Positions 1 through 64,000 of a stretch of 64,000 bases of DNA are shown piece by piece. Both the position numbers and the translations under genes were made by a program. The stretch spans positions 11,408,001 to 11,472,000 of the forward strand of contig OZ059898.1 of the NCBI GenBank assembly GCA_964057225.1, in the 5' to 3' direction. Positions within the stretch are counted from its first letter, which is position 1; each line of letters opens with the position of its first letter. The DNA comes from Auanema rhodensis. Lineage: Eukaryota; Animalia; Nematoda. Below the pieces are notes generated by a model, which was not told the DNA's origin, searched no databases, and saw only the letters and a list, made by a program, of their open reading frames with translations.

Positions 1-3000
1 GAATATACTTTACACTTAAAGTGATAGACGCAATGATTTCGTACTTTTTGGAATAAGATCAAATGGGATCATAAAATTGATTTCTCATGCAAAATATTCG
101 CAGTCAGCAGGATTCGAACCTACGCGGGCAGAGCCCAATTGATTTCTAGTCAATCTCCTTAACCACTCGGACATGACTGCTTGTATAAGGAATATACTTT
201 ACAGTTAAAGTGATAGACGCAATGATCTCGTACTTTTTGGAATAAGATCAAATGGGATCATAAAATTGATTTCTCATGCAAAATATTCGCAGTCAGCAGG
301 ATTCGAACCTACGCGGGCAGAGCCCAATTGATTTCTAGTCAATCTCCTTAACCACTCGGACATGACTGCTTGTAAAAGGAATATACTTTACAGTTAAAGT
401 GATAGACGCAATGATCTCGTACTTTTTGGAATAAGATCAAAAGGGATCATAAAATTGATTTCTCATGCAAAATATTCGCAGTCAGCAGGATTCGAACCTA
501 CGCGGGCAGAGCCCAATTGATTTCTAGTCAATCTCCTTAACCACTCGGACATGACTGCTTGTAAAAGGAATATACTTTACACTTAAAGTGATAGACGCAA
601 TGATTTCGTACATATAGGAATTAGATCAAAAGGGATCATAAAATTGATTTCTCATGCAAAATATTCGCAGTCAGCAGGATTCGAACCTACGCGGGCAGAG
701 CCCAATTGATTTCTAGTCAATCTCCTTAACCACTCGGACATGACTGCTTGTAAAAGGAATATACTTTACACTTAAAGTGATAGACGCAATGATTTCGTAC
801 ATATAGGAATTAGATCAAAAGGGATCATAAAATTGATTTCTCATGCAAAATATTCGCAGTCAGCTAGATTCGAACCTACGCGGGCAGAGCCCAATTGATT
901 TCTAGTCAATCTCCTTAACCACTCGGACATGACTGCTTGTATAAGGAATATACTTTACAGTTAAAGTGATAGACGCAATGATCTCGTACTTTTTGGAATA
1001 AGATCAAATGGGATCATAAAATTGATTTCTCATGCAAAATATTCGCAGTCAGCAGGATTCGAACCTACGCGGGCAGAGCCCAATTGATTTCTAGTCAATC
1101 TCCTTAACCACTCGGACATGACTGCTTGTAAAAGGAATATACTTTACAGTTAATGTGATAGACGCAATGATCTCGTACTTTTTGGAATAAGATCAAAAGG
1201 GATCATAAAATTGATTTCTCATGCAAAATATTCGCAGTCAGCAGGATTCGAACCTACGCGGGCAGAGCCCAATTGATTTCTAGTCAATCTCCTTAACCAC
1301 TCGGACATGACTGCTTGTAAAAGGAATATACTTTACACTTAAAGTGATAGACGCAATGATTTCCTACATATAGGAATTAGATCAGAAAGCATCAAAAAAT
1401 TGATTTCTCATGCAAAATATTCGCAGTCAGCAGGATTCGAACCTACGCGGGCAGAGCCCAATTGATTTCTAGTCAATCTCCTTAACCACTCGGACATGAC
1501 TGCTTGTAAAAGGAATATACTTTACACTTAAAGTGATAGATGCAATGATTTCGTACATATAGGAATTAGATCAGAAAGCATCAAAAAATTGATTTCTCAT
1601 GCAAAATATTCGCAGTCAGCAGGATTCGAACCTACGCGGGCAGAGCCCAATTGATTTCTAGTCAATCTCCTTAACCACTCGGACATGACTGCTTGTAAAA
1701 GGAATATACTTTACAGTTAAAGTGATAGACGCAATGATCTCGTACTTTTTGGAATAAGATCAAAAGGGATCATAAAATTGATTTCTCATGCAAAATATTC
1801 GCAGTCAGCAGGATTCGAACCTACGCGGGCAGAGCCCAATTGATTTCTAGTCAATCTCCTTAACCACTCGGACATGACTGCTTGTAAAAGTAATATACTT
1901 TACAGTTCAAGTGATAGACGCAATGATCTCGTACTTTTTGGAATAAGATCAAATGGGATCAAAAAATTGATTTCTCATGCAAAATATTCGCAGTCAGCAG
2001 GATTCGAACCTACGCGGGCAGAGCCCAATTGATTTCTAGTCAATCTCCTTAACCACTCGGACATGACTGCTTGTATAAGGAATATACTTTACAGTTAAAG
2101 TGATAGACGCAATGATCTCGTACTTTTTGGAATAAGATCAAAAGGGATCATAAAATTGATTTCTCATGCAAAATATTCGCAGTCAGCAGGATTCGAACCT
2201 ACGCGGGCAGAGCCCAATTGATTTCTAGTCAATCTCCTTAACCACTCGGACATGACTGCTTGTAAAAGTAATATACTTTACAGTTCAAGTGATAGACGCA
2301 ATGATCTCGTACTTTTTGGAATAAGATCAAATGGGATCAAAAAATTGATTTCTCATGCAAAATATTCGCAGTCAGCAGGATTCGAACCTACGCGGGCAGA
2401 GCCCAATTGATTTCTAGTCAATCTCCTTAACCACTCGGACATGACTGCTTGTATAAGGAATATACTTTACACTTAAAGTGATAGACGCAATGATTTCGTA
2501 CTTTTTGGAATAAGATCAAATGGGATCATAAAATTGATTTCTCATGCAAAATATTCGCAGTCAGCAGGATTCGAACCTACGCGGGCAGAGCCCAATTGAT
2601 TTCTAGTCAATCTCCTTAACCACTCGGACATGACTGCTTGTATAAGGAATATACTTTACAGTTAAAGTGATAGACGCAATGATCTCGTACTTTTTGGAAT
2701 AAGATCAAATGGGATCATAAAATTGATTTCTCATGCAAAATATTCGCAGTCAGCAGGATTCGAACCTACGCGGGCAGAGCCCAATTGATTTCTAGTCAAT
2801 CTCCTTAACCACTCGGACATGACTGCTTGTAAAAGGAATATACTTTACAGTTAAAGTGATAGACGCAATGATCTCGTACTTTTTGGAATAAGATCAAAAG
2901 GGATCATAAAATTGATTTCTCATGCAAAATATTCGCAGTCAGCAGGATTCGAACCTACGCGGGCAGAGCCCAATTGATTTCTAGTCAATCTCCTTAACCA

Positions 3001-6000
3001 CTCGGACATGACTGCTTGTAAAAGGAATATACTTTACACTTGAAGTGATAGACGCAATGATTTCGTACATATAGGAATTAGATCAAAAGGGATCATAAAA
3101 TTGATTTCTCATGCAAAATATTCGCAGTCAGCAGGATTCGAACCTACGCGGGCAGAGCCCAATTGATTTCTAGTCAATCTCCTTAACCACTCGGACATGA
3201 CTGCTTGTAAAAGGAATATACTTTACACTTAAAGTGATAGACGCAATGATTTCGTACATATAGGAATTAGATCAAAAGGGATCATAAAATTGATTTCTCA
3301 TGCAAAATATTCGCAGTCAGCTAGATTCGAACCTACGCGGGCAGAGCCCAATTGATTTCTAGTCAATCTCCTTAACCACTCGGACATGACTGCTTGTATA
3401 AGGAATATACTTTACAGTTAAAGTGATAGACGCAATGATCTCGTACTTTTTGGAATAAGATCAAATGGGATCATAAAATTGATTTCTCATGCAAAATATT
3501 CGCAGTCAGCAGGATTCGAACCTACGCGGGCAGAGCCCAATTGATTTCTAGTCAATCTCCTTAACCACTCGGACATGACTGCTTGTAAAAGGAATATACT
3601 TTACAGTTAATGTGATAGACGCAATGATCTCGTACTTTTTGGAATAAGATCAAAAGGGATCATAAAATTGATTTCTCATGCAAAATATTCGCAGTCAGCA
3701 GGATTCGAACCTACGCGGGCAGAGCCCAATTGATTTCTAGTCAATCTCCTTAACCACTCGGACATGACTGCTTGTAAAAGGAATATACTTTACACTTAAA
3801 GTGATAGACGCAATGATTTCGTACATATAGGAATTAGATCAGAAAGCATCAAAAAATTGATTTCTCATGCAAAATATTCGCAGTCAGCAGGATTCGAACC
3901 TACGCGGGCAGAGCCCAATTGATTTCTAGTCAATCTCCTTAACCACTCGGACATGACTGCTTGTAAAAGGAATATACTTTACACTTAAAGTGATAGACGC
4001 AATGATTTCGTACATATAGGAATTAGATCAAAAGGGATCATAAAATTGATTTCTCATGCAAAATATTCGCAGTCAGCAGGATTCGAACCTACGCGGGCAG
4101 AGCCCAATTGATTTCTAGTCAATCTCCTTAACCACTCGGACATGACTGCTTGTAAAAGGAATATACTTTACAGTTAAAGTGATAGACGCAATGATCTCGT
4201 ACTTTTTGGAATAAGATCAAAAGGGATCATAAAATTGATTTCTCATGCAAAATATTCGCAGTCAGCAGGATTCGAACCTACGCGGGCAGAGCCCAATTGA
4301 TTTCTAGTCAATCTCCTTAACCACTCGGACATGACTGCTTGTAAAAGGAATATACTTTACAGTTAAAGTGATAGACGCAATGATCTCGTACTTTTTGGAA
4401 TAAGATCAAATGGGATCATAAAATTGATTTCTCATGCAAAATATTCGCTGTCAGCAGGATTCGAACCTACGCGGGCAGAGCCCAATTGATTTCTAGTCAA
4501 TCTCCTTAACCACTCGGACATGACTGCTTGTAAAAGGAATATACTTTACACTTGAAGTGATAGACGCAATGAATTCGTACATATAGGAATTAGATCAAAA
4601 AGCATCAAAAAATTGATTTCTCATGCAAAATATTCGCAGTCAGCAGGATTCGAACCTACGCGGGCAGAGCCCAATTGATTTCTAGTCAATCTCCTTAACC
4701 ACTCGGACATGACTGCTTGTATAAGGAATATACTTTACAGTTAAAGTGATAGACGCAATGATCTCGTACTTTTTGGAATAAGATCAAATGGGATCATAAA
4801 ATTGATTTCTCATGCAAAATATTCGCAGTCAGCAGGATTCGAACCTACGCGGGCAGAGCCCAATTGATTTCTAGTCAATCTCCTTAACCACTCGGACATG
4901 ACTGCTTGTAAAAGGAATATACTTTACACTTAAAGTGATAGACGCAATGATTTCGTACATATAGGAATTAGATCAAAAGGGATCATAAAATTGATTTCTC
5001 ATGCAAAATATTCGCAGTCAGCAGGATTCGAACCTACGCGGGCAGAGCCCAATTGATTTCTAGTCAATCTCCTTAACCACTCGGACATGACTGCTTGTAA
5101 AAGGAATATACTTTACACTTAAAGTGATAGACGCAATGATTTCGTACATATAGGAATTAGATCAGAAAGCATCAAAAAATTGATTTCTCATGCAAAATAT
5201 TCGCAGTCAGCAGGATTCGAACCTACGCGGGCAGAGCCCAATTGATTTCTAGTCAATCTCCTTAACCACTCGGACATGACTGCTTGTAAAAGGAATATAC
5301 TTTACAGTTAAAGTGATGGACGCAATGATCTCGTACTTTTTGGAATAAGATCAAAAGGGATCATAAAATTGATTTCTCATGCAAAATATTCGCAGTCAGC
5401 AGGATTCGAACCTACGCGGGCAGAGCCCAATTGATTTCTAGTCAATCTCCTTAACCACTCGGACATGACTGCTTGTAAAAGGAATATACTTTACAGTTAA
5501 AGTGATAGACGCAATGATCTCGTACTTTTTGGAATAAGATCAAAAGGGATCATAAAATTGATTTCTCATGCAAAATATTCGCAGTCAGCAGGATTCGAAC
5601 CTACGCGGGCAGAGCCCAATTGATTTCTAGTCAATCTCCTTAACCACTCGGACATGACTGCTTGTAAAAGGAATATACTTTACAGTTAAAGTGATAGACG
5701 CAATGATCTCGTACTTTTTGGAATAAGATCAAATGGGATCAAAAAATTGATTTGTCATGCAAAATATTCGCAGTCAGCAGGATTCGAACCTACGCGGGCA
5801 GAGCCCAATTGATTTCTAGTCAATCTCCTTAACCACTCGGACATGACTGCTTGTAGAAGGAATATACTGTAAAGTTAAAGTGATAGACGCAATGATCTCG
5901 TACTTTTTGGAATAAGATCAAATGGGATCAAAAAATTGATTTGTCATGCAAAATATTCGCAGTCAGCAGGATTCGAACCTACGCGGGCAGAGCCCAATTG

Positions 6001-7568
6001 ATTTCTAGTCAATCTCCTTAACCACTCGGACATGACTGCTTGTAGAAGGAATATACTTTACAGTTGAAGTGATAGACGCAATGATTTCGTACATATTTGA
6101 ATTAGATCAAAAAGCATCAAAAAATTGATTTCTCATGCAAAATATTCGCAGTCAGCAGGATTCGAACCTACGCGGGCAGAGCCCAATTGATTTCTAGTCA
6201 ATCTCCTTAACCACTCGGACATGACTGCTTGTAGAAGGAATATACTGTAAAGTTAAAGTGATAGACGCAATGATCTCGTACTTTTTGGAATAAGATCAAA
6301 TGGGATCAAAAAATTGATTTCTCATGCAAAATATTCGCAGTCAGCAGGATTCGAACCTACGCGGGCAGAGCCCAATTGATTTCTAGTCAATCTCCTTAAC
6401 CACTCGGACATGACTGCTTGTAGAAGGAATATACTTTACAGTTAAAGTGATAGACGCAATGATCTCGTACTTTTTGGAATAAGATCAAAAGGGATCAAAA
6501 AATTGATTTCTCATGCAAAATATTCGCAGTCAGCAGGATTCGAACCTACGCGGGCAGAGCCCAATTGATTTCTAGTCAATCTCCTTAACCACTCGGACAT
6601 GACTGCTTGTAGAAGGAATATACTTTACAGTTAAAGTGATAGACGCAATGATCTCGTACTTTTTGGAATAAGATCAAAAGGGATCAAAAAATTGATTTCT
6701 CATGCAAAATATTCGCAGTCAGCAGGATTCGAACCTACGCGGGCAGAGCCCAATTGATTTCTAGTCAATCTCCTTAACCACTCGGACATGACTGCTTGTA
6801 GAATGAATACACTTTACAGTTAAAGTGATTGACGCAATGATCTCGTACTTTTTGGAATAAGATCAAAAGGGATCAAAAAATTGATTTCTCATGCAAAATA
6901 TTCGCAGTCAGCAGGATTCGAACCTACGCGGGCAGAGCCCAATTGATTTCTAGTCAATCTCCTTAACCACTCGGGCATGACTGCTTGTAGAAGGAATATA
7001 CTTTACAGTTAAAGTGATAGACGCAATGATCTCGTACTTTTTGGAATAAGATCAAAAGGGATCAAAAAATTGATTTCTCATGCAAAATATTCGCAGTCAG
7101 CAGGATTCGAACCTACGCGGGCAGAGCCCAATTGATTTCTAGTCAATCTCCTTAACCACTCGGACATGACTGCTTGTAGAAGGAATATACTTTACAGTTA
7201 AAGTGATAGACGCAATGATCTCGTACTTTTTGGAATAAGATCAAAAGGGATCAAAAAATTGATTTCTGATGCAAAATATTCGCAGTCAGCAGGATTCGAA
7301 CCTATGCGGGCAGAGCCCAATTGATTTCTAGTCAATCTCCTTAACCACTCGGACATGACTGCTTGTAAAAGGAATATACTTTACAGTTAATGTGATAGAC
7401 GCAATGATCTCGTACTTTTTGGAATAAGATCAAAAGGGATCATAAAATTGATTTCTCATGCAAAATATTCGCAGTCAGCAGGATTCGAACCTACGCGGGC
7501 AGAGCCCAATTGATTTCTAGTCAATCTCCTTAACCACTCGGACATGACTGCTTGTAAAAGGAATATAC
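1..7568 (-). tRNA. Tandem array of tRNA-Ser(AGA) genes, segment 1: 40 copies, 189-bp unit; array runs off the left edge
   Basis: Minus-strand unit contains the 82-nt GCAGTCATGTCCGAGTGGTTAAGGAGATTGACTAGAAATCAATTGGGCTCTGCCCGCGTAGGTTCGAATCCTGCTGACTGCG, with a long variable arm and AGA anticodon. Copies start at 99, 288, 477 and so on; the last ends at 7551. A TTTT Pol III terminator lies about 5 nt downstream. Confidence 0.97.
99..180 (-). tRNA. tRNA-Ser(AGA), first complete copy, shown as representative
   Basis: Cloverleaf with acceptor GCAGTCA/TGACTGC, A box TGTCCGAGTGG, B box GGTTCGAATCC and anticodon loop CTAGAAA. Confidence 0.97.
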
Positions 7569-7934
7569 CGTTCCATTCGGAGACTCTATATATGTAACTG
7601 CAGGGTTAGAGCCAGACCGACTAGAGGAATGAGGAATGGCACCGCCTACCCTCATGCCCCTATTCGGGAGTTCGCCCCTTTGCAAGCCCATGGACGGTTT
7701 GCATCTAACTTAGTTAATCTTATATATTAGTCTTTGTCTTGTAAATGTAGTTTACTTTATACTTGTGTTATTGGATTGTAATGATATTGTATTGTGTATA
7801 ATAAACCTATATATTTCCTTATCTTATGTAATCCTTATGCTCTGTTTCCATACCGCTACACTTATGGAATACTATACGCGTAGTTGAGCAGACTACAATG
7901 GTCTGTTCAATATACGTAGGAGCATAATGGAACG
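7569..7934 (+). repeat. 5' LTR of element 1
   Basis: Begins CGTTCCATT and ends AATGGAACG (9-bp inverted termini). AATAAA near 7800. About 8 substitutions versus the 3' LTR by eye. Confidence 0.97.
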
Positions 7935-7955
7935 TGGAGGTTCCACCTCGAACTC
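7935..7955 (+). promoter_or_regulatory. Primer binding site complementary to the tRNA-Gln 3' end
   Basis: TGGAGGTTCCACC is the reverse complement of GGTGGAACCTCCA (tRNA-Gln 3' end, recalled sequence). It is followed by TCGAACTC, complementary to the T-loop region. Confidence 0.85.
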
Positions 7956-8196
7956 ATTTTTGTCGCAAAAACTCGCATAAAAAGTCCATATTTTGATATC
8001 TAAATTAAAACTTCCTCCACGGTTAGCAACATAATGAGGGCGCCAACTTGTATAAGGTGCAGGTACAAGGGATCTCTCTTTTAGAGAGCTAGGACTATAT
8101 AATTTTGAAATTTCACCCGCTGTCCCCACTCATAAAACCGTCTGAGTGTCCACCCTTATAATACCGTATCCTGCACCGCTTCTCTTGCATTTTTTT

Positions 8197-8546
8197 TGAG
8201 GACGTTTGGATCGAAATAGGGGACAATTTCACCAAACGAAATTTTGATTACATTATTATTTGGCAACGAGGAGTTAGAATGAAATTTTGAAAGCGCACAA
8301 AGTTTAATATTTTATTGTGGTCAGGACTAGAGATTTGAAAGTTAAATTCAGGCGTAAAAGAGCATGCTAACTAAATATTTTTGCGGGAGCCGTTATTCGG
8401 TTTTTATTTTTTTTTTTTTGATTGTGAGAATAGACCACACTAGTCCGAAAAATCCTGGCACAAATTTTATTGCCTGTCAGGTCATTTTGGCGAAAGCACA
8501 TGGGCCACGGATGTTTTCTTCTCCGTAGAATGTGTCACCTTCCTCA
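8197..8546 (+). ncRNA. Conserved structured cis-RNA in the 5' leader with a pseudoknot; function unknown
   Basis: TGAGGA/TCCTCA closing stem. Interleaved stems GTGGTC/GACCAC and GGACTAG/CTAGTCC. Homologues with compensatory changes at 29224-29678 (+) and 45829-46214 (-). Confidence 0.65.
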
Positions 8547-8922
8547 GCTCATTTTTGTTGCTAACATCATAAGATATTCCCACACACCTACCGTAGTCTT
8601 CATATTGTAATATTCTATAAATTAGTAAAATGGTTTAAAGAAAAAAAAAAAATTGCGTTTTATAAACGAGCTTTGGTCTCAGTCCATTAGTAAAATGAGC
8701 AATCTTTTTAAATATTCTCGGAATCTCATTAGCATGCCAAAATCATTCCGGAAAAGAATCGCCCACGGCTTTTAATAATCAACGTGCACATGAGCCATTT
8801 TCCCAAGGCGCACGCACTCCTTCTTTATTAATAAGCTCGACCAAAGTTTGTGTTATGGAAAAAAAAAAAGAGAGAGAGAACAAATGAGTGAAATTAAGTA
8901 TTTATTATATATAAAACAATTG

Positions 8923-9523
8923 TTAAAAGCCCCATTTAAAATGCAACTGTCTCACAAATTCTATAGGCTGTGAGATGGGCTCATTGCTAGGCTCTAAATA
9001 CTGCGAATACTCTGAATCCGCAGAGGTCCTTAGCAATAAGCCCATAGGAGACTGTTCATAAAACAAATAAATTTTAAACAAAATTTTAGACATATAATCA
9101 TAAAAATCATGAGGCTTATGCTCATACCAATTCCAAGGGGATGCGATTAAATTGGGGTTTCCATACCAATGCGCGCACAAATCGGTGAGGCACCATCGCC
9201 CAATAGCTGCAACCTCATCCGCTATTTCTTGCATTAGGGAGAAATTCACTAATCCCCTCCCCAGATAATGCATTTTTAAATCCTCGATAAACTAAAATTT
9301 TTTTTTTATTATTAATATAACATGTTTCTTTGCTTTAACCAACCATCTTAATCATGTCTGGGTGAGGCCTATAAGCTAACACTTCGTCTTGATCATACAA
9401 GACGAGGTCAGCGTACAGCTTTCTCAAGACAAAAGTCATTCCCGATAGACCTTCATAAGCCATTCTTTGATTATTTTTTTTTCTTTCTTCTTCAGCTCTA
9501 CAAATATAAAGAATCTTATGCAT
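8923..9523 (-). CDS. Putative two-exon antisense accessory gene of element 1 (~182 aa, unknown function)
   Basis: Exon 9523-9344, 52-nt intron GTTGGT...TTTTAG (9343-9292), then exon 9291-8923 joining in frame (..MIKM|FIEDLKMHYL..). AATAAA about 17 nt after the stop. TTTTCAG acceptor just upstream of the ATG. Confidence 0.6.
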
Positions 9524-9883
9524 AAAAAGGGGACATAAAACGACTGAAAATCTCTCTCATATTTTCAAGAATTCAATTAGAGTAAAGTATTAAGATTGAG
9601 GCTGGAAAGAGCGAAGACCAACAAAATTTATAATTGATGAACATCTGTGAAAAAGAATAAAGAAAAGAGAATACGGTAGATAGGCGGAGCCAGATCTCAG
9701 GCCAAGATTTTAAAACTCTTTCTCATCTAATAACGATTCTCGGCGAAAGACGCCACGTCTCAATCTTCAAACTTTTCTTACTTTTCCCTATAACCGACCT
9801 GAATTTCTTGTCACTCATTCAACGTCAACATCCCCCATATAACGAAACACTCGCGGTTTTTCCAAACCAAGAGTGATTCCAAA

Positions 9884-11710
9884 GTGGCACGAAGATACTC
9901 TTCGGCCGTCCCTGCTCTATACCCTTCTGAGTCCAGTGACGACATCGCAGTCGCCAGTCGAACCAGAAGCCGCACTCGACTCCTCAGTGTTCAGATTGAA
10001 GAGCCTGAACAAGAGGTAAAACCCAAAGTCGAGAAAACCTTCATTCCTCGAGAAGGCACGTATTCACCTCCGGACAACACCGAGGAGGACCCTGATTTCT
10101 ATATTCAGGACTACAATATTCAAACTTCAGCTTCAACTCCAAAGGTACACTCTTTTAAAAGTAATAAAAAGATTCAAAAAATTCAAAAACCAAAACAAAT
10201 AACCTCTAATACTTCACCAGCCACTCCCCACCTAAACTTATCAACTTTATCAGTTAATACTGATAACGATCTTGCATCTTCTTTTGAACTAACTCTAACA
10301 CCGCAGGCATTTTCCACTCCGATAGAAAACTCACAACTTAATAAAACCTCATCTCTCACTATTCGCAAATCACCCTTATCAGTTATCACTGATAAGCTTG
10401 ATTCGAAAAAGCTTGATTCTAAAAAAATTAATAAAAGAAAAACTAATACACCGCGTAGGCGCTCAACCTCTAATAATCCCGTAGAACCAAATCAGGAAAT
10501 TACCGAAGTTTTGCCCTTATCACTAACTACTGATAAGTTCAAAAGTAAGAAATCTTTAACAGCTCGCTTAATAAAAGTTTTGAATTTGTCTCCAGGGGAG
10601 GTAACAACAGAACAAGTTGATAACTCTCTTCACGTATCCTCCAACCCGACCCTTAATAAGTCAGATAGCGCTATACCCAGCTCAAGCGTATCAATACATT
10701 CGACGCCTCAGGCAACGAGTCGAATTATCAAACTCCCAGGGAAGCGGTTCTCCTCAGCCGCCCCTACCATTAGTTATCCAACATCTGGTAACTCGAAAAA
10801 GGGAGGTAAGAATTTAACGGCGAGAAGCTCAGGCAGTAAAGGGATTACGTCATCTCGCACATACCCTGAGGATATACCAACCATGACGGAGACACCACGT
10901 CTTCCGGGAGCTGGTAAATCTACCATTGCGCACGCATTAAGCTCACCTTATTGCCCCATATACGACGGAAGTCGTAACTTTAGAGATTTCGTGGCAAAGT
11001 TTAATACCTTTTCTAACGCCTTAGGCTTAGTGATGCCCGAAAGACTAACTATTTTACCATTACTATTGAAAAATGATAGAGCAGAGGAAGCTTATTTAGA
11101 GCTACCTGACAAGGTCAGAACAGCTGGACCTTGGGTTACCCTAATAGAAGAGTTAACATCCAAGCTGTGTCCCGAATACAATCAAGACCCTGCCCTTATC
11201 ACACTTCAAAACAGCACTCAAGGCGATTTATCAATTGATGGTTTTGCACAAACGTTAAGAAACCTCAGCTTAAATGCTTTCTCTAATAGTGATACTCATA
11301 AAGATCACATTCTGAGGTCCACATTTTTGAGAGGCTTGAAAAATACGATACGCCCAGGGGTAATTCGAGCAAAACCCAAAACTTTTGCTGAGGCTGTTGA
11401 TAGTGCTCGCTGGGAGGAATCAATTGCAAACCAAGTAGCAGACCCTCAGGCGCTATTGGTTAACGCAATTGAAAGAACTTTCCCCCCGCGCAGAAACAAT
11501 GGTGGGAGAGGTATGGCAAGAGGTTATCAATCTTTTAATAATAAAAATTATCAAAATTATAATAATTATAACAATTATCATCCAAACTTTCAAAACAATC
11601 AAAATTATCATAAATTTTCAAAAAATCAAAAAGGCTGGAATTTCCAAAACCCATTTGCTAGGAACCGCAATTTTGGTGACCGCGGTCGAAATTATCAGAA
11701 TCAAAATTAA
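9884..11710 (+). CDS. gag: Gag with long S/T/K-rich N-terminal extension, capsid-like domain and N/Q/Y/RG-rich C-terminus; no CCHC knuckle
   Basis: Retrotransposon CA motifs PIYDGSRNFRDF..F, Q-G-x-S-I..F...L..L...AF and FLRGL..IR..V....PKTF.EAV..A..EE. Frame open from about 9803; first ATG only at 10883. Confidence 0.9.
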   Translation: MARRYSSAVPALYPSESSDDIAVASRTRSRTRLLSVQIEEPEQEVKPKVEKTFIPREGTYSPPDNTEEDPDFYIQDYNIQTSASTPKVHSFKSNKKIQKIQKPKQITSNTSPATPHLNLSTLSVNTDNDLASSFELTLTPQAFSTPIENSQLNKTSSLTIRKSPLSVITDKLDSKKLDSKKINKRKTNTPRRRSTSNNPVEPNQEITEVLPLSLTTDKFKSKKSLTARLIKVLNLSPGEVTTEQVDNSLHVSSNPTLNKSDSAIPSSSVSIHSTPQATSRIIKLPGKRFSSAAPTISYPTSGNSKKGGKNLTARSSGSKGITSSRTYPEDIPTMTETPRLPGAGKSTIAHALSSPYCPIYDGSRNFRDFVAKFNTFSNALGLVMPERLTILPLLLKNDRAEEAYLELPDKVRTAGPWVTLIEELTSKLCPEYNQDPALITLQNSTQGDLSIDGFAQTLRNLSLNAFSNSDTHKDHILRSTFLRGLKNTIRPGVIRAKPKTFAEAVDSARWEESIANQVADPQALLVNAIERTFPPRRNNGGRGMARGYQSFNNKNYQNYNNYNNYHPNFQNNQNYHKFSKNQKGWNFQNPFARNRNFGDRGRNYQNQN

Positions 11711-11752
11711 AATGGGTATCAAAGAAGCCATAATGCATCACAAAATCAAGAA

Positions 11753-14700
11753 ATGAGCAATAATAGACAGAGAAATAACAGTACCTTTAGGGGAAATAAC
11801 AACAATAGAGGCAGAGGTAGAGGCTCAAGAGTCAATAATTTGACTCTGATATCTCCTTTGACTTTAGCCGTAGCTTTATCAGTAATCTTATCACTGGTTA
11901 CAACAGCTGAAGCATACCAGCTATGTACTAAAGCTACTGGAGGAGCCCTTCTCCGTCCCCCATCTCTCCGAAAATGCTTATTACCACCAATAAAGCATAT
12001 CTTACGAACAAAAGTTCATCTTTATACAAGGAATCAAACGGCACATGAATGGGATGCATGGAGATGCTCCAAAGAAATTCATAAAATGTGTATCAGAGAC
12101 CTTTTGTTCCTTAGAGATACCAATACAACGATAGCGAGAATTGAAAAGATACCAGCTGCAGAATGCAGACTGGCAGTGAGAGATAGAAGATGGAATTGGA
12201 GTGAATTAAAGAAGATCGACAGCATAACATATGCAACTGACGAGCCTTCCTTCTCGCCAGGCCGATCTTTTAATAATGAACTATGTGAAGAGAAAGCCAG
12301 ATTGGTTATCGAAAGAGGGGTTATGACACGGATGCCAGATGAAACTATAATCTCCAATTTAATACTAAATACTGAAGGATGCTTAGCGCATCATGGAGAA
12401 TGTGCATCAGATACCTCAATCATCATATGGGAGAAACAGCCTTATGAATATCGATGCATCTATATCGACATGAGTGAATATGATGCGATAATTGGAAACG
12501 GCATTATTCTGTTACCAACCACTCAATCAGCCCTTGTAATCGATCAAAAAGAGATACCGAAGCAAATATCTTCTTGTTTTAAACAGCCAATCTTCCACAC
12601 CACAACTGGCAATTACATTCTCTTACCACAGTACCCAAATGACACCAATATCCATGTTTTAATAGAGAGAGAATATAAGAAACTTCCGGCGAAAAGAGAT
12701 AAAAGAGCAATTGCGGAATGCACGGTTGAATTAAACAAGGAGTGGATACAAAAACAGGAAGATTTTGAAACTTTAATATTAAATATTTGTCCTTATCCTT
12801 TCTTACGACCGGTGATGAGTAATCCTGGTATTTATCAGATAATACCGCTTATAAAGGCCAGACGAGCTGTCAACCCTTCATATTCAATTATTGATTGGGT
12901 TTCAGCACATCCCGAGAAGTTTTATTTCTTCTTAAGAAGTCCCGTATCTGATAAATCCATACAACGTTTCCTTCAAACATACGAAATACACGACCCTGAG
13001 GAAGCAATACTTTATTTTCTTGCGCAAAAGGAACTGGCAGCAACCACTCGCGGCGCTATACGGTATTTAACCTCAAAACAATTATTAGAACAGATAGGTG
13101 ACAGATTAACAGCACACGAATTTGACGAAAAACTACTAGAAAAGGACGGATCCTACCGCGAAAGAGCCGAAAGCATAGCGATGGAGCTAGCTTATACACC
13201 GGTAATATTTGAAAACAATCTGTCGGTACCATCAAGGCAAGAGGTTTTAAAATCCTTTGTGAACATGCCGCCTATCCGACCAACTTTAACAACTGACAAT
13301 GCTGATGAGCGTATAGTACTTAGAAATACACTTTACTTATACCATAACTTGATGACATTGCGAGTAATAAGGCCAAATAAAACAGCAGCAGCCGTAGATG
13401 ATGAAAAGTTCCGACAATTAACAATCAATGTGCCAGATACCAACAAACTATATCGAGATAAAGATTCGAACTACGGTATATCGATAGGCCCCCACCCTCG
13501 CATTCAAACTCCAAGCGCGGATACACGCCAGCTACTTATAAAAACATTTTTACCACTGTTAGAGGATATTGAAACACCGCCTTATCTGACTAGAAGACTG
13601 TCATTAACGACAACAACGGACAAACCCGCTTCACTAGTTCAGGAGACAACTATAAGCTATACGACTCGGATTCCGACGACAACCATAGTTGACACGACAA
13701 CAGCCGTGATAACTACGACTCTCTCGCCAACAACATTAGCAACAGTCACTGACACGGCGTCACGAACCTTAAGGAAACAAAGAACATCATCTCCACCCGT
13801 AGAAACCAGAGAAATTCAGGCTCAGGCAACGTATACAGCGTCAAAAGTGAACAACGAAATACAATTCAACCTCAACGTATCTCGCAGAATAGCTCAAGAT
13901 CATCTACAATATACAACAACACTCATACAAGAAGAGCTACAGAAACATTTTATGGAATCTTATGAATCCATATGTGAGATTCAAAATAGATACCTCGAGC
14001 TATGGCGTTCTATTTCACACATAGAACCCACAATAGCAATGAGGACTATTTTAGGAAGAGAGGATATTGCAGCCCGTTTCGTAGGCAGCGATATAGTTCA
14101 TGTTCATATATGCTTACCTCTTCAACCTAAAGCTGTTTATCATAATCATAAGATCAATGATACATGCTATTTGGAAACACCAGTAATAACAGAAGATGAG
14201 AGATTATATTTTGCTGCTCCAGGATCAAGAGACTTATTAACACATGGAAAAGAGATAGATTGCGAACATGTACCAACAGATGTGTACTATCAAAATGGAG
14301 AATGGATAAATATAAATGGATCGGTTGAAGTAAAACCAATATCACTCTTTGATAAAGCGCAATACCACCAATTAACACCTTTAAAGTTCACAGGCGCTAA
14401 CTTATACACCAATTTATCATTGAGAGTTTACTCAATGTCAACAGCTATTGCATATGGAGCAAGTTTAGCATCCATACGACAGAACCATGTTTTACATACT
14501 ATTCACAACGATCCAAAGATTACGTCAGCCTTTAATCTTTTGAAAAAGGGCAGTGACTATATCTCTAAAGCAGCTGAGTTCACAACTTCCGCCTGGACTA
14601 GCGTAAAACATTTTCTAATAGGTTCAATTGAGAGAACACTCATCTTTATAGGATCAATAGTCACGATTGCCGCAGTATTAATAATTCTTTTCGTTGTTGT

Positions 14701-15676
14701 TAAATTTTGGTTCTTCAGAGCCACTCCACTAACCGTAATGCATGTCCGTGAAATAGATAATGAGCCCCCAGGCTATGAAGAAACATTGGAACTTGTAAGC
14801 CGCCCAGACCAACAGATGCCAGATAACATCATGAAGCAATACTATCCTGCGTTAGTAACATTTATTCCAATCGCAATACCATTTGTTGCTTCTATTGCAT
14901 CAGCGGAAACAAAGTTACCATTAATATATATATCAGTTGAAGATAAACTGATTTTAGCTTTATGGGATTCAGGCTCATCAGTGTCATATGTTAGGCTCTC
15001 CACCCTCAAATATCTGAACATGGCCGAAAATGTCAAGAAGAGACATTTAGTAGCGATGGCAGCCAACAAGTCCACTTTCACATTTTATGGAAAGATAAAT
15101 CTTGTAATTGAAATTGCCGGCTACGAGATCGAACACACCTTTTTGGTCTCAAACGATCATGACTGTCCTGCTCCCGCTTTAATTGGACTAGATTTCATGA
15201 AAGCGCTTGACAGCGAAAACATCGACGTCAGCCTTAAACCATCCAAGAAGAGGTTGGAGATTGGAAACAATGCCATCCCATTAATAGGAAACGAATCTAT
15301 TAAGCATACGGAGATAACTGTGAATATCATTAATTTAAGAACAAAAACATTAAAGCCTGATGAAGAGGCACCTATCCCAATAAAGACAGATAAACCACTA
15401 GAATCTAACGAAGTGGTTGTCTTAGGGGATAGTGGAAGCGCATTAAAATCATTATATCCAACTGCGTTTCGTGATACCAGTGGAGTATATGTTATGTTCC
15501 GTAACGATACCGATGAAACAATAGCTATGGAAGCTAATTCAGTCATCGGACAGGCAATAATTGGAGAAATTCCGGCTTGTGAACCCTTTAAACATAAGCC
15601 AATTCTACCATATGTTCCGCCAGAAGCCGATTGGGAGAGTAAACTACCATATTTTCCAAGAGACTTCATATCTTGA
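11753..15676 (+). CDS. env: Envelope glycoprotein (class III, gB/chuvirus-like) fused in frame to an aspartic protease; same frame as gag, separated by one TAA
   Basis: Signal peptide ending TAEA|YQLC (11915). Cys-rich ectodomain with N-glycosylation sequons, furin-like RDKR (12695-12706) and RKQR, and a Thr-rich mucin stretch. gB-like block ICEIQN..LW..I..IEP...LGR.DIAARF.G.D...V..C...CY...PV. TM at about 14636-14715, PPGY tail, then protease ALWDSGS (14966) and LIGLDF. Confidence 0.88.
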   Translation: MSNNRQRNNSTFRGNNNNRGRGRGSRVNNLTLISPLTLAVALSVILSLVTTAEAYQLCTKATGGALLRPPSLRKCLLPPIKHILRTKVHLYTRNQTAHEWDAWRCSKEIHKMCIRDLLFLRDTNTTIARIEKIPAAECRLAVRDRRWNWSELKKIDSITYATDEPSFSPGRSFNNELCEEKARLVIERGVMTRMPDETIISNLILNTEGCLAHHGECASDTSIIIWEKQPYEYRCIYIDMSEYDAIIGNGIILLPTTQSALVIDQKEIPKQISSCFKQPIFHTTTGNYILLPQYPNDTNIHVLIEREYKKLPAKRDKRAIAECTVELNKEWIQKQEDFETLILNICPYPFLRPVMSNPGIYQIIPLIKARRAVNPSYSIIDWVSAHPEKFYFFLRSPVSDKSIQRFLQTYEIHDPEEAILYFLAQKELAATTRGAIRYLTSKQLLEQIGDRLTAHEFDEKLLEKDGSYRERAESIAMELAYTPVIFENNLSVPSRQEVLKSFVNMPPIRPTLTTDNADERIVLRNTLYLYHNLMTLRVIRPNKTAAAVDDEKFRQLTINVPDTNKLYRDKDSNYGISIGPHPRIQTPSADTRQLLIKTFLPLLEDIETPPYLTRRLSLTTTTDKPASLVQETTISYTTRIPTTTIVDTTTAVITTTLSPTTLATVTDTASRTLRKQRTSSPPVETREIQAQATYTASKVNNEIQFNLNVSRRIAQDHLQYTTTLIQEELQKHFMESYESICEIQNRYLELWRSISHIEPTIAMRTILGREDIAARFVGSDIVHVHICLPLQPKAVYHNHKINDTCYLETPVITEDERLYFAAPGSRDLLTHGKEIDCEHVPTDVYYQNGEWININGSVEVKPISLFDKAQYHQLTPLKFTGANLYTNLSLRVYSMSTAIAYGASLASIRQNHVLHTIHNDPKITSAFNLLKKGSDYISKAAEFTTSAWTSVKHFLIGSIERTLIFIGSIVTIAAVLIILFVVVKFWFFRATPLTVMHVREIDNEPPGYEETLELVSRPDQQMPDNIMKQYYPALVTFIPIAIPFVASIASAETKLPLIYISVEDKLILALWDSGSSVSYVRLSTLKYLNMAENVKKRHLVAMAANKSTFTFYGKINLVIEIAGYEIEHTFLVSNDHDCPAPALIGLDFMKALDSENIDVSLKPSKKRLEIGNNAIPLIGNESIKHTEITVNIINLRTKTLKPDEEAPIPIKTDKPLESNEVVVLGDSGSALKSLYPTAFRDTSGVYVMFRNDTDETIAMEANSVIGQAIIGEIPACEPFKHKPILPYVPPEADWESKLPYFPRDFIS

Positions 15677-18584
15677 TCTAGAGAATGCTGATCTCACGAA
15701 AGAAGAAAAACATGAGCTTACAAAAATAATTGAAAGCCACCGTGAGGCATTTCTTAACGAGGACAGGAAAATAGGCTTATTTAAAGGTCCTATAGAGCAT
15801 ACCATACCATTGAGAACAGATATGGATATGCCAAAGCCGAGAATAACACGTATTCCCTTAGGAAAACAGGAAGAAATTGAAAAACAAGTCAAAGAAATGC
15901 TTGAGCAAGGCATAATAGAGCCTTCTACATCTCTATTTAATAGCCCTGTAGTACTAGTTAAGAAGAAAGATGACACGTATAGGTTTGTGACAGATTTTCG
16001 AGCTTTAAATAATGTCACACGCAAGCAAACTTATGTCATTCCAAGCATTTCTGACATAGTTGATTTGGCAGCAGGCGCCCAATTTTTCTCAAACTTCGAT
16101 TTAGTGTCAGGATTTTTTCAAATATCCTTGAGAAAATCAGATCGACCACTAACAGCATTTACGACCACATCCGGCACATACCAGTACAAACGGATGCCGA
16201 TGGGCCTTTGTGGAGCCCCTCATACCTTTCAAACAGCAGTAAGGTATTTGCAAAGTAAATGTTCTTGTAAACTATTTGTTTATTTGGACGATCTATTAGT
16301 TATATCTGATACAAGAGAACAACATCTCAAAGATATCGATGATTTACTGCAAGCAGTAGAAGAATTGGGAATGAAGATAAAGCTTAAGAAATGCGCTTTT
16401 GCTCAACCAGAAGTGAAATTTCTAGGACTTATTGTAGGACGTCAAGGTATAAAACCTGACCCTCAAAAAGTCGCCGCCATACAAGATTATCCGGCACCAA
16501 AGAATGCAACAGGTGTACGAGCATTCTTGGGAATGGTTGGATTCTTTCGCAAATTCATGAAAGATTTTGCACGTATCGCAAGCCCTTTATACGATCTGAC
16601 AAAGGCAGATACTGAATTCAAATGGGAAAACAAACATAAAGAAGCTTTAGACCTCCTTAAAAGAAGTTTAATACAGGCACCCGTTTTAAGCCCACCCAAA
16701 TCGGACCGCTTGTTTATAGTTGAAAGCGACGGTAGTAACATCGCCATAGGTGCTGTATTATTACAACCGGAAGATCCAAAACAACCTCTGAAAAATCTAC
16801 ACCCTATCGCATTTGCAAGCAGAAAACTAGTTAAAGCCGAACGTAACTACGCACCAATCGAGATAGAAGCATTAGGCCTTGTATATGCATTAAATCAATT
16901 CCGTACATACATTCTTGGAACTCATACTATATGTATTACGGACCATCGACCCCTTACCAGCTTAATGACACGCAGAGACTTATTTGGTCGTCTTGCGAAG
17001 TTCCAGCTGGTCATCCAAGAATATGATATTGAAATAAAATATCGCGCAGGCCAATTAAATAAAGTATGCGATGCTCTATCTCGATATATAGGTGAAGAAG
17101 CTAACGATGCTAAGCCGGAAACAAAGAAGAAGAAAATAGAAGAAATTCACATTAACGCCATAAATACACCAACAATAAAGGAAATTCAACTAAACACCCC
17201 TTGGATTAAACGGACGATAGCGGAGATTGAATATAGAGCACAAAAGAACATGACAGCTAATGACAGATATTGTGTCATAAATGACTTGCTCTATACAAAA
17301 CCAACAGACAAAAAGCCACAACCCGCTATCGTAATACCACAAGAACACCCCATAATTGAGGAAATAATCAAAGTTTTTCATGAGGATCCTACAATTGCAG
17401 CACATCAAGGAATTATTAAAACAAAAGAAGCAATTCTAAGAAGATTCTATTGGACAAATATGCAGAACGACATTACTAAATTCATCAAGAACTGCATTAA
17501 ATGTGCTCAAAGAAAAAAAGATCCACATTCCATGACGGTACAACCAATAGGTCATTTTGAGATACCAAGCAAGCCATTTGAACGAGTCCACATGGACGTA
17601 ATGGGACCATTTCCCCCTTCAAAAAGAAACTGTACCTACGTCATTACCATGCAAGACGCATTTACAAAATGGTCAACAACAATTGCTGTACCACAAATAA
17701 CAACGGAAATCACAATTGACCGATTTTTAAGACATTTCGTTTACATTTTTGGACCACCACATCGCTTGATCACCGATAGAGGTTCGAACTTTGTATCCAA
17801 AAAGTTCGAAGAAATGTGTACTAAACTTGGAATCAAACATGAACCAACACTACCACACCAAAAGAACTCAAATGGACAAGTGGAAAGACTTCACAGAACC
17901 CTCGAAGAAGGATTAACCCACTACTTAAAAGAGGACCTTAGTGACTGGGATACTGTATTACCAAAAATCACTTTTGCTATAAACAATATTCAGCACGCGA
18001 CTACAGGGATTGCGCCATACATTGCATTATTTGGTAAAGAATGCAGAATGTCAATGGACGCTGAATTACCAGAAACGATCACCAAAATTCAAGAAATTTC
18101 TGAAGAATTACTCCAAAGAAGACCAGATATGGACAAGAGAGACGAAATAATAAAGAACCGCATAGCTAAAAATCAAGAAAATGCGAAAAAGAAGAAGGAT
18201 AGAACGCAAAGAGCACACCATAGAGACATTCGACCGGGCGACATGGTGATGACGACCATAAAATCACACCAAATCGGCCAAAAGCTTCGGAAAAGCTATG
18301 ATGGACCATACGAAGTCATCAACGTAGAAGGATCAAAAGTTCAAATCAGAAATTCATCAGGAAAACTACAAGATATCCACAAAGATAACTTGAAAATCTT
18401 CTCTCCTGCTTCACAAAACATCTCTTACAACACTCGCGCAAGGTTTCGAGAAAGTCAAGCAGAAGAAGATAGCGACATCGAAATAATAGAAGTGATCAAC
18501 AGGAACAACAAGGATAGCATAGATACAGAGCCAGAAGATGAAAATGAAGACGAAATATGGCTTCCGAGGAATGAAGAAGAATAA
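15561..18584 (+). CDS. pol: Pol: reverse transcriptase, RNase H and integrase; +1 frame relative to env-PR, true join near 15650-15665
   Basis: RT motifs SPVVLVKK, DFRALN, DLVSGFFQI, MPMGL and YLDD (16281). RH motifs ESDGS..AIGAVL, EIEAL and TDHRPL. IN HHCC (H..HQG..C..C), D-D(35)E (HMDV, ITDRG, VERLHRT) and GPY motif. No chromodomain; acidic tail. Confidence 0.97.
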   Translation: MEKFRLVNPLNISQFYHMFRQKPIGRVNYHIFQETSYLDLENADLTKEEKHELTKIIESHREAFLNEDRKIGLFKGPIEHTIPLRTDMDMPKPRITRIPLGKQEEIEKQVKEMLEQGIIEPSTSLFNSPVVLVKKKDDTYRFVTDFRALNNVTRKQTYVIPSISDIVDLAAGAQFFSNFDLVSGFFQISLRKSDRPLTAFTTTSGTYQYKRMPMGLCGAPHTFQTAVRYLQSKCSCKLFVYLDDLLVISDTREQHLKDIDDLLQAVEELGMKIKLKKCAFAQPEVKFLGLIVGRQGIKPDPQKVAAIQDYPAPKNATGVRAFLGMVGFFRKFMKDFARIASPLYDLTKADTEFKWENKHKEALDLLKRSLIQAPVLSPPKSDRLFIVESDGSNIAIGAVLLQPEDPKQPLKNLHPIAFASRKLVKAERNYAPIEIEALGLVYALNQFRTYILGTHTICITDHRPLTSLMTRRDLFGRLAKFQLVIQEYDIEIKYRAGQLNKVCDALSRYIGEEANDAKPETKKKKIEEIHINAINTPTIKEIQLNTPWIKRTIAEIEYRAQKNMTANDRYCVINDLLYTKPTDKKPQPAIVIPQEHPIIEEIIKVFHEDPTIAAHQGIIKTKEAILRRFYWTNMQNDITKFIKNCIKCAQRKKDPHSMTVQPIGHFEIPSKPFERVHMDVMGPFPPSKRNCTYVITMQDAFTKWSTTIAVPQITTEITIDRFLRHFVYIFGPPHRLITDRGSNFVSKKFEEMCTKLGIKHEPTLPHQKNSNGQVERLHRTLEEGLTHYLKEDLSDWDTVLPKITFAINNIQHATTGIAPYIALFGKECRMSMDAELPETITKIQEISEELLQRRPDMDKRDEIIKNRIAKNQENAKKKKDRTQRAHHRDIRPGDMVMTTIKSHQIGQKLRKSYDGPYEVINVEGSKVQIRNSSGKLQDIHKDNLKIFSPASQNISYNTRARFRESQAEEDSDIEIIEVINRNNKDSIDTEPEDENEDEIWLPRNEEE

Positions 18585-19283
18585 CAACAAGATAATGCTA
18601 CGTTATTTAAATTATTGTAACAAAATAACGATGAATTAGAAAAAAAAAAATTAATGTTAAATAACATTCAAAATAAAAATAGCATTTAATAGAGATTGAG
18701 AAAGGAAAAATAAGGCAAATTCTAAACGAGGAGATGTTATGACTAATGGTTCCAAGTTACCGTAATCCTATGCGGACTAGAGGACATTTTGACAACCATC
18801 CGAGCTCCATGTGCCTCTCCAAATAAGATGAGATAAACACTGGTAGGCGTATCAACCACAATTTCATCTTAAGTGGTAGTCTCCATTAGTAATCAAGGAT
18901 TCACTCTGGGAGACATATGGAGACACATTATTAAATCATAATCTCGGTTCAATTTAGAAATGAGTACTTCTTGAGACCATTAGTCAAAATAATAACATAT
19001 TCCCATTCATTACTAGCCCCTTATTCTACAATCTCTATTAGGAAATGCTTGAATATTAAGATAATTAATTTATGAAATTAATAATATTCTAATTCATCGT
19101 CACTTCATATTATATCGAACCCTTCTTATAAATTATTGTAATTTTGTTTTTATACTAATTAAAACTCTATCATACTATAGTTATTGTGAAGCTAAAACAA
19201 TTGAACTCTAAAACTCAGTTACATATAAGCCCAAATTTTTGTTTAAAATATCGCGAGGTCGCGACAATCTTTGAAAAAGGGCA

Positions 19284-19649
19284 CGTTCCATTCGGAGACT
19301 CTATATATGTAACTGCAGGGTTAGAGCCAGACCGACTAGAGGAATGTGGAATGGCACCGCCTTCCCTCATGCCCCTATTCGGGAGTTCGCCCCTTTGCAA
19401 GCCCATGGACGGTTTGCATCTAACTTAGTTAATCTTATATATTAGTCTTTGTCTTGTAAGTATAGTTTACTTTATCCTTGTGTTATTGTATTGTAATGAT
19501 ATTGTATTGAGTGTAATAAACCTATATATTTCCTTATCTTATGTAATCCTTATGCTCTGTTTCCATACCGCTACACTTATGGAATACTATACGCGTAGTT
19601 GAGCAGACTACAATGGTCTGTTCAATATACGTAGGAGCATAATGGAACG
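19284..19649 (+). repeat. 3' LTR of element 1
   Basis: 366-bp direct repeat of 7569-7934, preceded by the PPT and a TCGCG-AGGT-CGCGA hairpin. Confidence 0.97.
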
Positions 19650-19653
19650 ATAC

Positions 19654-22600
19654 TTCACAGTTAAAGTGATAGACGCAATGATCTCGTACTTATTGGAATT
19701 AGATCAAAAAGCATCAAAAAAATGATTTCTCATGCAAAATATTCGCAGTCAGCAGGATTCGAACCTACGCGGGCAGAGCCCAATTGATTTCTAGTCAATC
19801 TCCTTAACCACTCGGACATGACTGCTTGTAAAAGGAATATACTTCACAGTTAAAGTGATAGACGCAATGATCTCGTACTTATTGGAATAAGATCAAAAAG
19901 CATCAAAAAAGTGATTTCTCATGCAAAATATTCGCAGTCAGCAGGATTCGAACCTACGCGGGCATAGCCCAATTGATTTCTAGTCAATCTCCTTAACCAC
20001 TCGGACATGACTGCTTGTAGAAGGAATATACTTTACAGTTAAAGTGATAGACGCAATGATTTCGTACATATTTGAATTAGATCAAATGGGATCATAAAAT
20101 TGATTTCTCATGCAAAATATTCGCAGTCAGCAGGATTCGAACCTACGCGGGCATAGCCCAATTGATTTCTAGTCAATCTCCTTAACCACTCGGACATGAC
20201 TGCTTGTAGAAGGAATATACTTTACAGTTAAAGTGATAGACGCAATGATTTCGTACATATTTGAATTAGATCAAATGGGATCATAAAATTGAATTCTCAT
20301 GCAAAATATTCGCAGTCGGCAGGATTCGAACCTACGCGGGCAGAGCCCAATTGATTTCTAGTCAATCTCCTTAACCACTCGGACATGACTGCTTGTATAA
20401 GGAATATACTTTACACTTAAAGTGATAGACGCAATGATTTCGTACTTTTTGGAATAAGATCAAATGGGATCATAAAATTGATTTCTCATGCAAAATATTC
20501 GCAGTCAGCAGGATTCGAACCTACGCGGGCAGAGCCCAATTGATTTCTAGTCAATCTCCTTAACCACTCGGACATGACTGCTTGTAGAAGGAATATACTT
20601 CACAGTTCAAGTGATAGACGCAATGAATTCGTACATATAGGAATTAGATCAAAAAGCATCAAAAAATTGATTTCTCATGCAAAATATTCGCAGTCAGCAG
20701 GATTCGAACCTACGCGGGCAGAGCCCAATTGATTTCTAGTCAATCTCCTTAACCACTCGGACATGACTGCTTGTAAAAGGAATATACTTTACAGTTAATG
20801 TGATAGACGCAATGATCTCGTACTTTTTGGAATAAGATCAAAAGGGATCATAAAATTGATTTCTCATGCAAAATATTCGCAGTCAGCAGGATTCGAACCT
20901 ACGCGGGCAGAGCCCAATTGATTTCTAGTCAATCTCCTTAACCACTCGGACATGACTGCTTGTAAAAGGAATATACTTTACAGTTAATGTGATAGACGCA
21001 ATGATCTCGTACTTTTTGGAATAAGATCAAAAGGGATCATAAAATTGATTTCTCATGCAAAATATTCGCAGTCAGCAGGATTCGAACCTACGCGGGCAGA
21101 GCCCAATTGATTTCTAGTCAATCTCCTTAACCACTCGGACATGACTGCTTGTAAAAGGAATATACTTTACACTTAAAGTGATAGACGCAATGATTTCGTA
21201 CATATAGGAATTAGATCAGAAAGCATCAAAAAATTGATTTCTCATGCAAAATATTCGCAGTCAGCAGGATTCGAACCTACGCGGGCAGAGCCCAATTGAT
21301 TTCTAGTCAATCTCCTTAACCACTCGGACATGACTGCTTGTAAAAGTAATATACTTTACAGTTCAAGTGATAGACGCAATGATCTCGTACTTTTTGGAAT
21401 AAGATCAAATGGGATCAAAAAATTGATTTCTCATGCAAAATATTCGCAGTCAGCAGGATTCGAACCTACGCGGGCAGAGCCCAATTGATTTCTAGTCAAT
21501 CTCCTTAACCACTCGGACATGACTGCTTGTATAAGGAATATACTTTACAGTTAAAGTGATAGACGCAATGATCTCGTACTTTTTGGAATAAGATCAAAAG
21601 GGATCATAAAATTGATTTCTCATGCAAAATATTCGCAGTCAGCAGGATTCGAACCTACGCGGGCAGAGCCCAATTGATTTCTAGTCAATCTCCTTAACCA
21701 CTCGGACATGACTGCTTGTAAAAGTAATATACTTTACAGTTCAAGTGATAGACGCAATGATCTCGTACTTTTTGGAATAAGATCAAATGGGATCAAAAAA
21801 TTGATTTCTCATGCAAAATATTCGCAGTCAGCAGGATTCGAACCTACGCGGGCAGAGCCCAATTGATTTCTAGTCAATCTCCTTAACCACTCGGACATGA
21901 CTGCTTGTATAAGGAATATACTTTACACTTAAAGTGATAGACGCAATGATTTCGTACTTTTTGGAATAAGATCAAATGGGATCATAAAATTGATTTCTCA
22001 TGCAAAATATTCGCAGTCAGCAGGATTCGAACCTACGCGGGCAGAGCCCAATTGATTTCTAGTCAATCTCCTTAACCACTCGGACATGACTGCTTGTATA
22101 AGGAATATACTTTACAGTTAAAGTGATAGACGCAATGATCTCGTACTTTTTGGAATAAGATCAAATGGGATCATAAAATTGATTTCTCATGCAAAATATT
22201 CGCAGTCAGCAGGATTCGAACCTACGCGGGCAGAGCCCAATTGATTTCTAGTCAATCTCCTTAACCACTCGGACATGACTGCTTGTAAAAGGAATATACT
22301 TTACACTTGAAGTGATAGACGCAATGAATTCGTACATATAGGAATTAGATCAAAAAGCATCAAAAAATTGATTTCTCATGCAAAATATTCGCAGTCAGCT
22401 GGATTCGAACCTACGCGGGCAGAGCCCAATTGATTTCTAGTCAATCTCCTTAACCACTCGGACATGACTGCTTGTATAAGGAATATACTTTACAGTTAAA
22501 GTGATAGACGCAATGATCTCGTACTTTTTGTAATAAGATCAAATGGGATCATAAAATTGATTTCTCATGCAAAATATTCGCAGTCAGCAGGATTCGAACC

Positions 22601-25600
22601 TACGCGGGCAGAGCCCAATTGATTTCTAGTCAATCTCCTTAACCACTCGGACATGACTGCTTGTAAAAGGAATATACTTTACAGTTAATGTGATAGACGC
22701 AATGATCTCGTACTTTTTGGAATAAGATCAAAAGGGATCATAAAATTGATTTCTCATGCAAAATATTCGCAGTCAGCAGGATTCGAACCTACGCGGGCAG
22801 AGCCCAATTGATTTCTAGTCAATCTCCTTAACCACTCGGACATGACTGCTTGTAAAAGGAATATACTTTACACTTAAAGTGATAGACGCAATGATTTCGT
22901 ACATATAGGAATTAGATCAAAAGGGATCATAAAATTGATTTCTCATGCAAAATATTCGCAGTCAGCAGGATTCGAACCTACGCGGGCAGAGCCCAATTGA
23001 TTTCTAGTCAATCTCCTTAACCACTCGGACATGACTGCTTGTAAAAGGAATATACTTTACAGTTAAAGTGATAGACGCAATGATCTCGTACTTTTTGGAA
23101 TAAGATCAAAAGGGATCATAAAATTGATTTCTCATGCAAAATATTCGCAGTCAGCAGGATTCGAACCTACGCGGGCAGAGCCCAATTGATTTCTAGTCAA
23201 TCTCCTTAACCACTCGGACATGACTGCTTGTATAAGGAATATACTTTACACTTAAAGTGATAGACGCAATGATTTCGTACTTTTTGGAATAAGATCAAAT
23301 GGGATCATAAAATTGATTTCTCATGCAAAATATTCGCAGTCAGCAGGATTCGAACCTACGCGGGCAGAGCCCAATTGATTTCTAGTCAATCTCCTTAACC
23401 ACTCGGACATGACTGCTTGTAAAAGGAATATACTTTACACTTGAAGTGATAGACGCAATGAATTCGTACATATAGGAATTAGATCAAAAAGCATCAAAAA
23501 ATTGATTTCTCATGCAAAATATTCGCAGTCAGCAGGATTCGAACCTACGCGGGCAGAGCCCAATTGATTTCTAGTCAATCTCCTTAACCACTCGGACATG
23601 ACTGCTTGTATAAGGAATATACTTTACAGTTAAAGTGATAGACGCAATGATCTCGTACTTTTTGGAATAAGATCAAATGGGATCATAAAATTGATTTCTC
23701 ATGCAAAATATGCGCAGTCAGCAGGATTCGAACCTACGCGGGCAGAGCCCAATTGATTTCTAGTCAATCTCCTTAACCACTCGGACATGACTGCTTGTAA
23801 AAGGAATATACTTTACAGTTAATGTGATAGACGCAATGATCTCGTACTTTTTGGAATAAGATCAAAAGGGATCATAAAATTGATTTCTCATGCAAAATAT
23901 TCGCAGTCAGCAGGATTCGAACCTACGCGGGCAGAGCCCAATTGATTTCTAGTCAATCTCCTTAACCACTCGGACATGACTGCTTGTAAAAGGAATATAC
24001 TTTACACTTAAAGTGATAGACGCAATGATTTCGTACATATAGGAATTAGATCAAAAGGGATCATAAAATTGATTTCTCATGCAAAATATTCGCAGTCAGC
24101 AGGATTCGAACCTACGCGGGCAGAGCCCAATTGATTTCTAGTCAATCTCCTTAACCACTCGGACATGACTGCTTGTAAAAGGAATATACTTTACACTTAA
24201 AGTGATAGACGCAATGATTTCGTACATATAGGAATTAGATCAGAAAGCATCAAAAAATTGATTTCTCATGCAAAATATTCGCAGTCAGCAGGATTCGAAC
24301 CTACGCGGGCAGAGCCCAATTGATTTCTAGTCAATCTCCTTAACCACTCGGACATGACTGCTTGTATAAGGAATATACTTTACAGTTAAAGTGATAGACG
24401 CAATGATTTCGTACATATAGGAATTAGATCAAAAGGGATCATAAAATTGATTTCTCATGCAAAATATTCGCAGTCAGCAGGATTCGAACCTACGCGGGCA
24501 GAGCCCAATTGATTTCTAGTCAATCTCCTTAACCACTCGGACATGACTGCTTGTAAAAGGAATATACTTTACAGTTAATGTGATAGACGCAATGATCTCG
24601 TACTTTTTGGAATAAGATCAAAAGGGATCATAAAATTGATTTCTCATGCAAAATATTCGCAGTCAGCAGGATTCGAACCTACGCGGGCAGAGCCCAATTG
24701 ATTTCTAGTCAATCTCCTTAACCACTCGGACATGACTGCTTGTAAAAGGAATATACTTTACACTTAAAGTGATAGACGCAATGATTTCGTACATATAGGA
24801 ATTAGATCAGAAAGCATCAAAAAATTGATTTCTCATGCAAAATATTCGCAGTCAGCAGGATTCGAACCTACGCGGGCAGAGCCCAATTGATTTCTAGTCA
24901 ATCTCCTTAACCACTCGGACATGACTGCTTGTAAAAGGAATATACTTTACACTTAAAGTGATAGACGCAATGATTTCGTACATATAGGAATTAGATCAAA
25001 AGGGATCATAAAATTGATTTCTCATGCAAAATATTCGCAGTCAGCAGGATTCGAACCTACGCGGGCAGAGCCCAATTGATTTCTAGTCAATCTCCTTAAC
25101 CACTCGGACATGACTGCTTGTAAAAGGAATATACTTTACAGTTAATGTGATAGACGCAATGATCTCGTACTTTTTGGAATAAGATCAAAAGGGATCATAA
25201 AATTGATTTCTCATGCAAAATATTCGCAGTCAGCAGGATTCGAACCTACGCGGGCAGAGCCCAATTGATTTCTAGTCAATCTCCTTAACCACTCGGACAT
25301 GACTGCTTGTAAAAGGAATATACTTTACACTTAAAGTGATAGACGCAATGATTTCGTACATATAGGAATTAGATCAAAAGGGATCATAAAATTGATTTCT
25401 CATGCAAAATATTCGCAGTCAGCAGGATTCGAACCTACGCGGGCAGAGCCCAATTGATTTCTAGTCAATCTCCTTAACCACTCGGACATGACTGCTTGTA
25501 AAAGGAATATACTTTACACTTAAAGTGATAGACGCAATGATTTCGTACATATAGGAATTAGATCAGAAAGCATCAAAAAATTGATTTCTCATGCAAAATA

Positions 25601-28562
25601 TTCGCAGTCAGCAGGATTCGAACCTACGCGGGCAGAGCCCAATTGATTTCTAGTCAATCTCCTTAACCACTCGGACATGACTGCTTGTAAAAGGAATATA
25701 CTTTACACTTAAAGTGATAGACGCAATGATTTCGTACATATAGGAATTAGATCAAAAGGGATCATAAAATTGATTTCTCATGCAAAATATTCGCAGTCAG
25801 CAGGATTCGAACCTACGCGGGCAGAGCCCAATTGATTTCTAGTCAATCTCCTTAACCACTCGGACATGACTGCTTGTAAAAGGAATATACTTTACACTTA
25901 AAGTGATAGACGCAATGATTTCGTACATATAGGAATTAGATCAGAAAGCATCAAAAAATTGATTTCTCATGCAAAATATTCGCAGTCAGCAGGATTCGAA
26001 CCTACGCGGGCAGAGCCCAATTGATTTCTAGTCAATCTCCTTAACCACTCGGACATGACTGCTTGTAAAAGGAATATACTTTACAGTTAAAGTGATGGAC
26101 GCAATGATCTCGTACTTTTTGGAATAAGATCAAAAGGGATCATAAAATTGATTTCTCATGCAAAATATTCGCAGTCAGCAGGATTCGAACCTACGCGGGC
26201 AGAGCCCAATTGATTTCTAGTCAATCTCCTTAACCACTCGGACATGACTGCTTGTAAAAGGAATATACTTTACAGTTAAAGTGATAGACGCAATGATCTC
26301 GTACTTTTTGGAATAAGATCAAAAGGGATCATAAAATTGATTTCTCATGCAAAATATTCGCAGTCAGCAGGATTCGAACCTACGCGGGCAGAGCCCAATT
26401 GATTTCTAGTCAATCTCCTTAACCACTCGGACATGACTGCTTGTAAAAGGAATATACTTTACACTTAAAGTGATAGACGCAATGATTTCCTACATATAGG
26501 AATTAGATCAGAAAGCATCAAAAAATTGATTTCTCATGCAAAATATTCGCAGTCAGCAGGATTCGAACCTACGCGGGCAGAGCCCAATTGATTTCTAGTC
26601 AATCTCCTTAACCACTCGGACATGACTGCTTGTAAAAGGAATATACTTTACACTTAAAGTGATAGATGCAATGATTTCGTACATATAGGAATTAGATCAG
26701 AAAGCATCAAAAAATTGATTTCTCATGCAAAATATTCGCAGTCAGCAGGATTCGAACCTACGCGGGCAGAGCCCAATTGATTTCTAGTCAATCTCCTTAA
26801 CCACTCGGACATGACTGCTTGTAAAAGGAATATACTTTACAGTTAAAGTGATGGACGCAATGATCTCGTACTTTTTGGAATAAGATCAAAAGGGATCATA
26901 AAATTGATTTCTCATGCAAAATATTCGCAGTCAGCAGGATTCGAACCTACGCGGGCAGAGCCCAATTGATTTCTAGTCAATCTCCTTAACCACTCGGACA
27001 TGACTGCTTGTAAAAGGAATATACTTTACAGTTAAAGTGATAGACGCAATGATCTCGTACTTTTTGGAATAAGATCAAAAGGGATCATAAAATTGATTTC
27101 TCATGCAAAATATTCGCAGTCAGCAGGATTCGAACCTACGCGGGCAGAGCCCTATTGATTTCTAGTCAATCTCCTTAACCACTCGGACATGACTGCTTGT
27201 AAAAGGAATATACTTTACACTTAAAGTGATAGACGCAATGATTTCCTACATATAGGAATTAGATCAGAAAGCATCAAAAAATTGATTTCTCATGCAAAAT
27301 ATTCGCAGTCAGCAGGATTCGAACCTACGCGGGCAGAGCCCAATTGATTTCTAGTCAATCTCCTTAACCACTCGGACATGACTGCTTGTAAAAGGAATAT
27401 ACTTTACACTTAAAGTGATAGATGCAATGATTTCGTACATATAGGAATTAGATCAGAAAGCATCAAAAAATTGATTTCTCATGCAAAATATTCGCAGTCA
27501 GCAGGATTCGAACCTACGCGGGCAGAGCCCAATTGATTTCTAGTCAATCTCCTTAACCACTCGGACATGACTGCTTGTAAAAGGAATATACTTTACAGTT
27601 AAAGTGATAGACGCAATGATCTCGTACTTTTTGGAATAAGATCAAAAGGGATCATAAAATTGATTTCTCATGCAAAATTTTCGCAGTCAGCAGGATTCGA
27701 ACCTACGCGGGCAGAGCCCAATTGATTTCTAGTCAATCTCCTTAACCACTCGGACATGACTGCTTGTAAAAGGAATATACTTTACAGTTAAAGTGATAGA
27801 CGCAATGATTTCCTACATATAGGAATTAGATCAGAAAGCATCAAAAAATTGATTTCTCATGCAAAATATTCGCAGTCAGCAGGATTCGAACCTACGCGGG
27901 CAGAGCCCAATTGATTTCTAGTCAATCTCCTTAACCACTCGGACATGACTGCTTGTAAAAGGAATATACTTTACACTTAAAGTGATAGATGCAATAATTT
28001 CCTACATATAGGAATTAGATCAAAAGGGATCATAAAATTGATTTCTCATGCAAAATATTCGCAGTCAGCAGGATTCGAACCTACGCGGGCAGAGCCCAAT
28101 TGATTTCTAATCAATCTCCTTAACCACTCGGACATGACTGCTTGTAAAAGGATTATACTTTACAGTTAAAGTGATAGACGCAATGATCTCGTACTTTTTG
28201 GAATAAGATCAAAAGGGATCATAAAATTGATTTCTCATGCAAAATTTTCGCAGTCAGCAGGATTCGAACCTACGCGGGCAGAGCCCAATTGATTTCTAGT
28301 CAATCTCCTTAACCACTCGGACATGACTGCTTGTAAAAGGAATATACTTTACAGTTAAAGTGATAGACGCAATGATCTCGTACTTTTTGGAATTAGATCA
28401 AAAGGGATCATAAAATTGATTTCTCATGCAAAATATTCGCAGTCAGCAGGATTCGAACCTACGCGGGCAGAGCCCAATTGATTTCTAGTCAATCTCCTTA
28501 ACCACTCGGACATGACTGCTTGTAAAAGGAATATACTTTACACTTAAAGTGATAGACGCAAT
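19654..28562 (-). tRNA. tRNA-Ser(AGA) array segment 2: 47 copies
   Basis: First gene at 19744-19825, last ends at 28519; 189-bp period. Confidence 0.96.
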
Positions 28563-31500
28563 CGTTCCATTCGGAAATCAATACGTAGCAGGCGGGTTAG
28601 AATCAGACGACATGAGGCTGAGAGAGGACGACACGCCCTTCATATGGAACACAGACTTCAGCTTTGCCTCATGGAATGACTATGGATGGTTGGTCTTCCT
28701 TTCTTAGCTCTCTTTCACTTTATATCTTTATGTAGACTTATATAACTTATTGTAATCATGTAGACATAATAAACCTTTCTTTCTCGAGTCTTATGTTTAT
28801 CCATTATGCTCTTTATCTACCGCTACATCTGGAATACTATCACACTCATCTTGTAGGCTTTATTGGTCTATAGGATCGACGTGAGAGCATAACGGAACGT
28901 GGAGGTTCCACCTCGAACATTTTATCTTGATTTCTTGACTATTTTCTCTTATATTTCGTTATTTTCAATACAATTCATTGAATCTGAATTCTCTTATATC
29001 TCTAAACCATCTACTCCATGTCTTAACACAAAACGGTGGGGCCAACAACGTTTAAAAGGGAACAGATGCAAGGACCACTCCTTTTGGAGATGGATTTTAT
29101 ATTTTTTGAAACTGAAGTTATATTTTCCCGTTTGTTCACAATTTTCTGTCTGTCTGAACCCAACAATTTTTATATCCTTGCTGTTAACATCGAATACTCT
29201 GTTACCCGAACTCGAAGCATTTTTGAGGACCCTAGGATGAATTAGTGAACAAATTCACCCAAGGATAATTTTTATTGAGATTTATGCCCACACTTTCTCC
29301 TTTTAAGGATTGATTTTGGCTTCGAGGAAAGAATAGCCACGGTTATTTCTTTATTTTGTGGATGAAACAATTTTGCGCACCAAATTGAGATTATTTCATA
29401 TTTTGCGATCAGGACTATTTTATTTTGCGTTACATTTCTGTTCAGACAACTTTTTGCCATTAACATCCAAAAATATTTTGATAACGCATTGAATTTACAC
29501 GGGAAACCTCACCTAAATGGGAGGAATATTATGAAAAGTGAATTTTAAGATCGCTATAGTCCGAAAAATCCTGTACAATTTTACGAACTGAATTATTATT
29601 AGTGATTGTCTATCAGGTCGTGTTGGCTTAAGCATATCAGTTTGGATTTTCTCCCCTTACTATATGTCACCTTCCTCATACCGTTATTGTTGTTTTGAAG
29701 CATAAGACTCATTCCTAAACACCATAATTCTTTAAATATAGTTATTGTAATCTTTAGTCATCTATTCCTAGCCATAATTTTAAAACTAGATTTCTGATCA
29801 TGATGGGACTAAGGTACTCATTCGTTTTCCAAATTGCTTCCTTAAAAAGTAATGCTATTACGAATGTACATTACGAAAACCGCTAAAATCCTTTGAACAT
29901 TTACCAAAGTCCATTTTCGTGGCATTTTCGATCACTCGTGAGTCCAAGAAGATCAGAATCGTCAGAAAAAGAAAAAAAAATGGGAATAAGGACTAATGAG
30001 ATTGCTCAGGCATCAATCAAGTGAGCACTGAACATTTTTGAACATATACAAACTGGTTGAATTATATACATTTAAGAATATTAAATTGGAAAGCGAATAA
30101 AGTCCAAATTTTCATACGGTAGTAGGCGGATCTCTGTTAAAGGCCACAACTTAGATTCATTCCTTAACGCCGACTATACAAACCAGTTACTCACAGCTTT
30201 CTCCCTCCTTTTCCAAAACTCCTTATCCATAACACTCATTAACGTCTCAAAATCCCCCACGTTACTAAACACTCAAGGTTTTTCCAAACCAAGAGCGCTA
30301 CCAAAGTGGATAAGCGATTCCGATCAGCTGTACCTCTCAGTACACGAACTGATTTTGATCTGCGAGACTCAGCTCCACTCACCAGAAGCCAAGCTCGCGC
30401 GCAGAGCATCGCTATAATCGAAGACGAGCAGAAAGGCGAGCACAAAACCGAAAAATTCTTTACTCCTCGTGCAGGCACTTATTCACCTACTGAACGATTA
30501 AGCGACGAGGATCACGTACCACCAGGAGGAGAAGAAACATCCATCATAGTCGAAGAACAAACACCAGTTACTGCTAAAAAGTCATCAACGTTGAAGGAAA
30601 CATGGTACAACTCAAGAATCCATTTGGAAAAATTCAAGACATACACAAAGACAATCTCAAACTTTTGCGATCAAATACAACGACTTATGACACGGACGAC
30701 GACAGCGATATTGAGATCATAAAAGTCATAAATGGTAACGATAACTATGACTCTAGTGAAGAAACAGAACCAGAAGACCCATCGGACCAAAATTGGCTAC
30801 CACCAAGAAGAAGACGATGAAAGAAATAATTTCGAGATTGATAAAATTATTGTAAAACCTTGTATCAACTCTCTTTTAAAAAACCAGAGCTATTCATATT
30901 ATTATATCATTGAAAAACTTGAGTAAGACGAGATGTAAGCTAATAATCAAAAAGCATTTCAGTTTCAAAGCATATATGATTATAAAACTTCATCAATTTC
31001 AAATAATTTCCCGTAAATAAAGAAGAAATGAAAGATAAGAGACATTATATTGCATATTCATCTGAGCAACAGTCCTTATCAAGTAGTTAATGATTCAATT
31101 CCGGAAATTATATGGGATTTAGTTTAATTTTTTTTATTATTACAATTCGCTTTGAATACGCTGAAGAAACATGCTAGCTCCATCGATAATATAGCATGAC
31201 TCTCGTTTCTCTATACTCAAACAAGTTAGACATGCAGCGTCGTGCCTAAAAAGCTATTTTGCGCACTCTCGCTGACAAAATATAGCCCTGGTATTCTAAA
31301 AGATTGTTTTATTCCTTAATATTCATGTATTTTCAAATAATTTTTATTAAATTCTTTTCAGATAATATTGTTTAACATTATATTGTAATTTATCTTTACT
31401 ATTTTTATGTTAACATTATAATTTTTATTTTTTAAAACTAAACCTTCTGCTACGATTGAAACAAGCCACATACTTTGCTATTCGCGAGGACGCGACATAA

Positions 31501-31854
31501 ACTCGAAAAAAATGGCACGTTCCATTCGGAAATCAATACGTAGCAGGCGGGTTAGAATCAGACGACATGAGGCTGAGAGAGGACGACACGCCCTTCATAT
31601 GGAACACAGACTTCAGCTTTGCCTCATGGAATGACTATGGATGGTTGGTCTTCCTTTCTTAGCTCTCTTTCACTTTATATCTTTATGTAGACTTATATAA
31701 CTTATTGTAATCATGTAGACATAATAAACCTTTCTTTCTCGAGTCTTATGTTTATCCATTATGCTCTTTATCTACCGCTACATCTGGAATACTATCACAC
31801 TCATCTTGTAGGCTTTATTGGTCTATAGGATCGACGTGAGAGCATAACGGAACG
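28563..31854 (+). mobile_element. Non-autonomous internally deleted LTR element (element 2, 3,292 bp) of a related but distinct subfamily
   Basis: 337-bp LTRs at 28563-28899 and 31518-31854, identical by eye. CG...CG ends, TSD CAAT and the same Gln PBS. Internal region keeps the leader, the Gag N-terminal peptide and the integrase tail only. Confidence 0.95.
30250..30820 (+). pseudogene. Gag N-terminal extension remnant joined at about 30579 to an integrase C-terminal remnant
   Basis: IPHVTKHSRFFQTKSATKV...PRAGTYSP matches element 1 IPHITKHSRFFQTKSDSKV...PREGTYSP. GKIQDIHKDNLK...DSDIEII.VIN..TEPED...WLP matches the element 1 IN tail. Confidence 0.9.
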
Positions 31855-34800
31855 CAATGATTTCCTACATATAGGAATTAGATCAGAAAGCATCAAAAAA
31901 TTGATTTCTCATGCAAAATATTCGCAGTCAGCAGGATTCGAACCTACGCGGGCAGAGCCCAATTGATTTCTAGTCAATCTCCTTAACCACTCGGACATGA
32001 CTGCTTGTAAAAGGAATATACTTTACACTTAAAGTGATAGATGCAATAATTTCCTACATATAGGAATTAGATCAAAAGGGATCATAAAATTGATTTCTCA
32101 TGCAAAATATTCGCAGTCAGCAGGATTCGAACCTACGCGGGCAGAGCCCAATTGATTTCTAGTCAATCTCCTTAACCACTCGGACATGACTGCTTGTAAA
32201 AGGAATATACTTTACACTTAAAGTGATAGACGCAATGATTTCGTACATATAGGAATTAGATCAGAAAGCATCAAAAAATTGATTTCTCATGCAAAATATT
32301 CGCAGTCAGCAGGATTCGAACCTACGCGGGCAGAGCCCAATTGATTTCTAGTCAATCTCCTTAACCACTCGGACATGACTGCTTGTAAAAGGAATATACT
32401 TTACACTTAAAGTGATAGACGCAATGATTTCGTACATATAGGAATTAGATCAAAAGGGATCATAAAATTGATTTCTCATGCAAAATATTCGCAGTCAGCA
32501 GGATTCGAACCTACGCGGGCAGAGCCCAATTGATTTCTAGTCAATCTCCTTAACCACTCGGACATGACTGCTTGTAAAAGGATTATACTTTACACTTAAA
32601 GTGATAGACGCAATGATTTCGTACATATAGGAATTAGATCAGAAAGCATCAAAAAATTGATTTCTCATGCAAAATATTCGCAGTCAGCAGGATTCGAACC
32701 TACGCGGGCAGAGCCCAATTGATTTCTAGTCAATCTCCTTAACCACTCGGACATGACTGCTTGTAAAAGGAATATACTTTACACTTAAAGTGATAGACGC
32801 AATGATTTCGTACTTTTTGGAATAAGATCAAAAGGGATCATAAAATTGATTTCTCATTCAAAACATTCGCAGTCAGCAGGATTCGAACCTACGCGGGCAG
32901 AGCCCAATTGATTTCTAGTCAATCTCCTTAAACAGTCGGACATGACTGCTTGTAAAAGGAATATACTTTACACTTAAAGTGATAGACGCAATGATTTCCT
33001 ACATATAGGAATTAGATCAGAAAGCATCAAAAAATTGATTTCTCATGCAAAATATTCGCAGTCAGCAGGATTCGAACCTACGCGGGCAGAGCCCAATTGA
33101 TTTCTAGTCAATCTCCTTAACCACTCGGACATGACTGCTTGTAAAAGGAATATACTTTACACTTAAAGTGATAGATGCAATAATTTCCTACATATAGGAA
33201 TTAGATCAAAAGGGATCATAAAATTGATTTCTCATGCAAAATATTCGCAGTCAGCAGGATTCGAACCTACGCGGGCAGAGCCCAATTGATTTCTAGTCAA
33301 TCTCCTTAAACAGTCGGACATGACTGCTTGTAAAAGGAATATACTTTACACTTAAAGTGATAGACGCAATGATTTCCTACATATAGGAATTAGATCAGAA
33401 AGCATCAAAAAATTGATTTCTCATGCAAAATATTCGCAGTCAGCAGGATTCGAACCTACGCGGGCAGAGCCCAATTGATTTCTAGTCAATCTCCTTAACC
33501 ACTCGGACATGACTGCTTGTAAAAGGAATATACTTTACACTTAAAGTGATAGACGCAATGATTTCGTACATATAGGAATTAGATCAAAAGGGATCATAAA
33601 ATTGATTTCTCATGCAAAATATTCGCAGTCAGCAGGATTCGAACCTACGCGGGCAGAGCCCAATTGATTTCTAGTCAATCTCCTTAACCACTCGGACATG
33701 GCTGCTTGTAAAAGGATTATACTTTACACTTAAAGTGATAGACGCAATGATTTCGTACATATAGGAATTAGATCAGAAAGCATCAAAAAATTGATTTCTC
33801 ATGCAAAATATTCGCAGTCAGCAGGATTCGAACCTACGCGGGCAGAGCCCAATTGATTTCTAGTCAATCTCCTTAACCACTCGGACATGACTGCTTGTAA
33901 AAGGAATATACTTTACACTTAAAGTGATAGACGCAATGATTTCGTACATATAGGAATTAGATCAGAAAGCATCAAAAAATTGATTTCTCATGCAAAATAT
34001 TCGCAGTCAGCAGGATTCGAACCTACGCGGGCAGAGCCCAATTGATTTCTAGTCAATCTCCTTAACCACTCGGACATGACTGCTTGTAAAAGGAATATAC
34101 TTTACAGTTAAAGTGATAGACGCAATGATTTCGACAATATAGGAATTAGATCAGAAAGCATCAAAAAATTGATTTCTCATGCAAAATATTCGCAGTCAGC
34201 AGGATTCGAACCTACGCGGGCAGAGCCCAATTGATTTCTAGTCAATCTCCTTAACCACTCGGACATGACTGCTTGTAAAAGGAATATACTTTACAGTTAA
34301 AGTGATAGACGCAATGATCTCGTACTTTTTGGAATAAGATCAAAAGGGATCATAAAATTGATTTCTCATGCAAAATATTCGCAGTCAGCAGGATTCGAAC
34401 CTACGCGGGCAGAGCCCAATTGATTTCTAGTCAATCTCCTTAACCACTCGGACATGACTGCTTGTAAAAGGAATATACTTTACACTTAAAGTGATAGACG
34501 CAATGATTTCCTACATATAGGAATTAGATCAGAAAGCATCAAAAAATTGATTTCTCATGCAAAATATTCGCAGTCAGCAGGATTCGAACCTACGCGGGCA
34601 GAGCCCAATTGATTTCTAGTCAATCTCCTTAACCACTCGGACATGACTACTTGTAAAAGGAATATACTTTACACTTAAAGTGATAGACGCAATGATTTCC
34701 TACATATAGGAATTAGATCAGAAAGCATCAAAAAATTGATTTCTCATGCAAAATATTCGCAGTCAGCAGGATTCGAACCTACGCGGGCAGAGCCCAATTG

Positions 34801-37800
34801 ATTTCTAGTCAATCTCCTTAACCACTCGGACATGACTGCTTGTAAAAGGAATATACTTTACAGTTAAAGTGATAGACGCAATGATTTCGACAATATAGGA
34901 ATTAGATCAGAAAGCATCAAAAAATTGATTTCTCATGCAAAATATTCGCAGTCAGCAGGATTCGAACCTACGCGGGCAGAGCCCAATTGATTTCTAGTCA
35001 ATCTCCTTAACCACTCGGACATGACTGCTTGTAAAAGGAATATACTTTACACTTAAAGTGATAGACGCAATGATTTCGTACTTTTTGGAATAAGATCAAA
35101 AGGGATCATAAAATTGATTTCTCATTCAAAACATTCGCAGTCAGCAGGATTCGAACCTACGCGGGCAGAGCCCAATTGATTTCTAGTCAATCTCCTTAAA
35201 CAGTCGGACATGACTGCTTGTAAAAGGAATATACTTTACACTTAAAGTGATAGACGCAATGATTTCCTACATATAGGAATTAGATCAGAAAGCATCAAAA
35301 AATTGATTTCTCATGCAAAATATTCGCAGTCAGCAGGATTCGAACCTACGCGGGCAGAGCCCAATTGATTTCTAGTCAATCTCCTTAACCACTCGGACAT
35401 GACTGCTTGTAAAAGGAATATACTTTACACTTAAAGTGATAGATGCAATAATTTCCTACATATAGGAATTAGATCAAAAGGGATCATAAAATTGATTTCT
35501 CATGCAAAATATTCGCAGTCAGCAGGATTCGAACCTACGCGGGCAGAGCCCAATTGATTTCTAGTCAATCTCCTTAAACAGTCGGACATGACTGCTTGTA
35601 AAAGGAATATACTTTACACTTAAAGTGATAGACGCAATGATTTCCTACATATAGGAATTAGATCAGAAAGCATCAAAAAATTGATTTCTCATGCAAAATA
35701 TTCGCAGTCAGCAGGATTCGAACCTACGCGGGCAGAGCCCAATTGATTTCTAGTCAATCTCCTTAACCACTCGGACATGACTGCTTGTAAAAGGAATATA
35801 CTTTACACTTAAAGTGATAGACGCAATGATTTCGTACATATAGGAATTAGATCAAAAGGGATCATAAAATTGATTTCTCATGCAAAATATTCGCAGTCAG
35901 CAGGATTCGAACCTACGCGGGCAGAGCCCAATTGATTTCTAGTCAATCTCCTTAACCACTCGGACATGGCTGCTTGTAAAAGGATTATACTTTACACTTA
36001 AAGTGATAGACGCAATGATTTCGTACATATAGGAATTAGATCAGAAAGCATCAAAAAATTGATTTCTCATGCAAAATATTCGCAGTCAGCAGGATTCGAA
36101 CCTACGCGGGCAGAGCCCAATTGATTTCTAGTCAATCTCCTTAAACAGTCGGACATGACTGCTTGTAAAAGGAATATACTTTACACTTAAAGTGATAGAC
36201 GCAATGATTTCCTACATATAGGAATTAGATCAGAAAGCATCAAAAAATTGATTTCTCATGCAAAATATTCGCAGTCAGCAGGATTCGAACCTACGCGGGC
36301 AGAGCCCAATTGATTTCTAGTCAATCTCCTTAACCACTCGGACATGACTGCTTGTAAAAGGAATATACTTTACACTTAAAGTGATAGATGCAATGATTTC
36401 GTACATATAGGAATTAGATCAAAAGGGATCATAAAATTGATTTCTCATTCAAAACATTCGCAGTCAGCAGGATTCGAACCTACGCGGGCAGAGCCCAATT
36501 GATTTCTAGTCAATCTCCTTAACCACTCGGACATGACTGCTTGTAAAAGGAATATACTTTACAGTTAAAGTGATAGACGCAATGATCTCGTACTTTTTGG
36601 AATAAGATCAAAAGGGATCATAAAATTGATTTCTCATGCAAAATATTCGCAGTCAGCAGGATTCGAACCTACGCGGGCAGAGCCCAATTGATTTCTAGTC
36701 AATCTCCTTAAACAGTCGGACATGACTGCTTGTAAAAGGAATATACTTTACACTTAAAGTGATAGACGCAATGATTTCCTACATATAGGAATTAGATCAG
36801 AAAGCATCAAAAAATTGATTTCTCATGCAAAATATTCGCAGTCAGCAGGATTCGAACCTACGCGGGCAGAGCCCAATTGATTTCTAGTCAATCTCCTTAA
36901 CCACTCGGACATGACTGCTTGTAAAAGGAATATACTTTACACTTAAAGTGATAGACGCAATGATTTCGTACATATAGGAATTAGATCAGAAAGCATCAAA
37001 AAATTGATTTCTCATGCAAAATATTCGCAGTCAGCAGGATTCGAACCTACGCGGGCAGAGCCCAATTGATTTCTAGTCAATCTCCTTAACCACTCGGACA
37101 TGACTGCTTGTAAAAGGAATATACTTTACAGTTAAAGTGATAGACGCAATGATTTCGACAATATAGGAATTAGATCAGAAAGCATCAAAAAATTGATTTC
37201 TCATGCAAAATATTCGCAGTCAGCAGGATTCGAACCTACGCGGGCAGAGCCCAATTGATTTCTAGTCAATCTCCTTAACCACTCGGACATGACTGCTTGT
37301 AAAAGGAATATACTTTACAGTTAAAGTGATAGACGCAATGATCTCGTACTTTTTGGAATAAGATCAAAAGGGATCATAAAATTGATTTCTCATGCAAAAT
37401 ATTCGCAGTCAGCAGGATTCGAACCTACGCGGGCAGAGCCCAATTGATTTCTAGTCAATCTCCTTAACCACTCGGACATGACTGCTTGTAAAAGGAATAT
37501 ACTTTACACTTAAAGTGATAGACGCAATGATTTCCTACATATAGGAATTAGATCAGAAAGCATCAAAAAATTGATTTCTCATGCAAAATATTCGCAGTCA
37601 GCAGGATTCGAACCTACGCGGGCAGAGCCCAATTGATTTCTAGTCAATCTCCTTAACCACTCGGACATGACTACTTGTAAAAGGAATATACTTTACACTT
37701 AAAGTGATAGACGCAATGATTTCCTACATATAGGAATTAGATCAGAAAGCATCAAAAAATTGATTTCTCATGCAAAATATTCGCAGTCAGCAGGATTCGA

Positions 37801-40800
37801 ACCTACGCGGGCAGAGCCCAATTGATTTCTAGTCAATCTCCTTAACCACTCGGACATGACTGCTTGTAAAAGGAATATACTTTACAGTTAAAGTGATAGA
37901 CGCAATGATTTCGACAATATAGGAATTAGATCAGAAAGCATCAAAAAATTGATTTCTCATGCAAAATATTCGCAGTCAGCAGGATTCGAACCTACGCGGG
38001 CAGAGCCCAATTGATTTCTAGTCAATCTCCTTAACCACTCGGACATGACTGCTTGTAAAAGGAATATACTTTACAGTTAAAGTGATAGACGCAATGATCT
38101 CGTACTTTTTGGAATAAGATCAAAAGGGATCATAAAATTGATTTCTCATGCAAAATATTCGCAGTCAGCAGGATTCGAACCTACGCGGGCAGAGCCCAAT
38201 TGATTTCTAGTCAATCTCCTTAACCACTCGGACATGACTGCTTGTAAAAGGAATATACTTTACACTTAAAGTGATAGACGCAATGATTTCCTACATATAG
38301 GAATTAGATCAGAAAGCATCAAAAAATTGATTTCTCATGCAAAATATTCGCAGTCAGCAGGATTCGAACCTACGCGGGCAGAGCCCAATTGATTTCTAGT
38401 CAATCTCCTTAACCACTCGGACATGACTGCTTGTAAAAGGAATATACTTTACACTTAAAGTGATAGACGCAATGATTTCCTACATATAGGAATTAGATCA
38501 GAAAGCATCAAAAAATTGATTTCTCATGCAAAATATTCGCAGTCAGCAGGATTCGAACCTACGCGGGCAGAGCCCAATTGATTTCTAGTCAATCTCCTTA
38601 ACCACTCGGACATGACTGCTTGTAAAAGGAATATACTTTACACTTAAAGTGATAGACGCAATGATTTCCTACATATAGGAATTAGATCAGAAAGCATCAT
38701 AAAATTGATTTCTCATGCAAAATATTCGCAGTCAGCAGGATTCGAACCTACGCGGGCAGAGCCCAATTGATTTCTAGTCAATCTCCTTAACCACTCGGAC
38801 ATGACTGCTTGTAAAAGGAATATACTTTACACTTAAAGTGATAGACGCAATGATTTCCTACATATAGGAATTAGATCAGAAAGCATCAAAAAATTGATTT
38901 CTCATGCAAAATATTCGCAGTCAGCAGGATTCGAACCTACGCGGGCAGAGCCCAATTGATTTCTAGTCAATCTCCTTAACCACTCGGACATGACTGCTTG
39001 TAAAAGGAATATACTTTACACTTAAAGTGATAGACGCAATGATTTCCTACATATAGGAATTAGATCAGAAAGCATCAAAAAATTGATTTCTCATGCAAAA
39101 TATTCGCAGTCAGCAGGATTCGAACCTACGCGGGCAGAGCCCAATTGATTTCTAGTCAATCTCCTTAACCACTCGGACATGACTGCTTGTAAAAGGAATA
39201 TACTTTACACTTAAAGTGATAGACGCAATGATTTCCTACATATAGGAATTAGATCAGAAAGCATCAAAAAATTGATTTCTCATGCAAAATATTCGCAGTC
39301 AGCAGGATTCGAACCTACGCGGGCAGAGCCCAATTGATTTCTAGTCAATCTCCTTAACCACTCGGACATGACTGCTTGTAAAAGGAATATACTTTACACT
39401 TAAAGTGATAGACGCAACGATTTCCTACATATAGGAATTAGATCAAAAGGGATCATAAAATTGATTTCTCATGCAAAATATTCGCAGTCAGCAGGATTCG
39501 AACCTACGCGGGCAGAGCCCAATTGATTTCTAGTCAATCTCCTTAACCACTCGGACATGACTGCTTGTAAAAGGAATATACTTTACAGTTAAAGTGATAG
39601 ACGCAATGATCTCGTACTTTTTGGAATAAGATCAAAAGGGATCATAAAATTGATTTCTCATGCAAAATATTCGCAGTCAGCAGGATTCGAACCTACGCGG
39701 GCAGAGCCCAATTGATTTCTAGTCAATCTCCTTAACCACTCGGACATGACTGCTTGTAAAAGGAATATACTTTACAGTTAAAGTGATAGACGCAATGATT
39801 TCGACAATATAGGAATTAGATCAGAAAGCATCAAAAAATTGATTTCTCATGCAAAATATTCGCAGTCAGCAGGATTCGAACCTACGCGGGCAGAGCCCAA
39901 TTGATTTCTAGTCAATCTCCTTAACCACTCGGACATGACTGCTTGTAAAAGTAATATACTTTACAGTTAAAGTGATAGACGCAATGATCTCGTACTTTTT
40001 GGAATAAGATCAAATGGGATCAAAAAATTGATTTCTCATGCAAAATATTCGCAGTCAGCAGGATTCGAACCTACGCGGGCAGAGCCCAATTGATTTCTAG
40101 TCAATCTCCTTAACCACTCGGACATGACTGCTTGTAAAAGTAATATACTTTACAGTTAAAGTGATAGACGCAATGATCTCGTACTTTTTGGAATAAGATC
40201 AAATGGGATTATAAAATTGATTTCTCATGCAAAATATTCGCAGTCAGCAGGATTCGAACCTACGCGGGCAGAGCCCAATTGATTTCTAGTCAATCTCCTT
40301 AACCACTCGGACATGACTGCTTGTAAAAGGAATATACTTTACACTTAAAGTGATAGACGCAATGATTTCGTACATATAGGAATTAGATCAAAAAGCATCA
40401 AAAAAGTGATTTCTCATGCAAAATATTCGCAGTCAGCAGGATTCGAACCTACGCGGGCAGAGCCCAATTGATTTCTAGTCAATCTCCTTAACCACTCGGA
40501 CATGACTGCTTGTAAAAGGAATATACTTTACACTTAAAGTGATAGACGCAATGATTTCGTACATATAGGAATTAGATCAAAAAGCATCAAAAAATTGATT
40601 TCTCATGCAAAATATTCGCAGTCAGCAGGATTCGAACCTACGCGGGCAGAGCCCAATTGATTTCTAGTCAATCTCCTTAACCACTCGGACATGACTGCTT
40701 GTAAAAGGAATATACTTTACAGTTAAAGTGATAGACGCAATGATTTCGTACATATAGGAATTAGATCAGAAGGGATCATAAAATTGATTTCTCATGCAAA

Positions 40801-43800
40801 ATATTCGCACTCAGCAGGATTCGAACCTACGCGGGCAGAGCCCAATTGATTTCTAGTCAATCTCCTTAACCACTCGGACATGACTGCTTGTAAAAGGAAT
40901 ATACTTTACACTTAAAGTGATAGACGCAATGATTTCGTACATATAGGAATTAGATCAGAAAGGATCATAAAATTGATTTCTCATGCAAAATATTCGCAGT
41001 CAGCAGGATTCGAACCTACGCGGGCAGAGCCCAATTGATTTCTAGTCAATCTCCTTAACCACTCGGACATGACTGCTTGTAAAAGGAATATACTTTACAC
41101 TTAAAGTGATAGACGCAATGATTTCGTACATATAGGAATTAGATCAGAAAGGATCATAAAATTGATTTCTCATGCAAAATATTCGCAGTCAGCAGGATTC
41201 GAACCTACGCGGGCAGAGCCCAATTGATTTCTAGTCAATCTCCTTAACCACTCGGACATGACTGCTTGTAAAAGGAATATACTTTACACTTAAAGTGATA
41301 GACGCAATGATTTCCTACATATAGGAATTAGATCAGAAAGCATCAAAAAATTGATTTCTCATGCAAAATATTCGCAGTCAGCAGGATTCGAACCTACGCG
41401 GGCAGAGCCCAATTGATTTCTAGTCAATCTCCTTAACCACACGGACATGACTGCTTGTAAAAGGAATATACTTTACACTTAAAGTGATAGACGCAACGGT
41501 TTCCTACATATAGGAATTAGATCAAAAGGGATCATAAAATTGATTTCTCATGCAAAATATTCGCAGTCAGCAGGATTCGAACCTACGCGGGCAGAGCCCA
41601 ATTGATTTCTAGTCAATCTCCTTAACCACTCGGACATGACTGCTTGTAAAAGGAATATACTTTACAGTTAAAGTGATAGACGCAATGATCTCGTACTTTT
41701 TGGAATAAGATCAAAAGGGATCATAAAATTGATTTCTCATGCAAAATATTCGCAGTCAGCAGGATTCGAACCTACGCGGGCAGAGCCCAATTGATTTCTA
41801 GTCAATCTCCTTAACCACTCGGACATGACTGCATGTATAAGGAATATACTTTACAGTTAAAGTGATAGACGCAATGATCTCGTACTTTTTGGAATAAGAT
41901 CAAATGGGATCAAAAAATTGATTTCTCATGCAAAATATTCGCAGTCAGCAGGATTCGAAGCTACGCGGGCAGAGCCCAATTGATTTCTAGTCAATCTCCT
42001 TAACCACTCGGACATGACTGCTTGTAAAAGGAATATACTTTACACTTAAAGTGATAGACGCAATGATTTCGTACATATAGGAATTAGATCAGAAAGCATC
42101 AAAAAATTGATTTCTCATGCAAAATATTCGCAGTCAGCAGGATTCGAACCTACGCGGGCAGAGCCCAATTGATTTCTAGTCAATCTCCTTAACCACTCGG
42201 ACATGACTGCTTGTAAAAGGAATATACTTTACACTTAAAGTGATAGACGCAATGATTTCGTACATATAGGAATTAGATCAGAAGGGATCATAAAATTGAT
42301 TTCTCATGCAAAATATTCGCAGTCAGCAGGATTCGAACCTACGCGGGCAGAGCCCAATTGATTTCTAGTCAATCTCCTCAACCACTCGGACATGACTGCT
42401 TGTAAAAGGAATATACTTTACAGTTAAAGTGAGAGACGCAATGATCTCGTACTTTTTGGAATAAGATCAAAAGGGATCATAAAATTGATTTCTCATGCAA
42501 AATATTCGCAGTCAGCAGGATTCGAACCTACGCGGGCAGAGCCCAATTGATTTCTAGTCAATCTCCTTAACCACTCGGACATGACTGCTTGTAAAAGTAA
42601 TATACTTTACAGTTAAAGTGATAGACGCAATGATTTCGTACATATAGGAATTAGATCAGAAAGCATCAAAAAATTGATTTCTCATGCAAAATATTCGCAG
42701 TCAGCAGGATTCGAACCTACGCGGGCAGAGCCCAATTGATTTCTAGTCAATCTCCTTAACCACTCGGACATGACTGCTTGTAAAAGGAATATACTTTACA
42801 CTTAAAGTGATAGACGCAATGATTTCGTACATATAGGAATTAGATCAGAAGGGATCATAAAATTGATTTCTCATGCAAAATATTCGCAGTCAGCAGGATT
42901 CGAACCTACGCGGGCAGAGCCCAATTGATTTCTAGTCAATCTCCTTAACCACTCGGACATGACTGCTTGTAAAAGAAATATACTTTACACTTAAAGTGAT
43001 AGACGCAATGATTTCGTACATATAGGAATTAGATCAGAAGGGATCATAAAATTGATTTCTCATGCAAAATATTCGCAGTCAGCAGGATTCGAACCTACGC
43101 GGGCAGAGCCCAATTGATTTCTAGTCAATCTCCTTAACCACTCGGACATGACTGCTTGTAAAAGGAATATACTTTACACTCAAAGTGATAGACGCAATGA
43201 TTTCGTACATATGGGAATTAGATCAGAAAGCATCAAAAAATTGATTTCTCATGCAAAATATTCGCAGTCAGCAGGATTCGAACCTACGCGGGCAGAGCCC
43301 AATTGATTTCTAGTCAATCTCCTTAACCACTCGGACATGACTGCTTGTAGAAGGAATATACTTTACAGTTAAAGTGATAGACGCAATGATCTCGTACTTT
43401 TTGGAATAAGATCGAAAGGGATCAAAAAATTGATTTCTCATGCAAAATATTCGCAGTCAGCAGGATTCGAACCTACGCGGGCAGAGCCCAATTGATTTCT
43501 AGTCAATCTCCTTAACCACTCGGACATGACTGCTTGTAAAAGTAATATACTTTACAGTTAAAGTGATAGACGCAATGATCTCGTACTTTTTGGAATAAGA
43601 TCAAATGGGATCAAAAAATTGATTTCTCATGCTAAATATTCGCAGTCAGCAGGATTCGCACCTACACGGGCAGAACCCAATTGATTTCTAGTCAATCTCC
43701 TTAACCACTCGGACATGACTGCTTGTAGAAGGAATATACTTTACAGTTAAAGTGATAGACGCAATGATCTCGTACTTATTAGAATTAGATCAAAAGGGAT

Positions 43801-43810
43801 CAAAAATTTG
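31855..43810 (-). tRNA. tRNA-Ser(AGA) array segment 3: 63 copies, a few with damaging variants
   Basis: First gene at 31923-32004, last ends at 43722; 189-bp period. Confidence 0.96.
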
Positions 43811-46800
43811 CGTTCCGTTATGCTCCTACGTCGATAATATAAACCATTGTAGTTTATACTATGACGCGCATAGTATTCCTTGGTGTAGCGGTAAGGAATA
43901 AAGAGCATAAGGTCAATCATAAGATAAGAGAAAGAAAGGTTTATTGACGTTAAACTTCAACAATAATATACAAAGATAAAGATACAATACAATAAGATAA
44001 ATATATAAATAAAGTCTAAACTATAAGCCGTCCATGAGCTTGCTAAGAGGCGAACTCTCGACCAAGGGAACGAGGGAAGGCAGAGCCATTCCTCGGTCCT
44101 CTGGTCGTTTGGCTCTACCCCTTCAGCTACATATATGGGGAGTCCGAATGGAACGTGCCCTTTTTCAAAGATTTTTTGCGTCCGCGCGATATAAAGAGTT
44201 TTTCAGTGTATATGTAGCTGAGTTTTAGAGTGTAGGACTTTACAAAAAAAAATTAAAAGTTTCAAAATCTACATGTGGAAAGATATTTAAATAGTTTTTT
44301 AATAAGTTTCTTTATGGTATTAAGATAAAATTTGAATACAATAATAGGTTTTACGATATTTTGTAACGGAGGATTAGAAAATAATTTTACTCATTATAGT
44401 ACTGTAATAAAAGAATGGTTTTATGAGTGTTTTTTATGTGAGATAATAAGGGATTATTCAACATTTTGCGTGCATGGTTACTCGTATCCTAATGATGATG
44501 GGAATAAAGATTTTTAGTTAATAATCTATTAGTCTCCATATGTATCTCTGAATGAATCCTTGAGTACTAATGGAGGCTACCACTCAGATGAGGTGTGGCT
44601 TAGGCGCCTGCCAGTATTCGTCTCTTCTTGGAGATACATATGGAGCTCAATTTAGTGCAATAGACTATCTCTATCATCGTAAAGGACTACGGTAGCTTAT
44701 TATTTATATTATATTTACACTTATTCCTTATTTTTGGTTGTTCATTCTCTCAATCTCTCATCAAAAATTTTCTAATTCACCGTTACTTTCATTTTACAAT
44801 TTACAGAAAAGAAAAGAATGTATATAAAGTTTTTTCTGTCGTCAGCTATGATGAAGTCCGGATCTTCGTAGGTGTCGTCAGAAGGTGAATATGTGCCTTC
44901 TCGGGGAGTATAAAGCTTGTCGACTTGCGGCTTTGGCTTCTCGGCTGCTTGGTGCCGTTTTTCTATGTGAACACTGAGAAGTTGGGTACGGCTTCTGGTA
45001 CTACTTGCGACAGTATTGTCACTGTTAGTATCGGACGGGTAAAAGGCTAAGAATGTCTATGAGAATCTTTTGGCCACCTTTGTAGGACTCTTGGTTTGGA
45101 AAAACCGAGAATGGTGCGCTACGTGTGGGATGTTTACGAAAGGTGCATAAGATTCTTTTAGATGTGGGTGAGGGAGAGAGAGAGATTCAGGAGCAAAAGA
45201 ACAGTCGTGCTTCGCTGAGCGAAGCGGAGGGTAAATTCGAAGGAGTTTTTCAAATCCTGGCCAGCAATCTGACTCCGCCCATCTACCGTAAGCTTATTAT
45301 AGTTAATGATGTTTATCTCTTCTCTAAAACTATTTTTATCCACTCTTGCACTTTCCTCCAATTTTTTTTTACTGCGCTAGAATCTTTGAAAGCTTTTATT
45401 CATTTCGTACCCTTTGAACTTTTGCGACCGTTGAACATTTATTTTAGGTTTTAAACTCGGTTGCAAATCAAATACGGATATTGACTGAACAAAGCTTGTA
45501 CTCTCTGTTTTTTTCGCGCACTTTGCTCTGTTGTCGTCAAGAAAATGGCCTTTCGTGTTTTTCAATCTTGTCCTCATTCCTTTTTCCTTAAATAGCATGT
45601 TTTGCTCAAAATGTTTTCAACATTGTGCATGCTAATGAGGTTTGAGGAGAGTTATTGAAAAGGCTGTCTTTTTTCTTGATCAAAAAAAAAATAAGCCAAA
45701 GTGCGTTTTCCCAAACGAATTTCTTTTTGAGAATGAGAAAAATACGTCTATTTTTAAACATTTCCAAATTACTTAGGATTACTGTAAGAGATAAGGGGTA
45801 TCTTATGAATTGAAACAACGAAATGATTTGAGGAAGGTGACATAATCTACGGGGATAAAATCCGTAGCAGTTATGCTTCCGCCAACTTGACCTGACTGTC
45901 AATTAAGAGCTGAGAAGTCTTATTGCAGATTTACCAGGCTTTTTCGGACTAGTGTGGTCTCTTTTTATATTCAATTTATGTAACCGTTTTTGGTTTCCCG
46001 CAAAATAATATGTAAAATGATCTTTTACGTCTGAATATAATAATATTTCAAAATTCTAGTCCTGACCACAAAATATACAAAATATAATCAATTGCGCGCG
46101 TCTTATAAATTTTACTTTCAATAATCAAACTTCTCTATGCCCAAAAAAAAAATGTGAACAAGTATAATTTCTCGTTTGGTGAAATTGTCCTCTATTTCAA
46201 TCCAAACGTCCTCAAAATGGCATGAGAAGCGGTACAAGATACAATATAGAAAAGGGTGGACATTCAGACGGTTTTAAATTGAGGACGGCGGGCAAAAATT
46301 TTGTTGGTCCTATCTCGCATTTCAGCGAGATACCTTGTATCTGTACCTTAAAACAAATTGGCGCCTTCATTTTGTTGTTTCAAGTAAAAGAATTTATAAT
46401 TTAAAATGCAAAAATGGACTTTTACAATAAAAAAAATTTTTGTTCAAAAGATGAGTTCGAGGTGGAACCTCCTCGTTCCGTTATGCTCCTGCGTCCATAA
46501 TATAAACCATTGTAGTTTATACTATGACGCGAATAGTATTCCTTGGTGTAGCGGTAGGAATAGAGAGCATAAGGTCAATCATAAGATAAGAGAAAGAAAG
46601 GTTTATTGACGTTAAATTTCAACAATAATATACAAAGATAAAGATACAATACAATAAGATAAATATATAAATAAAGACTAAACTATAAGCCGTCCATGAG
46701 CTTGCTAAGAGGCGAACTCTCGACCAAGGGAACGAGGGAAGGCAGAGCCATTTCTCGGTCCTCTGGTCGTCTGGCTCTAATCCTTCAGCTACATATATGG

Positions 46801-46817
46801 GGAGTCTGAATGGAACC
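43811..46817 (-). mobile_element. Non-autonomous LTR element (element 3, ~3.0 kb), third subfamily, older
   Basis: LTRs at 46474-46817 (5') and 43811-44155 (3') with multiple mismatches. PBS (A)GGAGGTTCCACCTCGAACTC, PPT GAAAAAGGGCA, TSD ATTG/TTTG. Gag N-terminal remnant at about 44830-45135 (HSRFFQTKS..PREGTYSP) with an internal stop. Confidence 0.93.
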
Positions 46818-46840
46818 ATTGATTTCTCATGCAAAATATT

Positions 46841-46922
46841 CGCAGTCAACAGGATTCGCACCTACACGGGCAGAACCCAATTGATTTCTAGTCAATCTCC
46901 TTAACCACTCGGACATGACTGC
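46841..46922 (-). pseudogene. Degenerate tRNA-Ser copy between element 3 and the solo LTR
   Basis: B-box and variable-arm mutations (GGATTCGCACCTACACGGGCAGAACCC), shared with the copy at 43641-43722. Confidence 0.85.
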
Positions 46923-47010
46923 TTGTAGAAAGAATATACTTTACAGTTAAAGTGATAGACGCAATGATCTCGTACTTATTGGAATTAGATCAAAAGGGAT
47001 CAAAAAATTG

Positions 47011-47354
47011 CGTTCCGTTATGCTCCTGCGTCGATAATATAAACCATTGTAGTTTATACTATGACGCGAATAGTATTCCTTGGTGTAGCGGTAGGAATAG
47101 AGAGCATAAGGTCAATCATAAGATAAGAGAAAGAAAGGTTTATTGACGTTAAATTTCAACAATAATATACAAAGATAAAGATACAATACAATAAGATAAA
47201 TATATAAATAAAGACTAAACTACAAGCCGTCCATGAGCTTGCTAAGAGGCGAACTCCCGACCAAGGGAGCGAGGGAAGGCAGAGCCATTCCTCGGTCCTC
47301 TGGTCGTCTGGCTCTAATCCTTCAGCTACATATATGGGGAGTCCGAATGGAACG
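47011..47354 (-). mobile_element. Solo LTR of the element 3 subfamily
   Basis: 344 bp, CGTTCC...GGAACG, flanked by ATTG on both sides. Confidence 0.95.
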
Positions 47355-47377
47355 ATTGATTTCTCATGCAAAATATT

Positions 47378-47435
47378 CGCAGTCAGCAGGATTCGAGCCT
47401 ACGCGGGCAGAGCCCAATTGATTTCTAGTCAATCT
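47378..47435 (-). pseudogene. Truncated terminal tRNA-Ser copy marking the end of the array
   Basis: Only the 3' ~58 nt are present; the D-arm and 5' acceptor strand are missing. Confidence 0.85.
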
Positions 47436-47794
47436 ATATGGGGTTTAATTGTTCTTTATTTTACGGATCATTTTTAAAAGATGCTGTACCGCTAAGATGT
47501 TCCGTGCACCGAATGGAGAATATCAAAAGCACATTCGGCAAGGACGATGATGCTGAGAGAAAGGAACACATCCTCCATAAAATATTTGGGAGAAAAAAAA
47601 AGGTATACTTGATATTGTTTTTGAACACTATTTTTATGTTTTAAGAATATGGAAAAATCATGAGGAAAGGGGCTCTATCATTACTAAACCGTGATGAATA
47701 TGAAAGGAAAATTCATAGGATGATTTAGATTTCGATTTTTCTTACAATATCTTTTTAAAACTTATACTTTTAAATTTTCATCAATCATTTCATT

Positions 47795-48733
47795 CCTGAT
47801 AGAAACGGCGGGTGCTCGACCACCTGGGTTAGAAGATAAGGTTCCAACATGTTGTAAGAACCGGGAAAAGAAAAATGTATGCGTTCGGGGGGAATCGAAC
47901 CCCCTTCGAATGCTTGGAAGGCATCCACGCTGACCATTACACCACGAACGCTACGATGGATTGTGAACTATTAGATTAGATGAGTTGACTCATCTTTGAC
48001 TTCATAGATAATTATGCATGAAAAGCAGTAACATATTTTTTTAAACGTTTCACATCAAAAATTCAAAAATGGACAAGCTAAAGTACTTTCAAAATCTTTG
48101 CAACATATTGCAAAACGTTAAATCATTCACAAAAAATTGAAAATCTATGCGTTCGGGGGGAATCGAACCCCCGTCGAATGCTTGGAAGGCATCCATGCTG
48201 ACCATTACACCACGAACGCTACGGATTTGGAGATACCCAATCCTGATAGAAACGGCGGGTACTCGACCACTGGGGTTAGAAGATAAGGTTCCAACATGTT
48301 GTAAGAACCAGGAAAAGGAAAATGTATGCGTTCGGGGGGAATCGAACCCCCGTCGAATGCTTGGAAGGCATCCATGCTGACCATTACACCACGAACGCTA
48401 CGGATTCAGAGATACCCAATCCTGATAGAAACGGCGGGTACTCGACCACTGGGGTTAGAAGATAAGGTTCCAACATGTTGTAAGAACCAGGAAAAGGAAA
48501 ACGTATGCGTTCAGGGGGAATCGAACCCCCGTCGAATGCTTGGAAGGCATCCATGCTGACCATTACACCACGAACGCTACGGATTCAGAGATACCCAATC
48601 CTGATAGAAACGGCGGGTACTCGACCACTGGGGTTAGAAGATAAGGTTCCAACATGTTGGAAGAACCGGGAAAAGGAAAACGTATGCGTTCGGGGGGAAT
48701 CGAACTCCCGTCGAATGCTTGGAAGGCATCCAT
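47795..48733 (-). tRNA. tRNA-Gly(TCC) cluster 1: genes at 47880, 48148, 48327 and 48506 plus a truncated copy at 48685; 179-bp unit
   Basis: Minus-strand GCGTTCGTGGTGTAATGGTCAGCATGGATGCCTTCCAAGCATTCGACGGGGGTTCGATTCCCCCCGAACGCA (72 nt, TCC anticodon). Copies 1 and 4 carry point mutations. Confidence 0.95.
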
Positions 48734-49590
48734 TCGTAGTTATCAATAAACTCAAATTTTGGTTAAACAAATTTGCAACCGTCAGCAGGAGAGCCGACAT
48801 AGTATTCCTAAAATTTATATATAATAGTTCAGAATTAGTCAAATAGGTTTGTAAAGCCATGAGTTCGATTAGTATGGATTTCAAAAAAAAACAATACTAT
48901 CTAAAAGGCAAAGATAAAATTATTTATAATTTCAAATATTTCTGAGAATATTTGATTAAGAAATATAATGACTTTGATCAAAATAGTGGATTACGAGATG
49001 ATTTCAACAATTATTTTGATTACAACTTTTAAAACTCAGTTTAACAATTGTTCAAGGTGAATTTTGTTCGTAAAGTTCTAAAGATAGATAAATTATCTAA
49101 ATATTAATGTTTTTTTATTGATTAATATGATCTTCTCAATGTTATTCCCTCACAAGCTTGAGTAAATCTTCAAATCTTTCCTTTATTTTTATTTTTATTT
49201 TGTTTATTTCATACAAAAAATGAAAAAGGCCAAGGTTGAGACAGAAAGGACATATCTATTCTATTATTTTTGATAACGAAATTCAATCTAGTGAAGCAGC
49301 TACATTTTTTTCATTTATTTTTATTTCAAATGATTTTGTAAAAATGAATGAGAGAAAATCATATAAATATACCAAGAAATTTGTCTATTCTATTATTTTT
49401 GACTAGTGAAGCAGCTAAATTTTTTTCATTTATTTTTATTTCAAATGAATTTGTAGAAATGAATGAGAGAAAATCATATAAAAATATACAAAGAAATTTG
49501 TCCCCACAAAGCCACATATTTTGACTTGATTTATAAGTTTTTATTATTTTTTTTTCAATTTAAAGAAATCGAACAGAAGAAATATTACAA

Positions 49591-50966
49591 ATGTTTGCTG
49601 TTGATTTTCTAAATACACATAGTGTACCTGATAATTCATTTTATATATTATGTCATAATATAATTACATTAGTAAATACATTTACTATATGTTTATTTAT
49701 ATTTGTTTGTATGAAAACACCTAAAACTCATGAACAGCCACGATATACTATATCTATATATGGTCAACAGGTAAATCCTATTATTATTCAAATTAATTTT
49801 TTTTTCATTTCAAGGCCTCTTTGTATGCTTTAGCATTGGATTGGTCATTTTTTGGAAAATTTTATCCTGAACATACTTATGGAATAACTTATTGTGAAGG
49901 ATATTTCTATTTAATTGGAGCTAATTGTCGTCATTGTTATTGTTTTTTTTGTATTTCTCTTGGTTTATCCCAAGTTTTCCTCGTTGCATCATTTTTTTAT
50001 CGAGTGCAAGTTGTATCAGGCATTGATCATATATTGAACGTCAGTCAAATCCATATTCCGTTTCATTACCAATCATGAAAATAAGAACTTTTTCAGAAAA
50101 AATACAGTATAACTATTGTTTTTACCTTGTATTTTCTCTATGATGTGCTAACACCAAGTCTTTTTCATTTTTTCATATATGACGAAAACGCAAAATTAGA
50201 AGAAATGAATGCTAATGTTTGAACACCTATGGTTACTTAAAATCAACAAGAATTAATTTAAGATCTCTCAATTGCAACTTGATTATTTTATAGAAAGAAA
50301 ATTTTTTAAACTTAATCCTTCACGTTTTTTAGAATTATATTCTTCTAATTTTTATTCAGCTCAATATTTGACTATATTGGTTAGTTAAAATAATTTTAAA
50401 ATATTTTAATTTGAACTCTAGACAGTAACCATGTGCACTCTTCTCATAATACGTTCAATACGCAGAAAACAATCTATCAGTTCGACGACATCAATTAATC
50501 ATCAAATCAGAGTTTTAAAATCTTTAGTTTGTCAGGTAGATATATGGAAGTTTTCAAAAAAAATAATATTCTCAGTCTTTAATAACATTAATTTGGTTTA
50601 TTTTTCGTCGGTGGGCCAATAATTTGAATTATGATGGAACAAATAGACGTGAATCTAATTATTTTTGAAAAAAATTGTTTAATTTCAAATGTTTCAGGTT
50701 CTTACGAGGTTTTAATGTATTTATTAGGTCTTTGCACCAGTTGCTACACCATTGCTTATTTACTCCTTAATACAAATCATCGAAATGTGATAATTTCAAT
50801 ATTAACTATTAAAAATAAACTTCCCAGAATTCAGTAAAATTTCTATTTTTTAGTTTTTAAGAAAAATTGTTTTTGTTTTGCAGGTCAACAACAATTTAGT
50901 CCAAAAGTTTTAGCAACTCATGATCCTCTAATTATTATTTCAATTTCTGTTTCCATATTAAAGTGA
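49591..50966 (+). CDS. Nematode serpentine 7TM chemoreceptor (Str/Srd/Srh-like), copy 1, multi-exon; 3' end approximate
   Basis: Hydrophobic exons with short GT..AG introns. Motifs MKTP, YCEG, FFYR, S.TT..HQ.R.LKSL.CQ and YLLLN..HR. Confidence 0.75.
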
Positions 50967-51360
50967 TATATGAAGAATCAATAGTTATCAATGCAATATT
51001 ATTATTTTTTTATAAAAATGTATACTATTCTTCATAATTTACTAAATAATATCTTGATGATATTCACTCATATAATGAAATATTGAAAATCTTCCACATC
51101 TGCTGATAGGTAATAGAGGTGATTGATCGTATATGAAAAAGTATGTGAAATATTTTACAACTTAAGAAAAACGAACAGAAGAAAAAGATAATTCTTCAAG
51201 TCCTCTATAACTAAAACATGATTATAAATACAAAAATTCAGTAAAAATAAACTAAAAACTCTATTTCTTCAGATGTCTCTGTGTATCTTGGCTCATGCTT
51301 TTTGAAATATTTTAATTTATGAAAGTGATTGTTTAACTGTTGAGCAACTATGATCTATTG

Positions 51361-51658
51361 TTTAAAAGGCTCGCCTTTACATTAGTCTCCTCCCCTCTCC
51401 CACCAATTGAAATAGCTTACAGTAATTAAAAGGTGATGGTCATATTCTTTATCAATCACATGATATATCTTAATAATCGTTGATAATAGTAAAAAATCAA
51501 TTTTACATATCCGTGGATATATATTTATTCTGAGATTTGAGCATCTCTTCTAATTATTGATAATAATTTGTTTTTTTTAATTAGTTTTCATAATTTAAGT
51601 TTTTTTCGTCTAAAGTGGGGGGTGGGGAGAGGGAGTAATGTAAAGAGAAATCGTTTAA
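51361..51658. mobile_element. Degenerate MITE-like element
   Basis: Imperfect terminal inverted repeats: TTAAA..CTTTACATTA..CTCCCC..CCCAC versus GTGGG..GGGGAG..TAATGTAAAG..TTTAA. Confidence 0.4.
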
Positions 51659-52412
51659 GTTAATGTTTAACTGCATGTATTAAAATTTTATAAAAAAACA
51701 TTAAATGAAGGAATATTCAAACTTCTAATACATTATCTGATTATAAAATTTAAATTGTCAGCAAAAACAATGGGAAGGTTTATTATACGAGAATACTCTA
51801 TACCTAATTAGTCGAAAAAATTGATAAAAAGATAAAAAAGCAAACGTAAGCCTTACGATATATTTGAAAACTCTTTGATTGATTAATTTTTTTTCTTTTT
51901 TCTCCTCTAAAAAATTTCTATTAAATTGAGAAAATATGCTGAAAAACATCTTATTTATTGATGTTTTTTCTTTTATTTTTGTGTTATTCAATTCAATTTT
52001 GAATTTATATGAAAACATGAAATTGAGATAAAGAACTATAAATTTAATAATTGAAATATACATATTCAAAAGATTATAATTCAACAGATATTCGACTGCT
52101 TGTTTCATACTGTTGTATACAATTTGTATAAAAAAAACAATTTTTTGGATTTGATTATAGCTTTCAGGTTTGCTTCGAAAGAAAAGCTCTGCAAAACAGA
52201 TGATCATCTAAAAATATAAGCAGGAAGAAATGTATTAGATCTACCAGGCTTCAAACACATCTACAAAGATATTTGGGAGAAAAAAACAACATATAACACT
52301 TAATATAGAACTAAGTTTTATGTCCCCACAAAGCCACATATTTTGACTTGATTTATAAGTTTTTATTATTTTTTTTTCAATTTAAAGAAATCGAACAGAA
52401 GAAATATTACAA

Positions 52413-54030
52413 ATGTTTGCTGTTGATTTTCTAAATACACATAGTGTACCTGATAATTCATTTTATATATTATGTCATAATATAATTACATTAGTAAATA
52501 CATTTACTATATGTTTATTTATATTTGTTTGTATGAAAACACCTAAAACTCATGAACAGCCACGATATACTATATCTATATATGGTCAACAGGTAAATCC
52601 TATTATTATTCAAAGTAATTTTTTTTTCATTTCAAGGCCTCTTTGTATGCTTTAGCATTGGATTGGTCATTTTTTGGAAAATTTTATCCTGAAATAGCAT
52701 ATAATCTTGCTTACTGCGAAGGCTATTTCTACATAATTGGTTCAAGTTGTCGTACGATGTATACAGTTTATTGTTTTTTTCTTGGTTGTTTTCAACTTTT
52801 CCTCAATTTGTCATTTGTATATCGTCTACAGGTTGTCTCAAATGCAGATCATTTCATAAATGTAAGTAAATAATACATATTCGAATTTTTAAAGTTATAT
52901 TACAGAAGAAATATATTATTCCTATATTATTTACATTTAATTTGCTTTACACCACATTATTACCTAGTATAACCAACTATTACACCTATGATGAACAGCT
53001 TAAAGTTGAAGAAATATATTCAAATGTTTAGAAACTTAATTCTGAATTTCTTAATTACAATTGAAAACTTTTTCAGCTTAACGAAATTCAACTTACATAT
53101 CTTCTAGACAGAACATCTTTTATAGTTAATCTAGCAAGTGTCTTGGGAAGAATATATTCAATATCTTTTGTTTCAGCTCAATATTTGACTATGTTGGTTA
53201 GTTAAAATAATTTTAAAATATTTTAATTTGAACTCTAGACAGTAACCATGTGCACTCTTCTCATAATACGTTCAATAAAGAGAAAACAAGATATAAGCTC
53301 TACTACATCAACTAATCATCATATAAGAGTTTTAAAATCTTTAGTTTGTCAGGTAGATGCTTAAACAGTTTTCTAAGAAATGTATATATTTGTCACCCAA
53401 ATATTACAGAATTTTAAAGCAATAAGTACATGATTAATACACAATTATTCCATAGACTTGAAGCGTCAAACTAATTTTCGCCTTTTTTTTCTATAAAATA
53501 TGAATAAATTATTACAGAATTAAGAAAAAAATTCGAATTTACACAAATGATCATTTACAAGTGATCTGAAATTGTGAATTATAACGCACTAGTGCCAAAA
53601 TTTGCTACAGCGTCAGCCACATTTTAAATTTTTCAACAAAACATATTTTTAAAAAATTATTATTTTCAGACTTTATTAACATTAATTTGTTTTATTTTGC
53701 GTCCATTAGCCAACAAACTGAATGCAACATTTGAAATATCGAAAAGTACAAAATTTTGTTTTATTTATAAATTTTTAGAAATTATAAATTGAGGTATATA
53801 TGAGAGTTTACTGGCTTCGCTTGGACTTTGCACCAGTTGCTACACCATTGCTTATTTACTCCTTAATACAAATCATCGAAATGTGATAATTTCAATATTA
53901 ACTATTAAAAATAAACTTCCCAGAATTCAGTAAGATTTCTATTTTTTAATTTTTAAGAAAAATTGTTTTTGGTCAACAACACTCTAGCCCAAGAATTGCT
54001 AATATCTCGTGATCGACGAAATGATATCAT
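52413..54030 (+). CDS. Nematode serpentine 7TM chemoreceptor, copy 2 (tandem paralogue); 3' end approximate
   Basis: Exon 1 essentially identical to copy 1 and same intron positions. The last acceptor appears deleted, so the ORF may end at about 53933. Confidence 0.72.
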
Positions 54031-55977
54031 ATTTGGCTATTGCGCTTCTGTATTTTTCTTTTTTATTCTTATTTAAAAACATCATAAATCGATTATTTTC
54101 CATCATGTTCGAAAAAATTGTTTTCAACATAGAAACTAAATTAATTTCATTTTCAACTACGAACGCTACGGACTGAGAGATACCTTTTAAGGTTCCAACA
54201 TGTTGTAAGAACCGGGAAAAGGAAAATGTATGCGTTCGGGGGGAATCGAACCCCCGTCGAATGCTTGGAAGGCATCCATGCTGACCATTACACCACGAAC
54301 GCTACGGATTCAGAGATACCCAATCCTGATAGAAACGGCGGGTACTCGACCACTGGGGTTAGAAGATAAGGTTCCAACATGTTGGAAGAAACGGGAAAAG
54401 TAAAATGTATGCGTTCGGGGGGAATCGAACCCCCGTCGAATGCTTGGAAGGCATCCATGCTGACCATTACACCACGAACGCTACGGGTTCAGAGATACCC
54501 AATCCTGATAGAAACGGCGGGTACTCGATCACTGGGGTTAAAAGATAAGGTTCCAACATGTTGGAAGAACGGGGAAAAGGAAAATGTATGCGTTCGGGGG
54601 GAATCGAACCCCCGTCGAATGCTTGGAAGGCATCCATGCTGACCATTACACCACGAACGCTACGGGTTCAGAGATACCCAATCCTGATAGAAACGGCGGG
54701 TACTCGATCACTGGGGTTAAAAGATAAGGTTCCAACATGTTGGAAGAACCGGGAAAAGGAAAATGTATGCGTTCGGGGGGAATCGAACCCCCGTCGAATG
54801 CTTGGAAGGCATCCATGCTGACCATTACACCACGAACGCTACGGATTCAGAGATACCCAATCCTGATAGAAACGGCGGGTACTCGACCACTGGGGTTAGA
54901 AGATAAGGTTCCAACATGTTGGAAGAACCGGGAAAAGGAAAACGTATGCGTTCGGGGGGAATCGAACCCCCGTCGAATGCTTGGAAGGCATCCATGCTGA
55001 CCATTACACCACGAACGCTACGGATTCAGAGATACCCAATCCTGATAGAAACGGCGGGTACTCGACCACTGGGGTCAGAAGATAAGGTTCCAACATGTTG
55101 GAAGAACCGGGAAAAGGAAAACGTATGCGTTCGGGGGGAATCGAACCCCCGTCGAATGCTTGGAAGGCATCCATGCTGACCATTACACCACGAACGCTAC
55201 GGATTCAGAGATACCCAATCCTGATAGAAACGGCGGGTACTCGACCACTGGGGTTAAAGGATAAGGTTCCAACATGTTGGAAGAACCGGGAAAAGGAAAA
55301 TGTATGCGTTCGGGGGGAATCAAACCCCCGTCGAATGCTTGGAAGGCATCCATGCTGACCATTACACCACGAACGCTACGGATTCAGAGATACCCAATCC
55401 TGATAGAAACGGCGGGTACTCGACCACTGGGGTTAGAAGATAAGGTTCCAACATGTTGGAAGAAACGGGAAAAGGAAAATGTATGCGTTCGGGGGGAATC
55501 GAACCCCCGTCGAATGCTTGGAAGGCATCCATGCTGACCATTACACCACGAACGCTACGGATTCAGAGATACCCAATCCTGATAGAAACGGCGGGTACTC
55601 GACCACTGGGGTTAGAAGATAAGGTTCCAACATGTTGGAAGAAACGGGAAAAGGAAAATGTATGCGTTCGGGGGGAATCGAACCCCCGTCGAATGCTTGG
55701 AAGGCATCCATGCTGACCATTACACCACGAACGCTACGGATTCAGAGATACCCAATCCTGATAGAAACGGCGGGTACTCGACCACTGGGGTCAGAAGATA
55801 AGGTTCCAACATGTTGGAAGAACCGGGAAAAGGAAAACGTATGCGTTCGGGGGGAATCGAACCCCCGTCGAATGCTTGGAAGGCATCCATGCTGACCATT
55901 ACACCACGAACGCTACGTATTCAGAGATACCCAATCCTGATAGAAACGGCGGGTACTCGACCACTGGGGTTAAAGGA

Positions 55978-56227
55978 TGTGGCGATCTACCACAAGTGTA
56001 TAGTATGGTTGGAAGTAAAACACAAATTGAATATGTAGAAAAGGGTTTATTGATGAATTAACAAGACAAGCACGGAATAAAATCACTGACTGCGAACGTT
56101 GAAAATGTAAGACTGATCTCTTCTCGTGGGCGGTCGTCAGCCTGAAACAAAGAGTTAGTCATGCCACATGTATAACACAACATGTGGTATGGATAAAAAT
56201 TACTTAGGAAGTTAGAAGAAAGAAGAA

Positions 56228-56276
<49 letters not shown>

Positions 56277-56340
56277 AGAAACGAATAAAACAATTGTTGA
56301 AGATAAAAAAATTATACAAACTCACTCGCTTATCGCGACA
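55978..56340. mobile_element. Solo LTR of an unrelated family (TG...CA, 5-bp TSD)
   Basis: 363 bp beginning TGTGGCGAT and ending ATCGCGACA (8/9 inverted). AAGGA is duplicated at 55973-55977 and 56341-56345, and the array resumes in register. Confidence 0.85.
56230..56272 (+). repeat. (AG)n microsatellite inside the solo LTR
   Basis: About 21 AG units. Confidence 0.95.
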
Positions 56341-56975
56341 AAGGATAAGGTTCCAACATGTTGGAAGAACCGGGAAAAGGAAAATGTATGCGTTCGGGGG
56401 GAATCGAACCCCCGTCGAATGCTTGGAAGGCATCCATGCTGACCATTACACCACGAACGCTACGGATTCAGAGATACCCAATCCTGATAGAAACGGCGGG
56501 TACTCGACCACTGGGGTCAGAAGATAAAATTCTTGTCTGGAAATTGAACTTGATGGTTGTAACAGCATACGTTGAGTCTATTCAGTTTTCCTTAAAAGAT
56601 TAGTATTAGTGTTTAAGTTGTTTCTGAGGATCGGCTTACCTTCCGCTCTTTTCCTCAAGAAGTCGTTTTCGCGAGATTTATATGTTCAAGTCTATTCATC
56701 ATACTGCTATATGATGTAATTATGATTCTTCTCCTGATAAGAGTTGGAATTATTTATAAATAGATAAGAATCTCGTAGAAAAATAGAATATATGCACTTA
56801 GCTAGAGAAAATGCCATCTTTCTCATTATAGTCATTGATTTAGAGTTTTTTATGAGGATTATTGTATGAAATAATATACTTTTCCTCATATGAATATATT
56901 TATTAATCCGTTTTTACTTATAAAATTGTTTTTCCAGTCAATTTAGATATTGTTTCAGTGATATTATCTAGAAAT

Positions 56976-57760
56976 ATGTCGAATTACCAGTCATCTTTCA
57001 ACAATAATAATAATGAAATAAAAGAAGAAGAGGCACCGAAAAGAAAAATTTTCTCTAAAGGTTAATTTTTCTCTTTTTTTCTGTTTTTTCTCATTTTTAT
57101 TTTCTAATGAAATTTTTTAAATTTTTATTTTTAGAATGTTGGTATAATAATACTTTACATTTATGTATATCTGGGTTTGGCATGTTTGCTGGATATACTG
57201 CTTGTATCACTTTTGCTTGGCAATACGGTGTAAGTATCTCACAATCGAAATATTATCTTAATATCAATTTTAAACTTTTTTCTTCAACTTTTATATAATC
57301 ATTTTCAGAATTGGTCTGCAGCTGTTCTGGCTTTAACTACCGGATTGTTTGCTACTTGGGTCTTCTATATGCATTGGGCATACAGAAAGCAGACCATTCA
57401 AACTTGGAAACCATTTACATTTTTTTTCATTAGATGGTCAAGTATGATATTTAAAAAGTTTTCAACATTAATTTTATTCTTTTTAGATTTTGTTATATAC
57501 ATTAATTGTTTGGTAGCCATGTGTTTCTGCTTTATTTATGCGGGTATAAGTGGACAAAACTTAACAACAGAAGGTTGATTATTCCGTTTTATGTATGATA
57601 TTACCGATGTCTTGTAGGTTTACATGGTGAAAATTTATGGATAACTGGTATATGGTGCTGGATGTTGTTCAAATTCAGTATGTTCCTCTCTGTATTTGCT
57701 CACAAATATGGAGATGAAGTCATGCAACCTCTTCTACCACAAACAATTCAACAGCAATAG
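56976..57760 (+). CDS. hrg-1: HRG-family heme transporter (HRG-1/HRG-4-like), 5 exons
   Basis: Four TM segments. Motifs NWSA, LFATWVFYMHWAY, WK, HGENLW.TG.W and FAHKY (FARKY-like), plus an acidic-dileucine-like tail. TTTCAG 18 nt upstream of the ATG. Paralogue assignment is tentative. Confidence 0.85.
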
Positions 57761-58259
57761 TTGTTCATTTTCCTGAATCTTATCTCTTCTCTTTCAACAT
57801 TTCTTTTTTATGATCAAACCTGATGATAATTGGAAAGATCTTTTCGATCTCACACAAGGTATAATTGTATTATTCAGTTATTTTAATATTAAAAATCGAT
57901 TCATGTTTGTGTTTATAAGAACAAATTTCCACAATAATTCATTTCTAAATAAATATACACGTAAATTCATACATTATACTTGTATAAAATACAATAAGAC
58001 AATCAGCAAATTCCAAATTTCTACATCATTTAAATTGAAAAATAAAATAATCCTGAGGTGGAAAATGTTGATGGAAATTAACAAAATATTATGAACATGA
58101 AAGTTTTGAGCCAATAAAGCCTTGGACTTTTACTCTTATCTCAAATTAAATTATTAGAAAAAGCCTAAAATAGATAGCCTACAGAACTTCTGAAACGTAT
58201 TGTGCAAATTTGATACATACGTTAGAAAAGCTCTAATAATCATAATCATAATAAATAAT

Positions 58260-61200
58260 TTAGCCGATAAAATAAGACCGCTGGCCGTAGTGACTCCAAT
58301 TATTGGGTGAATATGGTTTAGAATTAGAATCATATAACTGTGAGAAGCCAATTTGTTCTGGATCACGATTCGCCAATAGATCTCCCTGGGCTATAATGCC
58401 GGGGGGTAAACGAATTCTCTGAAACAATAAGAAATAAGTAATGAAAGAGAAGAAAAAACTTTTTAAAAATTGAGATTGATTAATGGATTTGGTTGGTATG
58501 TTTCAGAAATGTTGTGTTGATTAGTTAATGCACGCAGAAAAAAAAGTCTTTTTTTTACAGAAAACCCAGGTTGTTGAATTATCAAAATATCTAATAGTTG
58601 TTGGAACTCATTGGATTATTATACATTCATTCTACTCTAATCTCTAAAACCAAATCAATTTAGGTTGAATTAATATAAATTCTATTCAATCTGATTTTGT
58701 TAAGTTTACTAATTATTTAATAGTTAAAAATTTTGCATTATCAGTATGAAAATGTTTCAAAGGAAACATAGATAAGCAGCCTGAAGCTCCCTACTTTCAG
58801 CGCCAAATTTCTTCCGATAGGAATTGGGAGAAGATAAAGCTTGATAAGTGCATTTTTCAATGCACTGACCTTAGTTGGCATGTCGATGAGTTGAATAGAC
58901 TGGATGTGGTGCTTGAACTGCTGACGGTTGAGCTGTACGAGCTGAACGGACTGTTGATGATACTGAAGAAGCAGCTGCCTGAGCACTGTTTAACGCCAAC
59001 GAGTTAAGTGAGAGAGGGTTATTAGCTAGTTGTTGTTGGTTAGCCACACCGAACGTCGATCGCACCGGGCTTGGCGTCGTCAAAGGCTGGGTTCGAGCAG
59101 TTCTAGTAGGGAATGATCGAAGAGGAGCTGGAGTCGGTTGCCAGCTGGACTCACGAAGCTGTCGCTGAGAATTATGTTGAATAACATCCTGTATAGAATA
59201 TTTCTGATCAAATATATTCCTATAATCACTACTTACAGCATTACTTGTTGTTCCGGCGCTTTTTGATTTTAATGGGAAACTAGCTACTCCTCTTTGAGCG
59301 GCACCAGAAACCTTAAAAGAAATGTTGTTAAATTTTGAATTTAGCTCATAATAAGTTGTTGTTGTTTTCTGTCTTGCTCAGTTGGACTGAATTAAATAAA
59401 AAATTACGGTTGGCAGTATAGGTGGCTGAATGATCTTTGAAGGTGCTGGGACGTACTGTTGTTGAGTAGCAGGGAGGGAACCTGAAGTATACTCATATTT
59501 TTTCGTTAAAAACTCATCGTAAATTAATTGAAAAAACAAAAACATCTGGTCTTATCATTTATGATACTAACCTTGCTGATAAGCGAATTGGTGGCCAGAC
59601 GTTGGAGCATACACCGTTTGCTGTTGTTGTGGAAGTCTGAAAAGTAATATAACATAAATATTGGCAATTCTGGAATATTTACATATACTGTTGAGGTTGT
59701 TGAGGTTGCTGTGACTGTTGAGGTTGTTGTTGTGACTGTTGTTGTTGTTGTTGTTGTTGTTGCTGTTGTTGCTGCTGCTGCTGCTGTTGTTGCTGCTGTT
59801 GATATGGGTAATAAAATTGTTGCTGCGTATTATAAAAGTTATTGTTATAATAAGGATAAGACGGATATTGGTATTGTTGAAGAGGCTGTCTTTGCTAAAA
59901 AGACATCAAGTTATATATGTATGAATAAAAAGTTGAACAAGTTTTTTACCTGTGCAGTTTGATAGTTGTTGGATGGATAATATGTCTGCTGAGGATAATA
60001 TGTCTGTAAAATAAGACATTTCAATCAGATGCTAAAGAAATTAAACCTGTTGAGGTAGTTGTTGGCCTACTTGAGGAACGGGCTGTTCTCCAGCCTTCTG
60101 GTACTGATTTTGGTTTGGTGCTGGAGCAATCTCACGTTGTAAACGATTGTTTACGTTAAAAGTATTCTAAAACAAGGTATTATTAAGATGAGATAATTAA
60201 CTCTCACTTGATGAATTGCCTCAGCGCGAGGAGCAACAAAGTTTGGAGAAGGAACGTAATTTATCCCAGCAGTGCCAGAGTTTTGCTGGAACAGAAAAAA
60301 ATATATGAATAGTTTAAGAAAAATATAAAAATATTTAATTACACGATTGCTCACAAAGCTCACTCACGTAAAGCTCTAGAATTCATTTGTGCTTTACGTG
60401 AGCTTCACGTAAAGCACAAATGAATTTATTTCTTATTGAATATAGATGAGTTATGGTTGTTTGCATCAAGATAGTTTCCTTCACCATAACTAATTACCCT
60501 TTTACAGAATCTGAATTTTCAAAACGTACATTCTGATACACATATGGTGCTGGAGTTGCAGCAATGCGAGAATTGGGAGCTAAAGTGACAGTTGAGAGAT
60601 CTGGAATCTGTCGAAGTTGGTTAATTTCCTGAAAAAACATTGATATTTGCAGGTTCAGCAAGACATGTGTTTACATTGGTTTGATGAGTTGTGAGTTTTC
60701 TAGAAGCTTGAACGATTCTTTCTCTATTTTCAGCCTTCTGAAATTATTTATAGGTCACATGTTTATGTTTTGATGTATACTCTTGAATACCTTTTCGGCA
60801 ATATTCTGAACTCCCGAACTGAAATCAATTTTGGGTGGCTTTTCCACTTTTTCGTTGCCTTCTACCTATAAAAAAACATTTTTTGTTTATGAAATTTGAT
60901 TTTGATTATATGAATAGACCTGATTAACAATCTCCATGATCTCTTCTTCTTTCAAATTGCTTTTTCTTAGAACATCAATAAGATGAGAAAGATTTGGTAC
61001 GTTTTTCTTTTTTTTCATTATTTCAACTGTTTTAGCACCAGCGGCGCTCCGATCAGGTTGCAACTGTAAATAATGCTTTTTAAAATAAGTTTTTTTGGAG
61101 TGAACTAACTAGATTATTGTCTTCATCTGTATCAACGTTGAATCCTGCTTCCTCGTCGGTCTTTGCAACCTATAAGTTTTCAAATTATCAGCTTAAATGA

Positions 61201-62831
61201 AGGAATTATTTACCTGATTTTCGTAGTCAGTGTCTTCGTCGATTGTATTAGATTTCTTTGGAAGTTCGATTCGTATCTGACGAGGTGATGTAGTTGTTGG
61301 AGGTCTTTCGGTCTAGAACAGAATACTCATCAAACATATTATTCTAATCCTGAATTTTATTTTTTTTTATTTTCTATTCACTGACCTGGAATGTTTCTCC
61401 AATTGATGGAAGAACTCGTAAAGAATCTTCTTTTCCTAAAGTACCAACAGGTCGGTTGAAGTCCTCATCTTTATCTTCAAAATCAACAGAACTGTTTGGC
61501 TAAAAATTTAAATCAATTTTTGTATTTTATTCAAATCTTACGGAAACAGGCCGGGATTCTGGTAGTGGAGCTGGAGCTGGAACTTTATCTTCGGTATCGG
61601 TATAATCCTCAGTATTTGGTGCTGGGAAACCTGGAAAATATGAACATTAACCCAATGTAAAAACAGTTTGATATTACTTGTTCCAAATTCAGGCCCAATA
61701 TTTGTAGGCTGAGGTCTGGGGCCTAGTGCTCCCAAATTCATCCCATGACCACCACGTAAAGCCTCTTAAATCAATTCAATTACAATATTAAGAGTTAATC
61801 CAGAGTATGTGGTCACATACCTGCATTTTTTGCGGCATGTTCCAAAGCTGCCGGGAACCAATTGCCTTCGGAAGCTTGATTCAAAACTCCTACTCCAGTT
61901 CCAGTTAACTGCAAAGCTCCTTGGGCAAGTTGATACACTAAATTAAACAATTACTTTCCATGTAATTCACATCATCTTCAAGAGATATAACACGAGATTG
62001 ATCGCTAATCGCTTGATCGTCAATCGAGTTCAATTAGATTTGTCTAATGCCTACTCAGCTATATGAAAATCGAAAGTACAAATGTCCAGCTGATGATCAA
62101 GACAGAAAATGCGGCTTCAGGTCATTTTTACGAAAAAGCAGTGTATCGTCTTCAGTTTGACAGATGACAAAACCTGTTATCTATAGACGTTTGGGAAGTG
62201 GCGTCAACCTATCGTAGCAAAAAGGAGAGCTGAACGGACAGAGAAAGAAGCGTCAATATCGGAATGACGTCTTAACTGTTTTCTAATGCAAAAAAACGTT
62301 TAAGGTATTCAGAACTATAAGAAGGATTAGCATGAAGGCCTTATGACGATTAGATGAACTGTAAGATAAACTATTCTGAATCGCTAACTCAGTATGATGT
62401 CGGATTAGAAAAGACTATTAATGAGTTCAGATAATGCATGATCTCATACTGTGCAAATCAATCTTCAAACTATTCTAACGAAAATGGTTGAATATAACCT
62501 GTTTGACAGTTTTTGATAGGCTCATCAAGAAATACTTATGAATATGAATGTTTTTATCACGAGAAAAGAATATATCAAAAGATTATAAACTCACATTGTC
62601 CAATCTGAGCTAGAGCTCCTGTAGCTCCAGAAGCAGCACTAGCAGCTCCACTGCCGGCTGCTAACCCTACAAATTTATGAAAAATCGTTAACAGACAATT
62701 TAAAAAACTGTGCCTCCTCCTAATCCGGACCCAAGCAATGAGGTAGCTATTTGAGCGATTTCAGCAAATTGTCCATGAACTAACGGAGTAGATGCAATGA
62801 GGAACAAGAGACAGTTTAGTTGAGGCCGCAT
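58260..62831 (-). CDS. Large multi-exon secreted low-complexity (G/Q/P/Y-rich) nematode protein of unknown function
   Basis: TTTCAG|GC ATG followed by signal peptide MRPQLNCLLFLIASTPLVHG|QFAEIAQIATSLLGSGLG. Many short GT-AG introns and a poly-Q exon. Stop at 58871, with a further possible terminal exon at 58419-58260. Confidence 0.75.
59690..59802 (-). repeat. CAA/CAG trinucleotide repeat encoding poly-Gln
   Basis: (TGT/TGC)n on the plus strand within an exon of the minus-strand gene. Confidence 0.9.
60380..60426. repeat. Perfect intronic hairpin with 22-bp arms and a 3-nt loop
   Basis: AATTCATTTGTGCTTTACGTGA-GCT-TCACGTAAAGCACAAATGAATT. Confidence 0.85.
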
Positions 62832-64000
62832 GCCTGAAATGAAGAAAATCTGAATGATGTATGTATAGATTAAGAGAAGAATCAAAAAAGATATCCAAGT
62901 CTTTTTAGAAACAAAAAGACTCAAAGAAACATAACGACGGAAGTTTTATGTTTAAAGGTTCGCTATCCGAATAATAGTCAGTACATAGCTGACCTCGAAA
63001 TTCTTTTTCGAGAATTCTCAGCTATAAAGGCTGTGATCTCAATGTCTGGAGGCTGATTAGATTTTTTAGCTGTGGAAATAGTGAGCTATGAATAGAGAAA
63101 GAATAGGAACATACAGAAAGGTGTAGAGAAATAATGAGAAAAGAGGATATGAAAGAGAATAAGCTGTAGAGAGTATATGAGAAACAAAGCTTTTTTTCTG
63201 AAATTAATGTCTGTTTGTAGAAAAGGTCACGAAGACAGTTAAGGTAATACTGGAACTAGAATGAATATATGAGCTACTACGGAACAAAACCAATTTGCAT
63301 AGTTTTCGTATCAAGAAAGAATATACAGATCATTTGTTTATGAAAATGATTGAAAAATCCGGCTTTTTATGAATTTAAACAACTGGTTGGTTTTGGCCAG
63401 CTATGGATCTCAGATGATGTTGGGCAGAACACGAAAAACCTGCTATCTAAACTGCCGATGAAGCAGAATAAGCGTTAATGTGGTAAAGCTAGAGACGAAT
63501 AAATTAATTAACAATTGAACTTATAAACACCTTATAAACATAAACGGCTTATACATGATAGTTAAAGAAATAAATTTCGAAATGAAGATGTTACTTGAGG
63601 AATTGGATGACATTGTGCAGCATAATGAAAACGACATAATTACCATGAACGACATTATTCACATCAAAATCAACAATAGGCTCTATAAACGGTAAAGAAG
63701 ATTCAAATAGATTCTCTAGGTAATAGAAATCCACCTCATCTAAGTACAATAGCTGAGAGATTCTGATGTGATTGACAATGGCCAATAGCTAGCCGCTACT
63801 AGCCAAGACCGTTTGTCCACTCTAGTTTCGGAACGAAATAGGCGAAGAAATAATGAGAGTCCGAGAGAAATATAGAATGATCCGGATAAGGAGGAGTCAG
63901 AGATGAAGACAGGTTTTGTTGCTTCGACAGCAATCATTAAAGCTTTAGCTTAGCATTAGTGACCAACAGCATATACAGCATAAGGAATAATATTTATAAA

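Follow-up and report, generated by a model that had tools for sequence, protein, structure and literature searches.

An RNA structure with crossing stems in the 5′ leaders of three LTR retroelements, possibly a packaging or dimerization signal

A conserved, covarying RNA structure lies in the 5′ leader of an LTR retroelement, downstream of its primer-binding site (PBS), and recurs in two short, non-autonomous derivatives within the same 64,000-nucleotide stretch of DNA (the whole stretch analyzed, hereafter the window). Such a structure had been proposed in an earlier note on this DNA, and our analysis bears the proposal out. The domain is very probably an RNA structure that is under selection and acts in cis. 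As to its role, we favor a packaging or dimerization signal. This assignment is tentative, is made by analogy with known leader elements, and carries a probability of roughly 0.45 in our estimate.

The three elements (E1, E2, and E3; Table 1) have LTRs with the termini CGTTCC...GGAACG, and a 19-nt PBS of the TGG type follows each 5′ LTR directly. The two LTRs of E1 (366 bp; 7569-7934 and 19284-19649) are 97.8% identical, and those of E2 (337 bp) are 100% identical. The PBS of E3 (46473-46455, minus strand) starts with AGG rather than TGG, which would fit the view that E3 is older than the other two copies. An AATAAA motif is present in every LTR (7800-7805 in E1), at a distance of about 130 nt from the LTR end. 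This motif is likely the polyadenylation signal and would mark the R/U5 boundary, so that only a few hundred nucleotides would separate the domain from the start of the transcript. No further copies of the element or of the leader domain were found within the window.

Judged by its genes, E1 is a GAG-ENV-POL endogenous retrovirus of the Ty3/gypsy type with a gB-type ENV, which is an already known type. It has LTRs, a tRNA-type PBS, the order gag, gB-like env, and PR-RT-RH-IN, and a Ty3/gypsy POL. ORF1 gave weak matches to Ty3_capsid and Retrotrans_gag, both under the curated cutoffs. Its tail is basic and rich in Arg, Gly, and Asn, with no CCHC knuckle, and its N-terminal half has no family match. 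The N-terminal open stretch of about 360 codons (9803-10920) has no in-frame AUG and is conserved at the protein level with E3. Translation of Gag may depend on splicing or trans-splicing or may begin at a non-AUG codon, or else the E1 copy may have decayed. The glycoprotein-like segment of ORF2 matches PF24664 (3e-15), and ORF3 encodes reverse transcriptase, RNase H, and integrase. The small ORFs of E2 and other ORFs searched in the window have no Pfam match. The closest relatives of the E1 POL are all from rhabditid nematodes (50-62% identity), and the glycoprotein domain recurs in several of them. By these protein similarities, the element family probably belongs to a rhabditid nematode. 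A gB-type ENV placed before POL has been published for non-canonical nematode endogenous retroviruses (Sacco et al. 2022, as cited in the available text of PMC13524379). E1 shares with these both the gene order and the class III fusion-glycoprotein-like segment; what is new is the RNA domain in its leader.

Table 1. Positions of arrays, elements, reading frames, and parts of the leader domain in the window.
Feature	Position	Strand	Remarks
tRNA-Ser array	1-7568, 19650-28562, 31852-43810, 46818-47010	minus	Rfam tRNA
tRNA-Gly array	47880-48733, 54188-56527	minus	Rfam tRNA
Element 1 (E1)	7569-19649	plus	12.1-kb LTR retroelement; target duplication ATAC
Element 2 (E2)	28563-31854	plus	3.3-kb non-autonomous derivative; target duplication CAAT
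Element 3 (E3)	43811-46816	minus	3.0-kb non-autonomous derivative; LTR identity about 96.5%
PBS	7935-7953 (E1)	plus	Same sequence in E1 and E2; first base different in E3
Hairpin Hu	8074-8088	plus	Upstream leader; same position in the three copies, different stems
PK1, 5′ strand	8122-8127 (E1), 46286-46281 (E3), 29134-29139 (E2)		GUCCCC (E1), GUCCUC (E3), GUUCAC (E2)
PK1, 3′ strand	8219-8224 (E1)		GGGGAC (E1), GAGGAC (E3), GUGAAC (E2)
Domain as bounded in the earlier note	8197-8546 (E1)	plus	Closed by H0
Domain copy in E2	29224-29678	plus	Homologous motifs
Domain copy in E3	45829-46214	minus	Homologous motifs
H0	8197-8202 with 8541-8546	plus	UGAGGA with UCCUCA; invariant closing stem
Hairpin H1	8204-8237	plus	H1a and H1b, 8-nt apical loop
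H1a	8204-8209 with 8232-8237	plus	Two double changes, one break in E2
H1b	8213-8217 with 8226-8230	plus	One double change
Hairpin Hg	8282-8305	plus	GCGC palindrome (8293-8296) in apical loop
Strands A and B	8317-8330	plus	A GTGGTC 8317-8322, B GGACTAG 8324-8330; 1 nt between
CGGGA block, then hairpin Hc	8384-8405	plus	CGGGA invariant; Hc stem different in each copy
Strands A′ and B′, then GAAAAA	8433-8452	plus	A′ GACCAC 8433-8438, B′ CTAGTCC 8440-8446, 1 nt between; GAAAAA 8447-8452 invariant, unpaired
Strands A and B in E2	29405-29410, 29412-29418	plus	GCGATC, GGACTAT
Strands A′ and B′ in E2	29549-29554, 29556-29562	plus	GATCGC, ATAGTCC
H5 and blocks	8454-8491	plus	CCUG 8454-8457 with CAGG 8478-8481, around a variable insert
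H7	8496-8501 with 8530-8535	plus	GCAYAW with WURUGU; two double changes, invariant G-U closing pair
Hairpin H8	8507-8526	plus	Enclosed by H7
ORF1	9884-11710	plus	gag-like
ORF2	11753-15676	plus	Class III (gB/Monjiviricetes-type) fusion-glycoprotein-like segment, then aspartyl protease, in one reading frame

The earlier note had assigned four complementary strands and a set of short motifs to these leaders, and every one of them was found in its place in all three elements. Read on the minus strand, E3 carries A, B, A′, and B′ in the form seen in E1. The motifs TGAGGA/TCCTCA, GAAAT/ATTTC, CGGGA, GAAAAA.CCTG...CAGGTC, and TTGGC-N4-GCA each occur once per element and are absent elsewhere in the window, and the same holds for the 14-nt block TGTCACCTTCCTCA. 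The spacers diverge freely, as had been claimed; the lengths between anchors in E1, E3, and E2 are 114, 139, and 175 nt, 102, 97, and 130 nt, and 94, 111, and 110 nt. Hairpins Hu, Hg, Hc, and H8 occupy equivalent positions across the copies and are built from unrelated stems. Those of Hu are CUCUCU/AGAGAG in E1, AUCUCGC/GCGAGAU in E3, and CUCC/GGAG in E2. In Hg, the apical loop presents GCGC in E1 and E2, and E3 has GCGCGC in a weak AU hairpin. Following H5 are the invariant CAGGUC and UUGGC (8487-8491), each of which has more than one conserved candidate partner. One of the two double changes in H7 sets E1 apart and the other sets E3 apart.

The alignment consists of three natural copies, which amount to effectively two independent contrasts, and E1 and E3 are identical in strands A and B. 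We listed every stack of paired alignment columns in which each of the three copies has canonical pairs; crossing stacks were counted as well. The domain contains six such stacks of at least 5 bp, compared with 0.5 expected in column shuffles, and these carry six both-sided changes, compared with 0.22 expected; neither value was reached in any of 400 shuffles. A structure-guided table of seven helices, some of them picked after inspection, comprises 40 pair positions, of which 31 are invariant, eight are doubly compensated, none is changed on one side, and one is broken. When the 3′ partner was slid by 1-3 nt, the fraction of canonical cells dropped from 99.2% to 28-45%. The whole leader, counted from the PBS, contains 28 conserved stacks (1.7 expected in column shuffles), and three of its helices have at least two double changes (0.15 expected; 0 of 150 shuffles). 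RNAalifold recovers A/A′, H0, H1, H5, and H7.

The folding energy of the single sequences, compared with shuffles, is barely better than chance for E1 (z = −0.54) and E2 (z = −0.72), and z is −2.46 for E3. These weak scores, the small sample, and the helices chosen after inspection would fit a reading in which the blocks had no RNA function and were conserved as DNA-level regulatory sites or by chance, with fortuitous complementarity. We consider this very unlikely, as the changes compensate exactly in eight of the nine pair positions that vary, no shuffle or slid register came up to the observed values, and one contact (PK1, described below) has three different Watson–Crick pairs at a single position. 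Coding was rejected as an explanation. The domain contains no ORF common to the three copies and the differences in spacer length are not multiples of three, so the conservation is not that of a protein. An origin as a nested insertion or a captured small-RNA gene was also rejected, as the domain has the same relative position in the three elements and no Rfam match.

Strands A and A′ pair as GUGGUC/GACCAC in E1 and E3 and as GCGAUC/GAUCGC in E2, a difference of two double changes. Strands B and B′ pair as GGACUAG/CUAGUCC in E1 and E3 and as GGACUAU/AUAGUCC in E2, with six invariant pairs and one changed terminal pair. The three compensatory pair changes that had been reported for E2 are thus present, two in A and one at the end of B, with zero mismatches. 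The two stems are supported in different ways. Stem A is supported by covariation. Stem B is supported by thermodynamics, by its invariance, by the single terminal double change, and by its placement beside A/A′. The ensemble probability of B/B′ is 0.95 in E2 and E3, where it is part of the minimum-energy fold, and 0.23 in E1. The chance of a complementary 7-mer at the position of B is about 1e-3, a rough estimate from base composition. A/A′ is improbable in an energy model that allows nested pairs only, and forcing it costs 0.5-4.5 kcal mol−1. The A and B stems compete in this model; RNAalifold, which weighs covariation, picks A/A′.

Stems A and B cross, thus giving the topology of a pseudoknot. 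The pseudoknot reading of the earlier note stands to the extent that the strand order A-B...A′-B′ crosses and each stem is separately supported; the classical coaxial form of it does not. With ideal A-form geometry, a coaxial H-type arrangement would require one nucleotide to bridge approximately 26 Å, whereas side-by-side packing leaves an axial mismatch of approximately 6 Å per connector, both values coming from a crude check. As the connectors on both sides are 1 nt long, the classical coaxial knot is geometrically excluded at this level of modeling. The two stems may instead pack side by side or, equally possibly, alternate. One could speculate that the motif is a compact, non-coaxial 'double-crossover' pseudoknot, a form uncatalogued for retroelement leaders, and that together with PK1 and the PBS-complementary ends of the domain it would form a switch that couples primer exposure, dimerization, and packaging. 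We regard this as a long shot.

Alignment of the whole leader revealed a further contact, PK1, in which the apical loop of H1 (GAAAU/AUUUC) pairs with a strand upstream of H0. Across E1, E3, and E2 one position of PK1 is occupied by three different Watson–Crick pairs. PK1 crosses both H0 and H1 and is therefore a second contact of the pseudoknot type. It is better supported than B/B′. In addition, at either end of the domain lies an invariant block complementary to one half of the PBS. Block 8195-8201 can pair with 7946-7952 and block 8537-8542 with 7936-7941, in competition with H0. Owing to PK1 and the PBS complements, which extend toward the PBS, the structured region is larger than 8197-8546, and the boundaries originally drawn were too narrow. 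In E1 the structured domain reaches from the vicinity of the PBS to 8546, and several of its invariant blocks have competing partners.

The complementarity to the PBS raises the question of whether the domain controls the initiation of reverse transcription, presenting or sequestering the PBS or holding the primer tRNA while switching between conformations. The competition of both PBS halves with H0 would suit such a role, as would the alternative partners available to A and B′ and the possible alternation of the A and B stems. However, the PBS pairings are all invariant and so carry no covariation evidence, and motifs of the GAGG/CCUC type cross-pair easily. We found no complementarity between the PBS and the local tRNA-Ser and tRNA-Gly, and the local tRNAs are not the primer. 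Control of priming seems rather unlikely to us.

The two short elements are informative about the role of the domain. What both retain is the LTRs, the PBS, the leader, the 3′ end, and a stretch of several hundred bases at the start of ORF1. Internal deletions have removed env entirely, pol almost entirely, and the greater part of gag. Compared with E1, each carries a single large internal deletion, and a segment of its leader has been replaced. The domain is retained in both of them, as had been claimed. The identity of the E2 LTRs indicates recent movement, and hence cis signals that worked recently. Retention of the domain in two non-autonomous copies, one of them with identical LTRs, favors a packaging or dimerization signal. 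The location also fits the psi-like class, with the domain (about 8122-8546) lying between the PBS (7935-7953) and ORF1 (from 9884). The domain thus combines a position between PBS and gag, retention in copies that depend on proteins supplied in trans, and a structure backed by covariation among three sequences. A Gag with a basic tail of the RNA-binding type, encoded by ORF1, would be a suitable partner, and the 5′ pseudoknot domain of Ty1 provides a precedent (abstract of PMC5454406). Several points weigh against a packaging role. Retention in non-autonomous copies fits roles in export or reverse transcription equally well, and the GCGC loop is convincing in only two of the three copies. The comparison covers three sequences, B/B′ has a single terminal covarying pair, and the folding energies of E1 and E2 are weak. 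Several invariant blocks have competing partners, and the coaxial form of the knot is excluded.

If the domain is a packaging or dimerization signal, it would act in cis on the full-length transcript in the manner of psi/DIS. Gag, supplied in trans for the short elements, would select the genomic RNA through the domain and would probably dimerize it. The unpaired invariant blocks GAAAAA, CGGGA, and CACCU would then be candidate protein contacts, and the GCGC loop a candidate kissing site. The crossing stems A and B, together with PK1, might lock this fold or switch it.

Export is the strongest of the competing roles, though still an unlikely one. Here the domain would help the unspliced genomic RNA to leave the nucleus or to override its retention there, as a site similar to an RRE or CTE that is bound by a host export factor or by a Rev-like protein encoded by the element. 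The RNA of non-autonomous copies also needs to be exported, and the retention of the domain in E2 and E3 fits this role as well. Export of the unspliced genomic RNA of Cer1, a nematode Ty3/gypsy element, requires its own protein CERV, and the available text of PMC10309623 describes no RNA target of CERV. The domain shares with Cer1 export and with RRE/CTE the type of structured cis element, and with Cer1 also the nematode host and the Ty3/gypsy affiliation. Unlike Cer1, E1 falls in the env-carrying GAG-ENV-POL group, and no CERV homologue or CERV-like protein was identified in E1. Neither was an internally repeated protein-binding motif of the CTE type seen, and a location beside the PBS is commoner among packaging and dimerization signals.

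The E1 leader is 1.95 kb long and contains 23 upstream AUGs, and ORF1 has no in-frame AUG nearby. The long leader with its AUGs suggests RNA processing, which would favor export. Cap-dependent scanning also looks inadequate given these AUGs and the missing ORF1 start, and an IRES, as suggested in the earlier note, or another form of translational control for Gag could be envisaged. However, the domain ends approximately 1.3 kb upstream of the ORF1 frame and not directly before an initiation codon, it is still carried by copies that have lost gag, env, and pol, and no IRES family of Rfam matches it even at E<=5. We consider a role in translation improbable.

A ribozyme had also been offered as an explanation, and a self-cleaving one could be of the HDV-like type. 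HDV-like ribozymes are nested double pseudoknots of P1, P1.1, P2, P3, and P4, in which J4/2, placed between the 3′ strands of P1 and P2, carries the catalytic cytosine. They also have the strand order A-B...A′-B′, and some retroelements carry them at the 5′ end (PMC3185411). In the leader domain, however, A′ and B′ are 1 nt apart, too close to accommodate P4 and J4/2 with its catalytic cytosine, and about 100 nt separate B from A′. No ribozyme family of Rfam matched the domain by covariance model, at either the gathering or the permissive threshold. Moreover, cleavage within the leader would split the PBS from the genome. The ribozyme option is extremely unlikely.

The description of the RNA as undescribed is upheld by a comparison with Rfam 15, in which only tRNAs pass the gathering threshold in the window. 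With permissive filters, the best matches of the E1 and E2 leaders have E-values of at least 0.66 and reach 12-16 bits, compared with gathering thresholds of 65-100, and different families are hit in each copy. In the literature, we found no leader, UTR, or packaging RNA described for env-carrying elements of nematodes. An eLife 2026 survey covers ORFs, LTRs, and PBS only, and its text contains neither 'UTR' nor 'packaging'. The domain is a cis-acting structured leader of an LTR retroelement, which is a known kind of feature, and our literature search found none described in the env-carrying nematode lineage.

Among known systems, the domain can be compared with the 5′ pseudoknot domain of Ty1 from Saccharomyces, which according to the abstract of PMC5454406 is needed for helper-mediated propagation of mini-elements, for dimerization, and for packaging. 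As far as the accessible parts of PMC5454406 and PMC6844567 describe it, the Ty1 TIPIRT domain is likewise a cis-acting 5′ domain of about 300 nt in the RNA of an LTR retroelement. Its stems, as given there, are 7 and 8 bp long (6 and 7 bp here), and both pseudoknots have a 1-nt connector and hairpins nested in loops. In Ty1, two of the nested hairpins carry complementary apical motifs and kiss. The connector layout is different. In the accessible description, the Ty1 pseudoknot has a 1-nt loop between S1 and S2 and two long loops, whereas the present motif has 1-nt connectors both between A and B and between A′ and B′, and a single long loop. Set against the abstract, the A/B motif is thus not a pseudoknot of the Ty1 TIPIRT type. 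Furthermore, Ty1 is a Ty1/copia element whose domain overlaps gag coding sequence, whereas E1 is Ty3/gypsy and has a long non-coding leader. Similarity in sequence between the two domains would not be expected.

Retroviral psi/DIS regions, such as that of MMTV with its purine loop plus PBS (PMC8096270), share with the domain the position between PBS and gag, invariant unpaired purine-rich blocks beside helices, and, as far as E1 and E2 go, a palindrome in a hairpin loop (GCGC). A possible interplay with the PBS is a further likeness. In contrast to retroviral leaders, there is no Rfam homology, and the basic, Arg/Gly/Asn-rich tail of the E1 Gag has no zinc knuckles.

The cataloguing of env-carrying Ty3/gypsy elements in nematodes is recent and was based on their proteins. 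The leader domain offers a concrete RNA for the packaging or export step of these elements. It also provides a marker of sequence and structure for non-coding, trans-dependent relatives that protein searches miss. Its unusual pseudoknot layout can be compared with those of Ty1 and retroviruses. As a feature of a kind expected for LTR retroelements, the domain refines existing knowledge and does not overturn it.

A second block is common to both short elements. It spans about 9690-10100 in E1, about 30120-30500 in E2, and about 45230-44850 (minus strand) in E3, and contains a 19-nt invariant run and a GGUUU-UUCC-AAACC hairpin at the nominal start of ORF1. This block may act in cis as an element in its own right, or it may be a continuation of the leader domain.

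The 'satellites' of the window consist of tRNA genes that look intact and are arrayed in tandem on the minus strand. Around 150 genes for tRNA-Ser(AGA) are repeated with a period of 189 bp, and the three LTR elements interrupt this array. It is followed by 15 genes for tRNA-Gly(UCC) with a period of 179 bp. The Rfam tRNA score is 57.8 bits for most of the Ser copies and 68.2 bits for most of the Gly copies. From the insertion sites (7565-7568, 28559-28562, and 43810/43811), the distance to the 5′ end of the nearest tRNA is about 17, 43, and 88 nt, and the elements occur in both orientations. These differing distances do not agree with targeting of tRNA genes at a fixed distance as by Ty3, which was rejected. 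Targeting of Pol III genes by these elements is possible, and our literature search found no description of tRNA-array targeting in nematodes.

Beside E3 there is an extra LTR copy (47011-47354), which follows one tRNA-Ser repeat unit. The LTR plus its flank is duplicated at approximately 97% identity (46474-47435 and 43618-44155), which looks like the result of unequal recombination between LTRs or repeat units. The two tRNA-Gly blocks are separated by an AT-rich stretch (49288-53971; approximately 25% GC), in which a 149-aa ORF is without a Pfam match. This stretch contains a 115-bp tandem duplication and direct repeats approximately 2.8-3.1 kb apart, one pair of which (49488-49787 and 52310-52609) is 98% identical and two others 90-91%. 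It may be another repeat-bounded insertion.

Follow-up and report, generated by a model that had tools for sequence, protein, structure and literature searches.

A broken Ty3/gypsy element with a predicted gB-like Env encoded between gag and protease, inserted in a tRNA-Ser array of Auanema rhodensis

Tas and Atlas are nematode BEL/Pao elements carrying as Env a captured viral fusogen, which is phlebovirus-like in Atlas; in both of them env lies 3′ of the integrase, whereas the element described here, likewise a nematode LTR element with a captured viral fusogen, has env upstream of the protease. A continuous gag-env-pro-pol ORF, with a metavirus RT and an Env related to the nyamivirus glycoprotein, was reportedly found by Sacco et al. 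in 2022 in NERV, a set of non-canonical nematode endogenous retroviruses. In the sections considered here of the work of Chary and Hayashi (eLife 2026, PMC13524379), the flipped env/pol order in nematodes is credited to Sacco et al. 2022, and elements from Nematoda, Bryozoa and Platyhelminthes are described as having only an HSV/gB-type Env, in the order GAG-ENV-POL; no mention of polyprotein topology, insertion sites, frameshift, readthrough or a single ORF was found in the same sections.

We analysed a stretch of 64,000 nt of A. rhodensis (assembly GCA_964057225.1, contig OZ059898.1, positions 11,408,001–11,472,000 of the forward strand), hereafter the window, to which all coordinates refer; features lie on the plus strand unless otherwise indicated. 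The window element is one more member of the GAG-ENV-POL layout with gB-type Env published for nematodes and, as judged from the same sections of PMC13524379, the distinct lineage suggested by a first-pass annotation of the window is not new in this respect, the order having already been published. The element resembles the 'ancient errantiviruses' of that work in its Ty3/gypsy pol, in the position of env between gag and pol and in its HSV/gB-type ectodomain, located between a signal peptide and a transmembrane helix. Compared by eye with the 18 nematode Env rows of the supplement covered here, domains I–II show the C1 cysteine spacing of Nematoda, the nearest row being Nematoda_Chromadorea_Clat_errantivirus_4, which has the same 8-Cys spacing and shares the tRNA-Gln 12-mer of the primer-binding site. 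The ectodomain had been called Cys-rich, which is overstated for 16 Cys in about 900 residues, even if their spacing fits, by eye, that of the published nematode Envs. The window copy differs from the elements in the covered part of PMC13524379 in being broken twice and in having an Env linker of ~405 aa with a helical insert.

The element, a Ty3/gypsy LTR element represented here by a broken copy, occupies 7569–19649 and has the order gag-env-protease-RT-RNase H-integrase; the limits first assigned to it (9884–18584) were too short, as they fall inside the LTR-bounded unit. Its 5′ LTR (7569–7934, 366 bp), with ends CGTTCC...GGAACG instead of TG...CA, starts 17 nt upstream of the 5′ end of a tRNA-Ser gene, and the 3′ LTR (19284–19649, 366 bp) differs from it by 8 mismatches (97.8% identity). 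A target duplication of 4 bp, ATAC, is present at 7565–7568 and 19650–19653. Directly after the 5′ LTR lies a tRNA-Gln type primer-binding site (7935–7953), the first 12 nt of which, reverse-complemented, give the Gln_UUG_CUG 12-mer entered for Clat_errantivirus_4 and Ctro_errantivirus_1 (36 nematode rows in the supplement of PMC13524379), and 18 nt of which are identical across the three related element families of the window (see below); a purine-rich tract (19272–19283) precedes the 3′ LTR. Two leader blocks (8441–8452 and 8533–8546), candidate packaging or promoter signals, are also identical in all three families. An antisense ORF in the leader (8923–9291, minus strand, 122 codons) was not counted as a gene, having neither a Pfam match nor a counterpart in families 2 and 3.

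Between positions 7000 and 22000, the stop-to-stop ORFs of the plus strand are 9803–11710 (635 aa), 11711–15676 (1321 aa) and 15561–18584 (1007 aa). The domain order gag-env-pro-RT-RH-IN initially proposed was confirmed by Pfam, with a weak gag match (Ty3_capsid in ORF1, E 0.009, below the cut-off). The aspartyl protease (14933–15202, DSG at 14966) is followed by a weak dUTPase-like segment (15344–15568; PF00692, E 0.005, below the cut-off), by reverse transcriptase and RNase H (15957–17024, YLDD at 16281) and by the H2C2 zinc finger and core of the integrase (17352–17858), all the other Pol domains being Pfam matches; the pol frame ends at 18584. The PR-RT-RH-IN order with a Ty3-like RT, together with the paired LTRs, primer site, purine tract and duplication, places the element in Ty3/gypsy (Metaviridae), and the best solved-structure relative of Pol was Ty3 Gag-Pol (E 4e-107).

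The representative search gave 293 relatives at E≤0.001, 150 of which were listed; these, with P0001 (Auanema sp.) and P0002 (C. auriculariae), make the 152 chains used for the counts. Most homologues are gene predictions, and chain continuity was taken at the protein level. The nearest named homologues came from Auanema sp. and C. auriculariae. Among the matches listed, 77 of the 152 chains lacked a pol domain; in 61 env preceded protease/pol, in 14 it followed the integrase, and a capsid, an env and a pol domain were joined in a single chain in 28 of the 152. As to the 14 with a related Env after the integrase (of 75 informative homologues among the matches listed), two alignable RTs were 23–27% identical to the window RT. 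The RT phylogeny called for by the first-pass annotation (29 rows) split 23 env-first from 6 env-last rows with support 100 and joined the window to the env-first relatives P0002, P0014 and P0026 (support 99), all carrying the Env insert. When compared with the RTs of metagenome gypsy loci (the 47 of 76 having at least 200 aa of RT), the window RT and the P0002 RT, 64% identical, paired at 100/99. No Env relative was found in viral contigs or metagenome contigs, and none of the 76 generic gypsy loci retrieved by the Pol-based metagenome scan had an env match.

The element, whole or in part, was present in 15 public runs, and contigs from four of them (X1, X4, X5 and X12) were compared with the window. 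In X1, single contigs span 10858–13316 (gag-env) and 13520–14789 and 14767–18848 (env-TM-protease-pol). It might be argued that env joined the element only recently, as a secondary insertion, or that the assembly is chimeric, which the first-pass annotation had named as findings that would refute its reading, all the more since the element lies within a hard-to-assemble tandem array. This is extremely improbable, because the env-first order recurs in 61 of the 75 chains having env and a pol domain (among the matches listed) and overlapping public contigs cover the interior, including the gag-env and env-protease junction regions; the Env insert is moreover common to the three nearest RT relatives.

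The same contigs bear on the continuity of the coding sequence, which had been described as one frame from gag to protease. Gag and env-protease do share a frame, parted by a single in-frame TAA (11708–11710) inside the Gag tail, upstream of the RG-rich stretch; RT-RH-IN is in another frame, overlapping the env-protease frame at 15561–15676 with the frame change near 15670. Neither break figured in the first-pass annotation. By nucleotide comparison, bridging contigs depart from the window at the stop in X1 and X4 (X5 and X12 being without depth) and at the frame change in X1, X4 and X5 (X12 being without depth). In addition, P0001 is a continuous 1666-aa chain from the Gag tail through Env and PR to the start of RT, using 5001 of the 5045 nt of its contig and thus leaving no room for sizeable introns, and P0002 is a single 2536-aa Gag-Env-PR-RT-RH-IN chain. 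Since public contigs differ at the two positions and relatives are continuous, the stop and the frame change, on the sequences compared, most probably arose as damage to this copy or as errors of assembly and do not represent recoding signals. A programmed readthrough and frameshift, by which a functional element would make more Gag than Env and more Env than Pol, would suit the location of the breaks near the gag/env and protease/RT borders and would resolve the 1:1:1 stoichiometry problem discussed below; it appears very improbable, given that relatives read both positions through in one frame, that the bridging contigs differ from the window and that the stop falls within the Gag tail, ahead of the RG-rich stretch. 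With two breaks, this copy cannot make the full polyprotein chain. Compared with the continuous ORF that NERV is said to have, the window copy is broken twice and P0002 is continuous.

The Env region begins with a candidate protease site, RVNNL, followed by a putative internal signal peptide (11831–11914, with a signal-peptidase site placed by eye between AEA and YQ; the hydrophobic signal-like stretch is 11831–11917). Predicted domains I–II (fusion and PH-like; 11915–12685, pLDDT mostly 85–95) are separated by a long linker from predicted domains III–V (13793–14524), which include a long central helix and the C-x2-QN block (from 13973). A transmembrane helix (14624–14740) and a PPGY motif in the Env tail (14765–14776) follow, the motif reading PPSY in the Auanema relative and being absent from that of C. 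auriculariae. The signal-like stretch, the TM helix, PPGY, the protease DSG and the C-x2-QN block were all at the places claimed in the first-pass annotation. A furin-like RDKR site (12695–12706) precedes the insert of the domain II–III linker (12707–13792), which comprises a predicted all-helical domain (confidently modelled at about 12821–13438), a T/S/P-rich stretch and a second basic site, RKQR (13772–13783). Among the matches listed, the linker, ~405 aa in the window element, ranges from 26 to 531 aa across 93 homologues, RX[KR]R is present in 40 of the 93 homologous linkers, and 12 of the 152 chains, among them the three relatives nearest by RT, carry the helical insert (12707–13600). 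No match of the helical insert was found in Pfam, in PDB sequences or in the Atlas library (best 0.84, a lead only); the fold searches reported below used the whole Env model and hardly probe it.

Env is predicted to be a gB-like class III fusogen, and this holds for both halves of the protein. By Pfam, ORF2 matched PF24664 (E 3e-15, above the cut-off) and PF00606 (E 1e-9, below the cut-off). In the profile comparison, the C-terminal half of Env matched herpes gB (best E 6e-17) and the N-terminal half four chains named 'Glycoprotein' (E 8e-5 to 3e-4), which we take to be rabies G. An AlphaFold model was built from 63 sequences, for which 61 shorter ones of the 150 listed relatives were added to the window and P0001, and reached a pLDDT of 73.7 and a pTM of 0.49, against a pLDDT of only 32.7 with 3 sequences. 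With this model, Foldseek against PDB retrieved herpes gB in all of the 38 matches listed (best E 4e-11), thus bearing out the class III fold proposed by the first-pass annotation. The top VIA-align match was HSV-1 prefusion gB (Z 10.7, rmsd 6.6, 396 aligned, model 1–817), and Chandipura G aligned with model residues 26–253 (Z 8.5, rmsd 9.1, 188 aligned). Whole-chain TM-scores to gB were low (0.16–0.27), as expected since the model is a flexible multi-domain monomer. Rhabdo-like, nyami-, chu-like and herpes glycoproteins were retrieved by the viral fold search, with a Nyavirus glycoprotein at rank 7, to be set beside the nyamivirus-related Env that NERV reportedly has.

The arrangement of hydrophobic segments is largely conserved. 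Among the matches listed, a signal-like segment lies just before Env in 38 of 41 capsid-env chains, and the 57 Env-protease linkers contain one hydrophobic segment in 51 cases, two in 4 and none in 2. The window and three relatives make up the four of 57 (among the matches listed) with a second hydrophobic stretch before the protease, which, if membrane-spanning, would leave the protease luminal. The pattern V/I-N-x-I/L, proposed as a protease site at domain borders, occurs 7 times in the three frames: the four suggested sites exist, and 3 of the 7 occurrences lie away from borders. In the homologues (among the matches listed), the motif [VI]N[ASTNV][VIL] was enriched in the three linker classes (24 vs 3.8, 36 vs 5.1 and 6 vs 1.4 in shuffled sequences, 0/300 shuffles each) and not inside domains (19 vs 23.9), which supports the protease-site proposal of the first-pass annotation, these shuffle counts not being probabilities, because the motif was set after viewing the sequences and the homologues are kin. 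The PPGY of the window is not a family trait: among the matches listed, PPxY occurs in 4 of 57 Env-protease linkers and, restricted to the last 115 aa before the protease, in 2 of 57 without enrichment (2 vs 0.86, 103/500 shuffles), and P[ST]AP, in place of which the window has PPGY, is found in 5 of 57 Env tails (vs 0.27 shuffled, 0/500).

The membrane-threaded polyprotein suggested by the first-pass annotation is thus in accordance with the topology of the homologues and does not apply to this discontinuous copy. We consider it probable (roughly 0.8) that the element belongs to the published GAG-ENV-POL type and that its unbroken relatives encode a single ER-membrane-threaded polyprotein, whose predicted gB-like class III fusogen would face the lumen and whose Gag and protease-Pol parts would face the cytosol. 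The cytosolic Gag would end in an internal signal peptide, cut on the luminal side by the host signal peptidase, so that Gag would stay membrane-anchored and be separated from Pol during synthesis, an anchored-capsid logic that parallels flavivirus C-prM. One TM helix would bring the chain back to the cytosol, with protease, RT and integrase still joined to the Env tail on that side; protease monomers could then meet as Env trimerises and buds, and cutting at V/I-N-x-V/I/L sites would release Gag, protease, RT and integrase, while furin-like cleavage at RDKR may prime Env. Pol would be packaged via Env and not via Gag, which would imply a membrane-budding step in every cycle. The expected 1:1:1 output of Gag, Env and Pol is, to our knowledge, unlike that of other retroelements; it would need unexplained regulation and counts against the polyprotein mechanism.

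As an alternative, the same element may replicate intracellularly, with Env used for ER/endosomal budding or for short-range soma-to-germline transfer, and with Pol entering particles independently of Env, through a spliced or other product. The patchy occurrence of late-domain-like motifs among the matches listed (P[ST]AP in 5/57 and, in the last 115 aa, PPxY in 2/57) would agree with this, as would, from the part of PMC10309623 considered, the second product that Cer1, a gypsy element of C. elegans, makes by splicing. Such a reading seems distinctly unlikely, as most homologues retain the signal and TM segments and no coding-region joint was found among the joints listed for X12, with thin coverage; X12 is RNA by guess only, hence its patchy cover says nothing on expression.

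From its first Met, gag (10883–11707) comprises a capsid-like domain and an N/R/G-rich tail, and its frame is open for 360 codons ahead of this Met, including an ATG-less frame of 351 codons (9830–10882). Related ATG-less frames are located from 30252 onward in family 2 and on the minus strand from 45131 in family 3. In all three families conservation with a third-position bias covers the first ~90 codons, counted from an ATC that they share (differences by codon position 30/31/52, 25/16/48 and 31/25/41). Upstream, as far as the nearest stop, none of the frames contains an ATG in the three families, and in families 1 and 2 the stretch from the in-frame stop to the conserved ATC has no AG. Translation of an extended Gag from a non-AUG codon is the simplest reading of these frames and is likely, judging from the codon pattern, even if splicing, as in Cer1, may instead supply the start. 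A block of 19 nt at 9855–9873 is invariant in the three families, which suggests an overlapping RNA signal. No report of a non-AUG gag start in such elements was found in the literature searched.

What had been annotated as a flanking 189-bp satellite is a tandem array of 151 tRNA-Ser(AGA) genes (99–46922, minus strand) with a 189-bp unit, 21 gene variants and 122 identical genes. All four LTR-bounded insertions, belonging to three related families with LTRs 77–85% identical to one another, are contained in this array. Besides the element described above, family 2 (28563–31854) is internally deleted, with no env and only the tail of pol, and has identical LTRs, a CAAT duplication and a position 43 nt upstream of a tRNA-Ser gene; family 3 (43811–46817, minus strand), also internally deleted, has LTRs 96.8% identical and lies ~24 nt downstream of a tRNA-Ser gene, beside its T-run. 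A solo LTR of family 3 (47011–47354, minus strand), with the duplication CAAT, occupies the same position of the repeat unit as the family 3 insertion. In one X5 contig, an LTR is followed by 400 letters not matching the element interior. Further along the window, 15 tRNA-Gly(TCC) genes are found at 47880–48577 and 54231–56460, mostly in a 179-bp tandem unit, and no LTR end of the three families was found among them; host genes with short introns lie on both strands at 57000–62900, one minus-strand gene being Q-rich.

All insertions fall in spacers (17 and 43 nt upstream and ~24 nt downstream) and none inside a tRNA gene, a pattern not significant alone, the chance of three spacer hits being 0.16. 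According to the part of PMC5911963 considered, DGLT-A inserts 13–33 nt upstream and Skipper-2 8–23 nt downstream of tRNA genes, so that the positions 17 nt upstream and ~24 nt downstream fall in or next to these windows. Unlike a Ty3-type element, with its single precise position at the tRNA transcription start, the window families use three positions; moreover, Ty3, DGLT-A and Skipper-2 live in yeasts and amoebae, and the same part of PMC5911963 mentions no Env for them. The clustering is no less likely to reflect passive accumulation among repeat blocks than targeting, since the A. rhodense genome, in the portion of 10.64898/2026.08.27.747507 considered, has 19,554 tRNA genes and huge, partly germline-restricted tRNA arrays, and its eliminated DNA is TE-rich. 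The occurrence of the element and of two related families within one tRNA array is possibly a new point, as the literature searched gave no report of nematode LTR elements in tRNA arrays.

On the sections of the GAG-ENV-POL literature considered here, the gene order only adds one member to a published group, and the open interest is in how such elements work. The clustering in the tRNA array, the packaging of Pol through the Env tail, the non-AUG extension of Gag and the Env insert are unproven leads. Taken together, they would describe a clade of enveloped nematode gypsy elements targeting tRNA-gene arrays, in which translation of an extended Gag begins at a non-AUG codon and Pol is packaged via the Env tail; a helical domain peculiar to the clade, flanked by two furin-like sites, could serve in receptor binding, with the class III fusogen standing alone. 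This combination is rather unlikely to hold as a whole; if true, it would be an animal, Env-bearing counterpart of Ty3, DGLT-A and Skipper-2. For the polyprotein mechanism, the homologue set supplies concrete cut-site candidates. Should Gag be separated from Pol by signal peptidase while the chain is being made, the enzymes would have to reach particles attached to the tail of Env, which is not how retroviruses and Ty3 bring them in. If, in turn, the clustering reflects targeting, tRNA-gene targeting, described in yeasts and amoebae, would also be a trait of a retrovirus-like element in an animal.
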